In this document: positions 1-64,000 of the stretch, in pieces
Layout of the letters: every line of letters starts with the position of its first letter
How positions within the stretch are numbered: position 1 is the first letter of the stretch
Assembly: GCF_050742655.1 (NCBI RefSeq)
Contig: NZ_JBOIGG010000017.1
Span: forward strand, 10,144 to 74,143
From: Paraburkholderia sp.
GTDB lineage: Bacteria > Pseudomonadota > Gammaproteobacteria > Burkholderiales > Burkholderiaceae
Reading direction: 5' to 3'
Length of the DNA stretch: 64,000 bases
Position numbers and translations under genes: made by a program
The notes under the pieces: model-generated
The model's input: only the letters and a program-made list of their open reading frames with translations
Databases searched by the model: none
What the model was told of the DNA's origin: nothing

Positions 1-105
1 GGCTACAATCATGGGCAGGCTGTACAAACGATAAAATCGGATGGTATAGTTGCCTCGCTCCTCGATGCCGCCAAGGCAATCGCGGCATATCAATCACCGG
101 CTTAA
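1..105 (+). CDS. gph: phosphoglycolate phosphatase, C-terminal fragment (5'-truncated by window edge)
   Basis: Frame 1 reads GYNHGQAVQTIKSDGIVASLLDAAKAIAAYQSPA* with TAA at 103-105. The GYNHG motif is typical of Gph C-termini, and the position upstream of trpE fits the betaproteobacterial rpe-gph-trpE arrangement. Confidence 0.75.
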   Translation, partial: GYNHGQAVQTIKSDGIVASLLDAAKAIAAYQSPA

Positions 106-119
106 CAAAGTCCTTCCTC

Positions 120-194
120 ATGTTTCTGAATAAAAAACGGAGTCTGAGCAGCATCGACCGGGGAGCTTGGCCCTGGCGTCGCTGGTCGCACTGA
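120..194 (+). CDS. Trp-rich leader peptide (TrpL-like), 24 aa, not in ORF track
   Basis: ATG at 120 to TGA at 192-194 translates as MFLNKKRSLSSIDRGAWPWRRWSH*, with three TGG codons (168, 174, 183) clustered near the 3' end, directly upstream of trpE. Confidence 0.8.
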   Translation: MFLNKKRSLSSIDRGAWPWRRWSH

Positions 195-195
195 C

Positions 196-240
196 ACCTC
201 GCTTGAGGTACGCTGAAGCCCGACTTCGGCACCGTTTTTT
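196..240 (+). promoter_or_regulatory. candidate trp attenuator hairpins
   Basis: Hairpin ACCTC-gctt-GAGGT (196-209). Hairpin GCTGAAG-cccga-CTTCGGC (212-230, one G-U), extendable by GGT 207-209 / ACC 231-233 and followed by T6 at 235-240. The two hairpins compete for 207-209. Confidence 0.55.
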
Positions 241-492
241 ACTTCGCTGCGCTCGCGCACTTTTCCTGGTTGTTTGTTGCTGGTCCCGCTTTGTCGGCTT
301 GACCGTCGCCGCGTACCTGATGTGCTGCTTCAGGCACCGCGACGATCCACCCGATGCGCGCACCGCACCTCCAGGTTCTGCTCCGCACCGGTCGCTCCCG
401 CCCGACACCGTCGACGGCACCCGCAACCGGCAGCGCAACACACTGCATTGTCCGGCGCTGCCTGCCGCCGGACGCACGAACAGGATCGGAAC

Positions 493-1986
493 ATGACCGA
501 ACTCGAATTCCAGTCTCTCGCGAACGAGGGCTTCAACCGCATTCCGCTGATCGCCGAAGCGCTCTCCGATCTCGACACGCCGCTGTCGCTCTATCTGAAG
601 CTCGCGCAGCCCGAACGCAACGGCGCCAATTCGTTCCTGCTCGAGTCGGTGGTGGGCGGCGAACGGTTCGGCCGCTATTCGTTCATCGGATTGCCGGCAC
701 GCACGCTGATCCGCACGCGCAACGGCATCTCCGAAGTGGTGAAGGACGGCAAGGTCGTCGAAACCCACGAAGACGATCCACTCACGTTCATCGAGCAGTT
801 CCAGAAACGCTTCAAGGTCGCACAGCGCCCGGGCCTGCCGCGTTTTGCCGGCGGCCTCGCGGGCTACTTCGGTTACGACGCGGTGCGCTATATCGAAAAG
901 AAGCTCGCGCACACCGCGCCGCCCGACGATCTGAATCTCCCCGACATCCAGCTGCTGCTGACCGAAGAGGTCGCGGTGATCGACAACCTCGCGGGCAAGC
1001 TGTATCTCGTGATCTATGTCGACCCGACCACACCCGAAGCCTACGCCCGCGCGAAGCAGCGTCTGCGCGAACTGCGCCAGCGTCTGCGTACCACCGTGCA
1101 GCCGCCGGTCACGTCGGCGAGCGTGCGCACCGAAACGTATCGCGAGTTCGCGAAAGACGACTACCTCGCCGCCGTGCGCAAGGCGAAGGAATACATCGCG
1201 GCCGGCGAACTGATGCAGGTGCAGGTCGGCCAGCGCCTCACCAAGCCGTATCGCGACAATCCGCTGTCGCTGTACCGCGCGTTGCGCTCGCTGAATCCGT
1301 CTCCGTATATGTACTACTACAACTTCGGCGAATTCCATGTGGTGGGTGCATCGCCGGAAATTCTCGTGCGCCAGGAAAAGCGCGGCGAAGATCGCATCGT
1401 GACGATCCGTCCGCTCGCGGGCACGCGGCCGCGCGGCAACACGCCCGAGCGCGATGCTGAACTCGCCACCGAACTGCTGAACGACCCAAAGGAAGTCGCC
1501 GAGCACGTAATGCTGATCGACCTCGCGCGCAACGACGTCGGTCGTATCGCGCAGATCGGCTCGGTCGTGGTGACCGACAAGATGGCGATCGAAAAGTACT
1601 CGCACGTGCAGCACATCGTGAGCTCGGTGGAAGGCAAACTGAAGCCAGGCATGACGAACTTCGACGTGCTGCGCGCGACCTTCCCGGCCGGCACGCTGTC
1701 GGGCGCGCCGAAAGTCCGTGCGATGGAACTGATCGACGAACTCGAACCCGTGAAGCGTGGGCTGTACGGCGGCGCAGTCGGCTATGTGTCGTTCACGGGC
1801 GAGATGGATCTCGCGATCACGATCCGCACCGGCGTGATCCACAACGGCAACCTGTACGTGCAGGCCGCAGCGGGCGTCGTCGCGGATTCGGTACCCGAAT
1901 CCGAATGGCAAGAGACCGAGAACAAGGCGCGCGCGGTGCTGCGCGCCGCCGAGCAGGTGCAGGACGGCCTCGATAGCGACTTCTGA
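493..1986 (+). CDS. trpE: anthranilate synthase component I
   Basis: [47 protein letters not shown] and YGGAVGY motifs. Start moved to ATG 493 (MTELEF). Confidence 0.97.
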
Positions 1987-1999
1987 CCGGAGACAGACC

Positions 2000-2593
2000 A
2001 TGCTGCTGATGATCGACAACTACGACTCGTTCACCTATAACCTGGTCCAGTACTTCGGCGAACTCGGCGAAGACGTGCGGACCCATCGCAACGACGAAAT
2101 CACGCTCGACGAAATCGCCGCACTGAAGCCCGAGCGCATCTGCCTGTCACCGGGACCGAGCAACCCGCAACATGCGGGCATCACGCTCGACGTGCTGCGC
2201 GAATTTTCCGGCAAGGTGCCGATTCTCGGCGTGTGCCTCGGCCATCAGGCGATCGGCGAAGCATTCGGCGGCCGCGTGGTGCGCGCGCAGACCATCATGC
2301 ACGGCAAGGTGAGCGAGATCGAAACCGACTGCAAAGGCGTGTTCGCCGACCTGCCGAAGCACTTCACCGTGACCCGCTATCACTCGCTCGCCATTGAACG
2401 CGAATCGCTGCCCGATTGCCTCGAGGTATCGGCGTGGACCGAGGATGGCGAGATCATGGGCGTGCGTCACAAAACGCTCGCGGTCGAAGGCGTACAGTTT
2501 CATCCAGAATCGATCCTGTCCGAACACGGTCACGCGCTGCTGGAGAATTTCGTCAAGCAGTCGAAATCCGCCGACCGGCATCGCCACGCATGA
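2000..2593 (+). CDS. trpG: anthranilate synthase component II (glutamine amidotransferase)
   Basis: [23 protein letters not shown] and QFHPES class I GATase motifs. Confidence 0.96.
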
Positions 2594-2610
2594 AGATCGA
2601 GGCCGAAATC

Positions 2611-3642
2611 ATGTCGATTACCCCACAGGAAGCACTCCAGCGCACGATCGAGCATCGCGAGATCTTCCACGACGAAATGCTGCACCTGATGCGCCTCATC
2701 ATGCGCGGCGACATGTCGCCGGTCATGTCGGCAGCGATCATCACCGGGCTGCGTGTCAAGAAAGAAACCATCGGCGAAATCGCCGCGGCCGCGACGGTGA
2801 TGCGTGAATTCGCGCTGCACGTCGACGTGCCGGACAACTCGAACTTCGTCGATATCGTCGGTACCGGCGGCGACGGCGCGCACACGTTCAACATCTCGAC
2901 GGCGACGATGTTCGTCGCCGCGGCGGCCGGCGCGAAGGTAGCAAAGCACGGCAACCGCGGTGTGTCGAGCAAGTCGGGCAGCGCCGACGTGCTCGAGGCG
3001 CTCGGCGTGAACATCGATCTGCAGCCGGATCAGGTCGCTGCGTCGATCGCCGAAACGGGCATGGGCTTCATGTTCGCGCCGAACCATCATCCGGCGATGA
3101 AGAACATCGCGCCGGTACGCCGCGAACTCGGCGTGCGGACCATCTTCAACATCCTCGGCCCGCTGACCAATCCGGCCGGCGCGCCGAACCAGCTGATGGG
3201 CGTGTTTCACCCTGATCTCGTCGGCATTCAGGTCCGCGTGATGCAGCGTCTCGGCGCGAAGCACGTACTCGTCGTGTACGGGATGGACGGCATGGACGAG
3301 GTGTCGCTCGGCGCGACGACGCAGGTCGGCGAACTGCGTAACGGCGAAGTGCGCGAGTACGAAATCCATCCCGAAGACTTCGGCATGCAGATGGTGTCGA
3401 ACCGCACGCTGAAGGTCGCGGACGCGAACGAATCGAAGGCGATGCTGCTCGAGGCGCTCGACAACACGCCCGGCGTCGCGCGCGAAATCGTCGTGCTGAA
3501 CGCAGGCACCGCGCTCTACGCAGCGGACATCGCCGACTCGATCGCTGACGGCATCGGCATCGCGCGCGAAGTGATCGCGAGCGGCCGCGCGCGCGCGAAG
3601 GTCGACGAACTGGTCCGCTTCACCCAGCCATTCAGGCAGTAA
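2611..3642 (+). CDS. trpD: anthranilate phosphoribosyltransferase
   Basis: [31 protein letters not shown] and [13 protein letters not shown] motifs. Alternative start at ATG 2590. Confidence 0.96.
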
Positions 3643-3661
3643 TTTTCGGTACGGAATTCTC

Positions 3662-4447
3662 ATGAGCGATATCCTCGAACGCATCATCGACGTCAAGCGC
3701 AGCGAGATCCGCGCGGCGCAGCAGAGCGCGCCGCTCGAAGAACTGAAGCTCGAAGCGTCAGCGCGCGATCTGCGCGACTTCGTCGGCGCGCTGCGCGCGA
3801 AGCACGCGGCCGGCGTCGCGGCCGTGATCTCCGAAGTGAAGAAGGCGAGCCCGTCGAAGGGCGTGATACGCGAGCATTTCGTGCCCGCCGACATCGCGCA
3901 GTCGTACGCGAAGCACGGCGCCGCGTGCCTGTCGGTGCTGACCGACGTGCAATTCTTCCAGGGCAGCGCCGCGTACCTCGAAGAAGCGCGCGCGGCCTGC
4001 GATCTGCCGGTGCTGCGCAAGGACTTCATCGTCGATCCGTATCAGATCGTCGAAGCGCGCGCGATGGGTGCGGATGCGATCCTGCTTATCGCAGCCGCGC
4101 TCGATACACCGCAGATGCAGGACCTCGAAGCGTTCGCGCATTCGCTCGGGCTCGCGGTGCTGGTCGAGGTGCACGATCACGACGAACTTGCCGAAGCGCT
4201 GACGCTGAAGACGCCGCTGATCGGTGTCAACAACCGCAATCTGCGCACGTTCGAAACGTCGATCGAGACGACCATCAGCATGCTCGATTCGATTCCGGAC
4301 GACCGTATCGTCGTCACCGAATCGGGCATCCTGTCGCGTGCGGATGTGGAGCGGCTGCGCGCACAGGACGTGAACACGTTCCTCGTCGGCGAAGCGTTCA
4401 TGCGCGCGGACAACCCAGGCGCGGAACTCGCGCGGATGTTCTTCTGA
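3662..4447 (+). CDS. trpC: indole-3-glycerol phosphate synthase
   Basis: [27 protein letters not shown] and GVNNRNL motifs. Confidence 0.97.
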
Positions 4448-4471
4448 CCGGTTCTCCTGACTGAGCACGCG

Positions 4472-5107
4472 ATGGGTATCGAACGTGAAATCAAGCTGGC
4501 GCTGCCGGCGGACCAGGTACCTGCGGCCACGCAATGGTTCGTCGCGCGCACCGGCCACGCCGGTGACCCGCTGCCGCTGGCAAACCGTTACTTCGATACG
4601 CCCGCGCTTGCACTCGCCCGCGCAAAAAGCGCGTTGCGTTTGCGGCAGACGCCGCAAGGCTGGCTGCAGACGTTCAAGACCATAGGTGTCGCGACCGGCG
4701 GCCTGCACAGCCGGCACGAATGGGAGATACCCGTCGCGGGTCCCGCGCTCGAGATCGATGCGCTGCTGCACGCCTGCGACGATGCATCCGCTGCAGATGC
4801 ATTACGACACGCCGCGCCCGAACTGATCGAATTGTTTCGCACCGACTTCATGCGCACGATCTGGCACGTCGACCATGCTGACGCCCAGATCGAAGCAGCG
4901 ATCGATATCGGCGAAGTGATCGCGGTGATCGACGGCAACACGCGGCGCGCACCGATCTGCGAAGTCGAGCTGGAGCTGAAGCGCGGCGGGAACGACGGCG
5001 ACCGCGCGTTGCACGCACTCGCCGACGAACTGTGCGCCGCGGTACCGGGCCTCGCCCCCGACGACATCAGCAAGGCGCAGCGCGGCTACCGGCTGCGCGA
5101 ACGCTGA
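4472..5107 (+). CDS. CYTH domain protein (inorganic triphosphatase-like)
   Basis: N-terminal EREIKL (ExExK), YFDT, LRLR, EVELELK and SKAQRGY motifs. Confidence 0.88.
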   Translation: MGIEREIKLALPADQVPAATQWFVARTGHAGDPLPLANRYFDTPALALARAKSALRLRQTPQGWLQTFKTIGVATGGLHSRHEWEIPVAGPALEIDALLHACDDASAADALRHAAPELIELFRTDFMRTIWHVDHADAQIEAAIDIGEVIAVIDGNTRRAPICEVELELKRGGNDGDRALHALADELCAAVPGLAPDDISKAQRGYRLRER

Positions 5108-5153
5108 ACCCGCGCCTTGAGCTACCGCAGCTTTGCTGCGACACTTGCGCGTC

Positions 5154-5972
5154 ATGACGTCCTCATCCCGATCCCGATCCCTCTCGCAGCCGTCGCAGCC
5201 TTCGCTGTTCGCCGACGAGCCCGCCCCCTCCGCCGTGCCGGCGCTACCATCCATGCAATCGCTCGAAGCACAGTTCGCTGCGCTACCGCCCGAGTGGCGC
5301 AAGCTGCTGCAACCGTTCATCGACAGTGACGCGTATGCGCCGCTATGTCGTTTCGTCGATGGCGAACGGGCAGCCGGCAAGACCGTGTACCCGGCGGACG
5401 TATTTCGCGCGTTGCGTCTGACCAGCCCCGACGACGTGAAAGTCGTGATCCTCGGCCAGGATCCGTATCACGGCGAAGATCGCGGCACGCCGCAGGCGCA
5501 CGGTCTCGCGTTTTCGGTGCCGCCTTCGGTGCGGCCGCCGCCGTCGCTCAAGAACATCTTCAAGGAAATCGCGGCGAGCCTCGGCCATCCGCCGCCCGCT
5601 CACGGCTGCCTCGACGCATGGGCGCGGCAAGGCGTGCTGCTATTGAACACGGTGCTGACCGTCGAGCGTGACAACGCGGCAAGCCATGCGAAGCGCGGTT
5701 GGGAACGCTGCACCGACACGCTGATTCACGAACTCGCGCAGCGTCACGAGGGTCTCGTGTTCATGCTGTGGGGCGCGCATGCGCAGGCGAAGCGCGCGCT
5801 GCTCGGCGGCCGGTCGCACAAAGTGCTTGAGGCGCCGCATCCGTCGCCGCTGTCCGCTCATCGCGGCTTTCTCGGCTGCGGGCATTTCGCGCTCGCGAAC
5901 ACCTATCTTGTCGAGCAGGGTCGCGAACCGATCGACTGGCGCTTGCCCGAGACTGCGGAAACGCTCGCATAG
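5154..5972 (+). CDS. ung: uracil-DNA glycosylase (family 1)
   Basis: GQDPYH, PPSLKNI, GVLLLN, LWG..AQ and [11 protein letters not shown] motifs. Start moved to ATG 5154. Confidence 0.95.
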
Positions 5973-6000
5973 ACCCGACCCGACACACGACGCGCCCCAA

Positions 6001-6041
6001 AAAGCAAAACGCCACGGATAAATTCCGTGGCGTTTTGCTTT
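6001..6041. terminator. bidirectional intrinsic terminator between convergent ung and azoR
   Basis: Perfect 18-bp inverted repeat AAAGCAAAACGCCACGGA-taaat-TCCGTGGCGTTTTGCTTT with A/T-rich ends. Confidence 0.8.
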
Positions 6042-6086
6042 GTACGACTCCGCCACCGCGACAGCGGCAACGGTAAATCGGCAGAC

Positions 6087-6683
6087 TTACGCTGCGGCAA
6101 TCGCGTCGCGCGCGCCGGCGAGCGCGGCTGCGGCGGAGTCCGGGCCCATGTTCAGGCCTTCCGCGTAGATGAAGGTCACGTCGGTCATGCCGAGGAAGCC
6201 GAGGAACGTCTTCAGGTACGGCGTCTGGGTGTCGTTCGGCGTACCGTGGTACTTGCCACCGCGTGCCGACACGACGAACACCTTCTTGCCCGTTATGAGG
6301 CCTTCCGGACCCGACGCGCCGTAGCGGAACGAGATGCCCGCGCGAGCGATGAAATCGAAATACGTCTTGAGTTGCGACGAGATGCCGAAGTTGTACATCG
6401 GTGCACCGATCACGACGACATCGGCGGCCTGCAGTTCGGCGATCAGCGCTTCGCTGCGTGCGGACAGTGCCTGTTGTTCCGGGCTGCGCTGTTCGGCGGG
6501 CGTGAAGAACGCGCCGAGGATCGCATCGTCGAGGTGGGGCAGCGGCTCAGCCTGCAGGTTACGGACGACGACGTGCGCGTCCGGATGGGATTGCTTCAGC
6601 TTTTCCGTCAGTTCGTTTACCAGCAGCGTCGACTGCGCGCCTTGCGAGCGGGCGGCCGAATTGATTTGCAGGATCGTGGTCAT
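6087..6683 (-). CDS. azoR: FMN-dependent NADH-azoreductase
   Basis: [37 protein letters not shown] and AEGL motifs. Start moved to ATG 6683 (MTTILQ). Confidence 0.92.
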
Positions 6684-6903
6684 CGTTTGACTCCAGTAGG
6701 GGCGCGCAGCGTTTGCGCGAGTGGAGCCATTGTGTTTTTTTGCGGCGCCGCGAAAAAGTACCGTCCCAGCGAAGCATTGTTGCAGCCATAGAACAATCCG
6801 ACGTTCAGACGTTAGGGCAGACGTCGCAGCGTTTCGCTTTCGACAGTAAAGCGTAAGCCGCGCCTGCGGGGCCAGATGCAACGACCCCGGCCCGATCGAC
6901 GCC

Positions 6904-8706
6904 TTATCGGCCGTTCAGCCAGCGTTCACGGGCCTTGCGCGGGGCGGCCTTGTCGCCCGTGGCTTCGAGCACATAACGGGTCACTTCCGGCGCGTCGAGT
7001 TCGACCTGCGCGACCCGCAGTTCGTCGCGCCGGAACGCATGAACCTCGACCTTCGCGCCTGGCAGATAACGCGCGAGCAGCGTGTCGAGATTGCTGCCGG
7101 TCACCCGCAGGCCGTCGATCGCGACCAGCACGTCGCCGGCCGACAGCCCCGCTTTCTGCGCGGCACTGCCGTCGTGCACGACGGCGAGCGTGCAGTCCGC
7201 GCCGTTGCGCACGCGTGCGCCGAGCGACGCGGGCGACGATTTCGCCTGTGCGTCCTGCGCGGGCTTCAGCGATACGCCGAACGGTTTCAGCAATTCGGCG
7301 AGCGGCAGATCGGCCGTGCCGTGCACGCCCTCGGCAAACAGTTCCGCGAGATCCGCGCCGGTCGCCTCGGCGAAGAGCGCCTCGACGTCCGCTTCGTCGA
7401 TGCCGACCGGCTTGCCGTGATAGAAGTCGCGACCATAGCGTTGCCACAGCAGCCGCATCACGTCGTCGAGCGACTTGCGATGACCGGTCTGCGCGCGGAT
7501 CGACAGGTCGAACGCGAGCGCGACGAGCGATCCCTTCGTGTAGTAGCTGACGATCGCGTTTGCGGCGTTCTCGTCCTGCCGGTAATACTTGACCCACGCG
7601 TCGAACGAACTCTCCGCGACGGTCTGCCGGAACCGGCCGCTGCCGCGCAACACGCCGCCCACCACCTTGCCGACCAGCCCGAAATAGTCGTCCGGCGAAA
7701 TCACGCCGCTGCGCACGAGGATCAGGTCGTCGTAATACGACGTGAAGCCCTCGAACAGCCACAGCAGCGACGTCGTGTTTTCGCGCGACAGATCGTACGG
7801 CGCGAACGCGGCCGGCTTGATGCGCTTTACGTTCCACGTATGGAAGTATTCGTGGCTGCACAGGCCAAGATAGGTCCGGTAGCCTTCGGTCATCGCTTCG
7901 AGGCCCGCCACCGGCAGATCGCTGCGATTGCAGATGAGCGCCGTCGACGCGCGGTGTTCGAGACCGCCGTAGCCGTCGGTCACGGCCTGCGTCATGAAGA
8001 CGTAGCGATCCACCGGCGCTTTCTTCGACTTCGGTTCGAACAGCGCGATCTGCGCTTCGCAGATGCGCTTCAGGTCGGCGGCGAGCCGCGGCATGTCGAG
8101 CCCGACCACTCGCCCCGCGATCACGATGTCGTGCGGCACGCCGTGCGCCTTGAACGTCGCGAGCGCGAATTCGCCGAGCGTGACCGGATGGTCGATCAGC
8201 TCGTCATAGTTCTGCGCGCGATATTCGCCGAAGCCGTACCGCTTCGTGCCGCGCGCTTCCGGCAGCGCGGTCGCGACGCGCCACTGACGATACTGGGCAC
8301 CGTCCGGCCGGCGGATATCGACGACGCACGCCGCGTCTTCATGGCCCTCTACAGCGAGAAACACGCTCGTGCCGTTGAAGAAGCCGGTCGTGTCGTCGAG
8401 ATGCGCGGCGCGCACCGACAGGTCCCACGCATAGACCTCGTAGCGCAGCGTCAACGCGCCCTTCACCGGCGCTGCCTGCCACGTGTGCTTGTCGGTCTTC
8501 GCGATACGCACCTTGCGACCCGCGTCGTTGAATGCGCGCAGCGTGACGATGTTGCGCGCGAACTCGCGCACCATGTAGCTGCCCGGAATCCACACGGGCA
8601 GCATGAAGCGTTGCCCGGCCGGATCGGGATCGGCGACGGTGACGGTGACTTCGAACAGGTGGGCGGCGGGTTGCTTCGGGACGATGCTGTAGCGGATCGG
8701 CTTCAT
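6904..8706 (-). CDS. M61 family metallopeptidase with C-terminal PDZ domain
   Basis: [21 protein letters not shown] (HExxH), [10 protein letters not shown] and YYTKG motifs, and a PDZ-like [14 protein letters not shown] segment. Confidence 0.92.
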
Positions 8707-8799
8707 CGGCGGGAGGAATGCGGGCGGAGAAAGAGGAGAGGAGAAAACTGCGACATGCAGATGGGAGACGCGTGATGCGCCTCCCGTTGCGTGCGGCGC

Positions 8800-9525
8800 T
8801 TAATGCACCGCCGACAGTTGCTTGTTCAGTTCGTCGGCGGGAATGGCGCCCGGCAGACGACGGCCATCCGCGAGGAACACGGTCGGCGTGCCGGTCACGT
8901 TCATCGCCTGGCCGAGCGCGAGGTTCTTGTCGATGGCTGCGGTATCGCAGGTGCCGGCGGCGGTCGGCGCCTGATGGTTCTGCATCCACGATTCCCACGC
9001 CTTCGCGCGATCAGTCGAACACCAGATCGACTTCGACTTCACTGCCGAATCGGGCGTCAGCACCGGGTACAGGAACGTATAGACCGTCACGTTATCGACC
9101 GACTTCAGCGTGTTTTCCAGCTGCTTGCAGTACGGGCAGTTCGGATCGGAGAACACCGCGATGCGACGGCTGCCGTTGCCCTTCACCACCTTCACCGCGT
9201 TCGCGAACGGCAGGCTCGCGAAGTCGATCCGGTTGGTTTCCGACAGACGCGCTTCGGTCAGGTTCTTGTGCGTCTTCGCATCGACGAGGTCGCCGAGCAG
9301 CACGTAGTCGCCCGTCGCGTCGCTGTACAGAATCTGCGTCCCGAGATTCACCTCGTACAGCCCCGCGATCGGCGATTTCGCCACGCCCTTGATCGTCACG
9401 TCGCCGAGGCGCGCCTGCAGGGTCGCCTTCAGTTTGTCGGTGGTCTGGTCGGCTTGCGCGGTGCAGCCGAGCGTCGCGGTGACGGTCGCGAGGACCAGCG
9501 CGGCGATACGGAGAGACTTGTTCAT
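8800..9525 (-). CDS. dsbC: thiol:disulfide isomerase DsbC
   Basis: Signal peptide, FSDPNCPYCK active site and GTPT cis-Pro loop. Confidence 0.92.
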   Translation of the reverse strand: MNKSLRIAALVLATVTATLGCTAQADQTTDKLKATLQARLGDVTIKGVAKSPIAGLYEVNLGTQILYSDATGDYVLLGDLVDAKTHKNLTEARLSETNRIDFASLPFANAVKVVKGNGSRRIAVFSDPNCPYCKQLENTLKSVDNVTVYTFLYPVLTPDSAVKSKSIWCSTDRAKAWESWMQNHQAPTAAGTCDTAAIDKNLALGQAMNVTGTPTVFLADGRRLPGAIPADELNKQLSAVH

Positions 9526-9594
9526 GCTGATTCCCTGATTCGTTCGCGCGCGCCGGATGCGCGCGCCTGCTTCGAGTGTTCCTGCCTGGCGCCC

Positions 9595-10764
9595 TTACCC
9601 CAGTGCCGCCGATACCAGCCAGCGCTTGACCAGCGGCTGCGCGCCGAGCACCGCCATACCCGCGTTGCGCACCACGCGCGCAAACGGCCCGGGCACCGCG
9701 AACAGCTTCTGCAGACCGTCGGTCGCGAGCATCAGCGCGCGGATGTCTTCGCGGCGCGACCGCTCGTAGCGGCGCAGCAGCACGGTATCGCCAGTATCGC
9801 GGAAGGCTTCTTTCTGCGCGACGACGTCGGCGAGCGAAGCCACGTCGCGCAACCCGAGGTTCATCCCCTGGCCCGCGAGCGGATGGATCAGATGCGCGGC
9901 ATCGCCGACCAGCGCGACACGCGGTGCGATCAGACGGTCGACCGTTTGCAGCGCGAGCGGAAAGCCCTTCGCCGGCGTCACGCATTCGAGGCCGCCCAGC
10001 ACGCCCTGCGACACGCGCTCGACTTCGGCCGCGAGTTGCGCCGGATCGAGCGCGAGCAGTTCGTCCGCATGTTCGGTGCGCGCCGACCAGACGAGCGACA
10101 CGTGGCCGTCGGGCAGCGGCAGCAGCGCGACGATCTCGCCGTCGCGAAACCATTGATATGCGGTCTCGCGATGCGGCCGCTCGGCCTTGAAGTTCGCGAC
10201 CACACCGGTTTGCCGGTAATCGCGCCGCGTCACGTTCGACTCGATCTGCGCGCGCACCCACGAGTGCGCGCCGTCCGCGCCGACGACCAGATCCGCGGCG
10301 ATCGCGCGGCCGTTCGCGAGCGCGACGGTCGCGCCGGTGGGCGTCACGTCGAGACCCTGTGCGCGCGTGTCGAGCCACGTGAGGTTGGCCTGGAAGCGCA
10401 GCGCGGCGTCGAGCGCCCGCTCGATCAGCGACGACTCCGCGATCCACGCGAGTTGCGGCACCGATGCCTGGAACGCGGAGAAATGCAGTTCGGCATGCGC
10501 ATCGCCGAACACGCGCATGTCGTAGACCGGCGCCAGTTTCGACGCATCGAGCGCCTGCCATACGCGCAACCGCTCGAACAGCGCCTGCGAACTCGCCGAC
10601 AGCGCATAGACCCGCGCGTCGAAGGCTTCGTCGGCGGGCTGCGGCGCGCACGGCTGCGCGAGCAGCGCGACGCGCAGTCCGCCCTGCGTCAACGCGAGCG
10701 CAGCGGTCTTGCCGACGAGCCCGCCGCCGATCACGGCGGCGTCAAAGGTCTGGGTATGGGTCAT
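9595..10764 (-). CDS. UbiH/UbiF/VisC family FAD-dependent hydroxylase
   Basis: VIGGGLVG, VGADGAHSWVR and LVGDAAHLIHPLAGQGMNLG motifs. Confidence 0.92.
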   Translation of the reverse strand: MTHTQTFDAAVIGGGLVGKTAALALTQGGLRVALLAQPCAPQPADEAFDARVYALSASSQALFERLRVWQALDASKLAPVYDMRVFGDAHAELHFSAFQASVPQLAWIAESSLIERALDAALRFQANLTWLDTRAQGLDVTPTGATVALANGRAIAADLVVGADGAHSWVRAQIESNVTRRDYRQTGVVANFKAERPHRETAYQWFRDGEIVALLPLPDGHVSLVWSARTEHADELLALDPAQLAAEVERVSQGVLGGLECVTPAKGFPLALQTVDRLIAPRVALVGDAAHLIHPLAGQGMNLGLRDVASLADVVAQKEAFRDTGDTVLLRRYERSRREDIRALMLATDGLQKLFAVPGPFARVVRNAGMAVLGAQPLVKRWLVSAALG

Positions 10765-10960
10765 CCGGGCATTATAGCTGTGGGGGGCGGTCCGGATGGG
10801 GTGGGGGCAACGGCTATTGAGACAGCGACCGGTGCCGGAGCGGACGATGCGTTCGTCCCCAAAGGCTTGCGAGTAGACGGGTCAGCGGATGCAATCGCGA
10901 TCCGTCTCACTTTGCTTCCCAAAACAGTATGAATTTAGCCTGACCCAGGCGAGCCTTGCT

Positions 10961-11191
10961 CTATCGCCTTGCGGATGATTTGACGGAACCGCGTGTAAAT
11001 ATCAATCCGCCGGCAATTGCCGACGATATCCCCGCAACGAAACCCCAGCGCAAGGCGAACACCAGTGCACGCGCACCGCATGCGTCGCTGCATTCGACGG
11101 TTCCCGCTGGCAGGTCGATGTAAAGCGCGAAAAGCCCTCCAGCTAATGCCCCAAAAACGAACAGGGACGTAATAGTTAGCGTTGCTCTCAT
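10961..11191 (-). CDS. small two-TM membrane protein, candidate immunity protein
   Basis: 76 aa with two hydrophobic segments around an ECSDAC loop. Its ATG overlaps the effector TGA (ATGA, 11188-11191), suggesting translational coupling. Confidence 0.6.
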   Translation of the reverse strand: MRATLTITSLFVFGALAGGLFALYIDLPAGTVECSDACGARALVFALRWGFVAGISSAIAGGLIFTRGSVKSSARR

Positions 11192-11796
11192 GCGATTTCC
11201 CAGAACAGGACAAGTTTAGAGTCCGCAAGATTCGAGTAAAGGTTCTCCGGGCCGACGCCAATGAAGGATAGCGGGTTCCATATCCAGCTTATGCCAAGCG
11301 TAAATCGAAGGGTAGTCTCGGAGCTTGGAGTAAGTCGATCTCCATTCCACAAATCAATATGATCTCCCGTCGGGGTTTTTTCTTTGAGATTGCGCCGCCA
11401 ATAACTGCCAAAGAAAATGATCCCTGTTTTGCCTTTTACTTTATCTCGCCAGTCCGCTCCCGTCACGGTCTCCGGCGACGGACAACCGGCAAAAGGACGA
11501 CGCCGCAGCCACTCCGACACTTCTTTTGCTCGAAGCATATGGCTAGGAGGATGACCATGGAACCAGCATTTCTCGCCCTTGAATGACTTGTTGGTGATGC
11601 CTGTACCCGCGAGACATGTACCAAAGCGAATAGCGCATTCGTCCTCGAAGGCCGGTTCGCCAGTAGACGGGTCGATACACGGGTCGGAATGGGGATACGC
11701 TCTCCACAACTCGGCGAAGGTGACAACCTTCAACGTCACTTCCTTTATTGAACCCGGCGTGGTGTTCGTTCTAACAATTGTCTTCCGGTTCGGCAT
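11188..11796 (-). CDS. T6SS peptidoglycan amidase effector, Tae4 family
   Basis: ECAIRF (catalytic Cys motif, compare NxCAxR), VKGKTGIIFF and GDHIDLWNG (catalytic His motif). Lies directly downstream of a PAAR gene. Confidence 0.82.
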   Translation of the reverse strand: MPNRKTIVRTNTTPGSIKEVTLKVVTFAELWRAYPHSDPCIDPSTGEPAFEDECAIRFGTCLAGTGITNKSFKGEKCWFHGHPPSHMLRAKEVSEWLRRRPFAGCPSPETVTGADWRDKVKGKTGIIFFGSYWRRNLKEKTPTGDHIDLWNGDRLTPSSETTLRFTLGISWIWNPLSFIGVGPENLYSNLADSKLVLFWEIA

Positions 11797-11799
11797 CGC

Positions 11800-12333
11800 T
11801 CAGGCTCCATCCTGCTTTGCGAGAGCTTCATCGCCCCAGTGCACCGTGTAGTCTTCGCAAGAATCGGTATAGACGCGCGGCAAGCGCCCACTTTTATCAA
11901 GATGGCCTGAAGCGATTCGGGTACCCGCGTTCTCGATAACATACGGATAGCCTTCGAGTACCGCACCGGGAGCAACGACGCGCACCTGTTCGTCATAGGG
12001 TTGTCTGTCTGACTGTGTCGATGCAACGACACCGCCCGAGCCCTCAAGCCCACCACCACCCTCAAGAAAAATCCCCGGATTACTCCCTACGATGACCCGG
12101 TTTTTCCCGCACGGACACAACACCCGATCCCCATCAATCACGACATCGCGGCCTTTCTCGGACATTCCCTTGCCCGTGCCGAAAATCCTGAATGTGCCTT
12201 TGCAGTTGCGGCAGGTCGCCAGATCGCCACTTAGTGCAACCTTCCTGGTGCCATCGTGGATGGTGGACGACAAGGCGATGACAACGCCGCCGGTCGTCGT
12301 GGGATCGCCGTGCCTGATCGCGGCCTTACGCAT
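11800..12333 (-). CDS. PAAR domain protein with C-terminal extension
   Basis: AIRHGDPTTTGGVV, ALSGD.ATC..CKG and DGD..LCPCG motifs, then a Gly-rich linker and about 80 aa of extension. Start moved to ATG 12333. Confidence 0.88.
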   Translation of the reverse strand: MRKAAIRHGDPTTTGGVVIALSSTIHDGTRKVALSGDLATCRNCKGTFRIFGTGKGMSEKGRDVVIDGDRVLCPCGKNRVIVGSNPGIFLEGGGGLEGSGGVVASTQSDRQPYDEQVRVVAPGAVLEGYPYVIENAGTRIASGHLDKSGRLPRVYTDSCEDYTVHWGDEALAKQDGA

Positions 12334-12758
12334 GATGTCTGTCTCGCACACGCGATGAGCCTGTCGCGGCAAACAGGCACATCGTTTCGTTCTCCCGCTG
12401 CTTCGGCATCGCTGACACGCTCCTCGTAAAACGTTCGTGGCCTACTCACACGACGCTAACGTGTCCCGCACGGGTCGATGTCAACAATTGTCACCGCGAG
12501 AAAACCTCCGCCGCCGGCCTCATGCAGCCGCTACCGCGAAGCCACCCCAGTTCCTCCCGCCTCACCAAACCACGCCCCCGAAAGAGTTACAATTGCGCTC
12601 TTTCGAGCACAAAACCCGTACAAAACCGTGCCCATGCGCCGGCCTCGTACCGTTTGTCTCGTCCCGGATTCACCTTGCGACTGCCCGCTCCAGTTGTCAC
12701 CGAGCGCTGTGACCCACGTCGACCGGTCGCAAATCCACTGATTGATTAAAGGTCTTCC

Positions 12759-13853
12759 ATGAGCCTCAAATGCGGCATCGTCGGCCTGCCGAACGTCGGC
12801 AAGTCCACCCTGTTCAACGCACTGACCAAGGCCGGCATCGCCGCCGAAAACTATCCGTTCTGCACGATCGAACCGAACGTCGGCATCGTCGAGGTGCCGG
12901 ACGCGCGTCTGAACGCACTCGCCGAGATCGTCAAGCCGGAGCGGATCGTGCCGGCCGTCGTCGAATTCGTCGACATCGCGGGCCTCGTTGCGGGCGCGAG
13001 CAAGGGCGAAGGGCTCGGCAACCAGTTCCTCGCGAACATCCGAGAAACCGATGCGATCACGCACGTCGTGCGCTGCTTCGAGGATGACAACGTGATCCAC
13101 GTCGCGGGCAAGGTCGATCCGCTGTCGGACATCGAGGTGATCAACACGGAGCTCGCGCTCGCCGACCTCGCCACCGTCGAAAAGTCGCTGTCGCGCTACT
13201 CGAAGGCCGCGAAATCGGGTAACGACAAGGAAGCCGGGAAGCTCGCCGCCGTGCTGGAAAAAGTCCGCGCGCAGCTCGACCAGGCGAAGCCGGTCCGCGC
13301 GCTGTCGCTGTCGGACGATGAAGAGGCGATCCTCAAGCCGTTCTGCCTGATCACCGCGAAACCCACGATGTACGTCGCGAACGTGATGGACGATGGCTTC
13401 GAGAACAACCCGCATCTCGACGCAGTCCGCCGCCACGCGGAAGCGGAAAACGCACCGGTCATCGCGGTGTGTGCAGCGATCGAAGCGGAGATCGCCGATC
13501 TCGCCGACGAAGACAAGGAAGTCTTCCTCGCCGACATGGGCATGGAAGAGCCAGGTCTGAATCGCGTGATCCGCGCGGGCTTCAAACTGCTCGGTCTGCA
13601 GACCTACTTCACCGCCGGCGTGAAGGAAGTACGCGCGTGGACGATCCACATCGGCGACACGGCGCCGCAGGCAGCCGGCGTGATCCACACGGATTTCGAG
13701 CGCGGCTTCATCCGTGCGCAGACCATCGGCTTCGCGGACTTCGTCGCGTACAAGGGCGAACACGGCGCGAAGGAAGCCGGCAAGATGCGCGCCGAAGGCA
13801 AGGAATATGTCGTGCACGACGGCGACGTGATGAACTTCCTGTTCAACGTCTGA
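12759..13853 (+). CDS. ychF: redox-regulated ATPase YchF
   Basis: [38 protein letters not shown] and C-terminal TGS domain ([10 protein letters not shown]). Confidence 0.98.
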
Positions 13854-13860
13854 CGACGAA
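13843..13860 (+). repeat. degenerate direct repeat copy 1 (overlaps ychF stop)
   Basis: TCAACGTCtgaCGACGAA matches 27890-27907 at 15 of 18 positions. Confidence 0.4.
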
Positions 13861-13875
13861 CCACACCCCGGATTG

Positions 13876-13907
13876 ACGACCCCATGGACCTTGCGCCATG
13901 GGGTCGT
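13876..13907. terminator. hairpin between convergent ychF and 13937 gene
   Basis: ACGACCCCATGG-accttgcg-CCATGGGGTCGT, a perfect 12-bp stem with no U-tract. Confidence 0.55.
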
Positions 13908-13936
13908 GAAGAACCTGCGTCAGGTCAGCGTCGACG

Positions 13937-14470
13937 TCATTGCGCGCCCGACGTCTTGTCCACACCGGTTACCGTCTTGTACGGTGGCACGGCCTTCGGG
14001 TCGTTCATCGTCTTGTCGATCACCTGATCGACGTCGGCGGTCTTTCCGAGTTCGACCAGAAACTTCTGCTTGTCGAAGTCCGGCGACACGCATCCTTCCA
14101 CATAGATAAAACGCCGTTGCAGCGTGAGCCACAGCGTCGTGCTGTCACGCCAATGGGTCGCGTAGTTGATGTTCGTCAGGCGCCGTCCAACCGCCTCCTC
14201 GATCTCCTTGTCGTACAGATAGCCGTTCGACAGCCGGCAACGCCCCTCCACCCAGCAGCTGTTGCCGCGCTCGATCCGGTAATGCGCCTCGTCGAGCCAC
14301 TCCTGCTCGGTCTCGAGCGGCCCGAGCGGCACCGGGCAATCGGCGATCGCCTTCGAGACCTGGAAGAACGGATCGTGGCCGCGGTTCACGCGCGTTTCGT
14401 CGGCGAGCGTCACCTGGCTTGCCAGCGAAATCACGAGTGCCGCGATGCGGCAACCGGTCAGGTATTTCAT
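13937..14470 (-). CDS. secreted Cys-containing hypothetical protein (BON-like C-terminal half possible)
   Basis: Start ATG 14470 (MKYLTGC...), signal-peptide-like N-terminus, CP..GP and GNSCW.EGRCR motifs, and normal codon usage. Confidence 0.65.
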   Translation of the reverse strand: MKYLTGCRIAALVISLASQVTLADETRVNRGHDPFFQVSKAIADCPVPLGPLETEQEWLDEAHYRIERGNSCWVEGRCRLSNGYLYDKEIEEAVGRRLTNINYATHWRDSTTLWLTLQRRFIYVEGCVSPDFDKQKFLVELGKTADVDQVIDKTMNDPKAVPPYKTVTGVDKTSGAQ

Positions 14471-14547
14471 CGGCGTCCTTCTCCTTTGCGTTCTCTGGCA
14501 TCGAGCATCGGCACGTCGTCGGCAATCATACTGCGCGGGCCTGCCCA

Positions 14548-14640
14548 CTTGCGCGCGAGCAGCGCGACGCGCCTCGCTTCGGCCAGACAATACGCGCACG
14601 CGGCGCCGACGATAGCGCCATCCATCACCACGAAGTCGAC
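14548..14640 (-). pseudogene. decayed N-terminal fragment of a DAO-type FAD-dependent oxidoreductase
   Basis: Reads VDFVVMDGAIVGAACAYCLAEARRVALLARK, a Rossmann beta-alpha-beta with the GxGxxG motif damaged. It has no start codon of its own and no continuation. Confidence 0.45.
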
Positions 14641-14642
14641 GT

Positions 14643-15239
14643 TCAAATCAGTTTCTCGCGATCCAGCCAGGCCACGACCGCGTTCGCTGACTGCTCCGCA
14701 TTCCATTGCGCGGTGTCGAGACGTAGCTCCGGTTGTTCGGGCGCCTCGTAGGGCGAGTCGATACCCGTGAAATGCGTGATGAGTCCGCTGCGCGCCTTGC
14801 GATAGAGGCCCTTCGGATCGCGTGCCTCCGCGACCTCGAGCGGTGCGTCGACGTGGATTTCGACGAACTCGCGTTCGCCGAACAGTCGCCGTGCGGCGAG
14901 CCGCTGCTCGCGAAACGGCGAGATGAACGTGACGAGCACGATCAGTCCGGCATCGACCATCAGCCTCGCGACCTCGCCGGCACGCCGCACGTTCTCGACG
15001 CGATCCTCATCGGTGAAGCCGAGATCGCGGTTGAGCCGCTGACGCACGTTGTCACCGTCAAGCACAAAGCAGTGGCGGTTGCGCGCGAAGAGCCGCTCGT
15101 CGACGAGATTCGCGATCGTCGATTTACCCGCTCCCGACAAACCGGTGAACCATAGTACGCACGGCTGCTGGTTCTTCTGCGCAGCGCGGGCTTCGGCACC
15201 GATCGTCACGTTCTGCCAGATGAGATTGTTTCCACTCAT
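14643..15239 (-). CDS. cysC: adenylyl-sulfate (APS) kinase
   Basis: [13 protein letters not shown]-loop, LDGDNVR, GFTDEDR.EN, ISP and [22 protein letters not shown] motifs. Confidence 0.95.
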
Positions 15240-15269
15240 GGACGAATTCTCCAGACACCCCGCGTGGGC

Positions 15270-16451
15270 TTAGGGCTGCGATACCGCCGCCGTGCGACGC
15301 AACGCCGCAAGCGGGACAAGACCTGCCGACGCGACCGCGAATACGAGCATAACCGCGTAGATCGCCGGGTAGCCGGTGCGGCTCGCGACGAAGCCCGCAG
15401 CGATACCGCCCGCGGCCACGCCGAGATCCCAGAACGACGTGAACATCCCGAGCGCGGCGCCGTGCTGCGAGGTATCGGTGTTGCGGATCACGACGAGCGC
15501 AAGCGACGGATACAGCAGCGACAAACCAAGCCCCATCGTAAAACCGCCAGCTACCGCAACAGCAAGCGAAGGCGCGATGCCGACCAGCGCAAGGCCGCAC
15601 GCCTCGACAAGCGCGGCGCCCAGCGCGACGCGGTATGGTCCGAGCTTGTCGGGCAGGTGACCGAGGAAGAGCCGCGACCCGACATACGCGAAGCCGAACA
15701 CGTTGAACGCCAGGATGCCATTGTCGATGCCCCGCTTCGCCATGTGCAGCGAAACGAACGACGCGAGTGCCGCATAACCCATCGATGCAAACGCGAGCGC
15801 TATACCAGGCACGAATGCCGTACCCGGAAAGAACGCCGTCTTTTTCGCCGCGCGGACACGTGCCGGCGCCGCCTTGCGCGAAATCAGCAGCGCGCCCACC
15901 ACCGGCGTGACCGTGCAGACCGCCCAGACCGACCCGAAATCGAGCGCCTTCATGAGCATCACGCCGGCGAGCGCGCCGAGCGTGACGCCAGTCCACATGC
16001 TAACGCCGTACAGGCCGACGATCTTGCCGCGCCGCTCGGCCGGCGCGAGTGCGACGAGCCACGTTGCGCCGGCCGTGAACACCGCCCCCTCGCCGATGCC
16101 GTGCAGCACCCTGACCGCGACCAGCGCGTCCAGGTTCGACGCCACCGCATAGCTCGCACCCGCGAGCGCGCAGAGCACGGCCCCGGCCATCATCAGTGTC
16201 TTGTGGCCGATGCGATCGGACAGACGCCCGGCGATGGGCCGCGTAATCACCACGGCCACCGCGATCGCAGCGATCACCGTACCGACGCTGACGTCGCCGC
16301 CGCCCATCCTGTCTTTCACGTAGAACGGCAGGACGGAAAGCGTCGCACCGATGCCGAAGTGACAACAGAAAAGGCCGAGAAAAAGCGGCATGTAAGTCCC
16401 GTAGAACCGCCACCCCGATGTCTTGACGCTGGCTTCAGTGCGCTCGTCCAT
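15270..16451 (-). CDS. MFS transporter
   Basis: About 12 hydrophobic segments, motif A GRLSDRIGHK and second-half LPDKLG. Confidence 0.9.
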   Translation of the reverse strand: MDERTEASVKTSGWRFYGTYMPLFLGLFCCHFGIGATLSVLPFYVKDRMGGGDVSVGTVIAAIAVAVVITRPIAGRLSDRIGHKTLMMAGAVLCALAGASYAVASNLDALVAVRVLHGIGEGAVFTAGATWLVALAPAERRGKIVGLYGVSMWTGVTLGALAGVMLMKALDFGSVWAVCTVTPVVGALLISRKAAPARVRAAKKTAFFPGTAFVPGIALAFASMGYAALASFVSLHMAKRGIDNGILAFNVFGFAYVGSRLFLGHLPDKLGPYRVALGAALVEACGLALVGIAPSLAVAVAGGFTMGLGLSLLYPSLALVVIRNTDTSQHGAALGMFTSFWDLGVAAGGIAAGFVASRTGYPAIYAVMLVFAVASAGLVPLAALRRTAAVSQP

Positions 16452-16509
16452 CTGTCGCTCCCTGTCCCGTTACTGAGCTAGTCACCACTGTCTCCTCCAC
16501 ACCGCGCCG

Positions 16510-17364
16510 CTAGCCCGGCATCGCGTGGAAAAAGTGTGTCGGCAGATGGACGGCGAGCCCCTCATAAATTTCCGCGCAAACCGCCAGACCGTCGCTCGCA
16601 AACGTGCCGGCGGGCGGCGTACCGACGCGGATCACCGACTTGCCCGTATGAAGCAGACGCGCGGCCACCGCGAAATCGCCGACGAGCGCACAACCCGGCG
16701 CGACCATCCGCGTGCGCACGATGATCGTGCCGTTCGCCTTCAGGTCGGCGAGGATGCTGCCCTTGCCGAGCATCTGATGATAGTAGTCGACGGAATTGAC
16801 GATCATCGCGTGCGCGGTCGCGCCGTTCTGCTCGATCTCGTTGCAGGCGGCCAGCACGCCGTCGACATAGCTGCCCGAATACTTGAGCTGCGTCACGCCG
16901 GGGTAGTTCAGAAGCCCGTTGGGGCCGAGCGTCAGCGCCTGGTTCTCGGCGGTCGCGAGCCGCACCAGCAGACGGTAGTCGATGAACTCGGCGATCGCCC
17001 GCTCGTCGGCGAAGAGCGCTTCGGGAAGCTGCACCCATCCGGAGATCGGCCGCACGGCAGCCTCGCTCGTGCCGAAGCGGAACGTTGCTTCTTGACGGAG
17101 CGCCCCTTCGAAGACATCTCCCGTCTGGCCCGCGGGCGGCCGGCTCTCGGACCAGAAGCGGCTCGTCGGCGTGTCGATGCGGCGCTTCCGGAACAGCTGG
17201 CTCACCATCAGGCGCGGCCGGTCCTGCGTCGGCTTGAACGCCTCGGTGATCGTGTAATCGAAATGAACCTCGGTGTTCGGACCATGGACGACGAACGCGC
17301 GGGCAAATGCCTCGCCCGACGAAAGCTGCTCGACTGCATCGACCGCGGATGGATTGCCTGACAT
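16510..17364 (-). CDS. HK97-fold capsid-like protein, putative family 3 encapsulin shell
   Basis: EATFRFGTSEAAVRPISGWVQLPEALFADERAIAEFIDYRLLVRLATAENQAL resembles the HK97 major-capsid P-domain/spine helix. The C-terminal LVGDF and EIYEGLAV..P..F also fit. It is 284 aa, sits inside a biosynthetic operon, and has no phage genes nearby. Confidence 0.78.
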   Translation of the reverse strand: MSGNPSAVDAVEQLSSGEAFARAFVVHGPNTEVHFDYTITEAFKPTQDRPRLMVSQLFRKRRIDTPTSRFWSESRPPAGQTGDVFEGALRQEATFRFGTSEAAVRPISGWVQLPEALFADERAIAEFIDYRLLVRLATAENQALTLGPNGLLNYPGVTQLKYSGSYVDGVLAACNEIEQNGATAHAMIVNSVDYYHQMLGKGSILADLKANGTIIVRTRMVAPGCALVGDFAVAARLLHTGKSVIRVGTPPAGTFASDGLAVCAEIYEGLAVHLPTHFFHAMPG

Positions 17365-17425
17365 GAGCTTGCCTCGCTATAAGGAGAAAACGGATTGAAG
17401 AACCAGACGCGATACTGAAGACGGG

Positions 17426-18151
17426 TCACCGGATCGCATGGCAAACCAGTCGCTCGTAAAACGGACGATGGTGCTCGAAGTACTGCTTGAGCATCGGGTG
17501 GTTGTCGACCGTCGCCTCATAGTCGTGGTGCTGCGCGCTGAATCCCGAGCTTTGCGACACGCCCGTATGCCACTGCCGCGTGCGCTGCCATTCGGGCCGG
17601 TCCTCGGGCTGCCATGTCAGCGCATGGTCGAGGAACGGCAGCCCGGTCTCGCAGCACCAGCGCGCGATGACCGCTCGCGGGTCCGCGATGAGCCGCTCGG
17701 CGTCGATCACGATCGGTAACGAGGACTTCAGGCCGCGCACGAGTTCGAAGATCTCGAACAGGTGCTCATAGCCCACCTCGGGACAGGTGATCGTGGGCTT
17801 CATGTGATATAGCGAACTGATCGTCCGATGCGGCTCGCGCACGATGAATGTGTGCTCGAAATCGGCGATCGCTTCGGGATGCTCGAACAGATAGCGGTAG
17901 CGGTGCTCGACCGTGTCCTTGAAGAACACGGGACGCGTCTGCGCCAGCGCGCGCATCTGCGCGAACAGCGCGGCCTCCGATTCCACTTCGACGGTCGAGC
18001 CGTCGACCTCCGGCACGCTCACGCGCCCGGTATCGATCAGTGTGACGAGCGGCTCATGGATCACGGTCACGTCGCCGCGCTCGAGCATCATGCGCAGGAA
18101 CGCCGTCGACATCGCCCGCTGATGGGCCCACATCGCGATGATCTTGTTCAC
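17426..18151 (-). CDS. sulfotransferase family protein
   Basis: N-terminal IIAMWAHQRAMSTAFLR (5'-PSB-like loop), HEPL, IVREPHRTISS (3'-PB-like) and VIDAERL. GTG start with a GGAGG Shine-Dalgarno. Confidence 0.75.
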   Translation of the reverse strand: MNKIIAMWAHQRAMSTAFLRMMLERGDVTVIHEPLVTLIDTGRVSVPEVDGSTVEVESEAALFAQMRALAQTRPVFFKDTVEHRYRYLFEHPEAIADFEHTFIVREPHRTISSLYHMKPTITCPEVGYEHLFEIFELVRGLKSSLPIVIDAERLIADPRAVIARWCCETGLPFLDHALTWQPEDRPEWQRTRQWHTGVSQSSGFSAQHHDYEATVDNHPMLKQYFEHHRPFYERLVCHAIR

Positions 18152-18177
18152 GCATCACCTCCCTTGATCCGTCGCAA

Positions 18178-19161
18178 TCATTGCGACCACGCAGTCGGCA
18201 GACGATCCCAACGATGCCGGCGTAACTCCGCCAGCAGCTCGGGCGACAGCGGCGGCGCATCGCTCACGGCCATGTTGGCCCGCACGTTCGCGATCTGTCG
18301 CATGCCGGGAATCACCGTCGACACGGCCGGGTGATGAAGAATGAAACGCAGCGCGAGTTCCGGCAGCGTGGCGCCGTCGGGCACGATGCGCTTCAGCGCG
18401 TCGGCCCGCTCGACCGTCGGTCCGAGATTCTCCGGACCGAAGTAGGTGCTGCGCCAGTCTTCGGGCGGGAAGGTGCTCGTTCGCGTCAGCGTGCCGGTCA
18501 GGCCGCCTTCGTCGAAAGGCACGCGCGCGATGATCCCGATGTCGCGTTCCAGCGCCACGCGGAACAATTCGTCTTCGGGCGCCTGATCGAAAATGTTGTA
18601 GATCACCTGGATCACGTCGATGAGCCCGGTCTCGATCGCCTTCACGCAATTGCCCGGCTCCCAGCGATTCACGCTGATCCCGATGCCCTCGATGAGACCT
18701 TCGGCACGCAGGTCGCTCATCGTGCGCTGCCACGATTCGTCGTTGGCCCAGCGGTCGTCCCACACATGGAATTGCATCAGGTCGATCCGGTCGACACCGA
18801 GATTCTCGATACTGCGCTGGGTGTACTCGCGAATGTGCGCGGCCGGAAACACGTCGTCGAGCGTGTCGTTGGCGCGAGGCGGCCACTCGCGGTTCTTCGG
18901 TGGAATCTTCGTCGCGACGTACAGCCGACGATCAGAATGCGCATGCAGCACGCGACCCAGCATCTGCTCGCTGATACCGCGTCCGTAGACCCATGCGGTG
19001 TCGAAAAAATTGCAGCCGGCTTCGACTGCCGCATCGAGGCAGAGAGGCGCGGTGTCGTAGTTGGCACCAGTGAAATTGCCCGGGCCGCCGGCAATGCCCC
19101 ACATGCCGTAGCCGATCTCGCTAACCTGCCAGCCGAGACGTCCCATCCTTCGGTAATGCAT
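18178..19161 (-). CDS. aldo/keto reductase
   Basis: VSEIGYGMW, GCNFFDTAWVYG.G.SE, VATK, SIENLGVDRIDLMQFH and VIPG motifs. Start moved to ATG 19161 (MHYRRMG), with AGGAG upstream. Confidence 0.92.
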   Translation of the reverse strand: MHYRRMGRLGWQVSEIGYGMWGIAGGPGNFTGANYDTAPLCLDAAVEAGCNFFDTAWVYGRGISEQMLGRVLHAHSDRRLYVATKIPPKNREWPPRANDTLDDVFPAAHIREYTQRSIENLGVDRIDLMQFHVWDDRWANDESWQRTMSDLRAEGLIEGIGISVNRWEPGNCVKAIETGLIDVIQVIYNIFDQAPEDELFRVALERDIGIIARVPFDEGGLTGTLTRTSTFPPEDWRSTYFGPENLGPTVERADALKRIVPDGATLPELALRFILHHPAVSTVIPGMRQIANVRANMAVSDAPPLSPELLAELRRHRWDRLPTAWSQ

Positions 19162-19199
19162 CGCGACTCCTCGCTTGTAACTACCTTGTGTCATTCGTA

Positions 19200-22100
19200 T
19201 CAAGCAGCACCCAGCAACTGACGGCCATATCGGGCAATCGCGTTGTCCAGATCAACGCCCGCGAGACCATGCGTCCGTTCGAGCGCATCGCAACCCGCCC
19301 GGTCGAAGAGACCGGGATTGTCCGTCAGCAAAACCGAGAACGTCGCGGCCAGCGCGGCCTCGTCGTTTTGCGCGGACGGCAGCAACCGGCGCAGCAAACT
19401 GAGTTCGTGTGATCCATGCTGCGCGATGTGCGCGTCCAGCGCGGCAAGCCATTGCCCGCACGAGAGCGTATCGAGCGTGGCGCCGGCATGCGAAAACGCT
19501 TCGGTGAAGCACACGCTCCGCGGATGGAATACGTGGTACGTACGGTCCCATGCGTCGATATCGAAGACTGCCGATACCACGCGGGACGCGACGTAGTCGA
19601 CCGGCGACCAGTCCGAACGCATCGGCACGGAGGGTCTCGCGTTCAGCTGCGCCATCGCCGTCAGCAGGAAGTGCGTGAGCGCCCGCGGATTCGGTACACA
19701 ACGTGCTCCCTCGCCGCCCGACGGCATCACCTCGCCGAGCCGGAACACCGTGACCGGCAATCCGGTCAGACGTGCGTCGAGCAGCATCCGTTCGGCGATC
19801 CACTTCGAGCGGCTGTAGCCGGAACGCGGAATGATCGCGTGGCTGGGATCGAACGCTTCGTCGAGCGGCGAAGTGCGGCGCGCGGCTTCCTGCTCGAACG
19901 CGCCGAGCGTCGACACGAAGAAGAACGGCTTCTCGCGACGCTCGAGCGACAGGCGCAGTAACTGCTGCGTCGCGAGCACGTTCGACGCTCGATGCGCACG
20001 ATAGTCGTAAGCGAAATTGACGAGCGCTCCGCAGTGGACGATCGCGTCGCAGCGCGCGGCGAGTGCGTCGCGATGCGATGGGTCGAGGCCGAGTCCCGGT
20101 GCGGCGAGATCGCCGCCGACCGCATGAAGTCTCCCCGCATAACGCGCATCCCACAGATGCTTTTCGTCGAAGCATTCGACCAGCCTGCGCTGCGGATCGC
20201 CGTCCGTGCGCAGCAGGACGACGACCTCCAGATCGTCGTCGCGATCCAGCAGCGCCTTCGCGAGATAATTGCCGACGAAGCCGGTGCCGCCCGTCAGCAG
20301 CACGCTGCGAGGTGCGTGTCGTCGGGCCAGCGATGGCATGTACCGTGCGTCACGCGTCTCGCGGTTACCGATGCTCGCGTCCGCAGCCGGCGATATGTCG
20401 AACAGCTTCCCGTGCGCGGTCGCGAAGAAGCGCGCATCGCGCTCCATCAGCGCCTCTTCGGGTTCGCCCGTATCGCCGCCTGCAAGCAGATGCTCGATGT
20501 GCCGGCCGGCCTTCGCCGCGCTCGCATGCGCGAGCAGATCGCTGACGCTAAAGCGCAGCGCAAACAGACGCTCGAGTTCAATCGCCGTCGCAAGCGCGTT
20601 GAGCGAGTCCCCGCCGGCTTCGAAGAAGTCGTCGTCGACGCCGAGATCCGCGCAGCGCAACTGCGCACCAAACACCGCCAGCACGCGCGCGATCACGTCG
20701 TCATCTGCGACGGGCACGGCGTGAAGCATCTGAAGATTGGTGTCGGCGAGATAGTCGTCGAGCTGTTCCTGCAGGACCTTGCGATTCACTTTCCCGCTTT
20801 CCGCCAGCGGCATCGAGGCGAGCACGAAGTAATGCCGCGGCAGGGACGCGCGCGGCAGAACCCCGCGCAGATGCCGCTCGATTGTCGTGCGGTCGAGATC
20901 CGCTGCGCCGGTCACGAAGAGTGCAATCGACCGCGTGCCGCGCTCGCCCGCGACGAATGCCTTCGCGTGATGCACATGGGGGCAGCGCTCCGCGGCCGCC
21001 TCGATCTCGCCGAGTTCGATCCGCACGCCGCCCACCTTCACCTGAAAGTCCTTGCGGCCGACAAAACGCAGTTCGCCGTGGCTGTCGAAATAGCCGAGAT
21101 CGCCGGTACGGTAGAGCGTCGCACCGGGAATCGTCGGGAACGGGTTGTCGATGAACACGTGCCCGGTCAGTTCGGGTCGTCCGACGTAGCCGGCGCCGAC
21201 GCAGATACCCCCGATCAGCAACTCGCCGCACGCGCCGGGCGGCAGCGGTCGCAGCTCAGGGTCGACGATGACGACATAGCAGTTGTCGATCGGGCGGCCA
21301 ATCGGGATCGACATGCCGTCTGCCGCCTCAGCCGGATGAAAGACCATGCCGATCGACGTCTCCGTCGGACCATACGCGTTCGTGATCCGCAGATGCGGCA
21401 ACAGCGTGCGCATCTTGTGAACCATCGGCGGCGTAATTTCCTCGCCGCCCACGATCAACTCCGCGAGCGTCGAGAGCTTCGCGCAAACCTGGTCGTCGTG
21501 TTCGGCGAGTGCAACGATCTGATTGAACACGCTCGGCACGAAGTCCGTCATCGTGACGCGATAGCGCGCGATCGTGTCGACCGTCGTCTCGAGATCGAGG
21601 AAAGCACCCTGCTTCGGAATCACGACTTTCGCGCCGGTCGTCAGCGGCCAGAACAGTTGCCAGACCGACGAGTCGAACGTGTGCCGACTGTTTTGCAGAA
21701 TGCACGCGCTGTCGCCTGCCACACGATCGAAATAGCGCGACATGAAGCGGAAGCGGTTTGCGAGCCCGCCGTGCAGGTTCAGCGCGCACTTCGCGCGACC
21801 CGTCGTGCCCGACGTGAAAATGCCGTAGATCGCATCGCCCGGTTCGATCCCGACATCGGGCCGCGCGCGCTGCGGCTCGAGCAGATCGACGTCGATCGCG
21901 AGCGCGCCGGCGCGAAATGCCGCGGGCAAATCGTCTGCGTTTGCGCAGACCACGACGTCGCTCGACAGCTCCTCCAGTGCCTGCACGAGACGCTCGACAG
22001 GCCAGGCATGATCGAGCGGCACGAACGCGGCGCCGAGCTTCATCAGCGCGTGATACGCGACCGGCATCTCGAGACTGTTCACGAGCAGCACCGGAACGAT

Positions 22101-22949
22101 CGAGCCTTTCACCACGCCGCGCGTGGCGAGTTCGACAGCAAAGGCATTCGCCAGGCGATCGAACCCGGCGTAGGTGAGCCAGCGGCCATCGAAGCAAAAC
22201 GCGGGACGTGCCGGGTGCCGGTCGACGCTGTCTTCGATCATCCGTGGAATCGCACGCCACGCACCGTTGTCGTACGCTTCGCCCGCGAGTGCGCCGACCA
22301 CGCTCTCGAACGAAGCGGAGCCGAGACCGCGCGCGGTGCCAGGCGTCGCCTCCGGATCAGTGAGCAATTCGTGCAGGATTTCCGCATACAGCTCGGCGAC
22401 CGCGTCGCACGCCTGCGCCCACGGATCATCCTCCGCGCAGACGGCGATCACCGACAGCATGTCTTCGCCGAGCCGGCACAGGATGCGCACGGCTGCCCGC
22501 CCCGCATTCAGTTCGACGGGGCGACTGATCAGGTCGACCTGCATCGCCCGATCGGGGACGTCGGCGCTGCGCGCGGCATCGAGCAGGCGTAGCGCCTGAT
22601 CGCGCGGCGCGAAGTTCAGCGACTCGTAGGGCCACTGGGTCCAATGCGCGATGCCGGGCACTGTGTCGCGACGGTGGCGGCTATCGACCGTCACCGGCAA
22701 ATAGCGGTCGAGTCGTGTGCATGTCTCGATCGCGGCGAGCGCGGCCGTCAGTGTGAGTGTCGGGACATCCGCGGCCGGTTCGATCCGTCGCACGGGCCTC
22801 GCATAATGGCCGAGTATCTGAACGGCGTATTGATGTGATATCGGACTCGATACAGAAGTTGATATCGGAGTCGATATCGCCGCATCGGCAATATCAAACG
22901 CGCTGGCCGCATTCTCGTTTTCTGAAGTCGTTAAATGTGTTCGCACCAT
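19200..22949 (-). CDS. stand-alone NRPS-like A-T-R (adenylation, carrier, thioester reductase) enzyme
   Basis: A-domain motifs IFTSGTTG, TFDSS, NAYGPTE, YRTGDL, GRKDFQVKVGG.RIELGEIE and SGKVNRK. Carrier-domain DDFFEAGGDSL. Reductase LLTGGTGFVG and YSRSKW (YxxxK). Start is uncertain; 22949 was chosen. Confidence 0.93.
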   Translation of the reverse strand: MVRTHLTTSENENAASAFDIADAAISTPISTSVSSPISHQYAVQILGHYARPVRRIEPAADVPTLTLTAALAAIETCTRLDRYLPVTVDSRHRRDTVPGIAHWTQWPYESLNFAPRDQALRLLDAARSADVPDRAMQVDLISRPVELNAGRAAVRILCRLGEDMLSVIAVCAEDDPWAQACDAVAELYAEILHELLTDPEATPGTARGLGSASFESVVGALAGEAYDNGAWRAIPRMIEDSVDRHPARPAFCFDGRWLTYAGFDRLANAFAVELATRGVVKGSIVPVLLVNSLEMPVAYHALMKLGAAFVPLDHAWPVERLVQALEELSSDVVVCANADDLPAAFRAGALAIDVDLLEPQRARPDVGIEPGDAIYGIFTSGTTGRAKCALNLHGGLANRFRFMSRYFDRVAGDSACILQNSRHTFDSSVWQLFWPLTTGAKVVIPKQGAFLDLETTVDTIARYRVTMTDFVPSVFNQIVALAEHDDQVCAKLSTLAELIVGGEEITPPMVHKMRTLLPHLRITNAYGPTETSIGMVFHPAEAADGMSIPIGRPIDNCYVVIVDPELRPLPPGACGELLIGGICVGAGYVGRPELTGHVFIDNPFPTIPGATLYRTGDLGYFDSHGELRFVGRKDFQVKVGGVRIELGEIEAAAERCPHVHHAKAFVAGERGTRSIALFVTGAADLDRTTIERHLRGVLPRASLPRHYFVLASMPLAESGKVNRKVLQEQLDDYLADTNLQMLHAVPVADDDVIARVLAVFGAQLRCADLGVDDDFFEAGGDSLNALATAIELERLFALRFSVSDLLAHASAAKAGRHIEHLLAGGDTGEPEEALMERDARFFATAHGKLFDISPAADASIGNRETRDARYMPSLARRHAPRSVLLTGGTGFVGNYLAKALLDRDDDLEVVVLLRTDGDPQRRLVECFDEKHLWDARYAGRLHAVGGDLAAPGLGLDPSHRDALAARCDAIVHCGALVNFAYDYRAHRASNVLATQQLLRLSLERREKPFFFVSTLGAFEQEAARRTSPLDEAFDPSHAIIPRSGYSRSKWIAERMLLDARLTGLPVTVFRLGEVMPSGGEGARCVPNPRALTHFLLTAMAQLNARPSVPMRSDWSPVDYVASRVVSAVFDIDAWDRTYHVFHPRSVCFTEAFSHAGATLDTLSCGQWLAALDAHIAQHGSHELSLLRRLLPSAQNDEAALAATFSVLLTDNPGLFDRAGCDALERTHGLAGVDLDNAIARYGRQLLGAA

Positions 22950-23659
22950 TTTTTGTATGGGTAGACACAGAAAGCCACGACAATCGGATACGTCGGTCCA
23001 GACCGACGCGCTTATACACGCATGCTGCACTCCAGCAAACTGCTGCCGCGGTTCCGAAAACTGAAAGCGAGATATCACCGACGGTAAGGCCGCCGTCGAG
23101 CGGATACCTGAAATATGACGTCGTTATGTTTTTATCGCGCGCCCCGACCCTGGGTGAGGCATTGGATTATTTCTTTAGCGGATGAATCGCCGGCACGATT
23201 GGAGCAAGCCATTTTTCGATTGTCAACTGCGATTCGATGGCAAAAACTTTGCGGTCCGCGAACCTCGTAGTTTCGACTGGTCCGGTTTTATCGGGTCGTT
23301 TAAATCCTGAAGAGCGACGCCGTTTACTTCTTTTACGGCATCCGTTTTTCCTGCGAATTTTCCGTAGTCGAACGCTCGCGCAAAATCGCTATCTGAAAAC
23401 CTCTACGTACTTCGATATTTCGATACTTCAATACATCGGGCACGTTCGCCCCAACCTTGCGAAGGTCTTGCACAAGGTCACGCCCGACCTCCATCACCAC
23501 AGGCATATGGTTAAACAAACTGTCCGATAGTATGCTTCGGTGCAAGGTGCGGCACTCGAGCTTTGTCATGCCGATGACGAAGTTCTCGTTGATAGTTCGG
23601 AATGCTTTCCCGGTCTACTCGCAGGATAGGTCTTGTCCAAAGGGGAGTCCCAACAGGTC

Positions 23660-25315
23660 ATGTCTGAGCCGACTGAATACGTCTTCAAGCCGCATGAGCG
23701 GCCAACGCTGCCCGGCTCTCCCTACAATCCAGACCATCCTGGCGCACGGCGCGCCGGATATTTCGTGGTCGGTTGCCTGCTCGGCATCACGCAAGGCCTG
23801 GGCAACGCGCTGGTCACGGTGAATCTGAACTTCGCTCAAGGCACGCTCGGTCTCTTCAGCAACGAGGCCAACTGGCTGAGCGCCGCCTACTTCATGGTCT
23901 ACGTCTCGGCCAATCTGATGCTGGTGAAGTATCGCCAGCAATTCGGCCTGCAGGCCTTTATCCGCTACACCCTCGTGGTGTATGCGCTGATCAACCTGCT
24001 GCACCTGTTCGTTGAAACGTTCTGGATGGCGGTGGCCGTGCGCGCGGTCAGCGCCGTTGCCGCAGCCGGCCTGACGACGCTGGCCATCACCTACCTGCTT
24101 CAGGCGATGCCCACGCCGAAAAAGATGCACGGCATCATGATCGGCATCAGCATTCCCCAGCTTGCCGTTCCGCTCGCGCGCATCCTGTCGCCCGGGCTGC
24201 TGAATGCGGGCGACTGGCACATGCTTTACTGGTTCGAGTTCGCGATGGCGCTCGCGTCGCTCACCGCGGTGATGCTGCTGCCCTTACCGCGCAGCGACCG
24301 CACCAAAGTATTCGAGCCGCTGGACTTCCTCACCTTCGCCCTGCTCGGACCAGGCCTCGCGCTGCTGATCGCCGTGGTTTCCGAAGGACGGATCGAATGG
24401 TGGCTCGAGCGTGCATGGATGGGATGGTCGCTGGCTGCCGGCATTGCGCTGGTCGTCGCAGGGCTGCTGGTCGAACATCGACGTGCGAGCCCGCTGATCA
24501 ATACGCGATTTCTGAGCAGACGCGAGATGGTGCGGCTGATCCTGGTCGCAGCGGCGATCCGTATTCTGCTTTCCGAACAGGCTTTCGGCTCGGTCGGGCT
24601 GTTGACGATATTCGGCATGCTCAACGATCAGATGATTACGCTTAACCTGATCATCCTGAGCGCTTCGATCGCCGGAATCGCGGTCAGCGTATTGACCTTC
24701 AGGGCGGACAACCCCGCCTCAGCGGTTCGGCTGGCCACGCTCCTCATCGCGATTGGCGCATTCATGGATGCCGACGCGACCAACCTCACGCGGCCGGAGA
24801 ATTTCTACTTCACCCAGGCGCTGATCGGGTTCGCGTCGCTGCTGTTCCTCGGGCGTGCGATGGTAATCGGTATGGCGCAGATGCTACTGTCGGGCGGACA
24901 GAATTACGTCAGCTTCGTGGTGCTGTTCAATATCAGCCAGAGTGTCGGCGGACAGGTCGGCACCGCGTTGCTTGGCACCTTTCAGATAATGCGCGAGCGA
25001 TTCCATTCAAACGAACTGGTGCAGACCATCACGCTGGCCAATCCGGTAATCGCCGCACGAATCCGTGCGAATGGCGTGGCTGGGTTTTCGCAGATCGTGT
25101 CGCGTGAAGCCAATATCCTTGCGTATAACGATGTATTCCTGCTCGTTGGGGTACTCGCTGTGATGACATTGATCTGGGGTTTGGTGATTCGTTGGTCGAT
25201 ACGGCGGCGTAACGAGCTTTCGCCGATCATCGTTCTCCAGCAGAAAATAATGCAGGCACAGGCTGCACAAGCCGCACAAGCCGCACAAGCCGCACAAGCC
25301 GCTCATCAAAAATAA
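23660..25315 (+). CDS. MFS efflux inner-membrane subunit (DHA2/EmrB-like)
   Basis: About 14 hydrophobic segments and W.SWRWMFY-like DWHMLYWFEF. First gene of an MFS-MFP-OMF triad. Start moved to ATG 23660. Confidence 0.85.
   Translation: MSEPTEYVFKPHERPTLPGSPYNPDHPGARRAGYFVVGCLLGITQGLGNALVTVNLNFAQGTLGLFSNEANWLSAAYFMVYVSANLMLVKYRQQFGLQAFIRYTLVVYALINLLHLFVETFWMAVAVRAVSAVAAAGLTTLAITYLLQAMPTPKKMHGIMIGISIPQLAVPLARILSPGLLNAGDWHMLYWFEFAMALASLTAVMLLPLPRSDRTKVFEPLDFLTFALLGPGLALLIAVVSEGRIEWWLERAWMGWSLAAGIALVVAGLLVEHRRASPLINTRFLSRREMVRLILVAAAIRILLSEQAFGSVGLLTIFGMLNDQMITLNLIILSASIAGIAVSVLTFRADNPASAVRLATLLIAIGAFMDADATNLTRPENFYFTQALIGFASLLFLGRAMVIGMAQMLLSGGQNYVSFVVLFNISQSVGGQVGTALLGTFQIMRERFHSNELVQTITLANPVIAARIRANGVAGFSQIVSREANILAYNDVFLLVGVLAVMTLIWGLVIRWSIRRRNELSPIIVLQQKIMQAQAAQAAQAAQAAQAAHQK
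25265..25300 (+). repeat. 9-bp coding tandem repeat (GCACAAGCC)x4
   Basis: Four exact copies at 25265, 25274, 25283 and 25292, preceded by a degenerate GCACAGGCT. Encodes the (AQA)n tail of the MFS. Confidence 0.95.
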
Positions 25316-25338
25316 CGACGGAAAGGGAACGTGATTCG

Positions 25339-26481
25339 ATGAATACACCGAACGCAGGGCCGTCGAAGGCCGCCAACGAGCCGCCTGCTGCTGCCGCTGC
25401 TACAGCGGACCCGCTAGGCCCGCCGCGCGGATGGCGCCCACCCGAGAAAAATCAGGCGACCATCATCGGCATCGTGGTGCTCGCGATCATCGCGATACTC
25501 GTCATCCTGTACGCATGGCGGTTGCCACCGTTCTCCAGCTTGCCGGAAAAGACCGATAACGCCTACGTGCGCGGCTTCGTGACGGTCATCAGCCCACAGG
25601 TGAGCGGTTATGTCACGACCGTGCCGGTCAGCGACTTCGCCGAGGTGAAGGCCGGACAAGTGCTCGTGACGATCGACGACAGCACCTATCGCGCCCGGGT
25701 CGAGCAGGCCCAGGCCAACCTCGCCGCGCAGCGGGCCACATTCGCCAATTCCGCACAGTCGCAGCGCTCGCGCGAAATCGCCATCGAGGGCCAGGAAGCG
25801 AATATCGCGAGTGCCCGCGCGCAAGTCGTCCGCACCCAGGCAGACATGCGTCGCGCCGATGCGCTGGTCAAAGATGGCTCGCTGTCGAGACGCGAACACG
25901 ACCAGGCCCGCGCCGCGCTGCTCGCCGCGCAGGCCAGCTTGCAGCAAGCCGAGGCCAGTCGCGCGATCGGCTCGGAAGATGTTCGCACCGTGCTTGTCGC
26001 GCGTCCGGGACTGAAAGCCGCGATCGATGCGAATCAGGCCGCGTTGCTCAGTGCGCAAATCGACCTGGGCCACACGATCATCCGTGCGCCCGTCGACGGA
26101 CAGCTTTCCGAGGTGAGCGTGCGTAACGGCGCCTATGTCACCGCGGGTACCCAGTTGATGTCGCTGGTCCCGCACAGCGTATGGATCGTCGCCAATTACA
26201 AGGAAGCGCAGACCCGCCACATGCGCGTCGGTCAGCCCGCAACGTTCGAGGTCGATGCGCTCGGCGGCGCCGAACTGCGCGGCCATATCGAAGAAATTGC
26301 ACCGGCGACGGGATCGGAATTCGCGGCGATTCGATCCGACAACGCGACCGGGAATTTCGTCAAGGTGGCGCAGCGTATCGCCGTGCGCATCAACGTCGAC
26401 CCAGGGCAGGAACTGGCAAAACGGTTGCGGCCAGGCATGTCGGTCGAGACCTCGGTCGATACTCGCGGCGATAGACAATGA
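25339..26481 (+). CDS. HlyD/EmrA family periplasmic adaptor
   Basis: TDNAYV.G...ISPQVSG, TIIRAPVDG and NATGNFVKVAQRIAVRI motifs. Confidence 0.92.
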   Translation: MNTPNAGPSKAANEPPAAAAATADPLGPPRGWRPPEKNQATIIGIVVLAIIAILVILYAWRLPPFSSLPEKTDNAYVRGFVTVISPQVSGYVTTVPVSDFAEVKAGQVLVTIDDSTYRARVEQAQANLAAQRATFANSAQSQRSREIAIEGQEANIASARAQVVRTQADMRRADALVKDGSLSRREHDQARAALLAAQASLQQAEASRAIGSEDVRTVLVARPGLKAAIDANQAALLSAQIDLGHTIIRAPVDGQLSEVSVRNGAYVTAGTQLMSLVPHSVWIVANYKEAQTRHMRVGQPATFEVDALGGAELRGHIEEIAPATGSEFAAIRSDNATGNFVKVAQRIAVRINVDPGQELAKRLRPGMSVETSVDTRGDRQ

Positions 26482-27872
26482 GCTGCCGCGTTCCTCTCCT
26501 CGTTCTTGCCCTCGCCATGCTGACGGCCTGTAACGGACCACCAGTCAAGACCGCGGCAGTGCCCGACGTCACACCGCCTGCGACGTGGCGTACCGACGCC
26601 GGACCGACGATGCCGCTGGACACCGCCTGGTGGCGGCAATTCGGCGATCCGGTCCTGACTGCGCTGGTCGAAAAGGCGCTGGCCAACAATACCGATATCA
26701 ACGTCGCCATCAGTCGCGTGCGCGCAGCGCGTGCCAATGTGCAACTGGCTCGTGCAGCGCTTCTGCCGACGCTCGATTTCAACGCCGGTGGTGTGCGCTC
26801 GACCAGCGTCGGCCCCTTCGGCGAACCGCTTCACCAGAGTGGCGGGCAGTTCGAGGTCGAAGCGGCGTGGGAGGTGGATCTGTTCGGCCGGCTGTCGGAT
26901 CAACGTTCAGCGGCACGCGATGCGTATCTGGCCAGCGAAGCAGCACGGGACGCGACGCGGTTGTCGATTGCCGGTTCGACGGCGAGCGGCTACATCACGC
27001 TGCTGAGCCTCGACGCCCAATTGAAGATCGCGCACCAGACGCTGGCTGCGCGCAAGGATTCGCTGCGTCTTGCGAAGCGGCAGTTCGATGAGGGTTATTC
27101 GTCGAAGCTGGAGCTGCAACAGGCGCAGGCGGAATACGAATCGACCGAGCAACTCATTCCCAGCACCGAACTGGCTATTGCCAGGACCGAGAATGCATTG
27201 AGCCTGCTCACCGATGAAACGCCGGCAGCGATCGAGCGCGGTGGAATCTTCGATGCGTTGGCTGAGCCCAGCATCCCTGCGGGTCTGCCGTCGAGCCTGT
27301 TGCGCCGCCGCCCCGATGTCGCGGAGGCGGAGTATCAACTCGCGGCAGCAGACAAGTCACTGCTCGTGGCACGGAAGAATTTTCTGCCGCAGGTGCAGCT
27401 ATCGACCGCGCTCGGTCGGTCCTTTTCCACCGCACAGATTGACCCGATCACGATCTGGTCGCTGGGCGGCAGTATTCTCGCTCCGTTGTTCGAGGGCGGA
27501 AGGCTGACCGCCGAGGCCGAGAAGGCCGGCGCGCAGCGCGATCAGGCAGCGTTCGCCTATCGCGGCACAGTGCTGACTGCCTTCCGCGAAGTGGAAGACG
27601 CGCTCGCTTCGGCAAAGGACTACGACGAGCAGTTGACGCTCGTCAAAGCGCAGCGCGATACGCTGGTCGAAACGTTGCGCATCGCCACCAATCGCTATCG
27701 CGAAGGCTATACGACCTATCTGGATCAGCTCGATGCACAGCGTAATCTGCTCTCGGCGCAACTCAGTGTCGTGCAGATCCGCGCCAGCGCGCTGAGCTCG
27801 CGTGTGCAGCTTTATCAAGCGATGGGCGGTGGCTGGAGCGCCGATAGTATCGATCAGGCGAAGGCGGAATAG
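26478..27872 (+). CDS. outer membrane efflux factor (NodT/OprM family) lipoprotein
   Basis: Lipobox LTAC, WEVDLFGR, PSSLLRRRPDVAEAE and LYQAMGGGW motifs. Confidence 0.93.
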   Translation: MSCRVPLLVLALAMLTACNGPPVKTAAVPDVTPPATWRTDAGPTMPLDTAWWRQFGDPVLTALVEKALANNTDINVAISRVRAARANVQLARAALLPTLDFNAGGVRSTSVGPFGEPLHQSGGQFEVEAAWEVDLFGRLSDQRSAARDAYLASEAARDATRLSIAGSTASGYITLLSLDAQLKIAHQTLAARKDSLRLAKRQFDEGYSSKLELQQAQAEYESTEQLIPSTELAIARTENALSLLTDETPAAIERGGIFDALAEPSIPAGLPSSLLRRRPDVAEAEYQLAAADKSLLVARKNFLPQVQLSTALGRSFSTAQIDPITIWSLGGSILAPLFEGGRLTAEAEKAGAQRDQAAFAYRGTVLTAFREVEDALASAKDYDEQLTLVKAQRDTLVETLRIATNRYREGYTTYLDQLDAQRNLLSAQLSVVQIRASALSSRVQLYQAMGGGWSADSIDQAKAE

Positions 27873-27889
27873 TCACGGAGACCGTCGCC

Positions 27890-27907
27890 TCAACGTCCAG
27901 CGACGAA
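27890..27907 (+). repeat. degenerate direct repeat copy 2
   Basis: TCAACGTCcagCGACGAA, 18 bp after the OMF stop, matches 13843-13860 at 15 of 18 positions. Confidence 0.4.
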
Positions 27908-28228
27908 GCGCGCACAGACCTGGGGCATCTTCACCCTCTCTCCCGGAAAGCCGCGCACCACCGTGGCTTTCTTTGTCGTCCGCCGCGCCGTCATCCGCGT
28001 TTCTGCCGATGCGGGGTTCGGCGAGACGGGTGATACATTGCGCCATTCATGAGCCGGCGAGGCCCGCCAGCCGTGCCCGACGATCGTCGGCGGACCATGA
28101 AACACATCGAAAGATTAGCTTTCGCACAATCCGCAGGACTCCAGCATTTTATTGTCATCGACCGGAATTAGAATCGCGCATCCGCCCAACCGGCGTTCAC
28201 CACACAAGCTCTCGAAGGAGACCCATCG

Positions 28229-29554
28229 ATGATTGGCAAACCCCTGATCCGTTCGTTATCCGTTGCTGCGGTACTCGCGCTGGGCATCGCCCAGAACGCG
28301 CAGGCGGCAACCGAAATCCAGTTCTGGCACGCGATGGAAGCCGCACTGGGCGAACGCCTGAACGACATCGCGAACGCGTTCAACGCGTCGCAAAGCGACT
28401 ACAAGATCGTTCCGGTCTTCAAGGGTAGCTACGACCAGACGCTCGCCGCCGGCATCGCTGCATACCGCAGCGGCAACGCGCCGGCCATCCTGCAGGTCTA
28501 CGAAGTAGGCACGGCAACGATGATGCAGGCAAAGAAAGCCGTCATCCCTGTATCCGACGTGTTCAAGCAAGCCGGCGTACCACTCGACGAAAAAGCCTTC
28601 GTGCCGACCATCGCCAGCTACTACAGCGACGCGAAGACCAACGAGCTGATCTCGATGCCGTTCAACAGCTCGACGCCGGTGCTCTATTACAACAAGGATG
28701 CGTTCAAGAAGGCCGGGCTCGACCCGAACAAGCCGCCGAAGACGTGGGCCGAACTCGAGCAGGACGCGCAGAAGCTGAAGGCATCGGGGATGTCGTGCGG
28801 CTACTCGTCGGGCTGGCAGAGCTGGATCCAGCTGGAGAACTATAGTGCGTGGCACGGCGTGCCGTTCGCGTCGGAAAACAACGGCTTCGACGGTACCGAT
28901 GCGGTGCTCGAGTTCAACAAGCCGCTGCAGATCGCGCACATCCAGTTCCTGCAGAACATGGCCAAGGAAGGCACGTTCACCTACGTCGGCCGCAAGGACG
29001 AACCGGTGTCGAAGTTCTATAGCGGCGACTGCGGGATCATCACGAACTCGTCGGGCTCGCTCGCGACGATCAAGAAATACGCGAAGTTCAACTTCGGCAC
29101 CGGCATGATGCCGTACGACGCGAACGTGAAGGGCGCGCCGCAGAACGCGATCATCGGTGGCGCGAGTCTCTGGGTGTTGTCGGGCAAGGATCCGGCGGTC
29201 TATAAGGGCGTCGCGAAATTCCTGGCGTATCTGAGCTCGCCGGCGGTCGCCGCCAAATGGCACCAGGACACGGGCTATCTGCCGGTCACGACAGCCGCCT
29301 ACCAGCTGACGCAGCAACAGGGCTTCTATCAGAAGAACCCGGGCAGCGACACCGCGATCCGTCAGATGCTGAACAAGCCGCCGCTGCCGTTCACGAAGGG
29401 ACTGCGCCTCGGCAACATGCCGCAGATCCGCACGATCATCGACGAAGAACTCGAGCAGGTCTGGGCGCAGAAGAAGTCGCCGAAAGACGCGCTCGACTCC
29501 GCCGCGTCGCGTGGCGACGAACTGCTGCGCCGCTTCGAGAAAGCGGGCAGCTAA
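28229..29554 (+). CDS. ugpB: sn-glycerol-3-phosphate ABC transporter substrate-binding protein
   Basis: [42 protein letters not shown] and WHQDTGYLP motifs. Confidence 0.95.
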
Positions 29555-29665
29555 CGTGGCCGTCGCAACAGAAGCAACACAGAGGTAAAACGAAGGAGAC
29601 GCGCGGCGAGTCCGCGCGTCATCGCGCTTCATCCTGCGCACCGTTCATTCCAGCTGGAAAAATCG

Positions 29666-30550
29666 ATGGAAAAGCGCTCCCGCTTCGGCTCCGGTGTCCT
29701 GCCCTACCTGCTCGTCGGTCCGCAGCTCGCGATCACGCTCGTGTTCTTCCTGTGGCCCGCCGGCGACGCACTATGGCAGTCGACGCTATCGCAGGACGCA
29801 TTCGGCACGTCGAGCCAGTTCGTCGGGCTGGCGAATTTCCGCCAGCTGTTCGCCGATCCGCTGTACCTGTCGTCGCTCTACACCACGCTGATCTTCTGTA
29901 CGCTCGTCACGGTGTCCGGTCTCGTGATCTCGCTGCTGCTCGCCGCCTGCGCGGACCGCGTGACGCGCGGTGCGAGGGCGTACCAGACGCTGTTGATCTG
30001 GCCGTACGCGGTCGCGCCCGCGATCGCCGCAGTGCTGTGGTCGTTCCTGTTCAATCCGAGCATCGGGCTCGTCACGTATGCGCTCGCGAAGTACGGCATC
30101 GTGTGGAATCACGCGCTGAACTCGGGGCAAGCAATGTTCCTCGTCGTGCTCGCATCGGTATGGAAGCAGGTCAGCTACAACTTCCTGTTCTTCTACGCGG
30201 GCTTGCAGGCGATTCCGCGCTCGCTGATCGAAGCGGCGGCGATCGACGGCGCAGGTCCGGTGCGGCGTTTCTTCGGCATCGCGCTGCCGCTGCTGTCGCC
30301 GACCAGCTTCTTCCTGCTCGTCGTGAATCTGACCTACGCGTTCTTCGACACGTTCCCGGTCATCGATGCAGCCACCGGCGGCGGTCCCGCGCAGGCCACG
30401 CGTACGCTGATCTACAAGATATTCGCCGAGGGCTTTCAGGGCCTCGACATCGGCAGTTCGGGCGCGCAGTCGGTCGTGCTGATGGTGATCGTCGTCGGGC
30501 TGACCGTCGTGCAGTTCCGTTTCGTCGAGCGGAGGGTTCAATACTCATGA
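29666..30550 (+). CDS. ugpA: G3P ABC transporter permease
   Basis: [39 protein letters not shown] (EAA motif). Confidence 0.94.
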
Positions 30551-31392
30551 TCGAGAATCGTCGCGGTTTCGACCTGTTCTGCCACGCGGTGCTGTTGATC
30601 GGCGTCGTGCTGGTGGTGTTTCCCGTGTACGTCGCGTTCTGCGCGGCCACGATGAGCGAGCACGAAGTATTCAGCGTGCCGCTGTCGCTGATACCGAGCA
30701 CGCATCTGTTCGAGAATGTCGCGACCGTGTGGACGCACGGCAGCGGCGGCGCGGCCAGCCCGTTCAGCCGCATGCTGTTCAACAGCCTCGTGATGGCGCT
30801 CGTCATCGCGATCGGCAAGATCGCGATCTCGATGATCTCCGCATACGCGATCGTGTTCTTCCGCTTCCCGTTTCGCAACACGGCGTTCTGGCTGATCTTC
30901 GTCACGCTGACGCTGCCGGTCGAAGTGCGCATCTTCCCGACGGTTCAGGTCGTCTCGTCGATGCATATGAGCAACACGTACGCGGGTCTCACGCTGCCGC
31001 TGATCGCGTCGGCGACCGCAACGTTCCTGTTCCGCCAGTTCTTCATGACGCTGCCCGACGAGCTGATGGAAGCCGCGCGCATCGACGGCGCGGGGCCGCT
31101 GCGTTTCCTCTGGGATGTCGTCGTGCCGCTGTCGAAGACGAACGTCGCCGCGCTGTTCGTGATCACCTTCATTTACGGCTGGAACCAGTATCTGTGGCCG
31201 ATCCTGATCACGAGCCAGCAGTCGCTGACCACGGCGGTCGTCGGGATCAAGAGCATGATCGCGTCCGGCGATACCGCGACCGAATGGCATCTGGTGATGA
31301 CGGCGACGCTGCTCGCGATGCTGCCGCCGCTCGCCGTCGTGCTGACGATGCAGCGCTGGTTCGTGCGCGGCCTCGTCGATTCGGAAAAATGA
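30547..31392 (+). CDS. ugpE: G3P ABC transporter permease
   Basis: Start ATG 30547 (MIENRR) overlapping the ugpA stop. [31 protein letters not shown] and WNQYLWP motifs. Confidence 0.94.
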
Positions 31393-31488
31393 GCAGGCCC
31401 GGCCGGATATCGCAATGAAAATCTCAATGAACACATCCCGCGGCCGTGCGCATCGCGCCGGCCGCCTCTGCACTGAAAGGCGGATGGA

Positions 31489-32577
31489 ATGGCTGCGCTG
31501 ACGCTCAAGGCTGTCAAGAAAACCTACGACGGCAAACAGTTCGTGCTGCACGGCATCGACGTGGACATCGCGGACGGCGAGTTCGTCGTGATGGTGGGTC
31601 CGTCGGGCTGCGGCAAGTCGACGCTGCTGCGGATGGTCGCCGGTCTGGAGAGCATCTCCGACGGCGAGATTTCGATCGGCGGCAAGGTCGTGAACCGGCT
31701 CGAACCGAAAGACCGGAACATCGCGATGGTGTTCCAGAACTACGCGCTGTATCCGCACATGAGCGTCGCGCAGAACATGGGCTACGCGCTGAAGATCGCC
31801 GGCACGGCTCCCGCGGCGGTCGCGCAGCGTGTCGACGCGGCGGCGAAGATTCTCGAGCTCGGGCCGCTGCTTGAGCGCAAGCCGCGCGAGCTGTCGGGCG
31901 GTCAGAGGCAGCGCGTCGCGATGGGTCGTGCGATCGTCCGTGAACCGGCCGTGTTCCTGTTCGACGAGCCGCTGTCGAATCTCGATGCGCGGCTGCGCGT
32001 GCAGATGCGGCTCGAAATCCAGCGGTTGCACGCGCGCCTCGCGACGACGAGCCTGTACGTCACACACGACCAGGTCGAAGCGATGACGCTCGCGCAGCGC
32101 GTGATCGTGATGAACCGCGGCTACGCGGAACAGATCGGCTCGCCGACCGACGTCTACGAACGGCCGGCGACGGTGTTCGTCGCGAGCTTCATCGGGTCGC
32201 CGGGCATGAACCTGCTGCACGGCCGCGTGTCCGACGACGGCTCGACGTTCGAGATCGCTGAAGGCGGCCCGGCGCTGCCGATCGCCGGTGCGCCGTCGAT
32301 CGGTCGCGAGGTAGCGGCCGGACGCGAATGGATCGTCGGCATCCGTCCCGAGCACATGACGCCCGGCCAGCCCGACGCGGCGCACGCGACCCTCACCGTC
32401 GATTCGTGCGAACTGCTCGGCGCCGACAATCTCGCGCACGGCCGTTGGGGCGCGCACGACGTCACCGCGCGGCTGCCGCACACGCATCGGCCGGCGGCCG
32501 GCGAAGCGCTGCAGGTCGCGCTGCCTGCAAAGCATCTGCATTTCTTCGATCCGGCGAGCGGACAGCGGGCGAACTGA
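31489..32577 (+). CDS. ugpC: G3P ABC transporter ATP-binding protein
   Basis: [23 protein letters not shown] and [11 protein letters not shown] motifs. Confidence 0.94.
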
Positions 32578-32583
32578 GAAGCC

Positions 32584-32895
32584 ATGAACCGCGCGGCACT
32601 CAAGTTCATCCGGCTGGGCGCGGCGTTTGCCGCGGCCCTGCTGTTGAGCGTGCCGCCGGCGTTCGCCTATGTCGCGCCGGACGCTGCCCCCGGCACGAAC
32701 GCCGACGAAGCCAACCTCAGCAATCACAACACCTACAGGAACCGCGACGGCGACACCGTGCACGCACCGGCCCGCTCGCTGTCCAGGCAGATCCCGCAAG
32801 GCGCGACCGCGCGCTGCCGCGACGGCACCTATAGTTTCAGCCGTCATCGCAGCGGCACCTGTTCTCGGCACGGCGGCGTCGCGGACTGGCTATAG
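32584..32895 (+). CDS. DUF3761-like small secreted protein
   Basis: Signal-peptide-like N-terminus and the C-terminal GATARCRDGTYSFS....GTCS.HGGV..W motif. Confidence 0.75.
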   Translation: MNRAALKFIRLGAAFAAALLLSVPPAFAYVAPDAAPGTNADEANLSNHNTYRNRDGDTVHAPARSLSRQIPQGATARCRDGTYSFSRHRSGTCSRHGGVADWL

Positions 32896-33111
32896 ATCGG
32901 CACCGGACGGTACGCCGCCCCGTTCGCCCCCGTCGCTTCCCGCTGCAGTCCGTTCCTCGCGGCGAAGTACAATGCCGTCTGAACCATCCGCCCGCGCGCG
33001 GGCGTCGTTAAGCCCGGCGCCGGGCGCCCTGCCCGGCCTGTACCGATTACCCATTCACCCTCGATTGCCCGTCCGCATGCGGCTGGCGTCGTCAACGTCT
33101 ACTGCAAGCAA

Positions 33112-34776
<1,665 letters not shown>

Positions 34777-34941
34777 CACGCGACGCACGACGATTGCGGT
34801 TGCAGTTCGGCACGACGGCGGGTACATCGCTTGCTGTCCGGTCGTCGTGTCGACGCTGTGCCCTGTTCGCCTCGTGTGCGCCGTATCAAGCGCACGCGAG
34901 ACAAGGCCGGACATGCCGCGCGCGACGCGCGGCGGCGACGC

Positions 34942-35009
34942 TTGACACGTGCTGCGCAAAGCACGACGATTTGTCCATAATCTGATTTCAAAATCCACAA
35001 TATGGACAA
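34942..35009 (+). promoter_or_regulatory. promoter and operator of the dioxygenase-MFS-SDR-IclR operon
   Basis: Perfect TTGACA (34942-34947). Inverted repeat TTGTCCATA (34971-34979) / TATGGACAA (35001-35009), whose right arm ends a TCCA-caata-TGGA palindrome. Confidence 0.55.
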
Positions 35010-35022
35010 ATCAGGAGACGCC

Positions 35023-35559
35023 ATGTCCGCTCCCTCCGCCGGCGCCAACGCGTCGGATGCGCTCACGCCTTATCAGTTACCCAATCCGCCCGAAGCGTTG
35101 CGCGAGATCGTCGTCGAATCCGCGATCCCGAAGGACGAGCGCCTGTGGGTGCCGCAAGCCGACAACGTGTGGTTCAGGCCACTGTGCCTGAACGTGTCGA
35201 CCGGCTACTGGATGAACCTGCTGCGCGTGCGCAAGTCCGGCGTGCTGAGCCGCCACCGGCATCCGCAGGCGGTGCACGGCATGGTGCTGAAGGGCAAGTG
35301 GCGCTATCTCGAACACGACTGGGTCGCGACCGAAGGCAGCTACGTGTTCGAGCCGCCCGGCGAAACGCACACGCTGTACGTGCCCGAAGACGTCGAAGAA
35401 ATGATCACCTACTTCCAGGTGAACGGCGTGATGTACTACTGCGATCCGTACGGCAACTTCACCGGTTATGAAGACGTGTTCACGAAACTCGAGATGTGCC
35501 GCGCGCATTTCGAGCGGGTTGGACTCGGCGGCGGATTCGTCGACCAGTTCGTGAGGTGA
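35023..35559 (+). CDS. 2,4'-dihydroxyacetophenone dioxygenase-like cupin
   Basis: DERLWVP, SRHRHPQAVHG..LKGKWRYLEHDW and EPPGETHTL (cupin HxH...H). Start ATG 35023 with AGGAGA Shine-Dalgarno. Confidence 0.82.
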   Translation: MSAPSAGANASDALTPYQLPNPPEALREIVVESAIPKDERLWVPQADNVWFRPLCLNVSTGYWMNLLRVRKSGVLSRHRHPQAVHGMVLKGKWRYLEHDWVATEGSYVFEPPGETHTLYVPEDVEEMITYFQVNGVMYYCDPYGNFTGYEDVFTKLEMCRAHFERVGLGGGFVDQFVR

Positions 35560-35621
35560 GCCCGGCGCGTCACGCTGCTTCATCCATCCATAGACTCAAA
35601 AGAGCATCGGAGGAGACAACC

Positions 35622-36923
35622 ATGCAGGCCAAGACCCGGCGCCTCGCGCGCATCCAGGTGATCGCGCTCGTGTTCCTGACACTCGCGGGCATCGTCAACT
35701 ATCTCGATCGCAGCACGCTGTCGATCGCCAATCATTCGGTCAGCGGCGAACTCGGTCTGAGCGCGTCGCAGATGGGTCTGCTGCTGTCGGCATTCTCGTT
35801 CGCGTACGCGTTCTCGCAATTGCCGATGGGCGTGCTGCTCGACCGCTTCGGCGCGCGGCTGATGCTCGGCGTCGGGATGCTCGTGTGGTCGGTGGCGCAA
35901 TTGTTCGGCGGGCTCGTGCAGACGCTGCCGCAGTTTCTCGTCGCGCGGATCTGTCTGGGCATCGGCGAGGCGCCGCAGTTTCCGGCGGGTGCGAAGGTCG
36001 TCAGCGAATGGTTCACGCTGCGCGAACGCGGCCGGCCGACCGGCATCTTCACGACGTCGTCGACGATCGGCCCCGCGCTCGCGCCACCGATCCTCACCGC
36101 GTTGCTGCTGGTGTTCGGCTGGCGCTGGATGTTCGTCGTGATGGGCGTGCTCGGCATCGCGGTCGCGACCGGCTGGTACATCGTGTATCGCAATCGTGCC
36201 GACATTCAGCTCGCGCCCGACGAGGTCGTCCACCTGACCGAAGAGGAACCGCATGCGCGCGCCGAGCGCCGGATGACGTTCGCCGAATGGCGCGGCCTGT
36301 TCACCTCGCCGACCACATGGGGGATGATCTTCGGCTTTATGGGCGTGATCTACATGGTCTGGCTGTACCTGACGTGGCTGCCTGCATATCTCGAACACGA
36401 GCGCCATCTGTCGATTGCGAAGACCGGCTGGATCGTGTCGATTCCCTATCTGTTCGGCACGCTCGGCATGCTGTCGAGCGGCTTCGTCGCCGACGGCCTG
36501 ATGGCGCGCGGCGTTTCGCCGATCCGCAGCCGCAAGTGGCCGATCTGCACCGGACTCATCTTCGCCGCGGTCTTCACGGTGCCGGCCGCGTACACGCCGA
36601 ACACGACGCTCGCGATCGTCTACCTGTCGTTCGCGATGTACTTCATCAATCTCGCGAGCGGCGGCGCGTGGGCGCTCGTCAGCGTCGCGGCGCCGCGGCA
36701 TCTTGTTGCGTCGCTCGGCAGCATCCAGAACTTCGGCGGGTATTTCGGCGGATCGTTTGCGCCGTTCATCACCGGTGTCGTGGTCGACCGCACGCATTCG
36801 TTCGTCAACGCGTTTTTGATCAGCGCGGCCGTGTCGTTCGCGGCGGCGCTCGTCTACATGTTCGTCGTGCGTGTGCCGATCGCCGAACGTACCGACGACG
36901 CGATCGCTGCGCGGCCCGCCTGA
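35622..36923 (+). CDS. MFS transporter (anion:cation symporter-like)
   Basis: VNYLDRSTLSIA, LLDRFGAR, RICLGIGEAPQFP and WLPAYL motifs. Start ATG 35622 with GGAGGAGA Shine-Dalgarno. Confidence 0.9.
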   Translation: MQAKTRRLARIQVIALVFLTLAGIVNYLDRSTLSIANHSVSGELGLSASQMGLLLSAFSFAYAFSQLPMGVLLDRFGARLMLGVGMLVWSVAQLFGGLVQTLPQFLVARICLGIGEAPQFPAGAKVVSEWFTLRERGRPTGIFTTSSTIGPALAPPILTALLLVFGWRWMFVVMGVLGIAVATGWYIVYRNRADIQLAPDEVVHLTEEEPHARAERRMTFAEWRGLFTSPTTWGMIFGFMGVIYMVWLYLTWLPAYLEHERHLSIAKTGWIVSIPYLFGTLGMLSSGFVADGLMARGVSPIRSRKWPICTGLIFAAVFTVPAAYTPNTTLAIVYLSFAMYFINLASGGAWALVSVAAPRHLVASLGSIQNFGGYFGGSFAPFITGVVVDRTHSFVNAFLISAAVSFAAALVYMFVVRVPIAERTDDAIAARPA

Positions 36924-36954
36924 TGTCTCTTTCTTTTTTGCTCATCGATCCATC

Positions 36955-37683
36955 ATGACGTTCCAGCACGATCTTTTCGCAGGTAAAACGGCCGTCGTGA
37001 CCGGCGGCACGCAGGGCATCGGCGCGGCGATCGCGCAGCGCCTCGCCGGACTCGGCGCACGCGTCGTCGCGGCAGGGCTGGCGCCGACCGATGCGCAGCG
37101 CGCGGCGCTCGGCGCATCCATCGAAGTCGCCGCACTCGACGTCGCGTCGAACGACAACGTCGCCGCGCTGTTCGCGCCGCTCTCGTCGCTCGATATTCTC
37201 GTGAACTGCGCGGGGATGATCCGCCGCGGCGAAGAGCACGACATCGACGTGTTCGAGCAGGTGATCGACGTGAACCTGACGGGCACGATGCGCGCGTGCT
37301 CGGCGGCGCGACCGTTGCTTGCAGCAAGCCGTGGTGCAATCGTGAATACCGCGTCGATGCTGAGCTTTTTCGGCGGCGGCCTCGTGCCCGCGTATGCGGC
37401 GAGCAAGGGCGGCATCGCGCAGCTGACGAAATCGCTCGCGCTCGCGTATGCGCGCGACCGCATCCGCGTGAACGCGGTCGCGCCCGGCTGGATCGCGACG
37501 CCGCTCACGCAGGCGCTGCAGGACGACGCGGACCGTTCGCGCGCGATCCTCGAGCGCACGCCGCTCGGACGCTGGGGCGAACCCGACGACATCGCTCAGA
37601 CCGTTGTGTTTTTGTGCTCGCCGGCCGCGGCGTTCGTCACGGCGACGATCGTGCCGGTCGATGGCGGGTATCTGGCCGCGTGA
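36955..37683 (+). CDS. SDR family oxidoreductase
   Basis: VTGGTQGIG, VNCAG, YAASKGG (YxxxK) and VNAVAPGWI.T motifs. Start ATG 36955. Confidence 0.92.
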   Translation: MTFQHDLFAGKTAVVTGGTQGIGAAIAQRLAGLGARVVAAGLAPTDAQRAALGASIEVAALDVASNDNVAALFAPLSSLDILVNCAGMIRRGEEHDIDVFEQVIDVNLTGTMRACSAARPLLAASRGAIVNTASMLSFFGGGLVPAYAASKGGIAQLTKSLALAYARDRIRVNAVAPGWIATPLTQALQDDADRSRAILERTPLGRWGEPDDIAQTVVFLCSPAAAFVTATIVPVDGGYLAA

Positions 37684-37696
37684 CATCATCGACACC

Positions 37697-38503
37697 ATGC
37701 CGACTTCCGCCGATACCCGCGACGCCGCTCAAGCCACCGGCACCGCCGCCTTCTCGAAGTTCATGTCGGTACTGCAACTGATCGCGGACGCCGCCGGGCC
37801 GCCGACCATCGCGCAACTCGCCGCGCACAGCGGCTATCCGCGACCGACGGTCTACCGGATCGTCGGTGCGCTGATCGGCGAGGGGCTGGTGATCGAGAGT
37901 CCGCGGGGCGCCACGTTCGAGCTCGGCCCGCGTCTGCTGACGCTCGCGAGCCGCAGTTGGGAGCGCTCCGATCTACGCGTCGCCGCGACGGATGCGTTGC
38001 AGACGCTGCGCGACGCGACTCAGGAGACCGTGCATCTCGCGGTGCGCAGCGGCACGGAGATGGTCTACATCGAGAAGCTGGAGAGTCCGCACGCGGTGCG
38101 GATGGCGTCGCGGATCGGCACGCGCGTAACGCTCTATTCGAGTTCGGTCGGCAAGGCGTATCTCGCCGCGCTCGATCCACGCGCACGCGATGCGCTGCTG
38201 CAAGGGCTCGTGCTCGAGCGCTTCACGCCGAATACGATCGTCGAACCGGCGGCGCTCGCGGCCGAACTCGACGCGACACGCGCACGCGGTCACGCGGAAG
38301 ACCGCGAGGAAAACGAAGCGCAGATTTTCTGTTATGGCTGCGTGATTCCCGGTCCAGATGGCGAGCCGGTCGCGTGCATCAGCGTCAGCATTCCGCTCTT
38401 TCGCCGCAGCGCGACGCCAGAGGAAACCTATGTCGCGCCGTTGCGCGCCGCGTGCCGCGCGGTCGCCGCGCGGCTGACGCCGATGTGGCGCAGCGGGCAG
38501 TAG
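37697..38503 (+). CDS. IclR family transcriptional regulator
   Basis: HTH ..GYPRPTVYRIV..L, FELGPRL, TQETVHLAV and SSSVGKAYLA motifs. Confidence 0.92.
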   Translation: MPTSADTRDAAQATGTAAFSKFMSVLQLIADAAGPPTIAQLAAHSGYPRPTVYRIVGALIGEGLVIESPRGATFELGPRLLTLASRSWERSDLRVAATDALQTLRDATQETVHLAVRSGTEMVYIEKLESPHAVRMASRIGTRVTLYSSSVGKAYLAALDPRARDALLQGLVLERFTPNTIVEPAALAAELDATRARGHAEDREENEAQIFCYGCVIPGPDGEPVACISVSIPLFRRSATPEETYVAPLRAACRAVAARLTPMWRSGQ

Positions 38504-38525
38504 TGACTGTAGTTACGACAGATGC

Positions 38526-39158
38526 TCAGACCGGCAGCCCGAGCGCGCGTAACGCCGCAGCCGTCGATCCCGCTCCGGTGTGATGCACACCATGCCAGCC
38601 GAGCGCGGTAGCAGCCTGCGCGTTCTTCAGGTTGTCGTCGATGAAGACCAGTTCGTCCGGCTCGATGCCCGGCAGCCGCGCTTCGATCCGCTCGCGCATC
38701 GCGGCGAAGATCGCCGGGTCCGGCTTCACGAGCTTCACACGACCCGACACGACGATGTCGTGAAACCGCCGCAGCACCGGGAAGTGCTCCCACGCATACG
38801 GAAACGTCTCAGCCGACCAGTTGGTCAGCCCGAAGATCGGCACGTCCGCGGCCTCGAGCGCTTCGACGATCGCGATCGTGTCTTCGTGCACGCCGGCGAT
38901 CATCTCGTGCCAGCGGTCGTAGAACGCGCGGATCAAAGGCTCGTGTTCCGGAAACCGCGCGATCAGTTCGGCGGTCCCCTCAGCCAGCGGCTGACCACCG
39001 TCCTGGCGGATCACCCATTCCATTGTGCAGACGTTCGCGAGAAACCAGCGGCGCTCGGCTTCGTCCGGAATCAGCTTGCGATACAGGTGCTCGGGACTCC
39101 AGTCGATCAGCACGCCACCGAAATCGAACACGACTGCCTTGACTGCATTCACCGTCAT
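38526..39158 (-). CDS. HAD family phosphatase
   Basis: VVFDFGGVLIDW, GLTNWS, KLVKPDP and VFIDD motifs. Start ATG 39158. Confidence 0.9.
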   Translation of the reverse strand: MTVNAVKAVVFDFGGVLIDWSPEHLYRKLIPDEAERRWFLANVCTMEWVIRQDGGQPLAEGTAELIARFPEHEPLIRAFYDRWHEMIAGVHEDTIAIVEALEAADVPIFGLTNWSAETFPYAWEHFPVLRRFHDIVVSGRVKLVKPDPAIFAAMRERIEARLPGIEPDELVFIDDNLKNAQAATALGWHGVHHTGAGSTAAALRALGLPV

Positions 39159-39706
39159 GCGAACTCCGTCGCAAGCACATCGGACAGCGTGCGCACGCCG
39201 ATCCGGTTGCCCGACAGCGAACAGCGCGGCCATAGCTGCGTGTAGTGATCGACGATCTGCTTCGGCGTGAGCGCCGACGTGTGCTGCGTGGTGTGCAGGT
39301 CGCCGACGATCGTCGTCCGGTAGCCGAGAAATGCCGCACGGCGTGCGCTCGCGTCGACGCAGAATTCGGTCGCGTAGCCGCAGATCAACAGGCGTTTGAC
39401 GCCGTGCCGCGCGAGCGTGTCCGCGAGCGGTGTCTCGTGAAACGAATCGCCGACGGTCTTGTTGACGACCGCGTCCTTGTCATTGCGCACGAGCCCGGGG
39501 TGCAGGTGCCACCCGTCGGTGTGCGGCTCGACGTCGTCGCCGGCTGCGCCGTCGTGCTGCACGAAGAACACCGGCACACCGGACGCGCGCGCGGCATCGG
39601 TCAGCCGGTTGATGCCGTCGACCACTTCGTCCCCGCGATACGCGGCATCGGGGCCGAAGAAGAAAGCCTTCTGTACGTCGATGACCAGCACTGCCAGATC
39701 CGTCAT
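39155..39706 (-). CDS. isochorismatase-family cysteine hydrolase
   Basis: LVIDVQ (Asp), NKTVGDSF (Lys) and GYATEFCVD (Cys) catalytic triad. Confidence 0.9.
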   Translation of the reverse strand: MTDLAVLVIDVQKAFFFGPDAAYRGDEVVDGINRLTDAARASGVPVFFVQHDGAAGDDVEPHTDGWHLHPGLVRNDKDAVVNKTVGDSFHETPLADTLARHGVKRLLICGYATEFCVDASARRAAFLGYRTTIVGDLHTTQHTSALTPKQIVDHYTQLWPRCSLSGNRIGVRTLSDVLATEFA

Positions 39707-39732
39707 ACCGTGTCCTCGTTACCCCAGCGATC

Positions 39733-41547
39733 TCACACCGCTTGCGTGCGCGCGTCGAGCCACGCCTTCGCGTCGCCCGACACATGCGGCGATACGCGCG
39801 TGCGCACCGTCTCGTGATACGCATTCAGCCACGCGCGCTCGTCGTCGCGCAACCGCTCCAGCGCGAGGCACCGCGTGTCGATCGGGCACAGCGTCAGCGT
39901 CTCGAACTTCAGGAAATCGCCAAACTCGGTCTGCTCGGCCTCACGGTTCAGCACGAGGTTCTCGATCCGCACGCCCCACTTGCCGGGTCGGTACAGGCCC
40001 GGCTCGATCGACGTGATCATCCCCTCTTCCATCGCGGTCCACGATTCGGCGGCCGCGTAGTGCGCGATCACCTGCGGGCCTTCGTGCACGTTCAGGAAAT
40101 AGCCGACGCCATGGCCGGTGCCATGACCGTAGTCCGCGCCCGCTTCCCAGATCGGCGCACGCGCGATCGCATCAAGCATCGGCGAGCGGATGCCGCGCGG
40201 GAACTGCGCGCGCGACAGCGCCATCGTGCCTTTGAGCACCGTCGTGAAGTCGTGCCGCTGCGCGTCGCTGATCGTGCCGACAGGCACGACCCGCGTGATG
40301 TCCGTCGTGCCGCTCAGGTACTGGCCGCCCGAATCGATCAGCAGCAGACCATTGCCTTCGATCGTCGCATGCGCCTCCGGCGTCGCGCGGTAGTGCGGCA
40401 TCGCGCCGTTCGCGTTGAAGCCCGCGATGGTCGCGAAGCTCAGCGACTTGAAGCCGGGCCGGCGCGCGCGGGCCGCGGTGAGGCGCTCGTCGATGGTCAG
40501 CTCGGTGACCTTCTCGCGGCCGAGCGCGTTTTCGAACCACGCGAAGAACTCGGCGAGCGCCGCGCCGTCCTGCTCCATCGTCGCGCGAATGTGCTCCGCT
40601 TCGGTGTCGGTCTTGCGCGACTTGAAGAACGTGGACGGGTTCACGGCTTCGATCAGCTTCACCGTCGACGGCACCGACTGCAACACGCCGAACGTGATCC
40701 GCCGCGGGTCGATCAGCAGCGTCGCGCCGGCGGGCAGCGCCATCAGCGCGGCGGTCGCGTGCGCATACGGCTCGACCCGCACGCCGTCGCGTGCGAGCGA
40801 CGCCGCGAGCCCGTCCGGCACCTTGCCGCCGGACACGAACAGCGTCGCGCGATCGAGGCCGATCAGCGCATGCGCGACGAACACCGGGTTGTAGTTCACG
40901 TCCGCGCCGCGCAGATTGAACAACCACGCGAGGTCGTCGAGCGTCGAGATCAGATGCCACTGCGCGCCCTTTTCCTGCATCGCGCGGCGCACCTGACCCA
41001 GCTTGTCGGCGCGCGCGACGCTCGCGTGCGGCGCCACGTGTTCGTAGACGGCATCAGTGGGCAGCGTGGGGCGCTGCGGCCAGATCGTTTCGAGCAGGTC
41101 GACGTCGGTACGCAGGCGGACGCCGCGCGCGGTCAGCGCATCGGTCAGCGCGCGCGCGGCGGCCACGCCGAGCACCGCGCCGTCGGCGCCCACCGTGCCG
41201 CCGGTCGCGACGTTCTGCGCAAGCCAGTCGATGTGCGGTGCGCTGTGCTGGCCCTCGGTCATCTTCATCAACTGCACGCCGGTGCCGCCCAGCTGCTCGT
41301 CGGCCTGCACCCAGTAGCGGCTGTCGGTCCATACCCCGGCGAATTTGTCGGTGACGACCAGCGTGCCCGCCGACCCGGTGAAACCGGATAGCCATTCGCG
41401 GCCCTGCCAGCGGCCGGGCAAATACTCGGACAGATGCGGATCGGCGGAAGGCACCAGATACGCGGCGAGCCCTTCGCGGGCCATCGCACCACGCAGCTCG
41501 GCGATGCGCTCGGGGATCGAGGAGATTTTCGGAAGACGGGCATTCAT
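39733..41547 (-). CDS. aminopeptidase P family (M24B) Xaa-Pro aminopeptidase
   Basis: SGFTGSAG, LLIDSGGQY..GTTDITR, YGHGTGHGVG..LNVHEGPQ, SIEPGLY and RIEN motifs. Confidence 0.94.
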   Translation of the reverse strand: MNARLPKISSIPERIAELRGAMAREGLAAYLVPSADPHLSEYLPGRWQGREWLSGFTGSAGTLVVTDKFAGVWTDSRYWVQADEQLGGTGVQLMKMTEGQHSAPHIDWLAQNVATGGTVGADGAVLGVAAARALTDALTARGVRLRTDVDLLETIWPQRPTLPTDAVYEHVAPHASVARADKLGQVRRAMQEKGAQWHLISTLDDLAWLFNLRGADVNYNPVFVAHALIGLDRATLFVSGGKVPDGLAASLARDGVRVEPYAHATAALMALPAGATLLIDPRRITFGVLQSVPSTVKLIEAVNPSTFFKSRKTDTEAEHIRATMEQDGAALAEFFAWFENALGREKVTELTIDERLTAARARRPGFKSLSFATIAGFNANGAMPHYRATPEAHATIEGNGLLLIDSGGQYLSGTTDITRVVPVGTISDAQRHDFTTVLKGTMALSRAQFPRGIRSPMLDAIARAPIWEAGADYGHGTGHGVGYFLNVHEGPQVIAHYAAAESWTAMEEGMITSIEPGLYRPGKWGVRIENLVLNREAEQTEFGDFLKFETLTLCPIDTRCLALERLRDDERAWLNAYHETVRTRVSPHVSGDAKAWLDARTQAV

Positions 41548-41566
41548 CGGATTCACCTGCAAGCGT

Positions 41567-41821
41567 TCATCGTCGGGGGAACATGCCGACCGTCACGGCG
41601 ACGGCGATCAGCGAGACAGCCGTACACACCGGCCATTCGAGCAGGTCGCCATCATGAAAGAGGCCAGTCACGTTGCCGGCCATCAGGCCGAACGCCGCGC
41701 CAGCGACGCCGGCCGTGACCGCCATCCACCAGCGGGCGCGGCTCGCGCGGCGTAGCGGATGCAGCCATCCGCCGGCGAGCCCCACTGCGACGCCGAGCAC
41801 CAGAATGCCGAACCAGCCCAT
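41567..41821 (-). CDS. GlsB/YeaQ/YmgE (transglycosylase-associated) small membrane protein
   Basis: MGWFGILVLGVAVGLAG, a Gly-rich 3-TM pattern. Start moved to ATG 41821. Confidence 0.6.
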   Translation of the reverse strand: MGWFGILVLGVAVGLAGGWLHPLRRASRARWWMAVTAGVAGAAFGLMAGNVTGLFHDGDLLEWPVCTAVSLIAVAVTVGMFPRR

Positions 41822-42373
41822 CAGCGAACCTCGCCGCCGTACGGGCCGGTCGGAGGAGCGGGCGTCGCGTCCCCGGATAACATCGTTCTCTCTTTCATTG
41901 AAGGTCGGCACCGCTGGTGACGATTATTCGTTTTACGCAGCGGTTCTGTTTAGTGTTCCATTCTCTGTGGACAGTCCACGCGGCCGGATATGGACCGTGT
42001 GATCGACGCGGTCGGACCGACCGGAACGCGGTAGCGCGTGTGGCTGCCAGACCCCGATCTTCTCACGACCAGCGCCCCAACAGCCAATCGGCGGGGCGCA
42101 ACTTTCTTCCAAAGTAAGACGAATCAGAAACAGCCACTACGAAAATCGGTTCCGCGGCGGAACGTCGTGGTCGGGTCGGGGGTGGCTGGGCACCCCGGCC
42201 AGGTCGTGGCAATCGGCCCTCATGGTTGCCAGGCGCGGCTTTCGCGGCAGCGCCCGCGGGCCGCTCCGCGCAAGGCGGAGCGCCGGTGGCGCCCCTGCGG
42301 CAAGGGAATCGGCGGGATGGACTGAAAGAAACGCGGAAAAGCTATAATATTGGCCGCAACCATAGCCCCGCAT

Positions 42374-43660
42374 ATGCAGCTTCTAACGATCGGAATCAAT
42401 CACCACACCGCGCCCGTCGCCTTGCGCGAACGCGTGGCGTTTCCGCTCGAACAGATCAAGCCTGCCCTTGCGACGTTCAAGGACGTGTGGCTGGGCCGCA
42501 CCGCCCGCACGGCGCCCGAAGCGGCGATCCTGTCCACCTGCAACCGCACCGAGCTCTACTGCGCGACCGACGACCAGACGGCCCGCGAAGCCGCGATCCA
42601 GTGGTTGTCGAAGTACCACAACCTCCCCGTCGACGAACTCGCGCCGCACATGTACGCGCTGCCGCAGTCGGAAGCGGTACGGCATGCGTTTCGAGTCGCG
42701 TCCGGGCTCGACTCGATGGTGCTCGGCGAAACCCAGATCCTCGGCCAGATGAAGGATGCGGTGCGCACCGCATCGGAAGCCGGCGCGCTCGGCACCTACC
42801 TCAACCAGTTGTTCCAGCGCACGTTCGCGGTCGCGAAGGAAGTACGCGGCACGACCGAGATCGGCGCGCAGTCGGTATCGATGGCCGCGGCCGCGGTGCG
42901 GCTCGCGCAGCGCATCTTCGACAGGATCTCGAACCAGCGCGTGCTGTTCATCGGCGCGGGCGAAATGATCGAGCTGTGCGCGACGCACTTCGCCGCGCAG
43001 CAGCCGCGCGAACTGGTGGTCGCGAACCGCACCGCCGAACGCGGCTCGCGGCTCGCTGAACGCTTCAACGGCCGGGCCATTCCGCTCGCCGAACTGCCCA
43101 CGCGGTTGCACGAGTTCGACATCGTCGTGTCGTGCACCGCGTCGACGCTGCCGATCATCGGCTTGGGCGCGGTCGAGCGCGCGGTGAAGGCGCGCCGCCA
43201 CCGGCCGATCTTCATGGTCGACCTCGCCGTGCCGCGCGACATCGAACCGGAAGTCGGCCAGCTCGAAGACGTGTTCCTGTACACCGTCGACGATCTCGGC
43301 GCGATCGTTCGTGAAGGCAACGCGTCGCGTCAGGCCGCGGTCGCGCAGGCCGAAGCGATCATCGAAACGCGCGTGCAGAACTTCATGCAATGGCTCGACG
43401 CGCGCAGCATCGTGCCGGTCATCAAGCACATGCACACGCAAGCCGACGCGCTGCGCCGCGCCGAAGTCGAACGCGCGCTGAAGATGCTCGCGCGCGGCGA
43501 CGATCCGGCCGCGGTGCTCGAAGCGCTGTCGCAATCGCTGACCAATAAATTGATCCACGGCCCCACGCACGCGCTCAATCGCGCGAGCGGCACGGACCGC
43601 GACTCGCTCATCGACCTGCTGGGCGGCTTCTACAAACACTCCGGCTCCTCGGAGCGTTAG
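42374..43660 (+). CDS. hemA: glutamyl-tRNA reductase
   Basis: [35 protein letters not shown] and IGAGEMI motifs. Confidence 0.97.
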
Positions 43661-43780
43661 CGGCGCTCCCCCGCCGTCGCGCGCATCCCCGCGCACTTGC
43701 CCGGCGCCCGTTCAGGGCCCGCGCACCGTACCCGATTCCACTCCACTGTCGCCCTTTCCGGAACACGTTCCGACCGACCG

Positions 43781-44863
43781 ATGAAAACGAGCATGCAACG
43801 CAAGCTCGACCAGCTCACTATCCGGCTGGCCGAACTGAACGACCTGTTGAGCCGCGAAGACATCACGGCCAATCTCGACCAGTACCGCAAGCTCACCCGC
43901 GAGCATGCGGAACTCGGTCCGGTCGTCGAGCAGTACGCGCACTGGCGCCAGGCCGCCGGCGACGCGACGACCGCGCAGGAACTGCTCGCCGATCCGTCGA
44001 TGCGCGACTTCGCCGAAGAGGAAATCCGCGCGGCGCGCGAACGGATGGAACAGCTCGCCGGCGAACTGCAGAAGATGCTGCTGCCGAAAGATCCGAACGA
44101 CGACCGCAACATCTTCGTCGAAATCCGCGCGGGCACCGGCGGCGACGAATCGGCGCTGTTCGCGGGCGATCTGCTGCGGATGTACCTGCGCTATGCGGAA
44201 CGCAATCGCTGGCAGGTCGAGATGATGTCGGCGAGTGAATCGGACCTCGGCGGCTACAAGGAAGTGATCGTGCGGATCGCGGGCGAGGCGGCGTATTCGA
44301 AGCTCAAGTTCGAATCCGGCGGACACCGCGTGCAACGCGTGCCGGCCACCGAAACGCAGGGGCGCATCCATACGTCCGCGTGCACGGTCGCCGTGATGCC
44401 CGAGGCCGACGAAATCGGCGAGGTCGAAATCAATCCGGCCGATCTGCGGATCGACACGTTCCGCGCATCGGGCGCGGGCGGGCAGCACATCAACAAGACC
44501 GATTCGGCGGTGCGCGTCACGCACATCCCGACGGGGATCGTCGTCGAATGCCAGGACGACCGCTCGCAGCACAAGAACAAGGACCGCGCGCTGAAGGTGC
44601 TCGCGGCGCGCATCAAGGACCGGCAGTACCAGGAGCAGCACGCGAAGGAAGCGGCGACGCGCAAGAGTCTCGTCGGCTCGGGCGACCGCTCGGAGCGCAT
44701 CCGCACGTATAACTTTCCGCAGGGGCGCCTCACCGATCACCGGATCAACCTGACGCTGTACCGGCTCGACGCGCTGATGGACGGCGATCTCGACGAACTG
44801 ATCGCCGCGCTCGTCAGCGAGCATCAAGCGGAACTGCTCGCGTCGCTCGGCGACGCCGACTGA
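43781..44863 (+). CDS. prfA: peptide chain release factor 1
   Basis: [30 protein letters not shown] (GGQ) and [12 protein letters not shown] motifs. Follows hemA. Confidence 0.98.
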
Positions 44864-44870
44864 CACAACC

Positions 44871-45713
44871 ATGGATACCGCCGCCGCCCTGCTGCGCGCG
44901 TCGCCGTTGCCGGCGCTCGAAGCGCGCGTCCTGCTCGGGCATGCGCTCGGCTGGCGCCGCACGGAACTGATCACGCGCGCCGACGAAGCACTCGATGCGA
45001 CCGCCGTCCTGCGTTACCGCGCGCTCGAAGCACGTCGCGTCGCAGGCGAACCGGTCGCGCAGCTGGTCGGCACACGCGAATTCTTCGGACTCGATTTCGA
45101 CGTCACGCCCGACGTGCTGATCCCACGGCCGGAAACCGAGCTGCTGGTGGAAACCGCGCTGGCAGCCCTTGATGGCCGGCGCATGCCCCGCGTGCTCGAC
45201 CTCGGTACCGGCAGCGGTGCGATCGCGGTCGCGATCGCCGCATCGCGGCCCGACGCGCAGGTTTGCGCGACCGACCGCTCGACGCAGGCGCTCGCGGTCG
45301 CGACGCGCAACGGCGCGCGGCTCGTCGATCCGCGCCGACCGGGCGGTCCGCTGCGCTTCGTCCAGGGCGACTGGTACTCGGCTTTCGATTCGGCTGCGGA
45401 AGCGCCGTTCGACGTGATCGTCAGCAATCCGCCGTATATCGCGGACGGCGACCCGCATCTGACGCAGGGCGACCTGCGCTTCGAGCCCCGCGGCGCGCTC
45501 ACCGATGAAGCCGACGGTCTGTCGGCGATCCGCGCGATCGTGGCAGGCGCGCCGTCGCGACTCGTGGCGGGCGGCGCGCTGTGGATCGAGCACGGCTACG
45601 ACCAGGCGGCCGCCGTGCGGGCGCTGCTCGCGGCGGCCGGGCTGCGCGACGTCCGGTCGGCGTGCGATCTCGCGGGCATCGAGCGGATCAGCGGCGGGCT
45701 CGCCAGCACGTGA
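44871..45713 (+). CDS. prmC: release factor glutamine methyltransferase
   Basis: VLIPRPETE, LDLGTGSG, SNPPY and EHGYDQ motifs. Confidence 0.96.
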   Translation: MDTAAALLRASPLPALEARVLLGHALGWRRTELITRADEALDATAVLRYRALEARRVAGEPVAQLVGTREFFGLDFDVTPDVLIPRPETELLVETALAALDGRRMPRVLDLGTGSGAIAVAIAASRPDAQVCATDRSTQALAVATRNGARLVDPRRPGGPLRFVQGDWYSAFDSAAEAPFDVIVSNPPYIADGDPHLTQGDLRFEPRGALTDEADGLSAIRAIVAGAPSRLVAGGALWIEHGYDQAAAVRALLAAAGLRDVRSACDLAGIERISGGLAST

Positions 45714-45809
45714 ACGCAGGCGCCTGAACCCGGCCGCCGGCTAGCTGTAACGAAATCCGCTATCATTTCAGCCTAACCCCCACCATTTCGGAACCGCAAG
45801 GTCAGTCTC

Positions 45810-46121
45810 ATGGACACGCAACAACGCATCAAGCAAATCGTCGACGAAAACGCCGTCGTGCTCTTCATGAAGGGCACCGCGCAATTTCCGATGTGCGGCT
45901 TCTCGGGCCGCGCGATCCAGATCCTGAAGGCATGCGGCGTCGACGAACTGAAAACCGTCAACGTCCTCGAGGACGACGGCGTCCGCCAGGGCATCAAGGA
46001 ATTCTCGAACTGGCCGACCATCCCGCAGTTGTACGTGAAGGGCGAATTCGTCGGCGGCTCGGACATCATGATGGAGATGTACCAGTCGGGCGAACTGCAG
46101 CAGCTGTTCGCCGCCGCCTGA
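45810..46121 (+). CDS. grxD: monothiol glutaredoxin Grx4
   Basis: LFMKG..QFP.CGFS and [17 protein letters not shown] motifs. Confidence 0.97.
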
Positions 46122-46147
46122 GCGGCGCGTCGACTGCTGTTGTCCGC

Positions 46148-46768
46148 ATGACGGTGCCGCTCCCCTCGACGCCACAGGCCGCGGCACCGCGCCGGCTGAT
46201 CGTCGCGATCACCGGCGCGACCGGCGCCATCTACGGCGTCCGGCTTCTTGAAACGCTGCGCCGTATCGGCGGCGTGCAATCCCATCTGCTGATTTCCAGC
46301 GCGGGCTGGCTCAACGTCCGGCATGAGCTGCAGTTGTCGAAAGACGACGTGCATGCGCTCGCCGACGTGGTCCATCCGGTGCGCGACGTCGGTGCGAGCA
46401 TCGCGTCGGGCTCGTTCACGACCGACGGCATGATCGTCGCGCCGTGCTCGATGAAAACGCTCGCGAGCATCGCGCACGGCTTCTCGGACAACCTGATCAC
46501 GCGCGCCGCCGACGTCACGCTGAAAGAGCGGCGCCGGCTCGTGCTGATGGTCCGCGAAACGCCGCTCAATCTCGCGCATCTGCGCAACATGACCGCCGTG
46601 ACCGAAATGGGCGGAATAATCTTTCCGCCGCTGCCGGCGTTCTACAACGCGCCCACGTCGATCGACGAGATGGTCGATCACACCGTCGCGCGCGTGCTGG
46701 ATCTGTTCGCGCTCGGCCCGGCGCTCGCGCCCGCGTGGCAGGGCCTGCGTTCGGGCGACGACGAGTAA
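46148..46768 (+). CDS. ubiX: flavin prenyltransferase UbiX
   Basis: ITGATGA.YG, IASGSF, APCSMKTL, RAADV.LKERR and RETPL motifs. Confidence 0.94.
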   Translation: MTVPLPSTPQAAAPRRLIVAITGATGAIYGVRLLETLRRIGGVQSHLLISSAGWLNVRHELQLSKDDVHALADVVHPVRDVGASIASGSFTTDGMIVAPCSMKTLASIAHGFSDNLITRAADVTLKERRRLVLMVRETPLNLAHLRNMTAVTEMGGIIFPPLPAFYNAPTSIDEMVDHTVARVLDLFALGPALAPAWQGLRSGDDE

Positions 46769-46985
46769 GCGCAGCAGTCAACGGCGGAACGATCGGCGCG
46801 CAACCGCAAGCGGGACGCCGCGTCCCTGTGCAGGTCTCGCCCTCGCCCTGGTACATGCCCACTGCGCTCTCGATTCGCAACACCAGCGACACAATCAAAT
46901 CCACTTTCGACTGTTTATCCGCTGGCGGTTCGCCTCTATATTCAAGGCAATCGAACTCTTACGCCGCGTCCATCGCGGTGCTGCC

Positions 46986-47771
46986 ATGAACCGCCTGCCT
47001 ACCCTCTTCCTGTCGCACGGCGCACCGACGCTGCCGATCGACCCGTCGCTGCCGTCCGGCGAATTCGCCGTGCTGTCGGCGCAGTTGCCGCGTCCCGAGT
47101 CGATCCTGATGCTATCGGCGCACTGGGGCACCGCTGCGCCGGTCGCGAGCACCGCGGAACGCCCGGAGACGATTCACGATTTCTACGGTTTTCCGCGCGC
47201 GCTCTATGAGATCGAGTACGCGGCGCCCGGGGCGCCCGACGTCGCGCGCCGCGCCGCCGCGCTGCTCGATGCGCACGGTGTGGCCACTGCGACGCAGCCG
47301 CACGGACTCGATCACGGCGCGTGGGTGCCGATGCTGCTGATGTTCCCCGCCGCCGACATTCCAGTCGCCCAGCTGTCGATCCAGCCGCACATGGACGCCG
47401 CGCATCACTTCCGCGTCGGCCGGGCGCTGCGCGCGTTGAAGGACGACGGCGTGATGGTGATCGGCTCCGGCCAGATCACGCACAACCTGCGCGCCGCCGA
47501 TTTTTCCGCGCGACCAGAGGATGCCGATCCGCGCGTCGCCGAATTCACCGACTGGTTCGAGGACCGGCTGGCCGGGCGCGACATCGACGCGCTGCTCGAC
47601 TACCGGAACCGCGCGCCGCACGCCGCGCTGATGCATCCGACCGACGAGCATCTGCTGCCGGTGTTCGCCGCGCTCGGCGCCGCCGATGACGACTACACGC
47701 TGCAGATCCAGTCGCTTGGCACGTATCAGCGCGCGCTCGCGATGACCAACTACGTGTTCGGTAACGCTTAA
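46986..47771 (+). CDS. DODA/LigB-type extradiol dioxygenase (YgiD-like)
   Basis: LFLSHGAP, HDFYGFP..LY, GLDHGAWVP, IGSG.ITHNL and HPTDEHLLP motifs. Confidence 0.9.
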   Translation: MNRLPTLFLSHGAPTLPIDPSLPSGEFAVLSAQLPRPESILMLSAHWGTAAPVASTAERPETIHDFYGFPRALYEIEYAAPGAPDVARRAAALLDAHGVATATQPHGLDHGAWVPMLLMFPAADIPVAQLSIQPHMDAAHHFRVGRALRALKDDGVMVIGSGQITHNLRAADFSARPEDADPRVAEFTDWFEDRLAGRDIDALLDYRNRAPHAALMHPTDEHLLPVFAALGAADDDYTLQIQSLGTYQRALAMTNYVFGNA

Positions 47772-47796
47772 GCGCGCGAAGTCCAGCGGATAACAA

Positions 47797-47828
47797 AAAG
47801 CCCGCCTGACGTGAGTCAGGCGGGCTTT
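47797..47828. terminator. bidirectional intrinsic terminator
   Basis: AAAGCCCGCCTGAC-gtga-GTCAGGCGGGCTTT, a perfect 14-bp stem between convergent genes. Confidence 0.85.
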
Positions 47829-47862
47829 GTTTTTATTGCGTCGCAGTCGGACGCCGTCGGAA

Positions 47863-49473
47863 TCAGGCGCCAATGCCTTCGAGGATATCGTCCTGGTTCT
47901 CGCGCTCGTCGAGATAGTCGGTGCGATAGCCGGTATGCACGCCCCAGTAGTAGAAAATCAGCGCGCAAACGATCACCACCAGCATGTCCCAGCCGTACGG
48001 CAGCACATTGCGGCCGCCGAACTGCTTGCTGCCGATCAGCGACAGGATCGCCATCACCGGCAGATAGGCGACGAGCCACCACGCCGCCTTCAGATCTTTG
48101 CCCCAACCGGCAAAGGTTGTCTTCGACTGGTAGTAGAAGTACACCGGCAGCGCGACGATCATCAGCAGGATGATTTCGCCCGTCAGCGGCCACTTGGCCC
48201 AGTACAGGATCAGCGATGCGCAGACGAACGCAAACGGCGCGATGAACTGCATGCCCGGAATGTGCAGCGGACGCTCGAGATCGGTGGCCGCGCGACGCAG
48301 CGACATCAGGCTGATCGGGCCGGTCAGGTACGAGATCACGGTCGCCACCGAGATCACAGCCGCGAGCGAACTCCAGCCACGGAAAAAGAACAGGAAGATG
48401 AACGACACGAGCAGGTTGAACCACATCGCCTGACGCGGCACGCCGTAGAACGGGTGCACGTTGCCGAAGATCTTCGGCATCGTGTTGTTGCGCTCCATCG
48501 CGTAGATCATCCGCGTAGTCGTCGCCATGTAGGTCGTGCCGGTGCCGCTCGGGCTGACGAACGCATCGACGTACAGCAGGATCGCGAGCCAGTTCAGGTT
48601 CAGCGCGATCGCCAGTTCGGCGAACGGCGACGCGAAGTTGAAGTGGCTCCAGCCCTTCAGCACGTCGGCCGGATTCACCGCGCCGATGTACGCGATCTGC
48701 AGCAGCACGTAGATCACGAGCGCCAGCAGGATCGAGCCGATCACCGCGAACGGCACGCTCTTCGCGGGATTGCGGGCCTCACCGGCCAGGTTGATCGGGC
48801 TCTGGAAGCCGTTGAACGCGAACACGATGCCGCTCGTCGCGACCGCGGTGAACACCGCGGACCAGCCGTACGGTGCGAACGTGCTGGCCGTCGCGGCCGT
48901 GCCGAACGTGCCGAAGTTCTCGTGATGGAAGCCCGTCAGCATCAGACCGAGGATCGTCGCGCCCGGAATGATGAACTTGAAGACGGTGATCGCCGAATTG
49001 GCGCGCGCGAACAGTTTGACGCCCCAGTAGTTCAGCAGGAAGTAGATGATCACGAGCACTGCGGAAAGCAGTAGCCCTAGCGTCGTGAGCGATCCGTTGA
49101 CGAACAGGTCATGCGCCCACTGGTATGGCCAGGTGCTCATGTACTGGATCGACGCTTCCGCTTCGATCGGAATCACCGACACGATCGCGATCCAGTTGGC
49201 CCATGCGCTGATGAAGCCCACCAGCGCGCCGTGCGAATAGCGCGCGTAGCGCACCATGCCGCCCGACTCCGGAAACATCGCGCCGAGTTCGGCGTACGTC
49301 AGGGCAATCGCGAGAATCACGACCGCACCGATGACCCACGCACAAATTGACGCGGGCCCTGCAATCTTTGCCGCCTTCCAGGCGCCGAACAGCCAGCCCG
49401 ACCCGATGATCGAGCCGAGACCGGTCAGCATCAGCGCGATCGGTCCGATGTTCCGTTGAATTGAGCTCTTCAC
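47863..49473 (-). CDS. APC family amino acid permease
   Basis: GSIIGSGWLFG, YAELGAMFPESGG and FAFNGFQ....AGE..NP motifs. GTG start at 49473 with AGGAGA Shine-Dalgarno. Confidence 0.92.
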   Translation of the reverse strand: MKSSIQRNIGPIALMLTGLGSIIGSGWLFGAWKAAKIAGPASICAWVIGAVVILAIALTYAELGAMFPESGGMVRYARYSHGALVGFISAWANWIAIVSVIPIEAEASIQYMSTWPYQWAHDLFVNGSLTTLGLLLSAVLVIIYFLLNYWGVKLFARANSAITVFKFIIPGATILGLMLTGFHHENFGTFGTAATASTFAPYGWSAVFTAVATSGIVFAFNGFQSPINLAGEARNPAKSVPFAVIGSILLALVIYVLLQIAYIGAVNPADVLKGWSHFNFASPFAELAIALNLNWLAILLYVDAFVSPSGTGTTYMATTTRMIYAMERNNTMPKIFGNVHPFYGVPRQAMWFNLLVSFIFLFFFRGWSSLAAVISVATVISYLTGPISLMSLRRAATDLERPLHIPGMQFIAPFAFVCASLILYWAKWPLTGEIILLMIVALPVYFYYQSKTTFAGWGKDLKAAWWLVAYLPVMAILSLIGSKQFGGRNVLPYGWDMLVVIVCALIFYYWGVHTGYRTDYLDERENQDDILEGIGA

Positions 49474-49915
49474 GTCTTCTCCTGTATTCGAGTACCTGCG
49501 GTCTCTGTCTTGTGTCGCCTCGTCCTGCTCTGTGAATCGTCTCCCGGCGACAGACCAGCATGCATGGGGCTTATCCGCTGAATGGGTGCAACCGCCACGC
49601 GGCGCGTAGTTTAACGGTTGCACCAGATCATTGCAGTCGAAATGCGGGTTGTCCCTACAAAAAAATCAGGCAAATAGCAAGCTTTGTAAGCAAGACCCGA
49701 GCCATCCGTAAAAAACCCCCGCGCGTTACTGGGATTGAGTTGACCTTCGAACGAAATATCCGTATAACGGACGGGCAGGATTTCAAGCGGCGAGTGAATT
49801 GGTCTTTCGTAGTTCGCCCATCAACGGTACTCCGGTTGGTCCCATTACCCCCTTCCTTGATTTTCATGCACCCCACGGGCTTCGGCCTTATTTATCATCT
49901 TTAGGAACAAGTAAT

Positions 49916-50119
49916 ATGGAAACCGGTACCGTCAAGTGGTTCAATGACGCAAAGGGCTTTGGCTTCATCACTCCCGACGGCGGCGGCGAAGATCTGTTCG
50001 CGCATTTCTCGGAAATCCGCACGGAAGGCTTCAAGACGCTGCAAGAAAACCAGAAGGTGTCGTTTGAAGTGAAGACGGGCCCGAAGGGCAAGCAAGCCGC
50101 TAACATCAAGCCGGTGTAA
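49916..50119 (+). CDS. cold-shock protein (CspA family)
   Basis: [18 protein letters not shown] (RNP1) and LFAHFSEI (RNP2); 67 aa. Confidence 0.97.
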
Positions 50120-50147
50120 GCAGCAACGCTTCCCTCAGGACGCAAAG

Positions 50148-50175
50148 AAAAACCCCGCCTCGGCGGGGTTTTTTT
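50148..50175. terminator. intrinsic terminator after csp gene
   Basis: AAAAACCCCGC-ctcg-GCGGGGTTTTTTT. Confidence 0.9.
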
Positions 50176-50247
50176 ATTGGTCCCGCTTATTGGCTACGCT
50201 GACCACGCGATTAACCGCGGCACAGAGAAACGAGACTCCCGCGTATC

Positions 50248-51498
50248 TCAGCGAAACAGCCGCTGTGCGTGAATGCCGAGACCCGTTGCGACGCTCGCGA
50301 GACGGTCGCCGAATACCGGCTCCGCATCAGGAAACGCGGCCGCCAGCGCCGCCGACAAGAATTTCAGCCCCGTCGACCCGCCGGTGAAATAGATCGCGGT
50401 GACATCCCGCGTCGCGATGCCCGCCGCCCGCACGGTCTCGCGTGCCGCCTGCACGATGCGTTGCATCTCGTCGCGCCCGGCTGTGACGAGTTGTGCCTCG
50501 TCGAATGCGAGACGCAGGTCATCTTCCACGTCGTCAAGATCGATCACCGTTTCGCCACCGGCCGCGACGCCGATCTTCGCCTCTTCCGCGTGCGCCGCAA
50601 GCGCATGACCGAGCCGCCGGTCGATCACCCGCATCAACCGGTCGTAATGGCGCACCTCGGGGTACAGATGGCGCATCAGCGACAGCTCGCTGACGCGCTT
50701 CGGCCCGTACACGGTGTTGATCAGATGCCAGGTCGCCAGATCGAAGTAGACGCGGTTCGGCACTTCGCGGCCTTCGGGATCGAAGCTCTGGTAACCCAGC
50801 TCGCGCAGGATCGTCGCGAGCTCGACGCGCCGGTCGAAGTCGGTCCCCGCGACGTGCACGCCGTGATGCGCGAGCACGTCGTCCTTGCGTTCGATCCGCT
50901 TCATCCGCCCGGGGCCTACGCGCACGAGCGAAAAGTCCGACGTCCCGCCGCCGATGTCGGCGACCAGCACCAGCCCTTCCGTGTTCAGATGCGACTCGTA
51001 GTCGAACGCGGCCGCGATCGGCTCATACTGGAAGTGGATTTCGCGCAGCCCCACCGAGCGCGCCGCCGCCTCGAGCTGCTGCTGCGCGAGCAGATCCGCG
51101 CGCGGATCGTCGTCGACGAAGAACACCGGCCGCCCGAGCACCGCGCGGTCGATCGATTCGCCCGCCGCCGCTTCGGCGCGACGCTTCAGATGATCGACAA
51201 AGATCGCGATCACGTCGGTATAGCGGATCGCGGAGCCGTCGCCGAGATCGGTGGTCGTTTCCGCGAGCGCCGAGCCGAGGATGCTCTTCATCGAGCGCAT
51301 CAACCGGCCGTCGAAGCCGTCGACATACGCTTCGATCGCCGCACGGCCGAACGCGCGCGTGTTTTCATCGGTGTTGAAGAAGACAGCGGTCGGCAGTGTC
51401 GTGAAATCGCGCTCGACCGGCGCGAGCCGCAGTACGCCGGCATCGGGCAACGCGACCGCCGAATTCGACGTGCCGAAGTCAATCGCACAATAGGTCAT
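50248..51498 (-). CDS. Hsp70-like actin-fold ATPase (YegD-like)
   Basis: IDFGTSNS, GRLMRSMKS.LG, EPIAAA and DIGGGTSDFS motifs. No substrate-binding lid. Confidence 0.9.
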   Translation of the reverse strand: MTYCAIDFGTSNSAVALPDAGVLRLAPVERDFTTLPTAVFFNTDENTRAFGRAAIEAYVDGFDGRLMRSMKSILGSALAETTTDLGDGSAIRYTDVIAIFVDHLKRRAEAAAGESIDRAVLGRPVFFVDDDPRADLLAQQQLEAAARSVGLREIHFQYEPIAAAFDYESHLNTEGLVLVADIGGGTSDFSLVRVGPGRMKRIERKDDVLAHHGVHVAGTDFDRRVELATILRELGYQSFDPEGREVPNRVYFDLATWHLINTVYGPKRVSELSLMRHLYPEVRHYDRLMRVIDRRLGHALAAHAEEAKIGVAAGGETVIDLDDVEDDLRLAFDEAQLVTAGRDEMQRIVQAARETVRAAGIATRDVTAIYFTGGSTGLKFLSAALAAAFPDAEPVFGDRLASVATGLGIHAQRLFR

Positions 51499-51652
51499 CG
51501 CGAAAAGCCGCCGCTCGCAGCGGCCGCCGACAGAAAGAGGACGGGCTTTTTATCACGAAACCACGACGACCGGCAACCGGCCCGCGGAACGGAAATTGCT
51601 CGCTACCGACGGTTAGACCGTCCAATTACACCGATCCGGGAGACAAGCGGAA

Positions 51653-53125
51653 ATGACCGAGCCGTCCACCGTCGCCGCGCGCGAGACATCGTCCGCGATC
51701 GTCGAGACCGATCTGCCCGCGCGGCTCGACCGCCTGCCGTGGGGCCGCTTTCATTCGCTGATCGTCGCCGCGCTCGGCATCACGTGGCTGCTCGACGGGC
51801 TCGAGGTAACGCTGGCGGGCGCGGTTGCAAGCGCGCTGAAGGCGAGCCCCGCGCTGCGGTTTTCGAACGCGGACGTCGGGCTGACCGGCAGTGCGTATCT
51901 CGCGGGCGCGGTGCTGGGCGCGCTCGGCTTCGGCTGGCTCACCGACCGGTTCGGCCGGCGCAAGCTGTTTTTCATCACGCTGACGCTGTATCTCGCGGCG
52001 ACGGCGGCGACCGCGCTGTCGTGGAATCTCTCGAGCTTCATCGCGTTCCGCTTCCTGACCGGCGCGGGCATCGGCGGCGAATACACGGCGATCAACTCGA
52101 CGATTCAGGAGTTCACGCCGGCCCGCGTGCGCGGCTGGACCGACCTCGGCATCAACGGCACGTTCTGGGTCGGCGCGGCACTCGGCGCCGGGGGCTCGCT
52201 GGTGTTGCTCGACCCCGGCCTGTTGCCGGGCGACTGGGGCTGGCGCGCGTGCTTCTTCATCGGCGCGGCGCTCGCGCTCGCGATCCTGCCGATGCGCGCA
52301 TGGGTGCCGGAAAGCCCGCGCTGGCTGCTGACGCACGGCCAGCTCGACGACGCGCGCACGATCGTCGAAGACATCGAGACGCGCTTTCGCGACCAGGGCC
52401 ACACGCTGCCCGCAATCGAAGACACGCCCCGCTTACGACTACGCGCACGCACGCATACCGCGCTCGGTGAGGTCTTCCACGCACTCTTCACGCTGCACCG
52501 GCGACGCTCGCTCGTCAGCCTGTCATTGATGACCGCGCAGGCGTTCTTCTACAACGCGATCTTTTTCACGTATGCGCTCGTGCTCACGGATTTCTACCAC
52601 GTGCCAGGCGATCACATCGGCTGGTATCTGCTGCCGTTCGCGCTCGGCAATTTTCTCGGGCCACTCGTGCTCGGCCGGCTGTTCGACGTGATCGGCCGCC
52701 GCACGATGATCGCGACGACCTACGCGCTGTCGGGCATTCTGCTCGCGGGCAGCGGCTATCTGTTCGAGCAGCAGTGGCTCACGGTGACCACCCAGACGAT
52801 CGCGTGGATGACGATCTTCTTCTTCGCGTCGGCGGCGGCGAGTTCCGCGTATCTGACTGTCAGCGAATCGTTTCCGCTCGAAATCCGCGCGCTCGCGATC
52901 GCGGTCTTCTATGCGTTCGGCACTGCGCTCGGCGGCATCGCAGGCCCCGTGTTCTTCGGCCGGCTGATCGACACGCATCAGCGCAGCGAGGTGTTCACCG
53001 GCTATCTGGTCGGCTCGGCGCTAATGCTCGCGGCCGCGGTGATCGTCGCGATCTGGGGCATCGATGCCGAAAGGAAATCGCTGGAGAGCGTCGCGGCACC
53101 GCTGTCCGCGGTAACGGACGACTGA
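51653..53125 (+). CDS. MFS transporter (sugar porter-like)
   Basis: DGLEVTL, LTDRFGRRK, RFLTGAGIGGE, PESPRWL and ESFPLEIR motifs. Confidence 0.9.
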   Translation: MTEPSTVAARETSSAIVETDLPARLDRLPWGRFHSLIVAALGITWLLDGLEVTLAGAVASALKASPALRFSNADVGLTGSAYLAGAVLGALGFGWLTDRFGRRKLFFITLTLYLAATAATALSWNLSSFIAFRFLTGAGIGGEYTAINSTIQEFTPARVRGWTDLGINGTFWVGAALGAGGSLVLLDPGLLPGDWGWRACFFIGAALALAILPMRAWVPESPRWLLTHGQLDDARTIVEDIETRFRDQGHTLPAIEDTPRLRLRARTHTALGEVFHALFTLHRRRSLVSLSLMTAQAFFYNAIFFTYALVLTDFYHVPGDHIGWYLLPFALGNFLGPLVLGRLFDVIGRRTMIATTYALSGILLAGSGYLFEQQWLTVTTQTIAWMTIFFFASAAASSAYLTVSESFPLEIRALAIAVFYAFGTALGGIAGPVFFGRLIDTHQRSEVFTGYLVGSALMLAAAVIVAIWGIDAERKSLESVAAPLSAVTDD

Positions 53126-53158
53126 TGGTCGCGCAATCCCCAACGCCGCGACCATAAA

Positions 53159-53186
53159 AAAACGCGCGGCACACGCCGCGCGTTTT
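53159..53186. terminator. bidirectional intrinsic terminator
   Basis: AAAACGCGCGGC-acac-GCCGCGCGTTTT between convergent genes. Confidence 0.85.
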
Positions 53187-53223
53187 CTGATCCATCACAC
53201 ACCGACAACAAAAAACTGTCGCG

Positions 53224-53817
53224 TCAGAACGCCTTCTTCCACGCACCGGCAAACGCGATATCGCCGAGCGGCACACGCGTGCGCGCCGCCCGCTCGCGAT
53301 CGCGCAGCGCCGCATCGAGCTTCGCCGGATCGCCATAGTGGCCGACCGCGATCATCGCGATCACTTCGACGTCGTCCGGAATGGCGAATTCTTTACGGAA
53401 CGCGCTCACGTCGATCCCGCTCATCTGATGCGTGGCAAGACCGAGCGCATGCGCCTGCAGCACCAGCGCCAGCGCCGCTGCACCCGCGTCGTACGGCGCG
53501 CAGCGATTGACTTCACCCTTGCTCGTCAACGACTGCGCCGTGACGGCGATCAGCACCGGCACCGGACCATTCCAGCCCTGGTTGAACGGCACGAGCGTCG
53601 CGAACGCGCGCTTGTACGCGGCTTCATCGGTGTTGCGGTCGAATACGACGAAACGCCACGGCTGCGCATTATACGAAGACGGCGCCCAGCGGGCCGCCTC
53701 GAGAATCGAATGCAGTTGCTCGCGAGTCACCGGCTCATTCGAGAAGGCTCTTGGGCTCCAGCGGCCGGCGAGCAGATCGTGAATGGAAACGTCGGTCGCT
53801 GCGGGTTTGGTGGTCAT
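53224..53817 (-). CDS. nitroreductase family protein
   Basis: RWSPRAF, EAARWAPSSYNAQPWRF and YDAGAA...L.LQA..LGL.THQMSG motifs. Confidence 0.92.
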   Translation of the reverse strand: MTTKPAATDVSIHDLLAGRWSPRAFSNEPVTREQLHSILEAARWAPSSYNAQPWRFVVFDRNTDEAAYKRAFATLVPFNQGWNGPVPVLIAVTAQSLTSKGEVNRCAPYDAGAAALALVLQAHALGLATHQMSGIDVSAFRKEFAIPDDVEVIAMIAVGHYGDPAKLDAALRDRERAARTRVPLGDIAFAGAWKKAF

Positions 53818-53920
53818 GCGTTTCTCTCAGTCGAGGTTGCGTCGACGGGCGAACGCCCGGGGCTCATAGCATAACCCGGGCTTCACGAAACGCGCTCCGC
53901 CGTGTGCGTCGATGCAGCCG

Positions 53921-55204
53921 TCAAACCGGCTGCGCGGCAACTGGCCGCTCGCGCCGGTTGATCCGCAACACCAGCACCGATGCCACGAGGCACAGTCCGC
54001 CCGAGATCATCGACGCGACCGTGTACGTACCGAGGCTCGCGCGCAGCATGCCGGCACCGAGCGCGGCGAACGCGGCACCCAGCTGATGTCCCGCGACGAC
54101 CCAGCCGAACACGACTGGTGCGGCGTCCTTGCCATAAACGTCGGTGGCGAGACGCACGGTCGGCGGCACGGTGGCGATCCAGTCGAGACCGTAGAAAATC
54201 GCGAAGATCGGCAGGCCGTAGAAGTCGATGCCGAACGCGTGCGGCAAATACATCAGCGACAGCCCACGCAGACCGTAGTACCAGAACAGCAGCACGCGGC
54301 TGTTGAAGCGGTCCGACAGCCAGCCCGACAACGTCGTGCCGAACAGATCGAAGATGCCCATCGCGGCGAGCAGCGACGCGCCCTGCACTTCGCTCAGCCC
54401 GTAGTCGCCGCACATCGCGATCAGATGCGTGCCGATGTAGCCGTTGGTACTCGCGCCGCAGATGAAGAAGCTGAAGAACAGCAGCCAGAAGTCGCGCGTG
54501 CGACTCACCGATGCGAGCGTGCCGAACGCGATCTGCAGCGGATTCTTCGTCTGCACGGCGGTCGCGAGTGGTGCGCCGGGCGGCTCGCCGAACGGGCGCA
54601 GCATCACGTCGGCAGGACGCTCGGGCAGCAGGAACGCGACGAGCGGCAACACGACCGCGGCCGCACCCGCGACGATCCACACCACCTGACGCCAGCCCTG
54701 ATGCTCCGCCACCGCGGCGAGCAGCGGCAGGAACACCAGCTGGCCGGTGGCCGAACTCGCGGTGAGGATACCCATCACGAGGCCGCGGTGCGTGGTGAAC
54801 CAGCGGTTCACGATCGTCGCCGACAGCGACAGCGCCGCGACGCCCGTCGCTCCGCCGACCATCACGCCCCAGATCAGGATCATCTGCCACGGGTGCGTCA
54901 TCAGCGACGACAGTGCGACGCCGGCCGCCATCGTCGACAGCGCGATGAGTACGGTGGGCCGCACGCCGAAGCGCTGCATCGCCGCGGCGGCGAACGGTCC
55001 CATCAGCCCGTACAGCGCAATGTTCACGGAGATCGCGAGCGAGATCGTCGCGCGGCTCCAGCCGAATTGATGCTCGAGCGGCACCATCATCACGCTTGGC
55101 GTCGCGCGCGTCCCGGCGGCCGCGAGCAATACCAGGAACACGACGGCCACCGCGAGCCAGCCATAGTGAAAGCGTGCGCCGATTCTTCTTGCTGCCCAGT
55201 TCAT
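53921..55204 (-). CDS. MFS transporter
   Basis: About 12 TM segments, LSDRFNSR motif A and FYGLDWIATVPPT. Divergent from a TetR gene. Confidence 0.9.
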   Translation of the reverse strand: MNWAARRIGARFHYGWLAVAVVFLVLLAAAGTRATPSVMMVPLEHQFGWSRATISLAISVNIALYGLMGPFAAAAMQRFGVRPTVLIALSTMAAGVALSSLMTHPWQMILIWGVMVGGATGVAALSLSATIVNRWFTTHRGLVMGILTASSATGQLVFLPLLAAVAEHQGWRQVVWIVAGAAAVVLPLVAFLLPERPADVMLRPFGEPPGAPLATAVQTKNPLQIAFGTLASVSRTRDFWLLFFSFFICGASTNGYIGTHLIAMCGDYGLSEVQGASLLAAMGIFDLFGTTLSGWLSDRFNSRVLLFWYYGLRGLSLMYLPHAFGIDFYGLPIFAIFYGLDWIATVPPTVRLATDVYGKDAAPVVFGWVVAGHQLGAAFAALGAGMLRASLGTYTVASMISGGLCLVASVLVLRINRRERPVAAQPV

Positions 55205-55264
55205 CGGTTCTCCCGTCGGCCCGCCTGCTGTGGACAGCGCCGATTCACGTTGCCTGCCTGATTG

Positions 55265-55337
55265 TTACCGATCCGGTAAAGGACTTGTGACTGATCTGTC
55301 ACAAACAGAGTTGCGATCTTAGTTACCGGTCGGTAAC
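55265..55337. promoter_or_regulatory. palindromic operators between divergent MFS and TetR
   Basis: TTACCG-atc-CGGTAA (55265-55279), GTTACCG-gt-CGGTAAC (55322-55337) and TTGTGAC-N6-GTCACAA (55285-55304). Confidence 0.7.
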
Positions 55338-55378
55338 ATGTCAAGCCATCGATGCAATAACCCCGAAGGTGATGTGCC

Positions 55379-56023
55379 ATGAATGCCAACGCAAGCGCCA
55401 AACTACCAGCCGGCCGTCGCCCTCGCGCGCAGATGGCCGGACATGAAGCGCAGTCGCATCTGCTGGACGCCGCCGCCGAGCTCTTCTATCGCGAAGGCGT
55501 GCGGGCCGTCGGCGTCGACGCAGTGGTCGAGCTCGCGGGCGTCAACAAGATGAGTCTGTACCGGCAGTTCTCGTCGAAGGACGATCTGGTGGTCGCGTAT
55601 CTGGAGCGCTCGGACGAGGGCTTTTTCCATCGCTTCGAACAGAGCGTCGCGAAGCATCCCGGCGAGCCCGTGAAGCAGATCGCGCAGTATTTCGAAGACC
55701 TCACGGCGCGCGCGTCGGTGCCCGATTATCGGGGCTGCCCGTTCGTCAACGTATCGGCCGAATTTCCGGACCCCGCACATCCGGCGCGGCTGTGCGTGTC
55801 GCGCAACAAGACGAAGCTGATGGCACGGCTCACGGAGCTCGCGACCGCGGCCGGCGCGGACGATCCGGTGGCACTCGCCAATGCACTGGCATTGCTGATC
55901 GAAGGCATCTACGCGGCGAGCCAGACCTACGGCCCCACTAGCGGACCGGTTGCCGTGACCGCACGCGTCGCCGCGCAGCTGGTCGCCGCAGCGTGTGTGC
56001 AGACCGCGCCGGAGCAGCCGTGA
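55379..56023 (+). CDS. TetR/AcrR family regulator
   Basis: LLDAAAELFY..GV...GVDAV...AGVNKMSLYRQF.SKDDL HTH and RGCPFVN motif. Confidence 0.93.
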   Translation: MNANASAKLPAGRRPRAQMAGHEAQSHLLDAAAELFYREGVRAVGVDAVVELAGVNKMSLYRQFSSKDDLVVAYLERSDEGFFHRFEQSVAKHPGEPVKQIAQYFEDLTARASVPDYRGCPFVNVSAEFPDPAHPARLCVSRNKTKLMARLTELATAAGADDPVALANALALLIEGIYAASQTYGPTSGPVAVTARVAAQLVAAACVQTAPEQP

Positions 56024-56592
56024 TGCCGCTCGACGACGCCGCGCGCGAAACGATCCTCGCTACGACGCGCCACTGGCTGACGCGCGCAGTGATCGGCCTG
56101 AACCTGTGCCCATTCGCGAAGGCTGTGTACGTGAAGGAGCAGATCCGCTACGCGATCAGCGAAGCGGTCGACATGGAAGGCGTGCTGACCGATCTTGAAA
56201 CGGAACTGCGTGCGCTTGCCGACGCCGACCCGGCTGCGATCGACACGACGCTGCTGATCGTGCCGCATACGCTCGCCGATTTCGCCGACTACAACGATTG
56301 CCTGTTCTTCGCCGATCGTCTGCTGAAGCAGCTGCGCCTCGAAGGCGAGCTGCAGATCGCGAGCTTTCATCCGCGGTATCGGTTCGAGGACAGCGAACCC
56401 GACGACATCGAAAACTACACGAACCGCGCACCGTGGCCAATCCTGCATCTGCTGCGCGAGGCGAGCATCGAGCGCGCGGTCGATGCCTTTCCCGATGCCG
56501 CCGACATCTACGGACGCAACATGGACACGCTGCGGCGTCTCGGCCACGCGGGCTGGGCCGAGTGGATGAACGCGCCCGCAGACGGTTCTTAA
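56023..56592 (+). CDS. DUF1415 family protein
   Basis: WL..AVIGLNLCPFA, LQIASFHP.Y.F, NYTNRAPWP.LHLLRE and IY.RN motifs. Start ATG 56023 overlaps the TetR stop. Confidence 0.85.
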   Translation: MPLDDAARETILATTRHWLTRAVIGLNLCPFAKAVYVKEQIRYAISEAVDMEGVLTDLETELRALADADPAAIDTTLLIVPHTLADFADYNDCLFFADRLLKQLRLEGELQIASFHPRYRFEDSEPDDIENYTNRAPWPILHLLREASIERAVDAFPDAADIYGRNMDTLRRLGHAGWAEWMNAPADGS

Positions 56593-56601
56593 AACAGCCC
56601 G

Positions 56602-57432
56602 TCAAGCCGCGACGAAGAACCTTTCCTGCAGCTCGGCGATACCGAGTGTCTCCATCACTTCCGTGAGCCGTTGCGTCGGACGACCGCGCGGCAAGTCCTT
56701 GTACTGCGCGACGATCAGCTCGTTTTTCATCGAGTGCTCCCAGCCGACCAGTTCGGTCACATTGACCTGATAGCCATGCGCCTCGAGCTGCAGACAGCGC
56801 AGCACGTTGGTGATCTGGCTGCCGAACTCGCGCGTATGCAGCGGATGACGCCAGATCTCCGTCAGCGCATGACCGAGAGAGCGGTTCTTGTTCCGCCGCA
56901 GCACGCCCGCCACTTCCGCCTGGCAGCACGGCACCACGACGATGTACTTCGCCTGTTTGCGTAACGCGAAGCGGATCGCGTCGTCGGTGGCGGTGTCGCA
57001 CGCGTGCAGCGCGGTGACGATGTCGACGGTCGGCGGCAGGCGGTCGGAGACGATCGAATCCGCGACCGACAGATTGAGGAACGACATCCCGCCGAACCCG
57101 AGCCGCGCCGCCAGTTCCTCGGACTTCGTCACCAGTTCTTCGCGCGTTTCGATCCCGTAGATCCGCGACGCGTCGTGCTGCTCCTTGAAGAACAGGTCGT
57201 ACAGGATGAAGCCGAGGTACGACTTGCCGGCGCCGTGATCGACCAGCGTGATCGCGGGCTGCGCGGCCTTCAACTCGGTCAGCAGCGGCTCGATGAACTG
57301 AAACAGGTGATACACCTGCTTCAGCTTGCGGCGGCTGTCCTGGTTCATCTTGCCGTCGCGCGTGAGGATATGCAGCTCCTTCAGCAACTCGACGGACTGG
57401 TTGGGTCGGATTTCGTGGGTTTTGCCGGACAT
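56602..57432 (-). CDS. class I SAM-dependent methyltransferase
   Basis: LVDHGAGKSYLGF, ALHACDTATD, VPCCQ and HSMKNELI motifs. Confidence 0.85.
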   Translation of the reverse strand: MSGKTHEIRPNQSVELLKELHILTRDGKMNQDSRRKLKQVYHLFQFIEPLLTELKAAQPAITLVDHGAGKSYLGFILYDLFFKEQHDASRIYGIETREELVTKSEELAARLGFGGMSFLNLSVADSIVSDRLPPTVDIVTALHACDTATDDAIRFALRKQAKYIVVVPCCQAEVAGVLRRNKNRSLGHALTEIWRHPLHTREFGSQITNVLRCLQLEAHGYQVNVTELVGWEHSMKNELIVAQYKDLPRGRPTQRLTEVMETLGIAELQERFFVAA

Positions 57433-57559
57433 CGAATGAAACCGCCGCCCATTGCATCGCGAACGTGCGACAGGCGACGGAAAAAGAGAAAAGTTGCTGC
57501 CAGTTTACCCAAAGCGCGGCTACCCGATGCGGATCGACCGCCCGGACGGCTGCGCGACG

Positions 57560-57624
57560 CACTTGAAACTCACTTACGGCGTACTGATGGCTCACTTGCC
57601 TGGAACACTTACCTGGAATACTTC
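57560..57624 (+). repeat. cluster of CACTT(G/A) direct repeats in intergenic DNA
   Basis: CACTTG 57560, CACTTA 57571, CACTTGCCTGGAA 57593, CACTTACCTGGAA 57606 and TACTT 57619. Confidence 0.6.
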
Positions 57625-57858
57625 GTGCTCCGATAAGGCCGTATGCGGCGCGGGGTCAACGCCGCGTCACGATGCCGTAAGCCAGCCCGCCTGTCGGGGC
57701 CGGTAGAACAACAAGGAAAGCCGGCGGCCGTCGTTTTCGAAACGGCGGACCGCCGGGCGTGTGGGGAGGTCGGGCCGGAACACGGGCACGAACGTTACGT
57801 AACCTGCAGCGCGCCGCGATCTCTACAGAAAGCGCGCTCAGACGATGAAGAGGCGGCA

Positions 57859-58179
57859 ATGGATGCAATACCCAACGGAAGCGCCGAGCAGAAGTTCCAG
57901 GAGCTGCTTGCGAAGCTGACGGCGACGCCGGCGTGGACGGAAAAACAGCAGCTCGAACTCGAAATGGCACGCGACATTTCGGCCGAGATGCTTCAGCTCG
58001 CCGAAGCGATGCGCGACGGCAGCGTCGATCTCGAAACCTGCCTGACGCTGCTCAAATACGCGAAAGTGCTCGACTTCGTGATGACGACGCTCGCGTCGCG
58101 CCGCGACATCAAGCCGCAAACGCTGCGGGTCATTTTCAAGCTGGCCGGACTCAAGGTCGACGAGGCTTATCCGGGTTGA
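57859..58179 (+). CDS. hypothetical protein, predicted all-alpha (106 aa)
   Basis: ATG 57859 with GAGG upstream and strong GC3 codon bias (MDAIPNGSAEQKFQELL...). Confidence 0.7.
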   Translation: MDAIPNGSAEQKFQELLAKLTATPAWTEKQQLELEMARDISAEMLQLAEAMRDGSVDLETCLTLLKYAKVLDFVMTTLASRRDIKPQTLRVIFKLAGLKVDEAYPG

Positions 58180-58221
58180 GCGGCCTGGCTGCTCCAGCCT
58201 TCGTGCCACCAGCCGGCGGGG

Positions 58222-58920
58222 TTACCGGCCTTGGCGCGTCATCAACCGTTCGTACGACAGCTTGAGGTGCCGCTGCATCGCCGCGTGCGCCTGCACGGCA
58301 TCGCGTGCCTCGAGCGCTTCGAGAATTGCGCGATGCTCGTCGAGCGCGGCCACCCAGGTATCCTCGCCTTCGAAATGCACGCGCAGCTTCGACGACAGCG
58401 GACGATGCCGCTCGTCGAACAGGTCCGCGACCGTGCGGACCAGCACGTCGTTGCCCGTCATCTGCGCGATCGCCAGGTGAAACTGCCGGTCCGCCGCAAT
58501 CGGCACCTGCCCCGCCGCGACTTCCTGCGCCATCCGCTCGAACAGCGCGCGTAGCGCCTTCAGTGCCTTCGGCCGCGAAAACGGCGCGACCGTGGCCGCG
58601 ATCGCTCCTTCGATCACCGCGCGTGCTTCCATGTTTTCGCGCGGACTTTCACCGAGCTTCTCCGGATCGGGCGTCGTGACCGCGCGCGACGTTTCGGTCA
58701 CGTACACGCCCGAGCCCATCCGGATCTCCACGCGTCCCTCCAGTTCCAGCGCCACCAGCGCTTCGCGCACCGACGGCCGCGACACGCCGAGCGTCTGCGC
58801 GAGTTCGCGTTCGGACAGCAGGCGTCCGCTCGGCGCGAAGCCTTGCTGCTCGATCAGGTCGCGCAGCTTGTCGGCGATCTGCAGGTAGAGACGGCGCGTT
58901 TCGACAGGTTTGGCGGGCAC
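58222..58920 (-). CDS. GntR/FadR family regulator
   Basis: RLLSERELAQTLGVSRPSVREAL..LE..G.V....GSG.YV HTH and ADRQFH (FCD). GTG start at 58920. Confidence 0.92.
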   Translation of the reverse strand: MPAKPVETRRLYLQIADKLRDLIEQQGFAPSGRLLSERELAQTLGVSRPSVREALVALELEGRVEIRMGSGVYVTETSRAVTTPDPEKLGESPRENMEARAVIEGAIAATVAPFSRPKALKALRALFERMAQEVAAGQVPIAADRQFHLAIAQMTGNDVLVRTVADLFDERHRPLSSKLRVHFEGEDTWVAALDEHRAILEALEARDAVQAHAAMQRHLKLSYERLMTRQGR

Positions 58921-59012
58921 AGCGCCTCCAGACAACAGGCGGGGAAAAATACGAACGATCGGGACGGGCGAGGTGCGAAACGGCGTGCCGCCCCACTCGC
59001 GGCAGCACCGAA

Positions 59013-59065
59013 ACTGGCTTGACCAGATTAACAAACGACTTCTATCATCGGCAACTGGTCAGGCC
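59013..59065. promoter_or_regulatory. candidate FadR-type operators
   Basis: ACTGGcttgACCAG (59013-59026) and ACTGGTCAGGCC (59054-59065) resemble the TGGT-N3-ACCA GntR/FadR box. Confidence 0.45.
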
Positions 59066-59250
59066 GAAATAGATCGAATTGGCAGCGGGTTATGTCGGTT
59101 TCGATCCGCGACCGTCGGCCCCACCGCCCCACTCTCCTGCGACCTCGCGATGAACCCTGCCGGTCAAACGCGCTTTCGTTTCGCCTCATTGTCTGCGCGT
59201 GCGCGTCGGCCTGCGAGCCCCGCGACACCACGCTCCCGCCATCCGCTTCG

Positions 59251-60411
59251 ATGAACACGATGAAACCGATGAACAACCCGATCCTCCAGTTCGGCACGAG
59301 CCGCTTCCTGCAGGCACACGCCGATTTCTTCATCGCGCAGGCGCTCGCGATGGGCCGCGCGCTCGGCCGCGTCACGGTCGTGCAGACGACGTCGAACCCC
59401 GACAGCCGCGCGCGCATCGACGCGTTGCGCGAAGCGCCGCACTATCCGGTGCGGATCCGCGGCCGTCTCGACAACGCGGACATCGACGAGACCGTCGAAT
59501 GCGATGCGATCGACGAAGCGCTCGACGCGAGCGTCGACTGGCCGCTCGTGCGCGAGCGCTTCGCACACGATGCGCGCGTCGTGCTGTCGAACACCAGCGA
59601 CAGCGGCTTCGCGTGCTTCCCCGACGACACTGCCGCGCTGCTGCATGAACCCCACGCTGCGCACACCGTGCCGCACGGTTTCGCCGCGAAGCTCGTCGTG
59701 CTGCTGCACGCGCGCTTCGAAGCGGGCGCCGCGCCGCTCACGCTGCTGCCGTGCGAGCTGATCACCAACAACGGCGACACGCTGCGCGCGCTGGTGGCGG
59801 GTATTGCGCGCGACTGGCACGCGGACGACGCGTTCGTCCGCTATATCGAGCACACGTGCATCTGGGTGAACTCGCTGGTTGACCGCATCGTGTCGGAGCC
59901 GATCCTGCCGATCGGCGCGGTCGCCGAGCCGTACGCGCTGTGGGCAATCGAACGGCAACCCGGGATGGTGTTGCCGTGCGAACACGAAGCGATGATAGTC
60001 ACCGACGACCTGCCGCACTACGAGCGCCTGAAGCTGTTGTTGCTCAATCTCGGCCACACGTACCTCGCAGAACGCTGGCAGGCCGACGCGCGTCCAGCCG
60101 ACGAAAACACGCTGCACGCGATGCACGACCCCGCGCTGCGCGCCGATCTCGAAGCGCTGTGGCGCGACGAGGTGTTGCCGGTCTTCGATGCACTCGGCAA
60201 AGGCGACGATGCGCGCGGCTATCTCGACGAGGTGCGCGAGCGTTTCGAGAATCCGTTTCTCGATCACCGGCTCGCGGACATCGCACGCAATCATGCGCAG
60301 AAGAAGCAGCGGCGTTTCCAGCCGGTGCTCGATCTCGCGCACGAACTGAAGCTCGATCTCGCGCAACCGCGACTGCGGGCGGCGCTCGCACGCGAGCCGG
60401 TCGCGGCTTGA
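59251..60411 (+). CDS. mannitol-dehydrogenase-family sugar-acid oxidoreductase (UxaB/UxuB-like)
   Basis: ILQFG, VLSNTSDSG, LPCELI..NG, NSLVDRIV, AEPYALW, KL.LLNLGH and RFENPFL.H.L.DI motifs. Start may be 59251, 59260 or 59269. Confidence 0.85.
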   Translation: MNTMKPMNNPILQFGTSRFLQAHADFFIAQALAMGRALGRVTVVQTTSNPDSRARIDALREAPHYPVRIRGRLDNADIDETVECDAIDEALDASVDWPLVRERFAHDARVVLSNTSDSGFACFPDDTAALLHEPHAAHTVPHGFAAKLVVLLHARFEAGAAPLTLLPCELITNNGDTLRALVAGIARDWHADDAFVRYIEHTCIWVNSLVDRIVSEPILPIGAVAEPYALWAIERQPGMVLPCEHEAMIVTDDLPHYERLKLLLLNLGHTYLAERWQADARPADENTLHAMHDPALRADLEALWRDEVLPVFDALGKGDDARGYLDEVRERFENPFLDHRLADIARNHAQKKQRRFQPVLDLAHELKLDLAQPRLRAALAREPVAA

Positions 60412-60534
60412 TCGGGCAGTACACGCAGTTCCGCCGCTAGAGCGGGACGCACGAAACAAACGGCCCGCCTGCCCGGCATCGCAGCGGACCACAGCATTCA
60501 CAAGACGGATGCCGACACTGGAGGAGACGTTGTC

Positions 60535-61818
60535 ATGCGGAAAATGCGCTGGGTGGTGATCCTGTTCTGCTTCCTCGCGATCGCGGTGAACTATATCGAT
60601 CGCGCAAACCTTGCGGTCGCGGCCCCGCAGATCGAGAAGGCGCTCGGCATCGGACCCGCTGAGATGGGCCTCGTGCTGAGCGGCTTCTTCTGGACCTACG
60701 CGCTGATGCAGATGCCGTTCGGCTGGTTCGTCGACCGCGTCGGCGCGCGGGTCGCGCTGCCGCTCGCGGTGGGCTGGTGGTCGGTATTCACGGCGGCGAC
60801 CGCGGGTGCGTCGAGCGTGATGTCGATGTTCGGCTGCCGGCTGATGCTCGGCATCGGCGAAGCGGGCGCGTATCCGTCGTGCGCGAAGCTCGTCAGCCAG
60901 TGGTTCAAGCCCGCGCAGCGCGCGCTTGCGACCAGCATCTTCGACAGCGGCTCGCGGGTCGGCTCGGCGCTGTCGATTCCGGTCGTCGCGTTGATCATCG
61001 GCACGCTCGGCTGGAAGGCATCCTTCGTCGTGACCGGGCTGCTCGGCGCGGTATGGATCGTCGGCTGGCTGGCGATCTACCGCAGCCCCGCGCATGGCGA
61101 CATGACCGGCGAACGCGACGTCGTGCCCGAGCCGCATGTGCGCCACGCCGGCGACGCGTCGTGGGCCTCGCTGTTCCGCCACCGGACGATGTGGGGGATG
61201 ATGCTCGGCTTCTTCTGCCTGAACTTCGTGATCTATTTCTTCATCACGTGGTTTCCGAGCTATCTGGTGCAGACGCGCGGCTTTTCGCTGAAGTCGCTCG
61301 GCACGCTCGGCATGGTGCCTGCGCTGATCTCGATCCCCGGCGGCTGGCTCGGCGGCTATGTGTCCGACGCGCTCTACCGGCGCGGCTGGAGCCTCACCGC
61401 TTCGCGCAAGACGTGCATGGTCGGCGGCATGCTGATGTCGTCGGTGATCACGTTGTCGGCGTTCACGTCGGACGTGTACCTGATGCTCGCGTTCTTCGGC
61501 ATCGCGTACGGCAGTCTCGCATTCGCCGCCGCCAGCATCTGGTCGCTGCCCGCCGACGTCGCGCCGACGCCGCGGCACGTCGCATCGATCGGCGGCATCC
61601 AGAACTTCGCATCGAACCTCGCGGGCATCGTCATCACGACGTTCACCGGCCTGATGGTCGCGATGACGAAAGGCTCGTTCACGATTCCGCTGGTCGTCGC
61701 GGGCGGCTTCTGTTTTCTCGGTGCGTTCAGTTACCTCTTCGTCGTCGGGCGGATCGAACCGCTGCCGGCGCACCCCGGGCAGAACGACGAGACGAAGGCG
61801 GCGCGCTCACCGGTGTAA
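60535..61818 (+). CDS. MFS transporter (ACS/hexuronate-like)
   Basis: VNYIDRANLAVA, GIGEAGAYP and TWFPSYL motifs. GGAGGAG Shine-Dalgarno. Confidence 0.9.
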   Translation: MRKMRWVVILFCFLAIAVNYIDRANLAVAAPQIEKALGIGPAEMGLVLSGFFWTYALMQMPFGWFVDRVGARVALPLAVGWWSVFTAATAGASSVMSMFGCRLMLGIGEAGAYPSCAKLVSQWFKPAQRALATSIFDSGSRVGSALSIPVVALIIGTLGWKASFVVTGLLGAVWIVGWLAIYRSPAHGDMTGERDVVPEPHVRHAGDASWASLFRHRTMWGMMLGFFCLNFVIYFFITWFPSYLVQTRGFSLKSLGTLGMVPALISIPGGWLGGYVSDALYRRGWSLTASRKTCMVGGMLMSSVITLSAFTSDVYLMLAFFGIAYGSLAFAAASIWSLPADVAPTPRHVASIGGIQNFASNLAGIVITTFTGLMVAMTKGSFTIPLVVAGGFCFLGAFSYLFVVGRIEPLPAHPGQNDETKAARSPV

Positions 61819-62011
61819 CGCAGTCAGAGGCAGAACGAATTCGTGCAGTGGCAGGTGGGTGCGATTACCTGAATCTGAGTCCACGCGCGGGTAGCCCGTT
61901 TGCCGCTCCGGCGCACCGATGGGACAATGGCGGCCTCGCACGTCCCGGCGCGGGGCTACCAAGCTCGCCGTGGCGCCGTGTCACCGCCCTCGCCGTCTGC
62001 TCCGTTTCCCG

Positions 62012-63292
62012 ATGTCATCGATCAGCACACCGCTTTCCGTTTCCGCCGCCGTGATCGGCGCGGGCCCCGCCGGGCTGATGGCCGCCGAAGCGCTGAGCCG
62101 CCGCGGCGTCACCGTCGACGTCTATGACGCGATGCCTTCGGCCGGACGCAAATTCCTGATGGCCGGCAAAGGCGGGATGAACATCACGCATTCGGAACCG
62201 CTCGAACAGTTCGTCGAGCGCTATGGTGTGCGCCGCGCACAGATCGCGCCGCTGCTCGACGGCTTCGGCCCCGATGCGCTGCGCGACTGGCTGCGCGCGC
62301 TCGGCGTCGAAACATTTGTCGGCAGTTCGGGACGCGTCTTCCCCACCGACATGAAAGCCGCGCCGATGCTGCGCGCGTGGCTCCATCGCCTGAAGGAAAG
62401 CGGCGTACGCTTCCACATGCGGCATCGCTGGACCGGCTGGGAAACCTTCATGGAGGACGGCGCGGATCGTCACACGCTGCGCTTTACGACACCCGACGGC
62501 GAACGGCACGTCACAGCCGACGCGCTCGTGCTCGCAACCGGCGGCGCGAGCTGGCCGCGGCTCGGCTCGGACGCATCGTGGGTACCGCTCGTCACCGCGC
62601 ACAGCGTCCCGGTTGCGCCGCTGCAGCCGGCCAACTGCGGATTCGACGCGCCGTGGAGCGACTATTTCCGAGAGCGCTTCGCCGGGCAACCGCTCAAATC
62701 CGTCGCGCTCACCGTCACCGATATGGACAAAAAAGTCCATTATCGAAAAGGTGAGTTCATTTTGACGGCGACCGGCGTTGAGGGGAGTTTAATTTACGCG
62801 CTGTCCTCACCGATCCGCGAGCGGCTGCTGGCCGACGGCGAGGTCACCGTCCATCTGGATCTCGCGCCTGGCTTGACCGTTGCGCGGGTCGAGCAGGAAG
62901 TCGGTCGGCCGCGGGGTTCGCGTTCGCTGTCGACGCATCTGCAGGGGCGCGTCGGCATCGCCGGCGCGAAGTTCGGGCTGCTGCGCGAGTGTCTGTCGAA
63001 AGAAGCGTTCACCGACACGGCGCAACTCGCACGCGCGATCAAGGCGCTGCCGCTGCGGCTGACCGCCGCGCGACCGATCGAAGAAGCGATCAGCAGCGCG
63101 GGCGGCGTGCCGTTCGAGGCACTCGACGCCGACCTGATGATCCGCAGCGTGCCCGGCGCATTCTGCGCGGGCGAGATGCTCGACTGGGAGGCGCCGACGG
63201 GCGGCTATCTGCTCACCGCATGCTTCGCGACCGGCCGTACCGCCGGCGAAGGCGCGGCCGCATATCTTGCGCGTAATCTCGCGCGCAGTTAG
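62012..63292 (+). CDS. BaiN/HI0933-family flavoprotein
   Basis: VIGAGPAGL, GRKFLMAGKGG.NIT, GSSGRVFP, AISSAGGV and GEMLDW.APTGGY motifs. Start moved to ATG 62012. Confidence 0.92.
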   Translation: MSSISTPLSVSAAVIGAGPAGLMAAEALSRRGVTVDVYDAMPSAGRKFLMAGKGGMNITHSEPLEQFVERYGVRRAQIAPLLDGFGPDALRDWLRALGVETFVGSSGRVFPTDMKAAPMLRAWLHRLKESGVRFHMRHRWTGWETFMEDGADRHTLRFTTPDGERHVTADALVLATGGASWPRLGSDASWVPLVTAHSVPVAPLQPANCGFDAPWSDYFRERFAGQPLKSVALTVTDMDKKVHYRKGEFILTATGVEGSLIYALSSPIRERLLADGEVTVHLDLAPGLTVARVEQEVGRPRGSRSLSTHLQGRVGIAGAKFGLLRECLSKEAFTDTAQLARAIKALPLRLTAARPIEEAISSAGGVPFEALDADLMIRSVPGAFCAGEMLDWEAPTGGYLLTACFATGRTAGEGAAAYLARNLARS

Positions 63293-64000
63293 CGCGCCTT
63301 CAACCGCCACAGGAACGTGATCTCGGCGGATCGTGCTGCATGCAGCGGATCGGTCGCATCCTTCGACTTCGGATGGCGCGGACGGATGAGGTCGCGCGAA
63401 ATCTCCTCGAGCCCCGCCGCGGCGATCGCCTCGAGCAGCGCGGCACGCGTGCGCAGCCCGAGATGTTCGGCGAAGTCCGACAAGATCAGCCAGCCTTCGC
63501 CGCCCGGCTCGAGATGCGCGGCGAGACCGTCGAGAAAACCGAGCAGCATGCGACTGTCCGGATCGAACACCGCATGCTCGACGGGCGACGCGGGCCGCGC
63601 CGGCACCCACGGCGGATTGCAGACGATGAGCGGCGCGCGGCCCGGCGGAAACAGATCGGCCTCGACCACCTGCACCTGCCGGCTATAGCCGAGTCGTTCG
63701 AGATTTTCCCGCGCACACGCGAGCGCGCGCGGATCCTGATCGGTGGCGACGACGCGCTTCACGCCCCGCTTCGCGAGCAAGGCCGCGAGCACACCGGTGC
63801 CCGTGCCGATGTCGAATGCGAGGTCAAGCGAAGGCAGCGGCGCGCGCGCGACCAGATCGAGGTATTCGCCGCGCACCGGCGAGAACACGCCGTAGTACGG
63901 ATGAATGCGGTCGCCGAGCACCGCGACCTCGATGCCCTTCTTGCGCCACTCGTGCGCACCGACCAGTCCCAGCAACTCGCGCAACGACACGACCGACGCT
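63289..64000 (-). CDS. class I SAM-dependent methyltransferase (5' end outside window)
   Basis: FDIGTGTGVL and CNPPW motifs. The frame stays open to the window edge. Confidence 0.88.
   Translation of the reverse strand, partial: ASVVSLRELLGLVGAHEWRKKGIEVAVLGDRIHPYYGVFSPVRGEYLDLVARAPLPSLDLAFDIGTGTGVLAALLAKRGVKRVVATDQDPRALACARENLERLGYSRQVQVVEADLFPPGRAPLIVCNPPWVPARPASPVEHAVFDPDSRMLLGFLDGLAAHLEPGGEGWLILSDFAEHLGLRTRAALLEAIAAAGLEEISRDLIRPRHPKSKDATDPLHAARSAEITFLWRLKAR

Follow-up and report, generated by a model that had tools for sequence, protein, structure and literature searches.

A horizontally acquired Family 3 encapsulin operon in Paraburkholderia and its predicted reduce-sulfate-export pathway

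Six co-oriented genes on the minus strand (14643-22949) of the window, that is, the whole 64,000-nucleotide stretch of Paraburkholderia sp. DNA analysed here, encode an NRPS-like A-T-R enzyme, an aldo/keto reductase (AKR), a sulfotransferase (ST), an encapsulin shell, an MFS transporter and CysC, with intergenic gaps of at most 61 bp. Our preferred reading, in which we have moderate confidence, is that these genes form a horizontally acquired Burkholderiaceae cluster of the 'Micromonospora/Nocardia' class with a putative reduce-sulfate-export pathway and a shell compartment, and that a dehydrogenase step has been lost in this copy. The A-T-R enzyme would load one hydrophobic, probably aromatic, amino acid and release it as the amino aldehyde, the AKR would reduce the aldehyde to the amino alcohol, and the ST would sulfate the alcohol to an O-sulfate ester, with the operon CysC adding to the PAPS supply, followed by export of the product through the MFS pump. 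The shell protein may form a compartment that holds one or more pathway enzymes or a reactive intermediate. A DauA-like FAD dehydrogenase would add a further C-N oxidation in almost every other genome; with the dehydrogenase gene deleted in the window, the product would be truncated or not made at all. The order of reactions from amino acid through aldehyde, alcohol and sulfate ester to export, as proposed in the initial annotation, fits the conserved catalytic motifs.

Gene content, distribution and origin

Profile scores bore out all six gene identities given in the initial annotation, but that annotation had missed both the FAD dehydrogenase that almost always accompanies the set and the loss of its gene here. 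The features of the region are:

23079..23632, no strand assigned: AT-richer intergenic region upstream of the A-T-R gene, common to a divergent efflux operon; presumed promoter region
19200..22949, minus strand: NRPS-like A-T-R enzyme with half condensation, adenylation, carrier and thioester reductase domains (Pfam and NCBIfam matches)
22164..22838, minus strand: N-terminal ~200-residue domain of the A-T-R enzyme and linker to the adenylation domain (AlphaFold2 and Foldseek)
18178..19203, minus strand: AKR (PF00248, 6e-51, 173.7 bits)
17426..18151, minus strand: PAPS-type sulfotransferase (PF19798, 4.5e-11)
16510..17364, minus strand: family 3 encapsulin (HK97-fold) shell, 284 residues (NF041188 encap_f3)
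15270..16451, minus strand: MFS transporter, presumed exporter (MFS_1, 5.6e-43; NF003477, 245 bits)
14643..15239, minus strand: adenylyl-sulfate kinase CysC, operon-linked extra copy (TIGR00455, 244.8 bits, cut-off 138.7)
14556..14646, minus strand: 91-nt remnant of the 5' end of a DauA-like FAD-dependent amino-acid dehydrogenase gene, otherwise deleted (alignment to Trinickia terrae L003)
13937..14470, minus strand: eighth gene, encoding a small signal-peptide protein; possible island accessory gene

The A-T-R start was taken as the ATG at 22949, with the open frame extending upstream to a GTG at 23078, and the AKR likely starts at the ATG at 19161. GC content drops to 0.59 in the intergenic region 23079..23632, in which a sigma-70 consensus scan gave no match. 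The small signal-peptide protein had no match in Pfam and NCBIfam searches; its gene adjoins the operon in five Trinickia-type loci and sits inside the operon in Noviherbaspirillum, and homologues are common elsewhere in the Burkholderiaceae in other gene contexts. In the window, the operon is flanked by an efflux pump, ychF and PAAR/Tae4.

The operon was compared with 75 related shell loci from Burkholderiales, Alphaproteobacteria, Eremiobacterota and many Actinomycetota. Co-conservation in other genomes, set beforehand as a test of the proposed gene set, was strong: the AKR and ST genes lie directly upstream of the shell gene in 73/75 loci, and the A-T-R gene falls inside the fetched locus in 67-69 loci and is present wherever the flank could be checked. 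In 55 of 73 loci the next gene directly downstream of the shell is that for the MFS, whose start codon often overlaps the shell stop codon; across the related loci median gaps are 3-18 bp and such overlaps are numerous. Such a grouping lies far outside what chance would produce, as more than 70 genomes repeat the gene order. Besides the DauA-like dehydrogenase, no extra gene family is conserved beyond the core in these loci.

The window operon is a horizontally acquired copy. Of 37 genomes from the genus, just the one that contains the window carries the shell gene, the genes flanking the operon are common to no other locus, and in the tree the window copy is sister to the Trinickia clade. The closest complete relative is that of Trinickia terrae 7GSK02 (NZ_SWJE01000004.1, locus L003), with protein identities of 71-86% and an identical order through cysC and the signal-peptide protein. 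It differs from the window in its genomic flanks and in carrying, after cysC and before the last gene, an intact gene for a 387-residue FAD dehydrogenase.

The gene set is not new. As far as the class is defined in the authors' network file, which names it, and in the Fig. S9 legend, which describes it, the operon matches the 'Micromonospora/Nocardia' class of Family 3 "natural product encapsulins" (Andreas & Giessen 2021; PMC8346489). More than 20 Micromonospora loci and one Nocardia locus are co-linear with the operon; their shells are 57-64% identical to the window shell, and they share the order A-T-R, AKR, sulfotransferase, shell, MFS. The window copy differs in its Gram-negative Burkholderiaceae host, in the added genes for CysC and the signal-peptide protein, in keeping the half condensation domain, which is missing from many actinobacterial copies, and in the deletion of the DauA-like dehydrogenase gene. 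Aldehyde reduction, sulfation and sequestration are already proposed for the class in PMC8346489, so the novelty that had been thought possible for the gene set and hypothesis is, judging from the main text and Fig. S9 legend of that paper, essentially pre-empted. The literature searched contained no characterised product or shell for the class, in agreement with the earlier statement that no product was known for this gene set. One Family 3 cluster alone has a known product: the chloromyxamide cluster of Myxococcus sp. MCy10608 (PMC8346489). It likewise has its shell gene inside a biosynthetic cluster, but belongs to another class with NRPS/PKS genes and the amino-group carrier protein LysW and without the A-T-R/AKR/ST triad. 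Our analysis adds to the published class a near-invariant A-T-R specificity code, the DauA-like partner and its loss here, the modelled half condensation domain, the CurM-like ST fold and the restriction of cysC to proteobacterial versions.

Enzymes of the predicted pathway

The A-T-R protein matched profiles for an adenylation domain (AMP-binding, 2.4e-70; TIGR01733, 344.8 bits, cut-off 317.4), a carrier domain (PP-binding, 1e-9) and, at a borderline score, a thioester reductase domain (TIGR01746, 213.5 bits versus a cut-off of 213.35). The motifs FTSGTTGRAK, NAYGPTE, GGDS(L), TGGTGFVG and YSRSK are intact, and the protein has the adenylation-domain core motifs, the carrier phosphopantetheine serine and the SDR-type reductase with nucleotide-binding motif and YxxxK that define an NRPS-like A-T-R enzyme. 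The adenylation-domain code in the window is DSWSIGAIGK; the pattern DSW[SAT][IV]G[GA]IGK fits all 62 of 62 A-T-R orthologues, and this near-invariance across phyla indicates a single conserved substrate. The pocket retains Asp235 and Lys517, and the substrate should therefore be an alpha-amino acid; it contains no charged or polar selector residue. Under the specificity-code rules as we take them to be, the sequence suggests that the substrate is probably one conserved hydrophobic amino acid, and probably an aromatic one.

The N-terminal domain of the A-T-R enzyme had no match in a Pfam search. Among the PDB matches that Foldseek ranked highest for its AlphaFold2 model (pLDDT 82.7), every one is an NRPS C-A or C domain (Txo1, LgrA, SrfA-C and CDA-C1; E down to 6e-8). 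On the evidence of this model, the N-terminus is what remains of an NRPS condensation domain: its C-terminal lobe, in vestigial form, without the HHxxxDG-bearing lobe; this half domain is kept in proteobacterial and some actinobacterial orthologues and missing in many others. The best NCBIfam match was MxcG (myxochelin), with 410.7 bits over the A-T-R and the end of the C domain, far under the equivalog cut-off of 2300. Like MxcG and other NRPS modules with a terminal reductase, the A-T-R enzyme would release its product reductively; unlike them, it is a lone stand-alone module with only half a C domain, and its specificity code is different. The AKR is 72-86% identical across phyla with conserved D/Y/K/H positions, its nearest PDB sequence being IolS, an AKR11. 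The R domain might itself perform a four-electron reduction, in which case the AKR would have another role.

In the sulfotransferase, a 5'-PSB-like loop (W8-A9-H10-x-R12-x-x-S15-T16), H32-E33 and R105...S113 are invariant among 36 orthologues. The AlphaFold2 model (pLDDT 94.8) matches PAP-bound sulfotransferases; in the PDB its fold comes closest to the olefin synthase ST (4gox) and the CurM ST (4gbm), followed by TPST and 3-OST. With its 5'-phosphosulfate loop, 3'-phosphate Arg...Ser motif and modelled fold, the protein is predicted to be a PAPS-dependent sulfotransferase. CysC scores as an equivalog and has an intact P-loop (GLSGAGKST); cysC is joined to the operon in proteobacterial versions only (9 loci), and further APS-kinase loci are present elsewhere in the same genome.

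The sulfate could serve as a leaving group instead of a terminal modification, an alternative that we consider unlikely. An O-sulfated 2-amino alcohol would then cyclise by intramolecular displacement to an aziridine, as an enzymatic version of the Wenker synthesis, or would undergo elimination after DauA-like C-N oxidation, with the shell confining the alkylating species until export. The two best structural matches, CurM and olefin synthase, are 'activating' STs that install the sulfate for later elimination. Other Family 3 encapsulin classes pair sulfotransferases with amino-group carrier proteins, a combination that leads to aziridines via sulfate elimination in azinomycin, ficellomycin and vazabitide. 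A toxic electrophile would also account for both the shell and the tightly coupled exporter. However, the TM-scores are only 0.5-0.56 and TPST and 3-OST do about equally well, so the fold match is generic. Sequence identity of the operon ST to the CurM and olefin synthase domains is only ~15% at a TM-score of ~0.5, and these domains, despite the same PAPS-dependent chemistry, are embedded in PKS modules and act on beta-hydroxyacyl-ACP, unlike the operon enzyme. The azinomycin/ficellomycin/vazabitide-type pathways have an amino-group carrier protein and a dedicated cyclase pair next to the sulfotransferase, and the window operon resembles them by chemical logic only. No separate cyclase candidate is conserved in the related loci, no encapsulin-aziridine link was found in the literature searched, and the chemistry is inferred throughout. 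An extended form of this proposal, in which the A-T-R/AKR/ST triad is a biological Wenker-type sequence to an aziridine or related electrophile and the shell, translationally coupled to the MFS pump, is a containment-and-handover device, strikes us as quite doubtful.

The deleted dehydrogenase gene

A DauA-like FAD amino-acid dehydrogenase accompanies 65/74 related loci. The relatives' enzyme matches Pseudomonas aeruginosa DauA (PDB 3nyc) over its full length (E 6e-84 to 6e-85) and shares with it the anion-binding residues Arg222, Tyr249 and Arg305 as well as Gly332. In contrast, the DauA residue that binds the side chain of Arg or Lys, Glu87, is replaced by Val or Ala in 62/62 operon-linked orthologues, and DauA His48 by Leu or Val. 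Position 14556 of the window aligns to L003 position 12793 and the alignment restarts at window 14471, equivalent to L003 13875; therefore ~1.08 kb of the dehydrogenase gene is gone. The remnant retains a TTG start overlapping the cysC stop, and its GxGxxG motif is degraded. Thus, with a near-universal partner lost, the pathway in the window is incomplete compared with that of its relatives.

The deletion also admits the interpretation, to us rather improbable, that the window cluster is a recently disabled remnant whose broken pathway yields no final product. The clean scar and degraded FAD-binding motif speak for it, as do the retention of an FAD amine oxidase or dehydrogenase at every other locus with complete flanks and the distance of the best paralogue elsewhere in the genome (only 43% identity). 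On the other hand, all other operon genes in the window are intact, and their pairwise dN/dS against Trinickia (0.10-0.26 over all operon genes) equals the level among Trinickia copies. The dehydrogenase gene also differs in position and strand between lineages, suggesting an accessory step and not a core one.

The shell and its implications

The shell protein scored 340.9 bits against NF041188 encap_f3 (cut-off 180), covering model positions 2-266 of 266, and is weakly similar to HK97 gp5 in the PDB over residues 82-277, in line with an HK97-type, viral ancestry. Several of the 413 shell homologues found carry the NCBI name family 3 encapsulin. The PDB sequences searched included no Family 3 encapsulin structure, and no targeting peptide was identified in the analysis. 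Assembly or cargo loading has so far been shown for no Family 3 shell (PMC11664910), and the Mesorhizobium shell is a natural fusion to MFS-like helices (PMC8346489).

That AKR, ST and MFS constitute a general detoxification module, which reduces, conjugates and expels reactive aldehydes and to which the shell and A-T-R are secondary additions, is very improbable. Conservation is tightest in the AKR-ST-shell-MFS block, and in Eremiobacterota the A-T-R gene lies ~8 kb upstream of it, but the A-T-R, a dedicated aldehyde-producing enzyme, occurs in every genome that could be checked, and its near-invariant code fits dedicated biosynthesis, not broad detoxification. Although the sole Pfam match of the shell is Phage_capsid and many database records label such proteins phage major capsid protein, a chance prophage leftover is ruled out by the same neighbours in 73/75 loci from four phyla; the encap_f3 equivalog is matched at nearly twice its cut-off, no phage genes (terminase, portal or protease) lie near the shell gene, and its neighbours (NRPS-like, AKR, ST, MFS and CysC) place it in a biosynthetic gene cluster, not a prophage.

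Family 3 is the one large encapsulin family without experimental validation, a gap that a 2024 review ascribes in part to the difficulty of expression from its high-GC Gram-positive hosts (PMC11664910). On our preferred reading of the operon as a Burkholderiaceae member of the class, it offers, as a compact proteobacterial operon of 9 kb that includes cysC, a more tractable entry, with E. coli, Pseudomonas or laboratory Burkholderia strains as expression hosts. The intact sister operon of Trinickia terrae can be set directly against the natural dehydrogenase deletion in the window. That the specificity code barely varies across four phyla implies a single, widespread sulfated, or sulfate-activated, metabolite of soil bacteria.

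Gene content of the operon and its flanks

The ORF listing and family scans placed six co-oriented genes on the minus strand between 14643 and 22949. This confirmed the six-gene observation of the initial annotation with two amendments, namely the loss of a DauA-like FAD dehydrogenase and the presence of an eighth gene (13937-14470) encoding a signal-peptide protein.

Operon genes and neighbouring gene sets (window positions)
19200-22949, minus strand: NRPS-like A-T-R protein; AMP-binding (2.4e-70), TIGR01733 (344.8 bits, cut-off 317.4), PP-binding, TIGR01746 (213.5 bits, cut-off 213.35)
18178-19203, minus strand: aldo/keto reductase (AKR); PF00248, 6e-51
17426-18151, minus strand: Sulfotransfer_5 protein (ST); 4.5e-11
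16510-17364, minus strand: shell protein; NCBIfam equivalog "family 3 encapsulin nanocompartment shell protein", 340.9 bits (cut-off 180)
15270-16451, minus strand: MFS transporter
14643-15239, minus strand: CysC; TIGR00455, 244.8 bits (cut-off 138.7)
23633-27872, plus strand: divergent three-gene efflux set of EmrB-like MFS, HlyD-family adaptor and outer-membrane factor
11188-12372, minus strand: PAAR-domain gene (PF05488), then Tae4-type T6SS amidase effector (PF14113)

Intergenic gaps in the operon do not exceed 61 bp. Direct reading found the A-domain cores and GGDS carrier serine of the A-T-R intact, as well as TGGTGFVG and YSRSK in its reductase domain, the D/Y/K/H tetrad of the AKR and the P-loop of CysC. 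Past its Pfam domain, the AKR carries a C-terminal tail, R-x-H-R-W-D-R-x-P-x-x-W-S (residues 328-340, window about 18181-18222), which is at least 95% conserved across 73 orthologues; it may belong to the substrate loop or be a candidate peptide for shell targeting.

The flanks hold the efflux set, ychF and the PAAR-Tae4 pair; they contain no phage genes, and no T6SS core genes were seen near the pair. Between the efflux set and the operon lies a shared AT-richer intergenic region of 550 bp; the efflux genes were rejected as cluster members because they are unlinked to the operon at every other locus. A 428-residue minus-strand ORF at 12531-13817 was also rejected as a gene, having no family match, an antisense-type composition and a position opposite ychF (12759-13853, plus strand). 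The signal-peptide protein has no family assignment, a Pfam search giving no match. Its gene travels with the operon in Trinickia-type loci and in Noviherbaspirillum; since many Burkholderiaceae homologues occur in other contexts, its operon membership is uncertain. Promoter/terminator and Rfam scans returned nothing informative.

Distribution and descent of the cluster

Among 37 genomes of the genus, only the window's own (6.77 Mb) carries the shell gene. A protein search returned 413 homologues of the shell; among those with a named source, the nearest were from Trinickia terrae (86% identity), Acidovorax/Paracidovorax (78-79%) and Ramlibacter (71%), followed by many from Actinomycetota (50-67%). 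Scanning species-representative genomes yielded 76 loci, in which neighbours were counted by tblastn with the window's proteins. The AKR and ST genes lay immediately upstream of the shell gene in 73 of 75 loci, bearing out co-conservation of the set in other genomes. The A-T-R gene was found within the fetched locus for 67-69 of the shell loci, and an MFS gene followed the shell gene immediately in 55. Median gaps in these loci were 3-18 bp, with frequent overlap of stop and start codons. The A-T-R only appeared to be absent from Eremiobacterota because of where the loci were cut; its gene is located some 8 kb upstream of that for the AKR. Together, these data establish the identities and intactness of the genes and the strict co-inheritance of A-T-R, AKR, ST, shell and, usually, MFS.

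In a concatenated AKR, ST and shell tree, the window's copy is sister to the Trinickia clade within a Burkholderiales clade, and all copies from outside the Actinomycetota group in a single clade (support 98) amid actinobacterial diversity. In no other locus is any of the window's flanking genes linked to the operon. This tree placement and the unlinked flanks identify the operon as a mobile island inherited as a unit.

Loss of the FAD dehydrogenase

A DAO-family gene stands alongside the operon, in varying position, in 65 of 74 loci. The remaining nine comprise five short or truncated loci and four of Eremiobacterota type. In three of the latter (L013, L015 and L016), about 8 kb separates the A-T-R from the AKR-ST-shell-MFS block, and the DauA-like enzyme is replaced by a genuine glycine oxidase of the ThiO type, encoded immediately upstream of the AKR; the fourth is on a short contig. 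The "DAO" gene of these operons was rejected as a DauA-like orthologue, being a true ThiO (322 bits, cut-off 250.8).

The DAO-family protein aligns over its full length with the Pseudomonas aeruginosa D-arginine dehydrogenase DauA (E about 1e-84). Arg222, Tyr249 and Arg305, which bind the carboxylate in DauA, are invariant, and Glu87, which binds the basic side chain, is replaced by Val or Ala (62/62 orthologues). Retention of the anion-binding residues with loss of Glu87 fits an amine substrate with a negative charge and a hydrophobic side chain, which would be the amino acid or its sulfate-ester analogue. A DauA-like gene, shell gene and MFS gene also stand in a row in a Streptosporangiaceae MAG (L052:8576-12095), where A-T-R, AKR and ST are absent within 10 kb.

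The Trinickia gene order is cysC, dehydrogenase, signal-peptide protein. Alignment of the window with T. terrae, its closest complete relative, enters the dehydrogenase gene for 91 nt (window 14646-14556), then jumps about 1.08 kb of T. terrae sequence and picks up again at window 14471. The remnant keeps the TTG start overlapping the cysC stop, and its GxGxxG motif is degraded; the closest paralogue in the rest of the genome reaches only 43% identity. With the dehydrogenase missing, the pathway is presumably shortened or inactive in this genome. For the six operon genes, pairwise dN/dS of the window against Trinickia was 0.10-0.26, equal to values among Trinickia copies; by these pairwise values, in which the terminal branch is not isolated, the remaining genes appear free of decay.

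Predicted pathway and its place among Family 3 clusters

We located the ten specificity-conferring positions of the A-domain by motif and numbered them after GrsA. The code is DSWSIGAIGK in the window and DSW[SAT][IV]G[GA]IGK across all 62 orthologues. Asp235 and Lys517 point to an alpha-amino acid; no charged or polar selector residue lines the pocket, which resembles a Phe code in which several positions carry smaller residues. The A-T-R substrate is probably a single hydrophobic or aromatic one, kept across phyla. The N-terminal domain of the A-T-R (about 200 residues, unannotated, without a match in a Pfam search) gave a confident model (pLDDT 82.7) whose top structural matches were all NRPS C-A or C domains; it is the C-terminal lobe of a condensation domain from which the lobe with the catalytic HHxxxDG motif is missing. 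This half domain is absent from many actinobacterial orthologues. In 21 actinobacterial loci (e.g. L026:2919-4574), from Streptomyces, Nonomuraea and some Micromonospora, a gene for a FadD-like acyl-CoA ligase (NF004837, 567 bits) sits upstream of the A-T-R gene, mostly where the A-T-R has no half condensation domain.

In the proposed pathway, the A-T-R would activate the amino acid and release it reductively as an amino aldehyde, which the AKR would convert to an amino alcohol; this would be O-sulfated from PAPS and the product exported, and the shell would confine an enzyme or intermediate. The ST retains the phosphosulfate-binding loop (R12, S15, T16), the pair H32-E33 and R105...S113 in all 36 orthologues. 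Its model (pLDDT 94.8) best matched the sulfotransferase domains of olefin synthase and CurM, with TPST and 3-OST next. The former two add sulfate as a leaving group, so the sulfate here might likewise be lost rather than retained in the product; TM-scores near 0.5 make the resemblance only a hint, a literature search found nothing relevant on an aziridine link, and we consider this role unlikely.

The cysC gene is operon-linked in only nine loci, all proteobacterial. A remedy for a host unable to make PAPS is ruled out by other APS-kinase loci in the genome; such a locus is also present in 21 of 22 sampled congeners, and the operon cysC is thus an extra copy, not compensation. The two further loci lie on contigs 10 and 27 of the window's genome (G000:C10:86765-87215 and G000:C27:20717-21166); the match on contig 10 falls in two adjoining pieces, suggesting a frameshift or split gene.

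Andreas & Giessen defined the Family 3 "natural product encapsulins", distinguished six classes of cluster, noted recurring sulfotransferase and reductase pairs, and proposed sulfated hydroxyl groups (PMC8346489). Given these proposals, the reduced and sulfated amino-acid-derived metabolite of the initial annotation is reasonable and partly supported, yet essentially a published hypothesis. The same work reports a Mesorhizobium shell naturally fused to MFS-like helices (PMC8346489); this fusion and the tight, often overlapping shell-MFS junction suggest that shell and transporter may cooperate physically. The legend of its Fig. S9 gives the Micromonospora/Nocardia class an amino-acid-derived pathway, and the authors' network file has nodes labelled "Micromonospora/Nocardia" (PMC8346489). 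More than 20 Micromonospora loci and one Nocardia locus share the window's gene order, which places the window in that class as far as the legend describes it. According to a 2024 review, experimental validation of Family 3 systems is still lacking and the targeting sequence is unknown (PMC11664910). A PDB search turned up no Family 3 structure, and literature searches gave no later Family 3 study and, in agreement with the initial annotation, no product for this gene set. The locus is a Gram-negative, slightly degenerate copy of a known, still uncharacterised cluster class, and its practical worth lies in offering a tractable operon with a natural deletion to probe what Family 3 shells do.

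Follow-up and report, generated by a model that had tools for sequence, protein, structure and literature searches.

The class of Family 3 encapsulin cluster known from Micromonospora and Nocardia was already described in 2021 (Andreas & Giessen 2021, Fig. S9; PMC8346489), and a sulfated hydroxyl and the sequestration of an aldehyde were proposed for it. Its members encode an NRPS-like reductase, a second reductase, a sulfotransferase, the shell protein and usually an MFS transporter, and the locus analysed here has the same core in the same order. In the proteobacterial versions, by contrast, the MFS gene is followed by cysC, or by cysD and a cysN-cysC fusion, and in many cases also by a gene for a DAO-type oxidoreductase. 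As far as the accessible text of the 2021 paper goes, the terms 'APS kinase' and 'adenylyl' are absent from its main text and 'PAPS' from its supplements (PMC8346489). Family 3 is the one large encapsulin family without experimental validation, as of a 2024 review (PMC11664910). Full-text searches for later work than 2021 on natural-product encapsulins turned up a single review and, for this class, neither a product nor a cargo that had been characterised.

The principle of a biosynthetic cluster with a dedicated APS kinase is not new either, SxtO and SulI being known cases. In saxitoxin clusters, as in the present operon, a stand-alone APS kinase (SxtO) accompanies a PAPS sulfotransferase, SxtN, beside which it is encoded; SxtO is patchily distributed among these clusters, with a genomic copy presumed to complement it (PMC2679770), and we find the same pattern here. 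SxtO and SxtN differ in belonging to unrelated chemistry and organisms and in having no encapsulin. The sulfazecin pathway is likewise of the NRPS type and provides PAPS through its own APS kinase to SulN, a sulfotransferase that works in trans, but this kinase is a domain of the NRPS SulI and the reaction is N-sulfonation of a carrier-bound peptide (PMC11298585). The window operon, by contrast, ends in a separate kinase gene, and its sulfotransferase would be expected to O-sulfate an alcohol that has already been released. In rhizobia, NodPQ is a dedicated second sulfate-activation system that supplies PAPS to the pathway-specific sulfotransferase NodH. The Paracidovorax and Arenibaculum versions of the operon have exactly this NodPQ-like arrangement of cysD and a cysN-cysC fusion, whereas the window operon has the kinase only and needs host CysDN for APS.

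Layout of the operon and its 3' end

The window, meaning the whole 64-kb stretch of DNA that was analysed (part of contig C17), contains six genes of this kind, all on the minus strand, and the remnant of another:

19200..23078, minus strand: NRPS-like A-T-R enzyme (Pfam AMP-binding, PP-binding and NAD_binding_4; TIGR01746 thioester reductase)
18178..19203, minus strand: aldo-keto reductase (PF00248, 173.7 bits), its start overlapping the A-T-R stop by 4 nt
17426..18151, minus strand: predicted PAPS-dependent sulfotransferase of the Sulfotransfer_5 family, 241 aa (PF19798)
16510..17364, minus strand: Family 3 ('natural product') encapsulin shell protein (NF041188 encap_f3, 340.9 bits, cut-off 180)
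15270..16451, minus strand: MFS transporter, probable exporter (PF07690, 147.6 bits)
14643..15239, minus strand: APS kinase, cysC (PF01583 and TIGR00455)
14498..14642, minus strand: remnant of a DAO-type FAD oxidoreductase gene, recognised by comparison with relatives

The A-T-R enzyme combines adenylation, carrier and thioester reductase domains with an unannotated N-terminal part of ~225–280 aa. Its A4 motif, read by eye as 'FDSS', retains the Asp, the residue that binds the alpha-amino group. The encapsulin is a shell protein of viral origin, and several of its 413 homologues bear the name Family 3 encapsulin. Its gene lies in a biosynthetic cluster among genes for reductases and a sulfotransferase, with no phage genes, and the MFS gene that follows it is kept in most related loci. 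After the 4-nt overlap, the genes are separated by gaps of 26, 61, 58 and 30 nt. A scan of positions 12500–24500, which included the region upstream of the operon, found no promoter-like site, and terminator-like matches in it were no more frequent than chance. Given that these scans were uninformative, the operon structure rests on gene spacing and synteny, from which we infer co-transcription of the six genes.

A first-pass annotation of this DNA had placed cysC last in the operon and a sulfotransferase-like gene three genes upstream of it, and this is what the coordinates give, with the encapsulin and MFS genes lying between the two. Its statement that no cysD, cysN or PPTase gene occurs in the window also held, and genome-wide searches place all of these on other contigs. 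The terminal position of cysC is due only to the almost complete deletion of the DAO-type gene that follows it: ~1 kb is missing from the window in comparison with the related loci L124 (12769–13804) and L016 (12793–13875). The oxidoreductase gene is intact in L016 and L024 and fragmented in L017, L018, L045 and L124; the genomes with a broken gene include G141, of the same genus, and several Trinickia assemblies. From the loss of this gene it is clear that the operon is being eroded at its 3' end in this lineage.

The sulfotransferase and the operon kinase

The 241-aa product of 17426..18151, which has no terminal extension, matches the PF19798 Sulfotransfer_5 profile with 43.1 bits (E 4.5e-11; cut-off 23.2). 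Its AF2 model (pLDDT 94.6) is most similar in a fold search to the sulfotransferases of the olefin synthase OLS (4gox, Z 15.6) and of CurM (4gbm, Z 15.2), with 226–229 of the 241 residues aligned, followed by TPST1/2 at Z ~13.5. The matches ranked 1–36 are all PAPS-dependent sulfotransferases; nucleotide kinases appear further down with TM 0.30–0.40, some 5 Z units below. A single-sequence phmmer search against PDB sequences returned chance matches only, and it took the family profile and a fold search to link the protein to PDB entries. The family profile reaches the CurM sulfotransferase (E 1.4e-4) over the 3'-phosphate binding region, aligning R105 and S113 with its Arg and Ser, and CurM and OLS are the only PDB entries reached by sequence profile. 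They differ from the window protein in being PKS-module domains that act on carrier-bound beta-hydroxyacyl chains, and identity is just 14–16%; the window sulfotransferase is free-standing and ~40 residues shorter.

Across 35 homologues, seven residues do not vary (R12, S15, T16, H32, E33, R105 and S113). They include the 5'-phosphosulfate binding loop, formed by R12, S15 and T16 with the same spacing as the TPST 'RSGTT' loop, and the 3'-phosphate binding motif, formed by R105 and, eight residues on, S113. The sequence contains no Walker A motif. The first-pass annotation had named a kinase-like P-loop protein at this place as an outcome that would speak against its reading; what we find is a sulfotransferase fold in the model, invariant PAPS motifs and no kinase among the top matches. 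By fold and motifs, the protein is thus predicted to be a PAPS-dependent sulfotransferase.

The operon cysC is complete and full-length, matching PF01583 with 222.2 bits over profile positions 1–152 of 152 and TIGR00455 with 244.8 bits (cut-off 138.7). Its motifs, read in the translation (16 residues, letters not shown, and FISP), are intact, and correspond to the APS kinase P-loop and the DGD and ISP catalytic motifs. In the phylogenetic tree, it falls in a clade (support 100/99) formed by in-cluster copies of its own genus and of Trinickia. This clade adjoins the Ramlibacter, Paracidovorax, Noviherbaspirillum and Arenibaculum in-cluster copies and, likewise, the kinase domains of CysNC fusions. 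A second cysC of the same genome, on contig C27, belongs to a separate clade (support 98/98). Forcing the window copy into the clade of C27 and the stand-alone copies of the genus was rejected by an AU test (p-AU 0.0006), for which the group to be tested was chosen once the tree was known. Tree and test rule out a recent duplication of the C27 copy as the source of the window gene. A grouping with housekeeping copies had been named at the outset as evidence against a dedicated kinase; instead, the gene groups with homologous operons of other genera and not with the stand-alone copies of its own genus. The operon cysC is a cluster-specific lineage distinct from the other copies in the host.

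Conservation of the PAPS module and sulfur assimilation in the host

The core of A-T-R enzyme, aldo-keto reductase, sulfotransferase and encapsulin is collinear in the 73 loci fetched. A PAPS module, consisting of cysC alone or of cysD plus a cysN-cysC fusion (the latter in the Paracidovorax and Arenibaculum cassettes), follows the MFS gene in 11 of the 12 informative proteobacterial cassettes. Own ATP sulfurylase genes are present in the relatives L020 and L030 and not in the window operon. The position of cysC is conserved in four Burkholderiales families and one alphaproteobacterium, and no APS kinase other than the in-cluster one was found in the assemblies of Ramlibacter, Noviherbaspirillum and Arenibaculum. 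No PAPS module was detected among the actinomycete and Eremiobacterota loci fetched, and five Eremiobacterota/Actinomycetota genomes without an in-cluster copy each encode exactly one APS kinase elsewhere. The variable PAPS module provides independent comparative evidence for PAPS use by the conserved sulfotransferase. Its presence in the same operon as the sulfotransferase, together with the conserved synteny, indicates that the operon kinase is probably a dedicated PAPS supply of the SxtO type.

Within the genus, the cassette was found in 2 of the 151 sampled genomes, the window operon being 85.6% identical to, and collinear with, that of G141. An encapsulin is also encoded in a third genome of the genus, G093 (L125), but the Family 3 cluster there is of another class, in which the encapsulin gene adjoins a large NRPS-like gene and is accompanied by no sulfotransferase, aldo-keto reductase or cysC; this genome was therefore left out of the comparison.

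Whole-genome searches identified a single cysH-cysD-cysN set, on contig C4, and two PPTases, on contigs C2 and C15, which confirms the proposed dependence of the operon on host cysDN and a host PPTase. No Sat-type ATP sulfurylase was found in the genome, nor a CysQ-type PAP phosphatase above the cut-off, the best match in the latter search being a member of the inositol-monophosphatase family (94.5 bits; cut-off 228.8). The host CysH scores 293 bits on the TIGR02055 APS_reductase model (cut-off 235) and carries the CC and CxxC iron-sulfur motifs. From its sequence, the host is predicted to reduce APS directly, and its sulfur assimilation would need no PAPS. The general point that many betaproteobacteria assimilate sulfate via APS reductase without making PAPS applies here, with this type of CysH and with 125 of the 201 sampled genomes of the order lacking an APS kinase. 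A role of cysC in feeding an assimilation route through PAPS reductase is ruled out, given that CysH is of the APS-reductase type. For genome mining, an APS kinase beside a sulfotransferase, in an order in which the enzyme is missing from most genomes sampled, can serve as a flag for sulfated or sulfate-activated metabolites.

The same searches found more than one cysC: the C27 copy is intact and 49% identical to the operon copy, a third copy on contig C10 is frameshifted, and a second sulfotransferase gene lies on contig C16. The suggestion that the operon brings its own APS kinase to feed sulfation is supported, with one correction. Lineage and synteny support a dedicated kinase, and there is one cysH-cysDN set, but the additional copies, above all the intact one on C27, mean that the operon kinase is not the sole PAPS route. 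It is dedicated, not indispensable, and PAPS may be available without it.

A proposed sulfation pathway and its alternatives

We consider it highly probable that the operon cysC is a cluster-specific APS kinase that supplies PAPS to the operon sulfotransferase for O-sulfation of a pathway intermediate. In such a pathway, the single CysDN of the host would make APS, which is normally passed straight to the APS-type CysH reductase, and the operon kinase would convert part of it to PAPS. The A-T-R enzyme would load an amino acid and reduce it to an aldehyde, which the aldo-keto reductase would convert to a primary alcohol; the sulfotransferase would then use PAPS to O-sulfate an intermediate, most likely this alcohol, and the MFS transporter would export the product. 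The probable role of the Family 3 shell is to keep the reactive aldehyde step enclosed. An amino-alcohol substrate, a sulfated end product and this role of the shell are what we infer from the gene content. For heterologous reconstitution, the Burkholderiales version is a more practical choice than the high-GC actinomycete clusters, being a compact six-gene operon that comes from a Gram-negative host and includes its own PAPS supply.

The sulfate might instead serve activation, with the O-sulfate of a 1,2-amino alcohol as a leaving group. Its displacement by the neighbouring amine would yield an aziridine or some other reactive species, with the encapsulin containing the chemistry and cysC still supplying PAPS. 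The closest solved structures do come from the curacin and olefin synthase pathways and are their two 'activating' sulfotransferases (Z 15.2–15.6, and the profile match), enzymatic aziridine formation in which a vicinal amino alcohol is sulfated and then loses the sulfate has been reported for azinomycin-type pathways (Kurosawa et al. 2022, as covered in PMC9570651), and a reactive product would account for the shell. Fold similarity, however, does not tell the fate of the product, the operon has no leftover gene of unknown function to close a ring, and a stable sulfate ester with an MFS exporter is simpler and has been published for the cluster class (PMC8346489), so that we regard activation as unlikely, if the more serious of the alternatives. 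Its stricter form, in which sulfate is consumed stoichiometrically in a Wenker-type closure to an aziridine or related electrophile, which would be the reason for the PAPS module, and the shell is a protective reaction vessel, appears slightly less likely again. That the operon is decaying, its original product no longer made and the pair of cysC and sulfotransferase a relic, would fit the deletion of the DAO gene here, its breakage in G141 and several Trinickia assemblies, and the rarity of the cassette in the genus (2 of 151 genomes). We nevertheless consider this improbable, as the six remaining genes are intact and full-length with conserved motifs, and the identity (85.6%) and collinearity with the G141 operon argue for continued selection on the six-gene core.

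That cysC has no functional connection to the sulfotransferase, being a redundant or housekeeping gene that happens to lie nearby, is very improbable. The intact C27 copy and the presence of at least one strong cysC match in 22 of the 24 sampled genomes of the genus would be compatible with such a gene, but not readily the retention of its position over four Burkholderiales families and an alphaproteobacterium, its lineage apart from the stand-alone copies of the genus, its being the sole APS kinase in three cassette-bearing assemblies, or a host sulfur assimilation for which PAPS appears unnecessary. We give least credence of all to the sulfotransferase-like protein being a kinase or using a donor other than PAPS. 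Sulfotransferases do share a P-loop NTPase-like fold, and kinases are present lower in the fold search (TM 0.30–0.40), but sulfotransferases precede them by ~5 Z units, Walker A is missing, and the Arg, Ser and Thr of the 5'-phosphosulfate binding loop and the Arg and Ser of the 3'-phosphate binding motif are invariant.

Operon layout and the sulfotransferase

The window lies on contig C17 of a 6.77-Mb assembly (completeness 99.96%). Six genes, all on the minus strand, read as one operon (window 23078-14643):

23078-19200, minus strand, NRPS-like A-T-R enzyme (domains: AMP-binding, PP-binding, thioester reductase)
19203-18178, minus strand, aldo-keto reductase
18151-17426, minus strand, Sulfotransfer_5 protein
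17364-16510, minus strand, Family 3 encapsulin shell (NCBIfam NF041188, 340.9 bits against a cut-off of 180)
16451-15270, minus strand, MFS transporter
15239-14643, minus strand, APS kinase (cysC)

The first two genes overlap by 4 nt, the following gaps measure 26, 61, 58 and 30 nt, and we infer that the genes are co-transcribed. In Pfam, the shell protein gave a weak match to Phage_capsid. The N-terminal region of the A-T-R enzyme (first 225-280 residues; window 22300-23078, minus strand) is longer than that of most actinomycete homologues and matched no family in a Pfam search.

The first-pass annotation read this cysC as a dedicated APS kinase feeding sulfation, and considered that the 17426-18151 protein might instead be a kinase-like P-loop protein. 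Its AlphaFold model (pLDDT 94.6), built from an alignment of 35 homologues from related loci, was assigned a sulfotransferase fold by both Foldseek and VIA-align. The highest structural Z scores were 15.6 to an olefin-synthase domain (4gox) and 15.2 to the CurM domain (4gbm), with about 13.5 to tyrosylprotein sulfotransferases; ranks 1-36 were PAPS-dependent sulfotransferases throughout, and nucleotide kinases ranked clearly below. By sequence, the family profile matches the CurM sulfotransferase (E 1.4e-4) over the 3'-phosphate binding region. R12, S15 and T16, placed after the first strand like a 5'-phosphosulfate loop, are invariant in the 35-sequence alignment, as are R105 and S113, an Arg...Ser pair 8 residues apart, and the H32-E33 pair, which could provide the catalytic base. 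Given these fold ranks, the profile match, the invariant motifs and the absence of a Walker A motif from the protein, the kinase-like alternative can be set aside. The ends of the model are not disordered, and it shows no extension fit for cargo loading.

APS-kinase copies and host sulfur metabolism

Three APS-kinase loci were found in this genome (G000): in the window, on contig C27 and on contig C10. The C27 copy (G000:C27:20636-21247, plus strand; locus L013 9920-10531) is intact, stand-alone and 49% identical to the operon copy, and is flanked by a phosphomethylpyrimidine-kinase-like gene and a chaperonin gene, one on each side. The C10 copy (G000:C10:86765-87215, minus strand; locus L014 9676-10216) is broken across two reading frames near the P-loop, a split that reflects either a frameshift or an error in sequencing. 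It adjoins a DUF4915 gene (317 bits) and genes for a 2849-aa filamentous-haemagglutinin-like protein and a ShlB/FhaC-type transporter.

For a maximum-likelihood tree, 39 kinase domains were drawn from this genome, from 24 congeneric genomes and further genomes of the order, and from the homologous operons in other taxa. In it, the window cysC falls in a clade (support 100/99) of in-cluster copies only, from Trinickia and a second genome of the genus (G141). Next to this clade are the kinase domains of CysN-CysC fusions and in-cluster copies from Ramlibacter, Paracidovorax, Noviherbaspirillum and Arenibaculum. Stand-alone copies from several genomes of the genus, the C27 copy among them, form a different clade (98/98). 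Constraining the window cysC into the C27 clade cost 62 log-likelihood units and was rejected (p-AU 0.0006, the tested group having been chosen after inspection of the tree), so the operon copy does not group with housekeeping-type copies, the other alternative considered by the first-pass annotation.

The sole cysH-cysD-cysN set of the genome lies on contig C4, next to cysB and genes for a sulfite/nitrite-reductase-family haemoprotein and a uroporphyrinogen-III methyltransferase. Host CysH passes the cut-off of the APS-reductase model TIGR02055 (293 bits against 235), stays under the cut-offs of both PAPS-reductase models and has the cysteines (CC and CxxC) typical of the iron-sulfur type. 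Because CysH is of the APS type, CysN lacks a fused kinase and the genome search found no Sat-type sulfurylase, sulfate assimilation needs no PAPS and the operon can draw its APS only from host CysDN; on both points the annotation stands. Two PPTases are encoded, on contigs C2 and C15. No CysQ-type PAP phosphatase in the genome exceeded the cut-off, the best candidate being an inositol-monophosphatase-family gene (G000:C13:98306-98986, locus L128; 94.5 bits against 228.8). Of 201 genomes sampled from the order, each no less than 90% complete, 125 lacked an APS kinase (one unpublished genome, G189, is counted among the positives and enters no other result), and at least one strong match was present in 22 of the 24 sampled genomes of the genus.

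Apart from the operon enzyme, the genome search gave a single sulfotransferase-family match (G000:C16:73153-73770, locus L130; Sulfotransfer_3, 60 bits), which may be a client of the C27 kinase. Since that intact cysC and this second sulfotransferase gene are present, the cell may make PAPS without the operon cysC, which probably ensures supply or co-regulation rather than being the sole PAPS source.

The cassette across genomes

Among 76 loci retrieved from genome assemblies with an alignment of shell-protein homologues, the order A-T-R enzyme, aldo-keto reductase, sulfotransferase and shell is collinear in 73, from Burkholderiales, Alphaproteobacteria, Eremiobacterota and many Actinomycetota, usually with the MFS gene next. 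The taxonomic ranges of 344 sulfotransferase and 413 shell homologues match. An APS kinase within 10 kb was found in Proteobacteria only, in 11 of the 12 cassettes with enough flanking sequence (the window and G141 counted in), and was absent from all fetched Actinomycetota and Eremiobacterota loci. In Paracidovorax valerianellae (locus L020 4328-7134) and an Arenibaculum MAG (locus L030 8851-11651), cysD and a cysN-cysC fusion follow the MFS gene and make up a complete sulfate-activation system like NodPQ. The Ramlibacter, Noviherbaspirillum and Arenibaculum assemblies yielded no APS kinase other than the in-cluster copy, and five genomes without an in-cluster copy have exactly one each, located elsewhere. 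One Stellaceae MAG has no APS kinase, but its contig stops right after the MFS gene.

Few genomes of the host genus have the cassette: of 151 sampled, 3 carry a Family 3 shell gene, and one of the three shell genes belongs to another cluster class. This gene (G093:C119, locus L125 9945-11186; 209 bits to the window shell) adjoins a large NRPS-like gene, without sulfotransferase, aldo-keto reductase or cysC.

APS kinases dedicated to biosynthetic clusters are established. SxtO, accompanying SxtN in saxitoxin clusters, is variably present and presumably complemented by genomic copies (PMC2679770), and the sulfazecin NRPS SulI has its own APS-kinase domain, serving SulN (PMC11298585). A 2021 paper described the present encapsulin cluster class, and its main text and part of its supplements make no mention of a PAPS module (PMC8346489); the two forms of this module in proteobacterial members of the class appear to be undescribed.

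Proposed pathway and the operon 3' end

Most economically, the pathway would run in five steps. An amino acid would be adenylated by the A-T-R enzyme, whose A4 motif retains the Asp that binds the alpha-amino group; the same enzyme would convert the thioester to an aldehyde, and the aldo-keto reductase the aldehyde to an alcohol. The sulfotransferase would then esterify the alcohol with PAPS that the operon kinase would make from host APS, and the MFS protein would export the product. Andreas and Giessen proposed the first four steps, the PAPS source excepted, for the Micromonospora/Nocardia class, and suggested a role for the shell in sequestering aldehyde intermediates (PMC8346489).

Sulfate might alternatively serve as a leaving group, the vicinal amine attacking the O-sulfated amino alcohol to give an aziridine. 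This would fit the predicted 1,2-amino alcohol intermediate and the two nearest solved structures, both of enzymes that sulfate their substrate to create a leaving group; in the route outlined for azinomycin-type aziridines, a vicinal amino alcohol is likewise sulfated before amine attack (PMC9570651). We consider aziridine formation improbable here and favour the five-step reading, in which the esterified product would be exported.

Directly 3' of cysC, Trinickia terrae and Noviherbaspirillum carry an intact gene for a DAO-type FAD oxidoreductase, which is in fragments in G141 and several Trinickia assemblies (MAGs). In the window, a remnant of about 145 bp (14498-14642, minus strand) immediately follows the cysC stop codon; it opens as the FAD-binding N-terminus and then stops, and about 1 kb present in the related loci L124 and L016 is absent. 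The operon is thus eroding at its 3' end. Beyond this end lies a small ORF (13939-14472, minus strand) for a protein of about 177 aa, whose N-terminus resembles a signal peptide and which drew no match in a family search. Since it is conserved downstream of the T. terrae cluster (81.5% DNA identity), this ORF may be part of the transferred block.

What the first reader, a model, noticed from the sequence alone, without database searches (positions are those of the whole stretch)
16510..17364. Lone HK97-fold capsid gene domesticated as a probable nanocompartment shell
Seen in sequence: the 284-aa protein has a capsid-like spine-helix segment (RPISGWVQLPEALFADERAIAEFIDYRLLVRLATAENQAL). It lacks any long N-terminal scaffolding region, and no portal, terminase, protease or tail gene occurs in the 64 kb. 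It is wedged between a sulfotransferase and an MFS gene in operon spacing. Inference: a family 3 encapsulin, a poorly characterised class whose cargo and assembly are largely unknown.
Basis: partly seen in the sequence, partly recalled or inferred. Interest (0 to 1): 0.82.

Follow-up and report, generated by a model that had tools for sequence, protein, structure and literature searches.

The report
Family 3 encapsulin in sulfation operon
This gene encodes a virus-capsid-like "Family 3 encapsulin" shell protein inside a small operon that probably makes a sulfated amino-alcohol; the class is already catalogued but never tested, and this Burkholderiaceae copy is a horizontally acquired, compact and possibly more tractable example.

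Summary
It matches NCBIfam NF041188 (family 3 encapsulin shell protein) end to end at 340.9 bits (cut-off 180). Its AlphaFold model is a complete HK97 fold; the best PDB match is HK97 prohead I (E 4e-18). No phage head genes were found in the window or the genome.

It is the fourth gene of a cassette: NRPS-like A-T-R, aldo-keto reductase, sulfotransferase, shell, MFS transporter, plus cysC here. The first four genes keep this order in 69-73 of 75 related loci from Burkholderiales, Alphaproteobacteria, Eremiobacterota and many Actinomycetota. This looks like the "Micromonospora/Nocardia" operon class of Andreas & Giessen 2021.

In this genome the operon lies on a 14.3-kb island. The shell family is missing from all 24 same-genus genomes searched, and four of them show an empty site. 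dN/dS of 0.13-0.18 shows the gene is under purifying selection.

Shell assembly, cargo and product remain untested for the whole family, and I found no convincing targeting peptide. Verdict: a new member of a known kind, of moderate-low interest. Its value is as a Gram-negative entry point for experiments.

The parts
16510..17364 (-). Family 3 encapsulin shell protein, 284 aa (HK97 fold, no delta domain)
   Evidence: NF041188 at 340.9 bits against a 180-bit cut-off. PF05065 at 25.7 bits. AF2 model pLDDT 82.7. Foldseek best match is HK97 prohead I, E 4e-18, TM 0.71-0.75. dN/dS 0.13-0.18.
19200..22949 (-). NRPS-like enzyme, 1249 aa from the ATG at 22949. Layout: disordered N-tail (~44 aa), half condensation-domain lobe, adenylation domain, thiolation domain, thioester reductase.
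   Evidence: Pfam AMP-binding, PP-binding and NAD_binding_4; NCBIfam TIGR01733 and TIGR01746. N-terminal fold. Start codon read from sequence. Specificity residues D-S-W-D-I-G-A-I-G-K by motif position.
18178..19203 (-). Aldo-keto reductase, 341 aa; its start overlaps the NRPS-like stop by 4 bp
   Evidence: PF00248, E 6e-51. Closest solved structure is IolS/AKR11. 72-86% identical across phyla, the most conserved gene of the cassette.
17426..18151 (-). Sulfotransferase-like protein, 241 aa
   Evidence: PF19798 Sulfotransfer_5, E 4.5e-11. Present directly upstream of the shell gene in 73 of 75 loci.
15270..16451 (-). MFS transporter, 393 aa, directly downstream of the shell gene
   Evidence: PF07690, E 5.6e-43; also PF06779. 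A homologue follows the shell gene in 56 of 75 loci.
14643..15239 (-). Adenylyl-sulfate (APS) kinase CysC, 198 aa; makes PAPS
   Evidence: PF01583, E 4e-66; TIGR00455 over its cut-off. Linked to the cassette only in proteobacterial loci.
13937..14473 (-). Signal-peptide-bearing 178-aa protein of unknown family; possibly part of the island, not of the conserved core
   Evidence: No Pfam or NCBIfam hit. 66-75% identical copies lie downstream of cysC in the Trinickia loci. Sequence.
22950..23632 (.). Divergent, lower-GC (54-56%) intergenic region between the biosynthetic operon and an efflux operon; presumed promoter and regulatory region
   Evidence: No consensus sigma-70 site was found.
23633..27872 (+). 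Tripartite efflux operon on the same island: DHA2/EmrB-type MFS, HlyD-family adaptor, outer-membrane factor
   Evidence: TIGR00711 and PF07690. HlyD and OEP families.
13856..28212 (.). 14.3-kb island, absent from same-genus genomes, inserted between ychF and an ABC sugar-transporter operon
   Evidence: In same-genus genome G016, ychF is followed after 216 bp by the homologue of window position 28213. G024, G013 and G003 also lack the segment. NF041188 was found in 0 of 24 same-genus genomes.

Best explanation
The gene encodes a Family 3 ('natural product') encapsulin, an HK97-fold capsid protein recruited into a six-gene biosynthetic operon.

Inferred pathway:
1. The A-T-R enzyme adenylates an alpha-amino acid, loads it on its carrier domain and releases it reductively as an amino-aldehyde. 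Asp235 is retained. An Asp at specificity position 278 hints at a cationic or polar side chain.
2. The aldo-keto reductase reduces the aldehyde to an amino-alcohol.
3. The sulfotransferase sulfates it using PAPS, whose supply is boosted by the linked CysC.
4. The MFS transporter exports the product.

The shell protein is inferred to self-assemble into a closed icosahedral compartment. It would enclose one or more of these enzymes so that the reactive aldehyde is confined. This is the logic proposed for the family by Andreas & Giessen.

Shown here: family membership, the predicted fold, the operon and its cross-phylum conservation, purifying selection, and horizontal acquisition. Inferred: shell assembly, which enzyme is cargo, the substrate and the product.
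For: - Family and fold: NF041188 scores 340.9 bits against a 180-bit cut-off, full length. The AF2 model (pLDDT 82.7, pTM 0.79) has an N-helix, E-loop hairpin, spine helix and A-domain. Foldseek finds HK97 prohead I at E 4e-18, TM 0.71-0.75.
- Conserved cassette: the gene order A-T-R, AKR, sulfotransferase, shell is present in 69-73 of 75 loci from four phyla, and an MFS follows in 56.
- Same substrate expected throughout: the A-domain specificity residues are the same at the six scripted positions, apart from Ala/Gly at 322, in every orthologue where the motif scan worked (about two thirds).
- PAPS logic: CysC is linked to the cassette in the proteobacterial loci.
- Selection: dN/dS of the shell gene is 0.13-0.18, as low as the AKR.
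- No phage context: there is no portal, prohead protease or second capsid gene in the genome.
- Literature: the operon looks like the 'Micromonospora/Nocardia' class with the proposed aldehyde-sequestration logic (PMC8346489 main text and Fig. S9).
Against: - No Family 3 protein has been shown to form a shell or load cargo (PMC11664910), and no Family 3 structure was found in the PDB.
- I found no targeting peptide. The AKR and sulfotransferase termini are conserved to the last residue, but they are of normal length relative to IolS, so they may simply be catalytic.
- The N-terminal half-C-domain and disordered tail of the A-T-R enzyme are absent from most actinobacterial orthologues. They therefore cannot be a universal loading domain.
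- The substrate prediction rests on hand-placed motif positions. The paper describes SDRs in this class, whereas this cassette has an AKR. Class assignment rests on taxa and the figure legend, because the figure itself is not held.
Confidence: 0.6

Rival explanations
1. The HK97-fold protein does not form a closed cargo-filled shell. Instead it acts as a capsomer-like oligomeric platform (pentamers or hexamers, or an open or membrane-docked cage). This platform would couple the pathway to the adjacent MFS exporter and channel the product out of the cell.
For: - An MFS gene directly follows the shell gene in 56 of 75 loci.
- In a distant Family 3 branch the shell protein is fused to a C-terminal hydrophobic tail. 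WP_018240478.1 from Ensifer sp. BR816 (402 aa) has a tail that weakly resembles the end of MFS_4 (PF06779, E 0.0037).
- The window's MFS also matches PF06779.
- Andreas & Giessen described such fusions in Mesorhizobium.
- No cargo-targeting signal is evident.
Against: - The fusion tail shows no significant BLASTP similarity to the window's MFS, and its Pfam hit is below threshold.
- The Streptomyces and Nonomuraea loci lack a homologous MFS next to the shell gene.
- The full HK97 fold, including E-loop and P-domain, is kept, as expected for shell formation.
- Adjacency to an exporter is common in biosynthetic clusters for trivial reasons.
Confidence: 0.15
2. A closed shell forms, but its role is not aldehyde confinement. 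It might store or sequester the sulfated end product or PAPS/PAP, or protect an unstable enzyme.
For: [quoted passage not shown] The sulfotransferase is the shell gene's immediate, invariant upstream neighbour.
Against: There is no direct evidence. The one chemical feature common to Family 3 clusters, noted in the literature, is aldehyde or ketone intermediates. Here the A-T-R plus AKR pair fits that pattern.
Confidence: 0.15
3. It is a leftover or active phage, GTA or PICI major capsid gene that merely happens to sit among metabolic genes.
For: PF05065 Phage_capsid scores just above its gathering threshold (25.7 against 24.2 bits). The best structural matches are true phage capsids, not Family 1 encapsulins.
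Against: - The TIGR01554 HK97 capsid model scores below its cut-off (18.6 against 27.5).
- There is no portal, S78 protease or other capsid gene anywhere in the genome.
- The same non-phage gene order recurs across four phyla.
- There is no delta domain.
- The HK97 cross-link residues K169 and N356 align to R90 and D258 (alignment, with my own numbering of gp5).
- The gene is under strong purifying selection within the operon.
Confidence: 0.02

Closest known systems
Family 3 'Natural Product' encapsulins, Micromonospora/Nocardia operon class (Andreas & Giessen 2021, Nat Commun 12:4748, PMC8346489; NCBIfam NF041188)
   Same: - Same protein family: a full-length model match, and 50-67% identity to Micromonospora, Nocardia, Nonomuraea and Streptomyces members.
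- Same cassette around it in those genera: A-T-R, reductase, sulfotransferase, shell.
- Same predicted ~50-residue N-terminal extension with a helix and a strand (compare PMC11664910).
   Different: - The host is a Burkholderiaceae bacterium. Searches of the held parts of the 2021 supplements (two files were cut when stored) found no Family 3 entry from Trinickia, Acidovorax or Ramlibacter, and Burkholderia appeared only as Family 1 rows.
- The proteobacterial versions add cysC, and their A-T-R enzyme carries an N-terminal half condensation domain.
- The reductase here is an AKR, whereas the paper's text speaks of SDRs.
Bacteriophage HK97 gp5 major capsid protein (PDB 8FQK, 3QPR, 1OHG)
   Same: Same fold, and the best structural match (TM 0.71-0.75). 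Detectable sequence similarity at E ~1e-5 over the E-loop, spine helix and A-domain. The Glu aligned with HK97 E363 is kept as E265.
   Different: - About 20% identity.
- No 103-residue delta scaffolding domain.
- No partner protease, portal or terminase.
- The cross-linking K169 and N356 are replaced by R90 and D258, so no chainmail is expected.
- It is encoded in a metabolic operon.
Family 2 encapsulins with biosynthetic cargo (terpene cyclase/geosmin synthase systems; PMC13739066, 2026)
   Same: The concept is the same: an HK97-type shell encoded in a natural-product gene cluster and enclosing a biosynthetic enzyme.
   Different: It is a different shell family. Family 2 cargo is loaded through long disordered terminal domains with recognisable motifs, and no such conserved motif was found here.
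Fungal ATRR glycine betaine reductase (Hai, Huang & Tang 2019, bioRxiv 10.1101/559534)
   Same: The chemical logic is the same: an NRPS-like A-T-R reduces a small charged carboxylic acid to the aldehyde, and a second reductase takes it to the alcohol.
   Different: In ATRR both reductions are in one protein, and its A domain lacks Asp235. Here Asp235 is retained, which points to an alpha-amino acid. The second reduction is done by a separate AKR and is followed by sulfation.
Rhizobial Family 3 shell with C-terminal helical, MFS-like domain (Mesorhizobium class in PMC8346489 and PMC11664910; WP_018240478.1, Ensifer sp. BR816)
   Same: Same shell family (named as such by NCBI). The shell is linked to an MFS-like membrane element.
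   Different: There the hydrophobic segment is fused to the shell protein. Here a complete, separate MFS transporter gene follows the shell gene. Shell identity is only about 27%.

Membership tests
Family 3 encapsulin (NCBIfam NF041188; Andreas & Giessen 2021) | Sequence match to the family's curated equivalog model above its cut-off, over the full length | tested here: met
   340.9 bits against a 180-bit cut-off, E 3.9e-102; residues 17-278 cover model positions 2-266 of 266
Family 3 encapsulin (NCBIfam NF041188; Andreas & Giessen 2021) | [quoted passage not shown] | tested here: met
   AF2 model with pLDDT 82.7: H16-30, E32-34, E-loop hairpin 96-112, spine helix 121-145, A-domain. Foldseek finds HK97 prohead at E 4e-18. 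This is a prediction, not an experimental structure.
Family 3 encapsulin (NCBIfam NF041188; Andreas & Giessen 2021) | Embedded in a natural-product biosynthetic cluster (sulfotransferase, reductase, NRPS/PKS or AmCP genes) | tested here: met
   A-T-R NRPS-like, AKR, sulfotransferase, shell, MFS, CysC. The order is conserved in 69-73 of 75 loci.
Family 3 encapsulin (NCBIfam NF041188; Andreas & Giessen 2021) | No phage genes in the neighbourhood (the curation criterion used in the paper) | tested here: met
   No phage family among the 45 window ORFs scanned. No PF04860, PF04586 or further PF05065 in the whole genome. Terminase and integrase families were not searched genome-wide.
Encapsulin in the functional sense | Self-assembly into a closed icosahedral shell | not testable with these tools
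   No multimer prediction or experiment is available. No Family 3 shell has been reported (PMC11664910).
Encapsulin in the functional sense | Dedicated cargo-loading peptide or domain on a co-encoded enzyme | tested here: inconclusive
   The AKR tail HRWDRxPTxWS and the sulfotransferase tail are conserved to the last residue but are of normal length. The disordered N-tail plus half C-domain of the A-T-R enzyme is lineage-restricted.
Phage major capsid protein, HK97 family (PF05065 / TIGR01554) | Match to the family models above their cut-offs | tested here: inconclusive
   PF05065 scores 25.7 against 24.2 bits, a partial match to positions 20-172 of 280. TIGR01554 scores 18.6 against 27.5 bits, below its cut-off.
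Phage major capsid protein, HK97 family (PF05065 / TIGR01554) | Part of a head module (portal, prohead protease or scaffold, terminase), with an N-terminal delta domain or a separate scaffold | tested here: not met
   None in the window or the genome. The protein begins about 60 residues before the E-loop, and phage hits carry an extra 100-230 N-terminal residues.
Phage major capsid protein, HK97 family (PF05065 / TIGR01554) | HK97-type isopeptide cross-link residues (K169, N356; catalytic E363) | tested here: not met
   In the HMMER alignment to gp5, K169 aligns to R90 and N356 to D258, while E363 aligns to E265. R90 is nearly invariant in the family, and position 258 varies. gp5 numbering is from my own knowledge.

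The most novel reading that the evidence does not exclude
The Family 3 shell is physically coupled to the MFS exporter encoded directly after it. The compartment or its capsomers would dock on the transporter, so that synthesis of the sulfated product and its export form one channelled unit. The rhizobial shell proteins that carry a fused MFS-like C-terminal tail would then be the 'Rosetta stone' fusion of the same partnership. This proteobacterial operon (six genes, Gram-negative host) would be the system in which to test it.
Probability: 0.12. Interest if true: 0.7.

Novelty: new member of a known kind. Interest (0 to 1): 0.33.

Why it matters
Family 3 is the one large encapsulin family with no experimental data at all: no shell, cargo, structure or product. 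The 2024 review attributes this partly to the hosts being high-GC Gram-positive bacteria (PMC11664910).

This survey shows that the best-conserved Family 3 cassette also exists as a compact, self-contained operon in Burkholderiaceae. Cultured carriers include Trinickia terrae 7GSK02 and Paracidovorax valerianellae DSM 16619. These copies appear to stem from a single transfer out of Actinomycetota and carry their own PAPS supply gene.

That gives experimentalists a smaller and probably easier system for three tasks:
- testing whether these proteins form compartments;
- finding what the compartments enclose;
- identifying the sulfated metabolite.

The gene itself is not a discovery, because current NCBI models would already name it.

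Tried and rejected
- **Prophage, GTA or PICI capsid:** rejected. There are no head-module genes in the window or genome, the non-phage synteny is conserved, the TIGR01554 score is sub-threshold, and the cross-link residues are absent.
- **Glycine betaine to choline-O-sulfate pathway (ATRR analogy):** considered and set aside. ATRR lacks Asp235, whereas this A domain keeps it.
- **N-terminal ~240 aa of the A-T-R enzyme as a new cargo-loading domain:** Pfam found nothing. The PDB profile search gave only a marginal AmbE C-domain tail (E 0.009). AF2 plus Foldseek show a single CAT-fold lobe, i.e. half a condensation domain without the catalytic HHxxxDG lobe. It is missing from most actinobacterial orthologues, so it is not a universal loading device. 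Its disordered first ~44 residues remain a weak candidate.
- **AKR or sulfotransferase C-terminal tails as targeting peptides:** conserved but not extensions relative to IolS. Unresolved.
- **Homology between the Ensifer fusion tail and this operon's MFS:** BLASTP was not significant.
- **Anti-phage defence role:** no PADLOC hit for the shell, sulfotransferase, AKR or the secreted protein.
- **Promoter and terminator scan:** nothing above chance.
- **Later experimental papers on Family 3:** none found in the open-access library. Subscription-only papers are not covered.

Full report
**Observation**

The ORF at 16510-17364 is real. It lies on the minus strand, starts with ATG behind a GAGG ribosome-binding site, and encodes 284 aa. 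Codon-position GC (0.66/0.47/0.83) is typical of coding sequence in this 64.6%-GC window.

In the AlphaFold2 model (mean pLDDT 82.7, pTM 0.79), residues 96-112 form the E-loop hairpin and 121-145 the long P-domain spine helix. HMMER aligns this stretch to the HK97 gp5 spine helix.

**What the protein is**

- NCBIfam NF041188 ('family 3 encapsulin nanocompartment shell protein', equivalog) matches at 340.9 bits against a cut-off of 180, covering model positions 2-266 of 266.
- Pfam Phage_capsid is only just above threshold, at 25.7 against 24.2 bits. The HK97 capsid model TIGR01554 is below its cut-off.
- Foldseek against the PDB puts HK97 prohead I and II first (E 4e-18, TM 0.71-0.75). Family 1 encapsulins score lower (TM 0.52-0.59).
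- No Family 3 structure appeared in either the sequence or the fold search of the PDB.
- In the gp5 alignment, the chainmail residues K169 and N356 correspond to R90 and D258, and E363 to the invariant E265 (gp5 numbering from my own knowledge). No HK97-type cross-link is expected.
- Among 1.84 billion representative proteins, only 12 clusters match at E<1e-30, so the family is small. Weaker hits are 380-460-aa phage capsids that align only through their C-terminal ~230 residues. The window protein therefore lacks their N-terminal scaffold region.

**Context**

On the minus strand the genes run as follows:

| Coordinates | Product |
|---|---|
| 22949-19200 | NRPS-like enzyme: A, T and thioester-reductase domains |
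| 19203-18178 | aldo-keto reductase; start overlaps the previous stop by 4 bp |
| 18151-17426 | Sulfotransfer_5 protein |
| 17364-16510 | shell protein |
| 16451-15270 | MFS transporter |
| 15239-14643 | APS kinase CysC |

Gaps between these genes are 26-61 bp. A secreted 178-aa protein of unknown family follows at 14473-13937.

The rest of the window is ordinary chromosome: trpEGDC, dsbC, ubiH-like, ychF, ABC transporters, hemA, prfA and prmC. There is no phage gene. The whole genome has no Phage_portal, no S78 prohead protease and no other Phage_capsid match.

**Conservation elsewhere**

A scan of one genome per species returned 76 loci. The order A-T-R, AKR, sulfotransferase, shell is kept in 69-73 of 75 informative loci, and a homologous MFS follows the shell gene in 56. 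The loci come from:

- Burkholderiales: Trinickia, Paracidovorax, Ramlibacter, Noviherbaspirillum;
- Alphaproteobacteria: Stellaceae, Arenibaculum;
- Eremiobacterota;
- many Actinomycetota: Micromonospora, Catellatospora, Nonomuraea, Nocardia, Actinoallomurus, Streptomyces and others.

cysC accompanies the cassette only in proteobacterial loci. The AKR is the most conserved gene, at 72-77% identity between this genome and actinomycetes. The shell protein is 50-67% identical over the same comparison.

Against Trinickia and Ramlibacter, dN/dS is 0.13-0.18 for the shell, 0.12-0.15 for the AKR and 0.16-0.28 for the other genes. The shell gene is therefore a constrained, functional part of the operon.

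This looks like the 'Micromonospora/Nocardia' class of Family 3 systems in Andreas & Giessen 2021. The figure itself is not held, so the assignment rests on taxa and the legend. The paper speaks of SDRs where this cassette has an AKR.

**Origin in this genome**

NF041188 is found in the window's genome but in none of 24 same-genus genomes or 16 other genomes of the order.

In same-genus genome G016, ychF is followed after 216 bp by the homologue of window position 28213. Three other genomes also lack the segment. Window positions ~13856-28212 are therefore a 14.3-kb island. It carries the biosynthetic operon and a divergently transcribed EmrB/HlyD/OMF efflux operon.

In a maximum-likelihood tree of the shell proteins, all non-actinobacterial sequences form one clade (SH-aLRT 99). 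This clade sits beside Nonomuraea and Plantactinospora within the actinobacterial diversity, and the window groups with Trinickia. This fits one transfer out of Actinomycetota followed by spread among Gram-negative soil bacteria. The rooting is by midpoint only.

**Mechanism**

Domain content gives a clear chemical outline. An acid is adenylated, thioesterified and released reductively as an aldehyde. The AKR reduces it to an alcohol. A PAPS-dependent sulfotransferase sulfates it, with PAPS supplied by CysC. The MFS exports the product.

By position relative to the FDxS and NxYGPTE motifs, the A-domain specificity residues are D235, S236, W239, D278, I299, G301, A322, I330, G331 and K517. Positions 278, 299, 301 and 517 were read by eye from the printed region and sequence. 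The six scripted positions are the same, apart from Ala/Gly at 322, in every orthologue where the motif scan worked, about two thirds of them.

Asp235 is retained, which argues for an alpha-amino acid. This contrasts with the fungal betaine reductase ATRR, which lacks Asp235. Asp278 hints at a basic or polar side chain. That is inference only.

The shell's role, confining the amino-aldehyde with its producing and consuming enzymes, is the hypothesis of the 2021 paper. It fits the A-T-R plus AKR pair but is untested.

**Search for cargo signals**

- The AKR ends in HRWDRxPTxWS and the sulfotransferase in Y-x-D-x-H-x-P-F-Y-x-x-L-x-x-H-A. Both are conserved to the last residue across phyla.
- The AKR tail is only about 8 residues longer than in IolS.
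- The A-T-R enzyme of proteobacteria and some Micromonosporaceae carries about 200 extra N-terminal residues. These comprise a disordered ~44-residue tail and a single CAT-fold lobe resembling half a condensation domain.
- Most actinobacterial orthologues lack that N-terminal region.

No universal targeting element emerges. This agrees with the 2024 review.

**A lead worth noting**

WP_018240478.1 from Ensifer sp. BR816 is annotated as a Family 3 shell protein. It is 402 aa, with a ~110-residue hydrophobic C-terminal tail that weakly resembles the end of MFS_4 (PF06779, E 0.0037). It is like the Mesorhizobium fusions described in the literature.

In the present class, a complete MFS gene that also matches PF06779 follows the shell gene in most loci. 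This fusion-versus-adjacency pattern suggests that shell and transporter work together physically. However, the tail is not significantly similar to this MFS, and clustering with exporters is common. I give this reading about 0.12.

**Verdict**

The family and this operon type were published in 2021 and are built into NCBI's naming models. Other windows of this scan have reached the same conclusion for sister loci. The finding is therefore a new member of a known kind.

It is of interest mainly as a compact, horizontally acquired Gram-negative version of a class that still lacks any experimental validation. No such validation was found in the library up to November 2026.

Noticed in passing
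window 10787-12748: The PAAR (11800-12372) and Tae4 amidase (11188-11796) T6SS effector cassette is a second, separate insertion. Same-genus genomes go from the ubiH-like gene to ychF with only ~230 bp between them. The segment is AT-richer than its flanks (GC 54-59%).
   Followed up: partly
window 23633-27872: An EmrB-type DHA2 MFS, a HlyD adaptor and an outer-membrane factor form a tripartite efflux operon. It is transcribed divergently from the encapsulin operon and lies on the same 14.3-kb island. It is not found next to the Trinickia copies of the cassette.
   Followed up: partly
window 22239-22949 (minus strand): The A-T-R enzyme starts with a ~44-residue disordered tail followed by a lone CAT-fold lobe, i.e. 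half a condensation domain without the HHxxxDG lobe. This 'long form' occurs in all proteobacterial and some Micromonosporaceae orthologues. Most actinobacterial ones are 'short form'.
   Followed up: yes
P0172 = WP_018240478.1 (Ensifer sp. BR816), not in the window: A Family 3 shell protein fused to a ~110-aa hydrophobic, MFS_4-like C-terminal tail. In the window's class, a separate MFS gene follows the shell gene in 56 of 75 loci. This is a possible Rosetta-stone indication of shell-transporter coupling.
   Followed up: partly
window 13937-14473 (minus strand): A 178-aa protein with an N-terminal signal-like sequence (MKYLTGCRIAALVISLASQVTLA) and no Pfam, NCBIfam or PADLOC match. It is conserved at 66-75% identity downstream of cysC in the Trinickia loci, so it may belong to the proteobacterial version of the cluster.
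   Followed up: partly
loci L001-L074 against window 18178-19203: The aldo-keto reductase is more conserved across phyla than the shell protein or any other cassette gene. It is 72-77% identical between this Burkholderiaceae genome and Actinomycetota, which is unusually high for such a phylogenetic distance.
   Followed up: no
locus L050 (Streptosporangiaceae MAG): One locus keeps the shell gene and the MFS but shows no A-T-R, AKR or sulfotransferase within 10 kb upstream. This is either a rearranged cluster or a different operon type.
   Followed up: no
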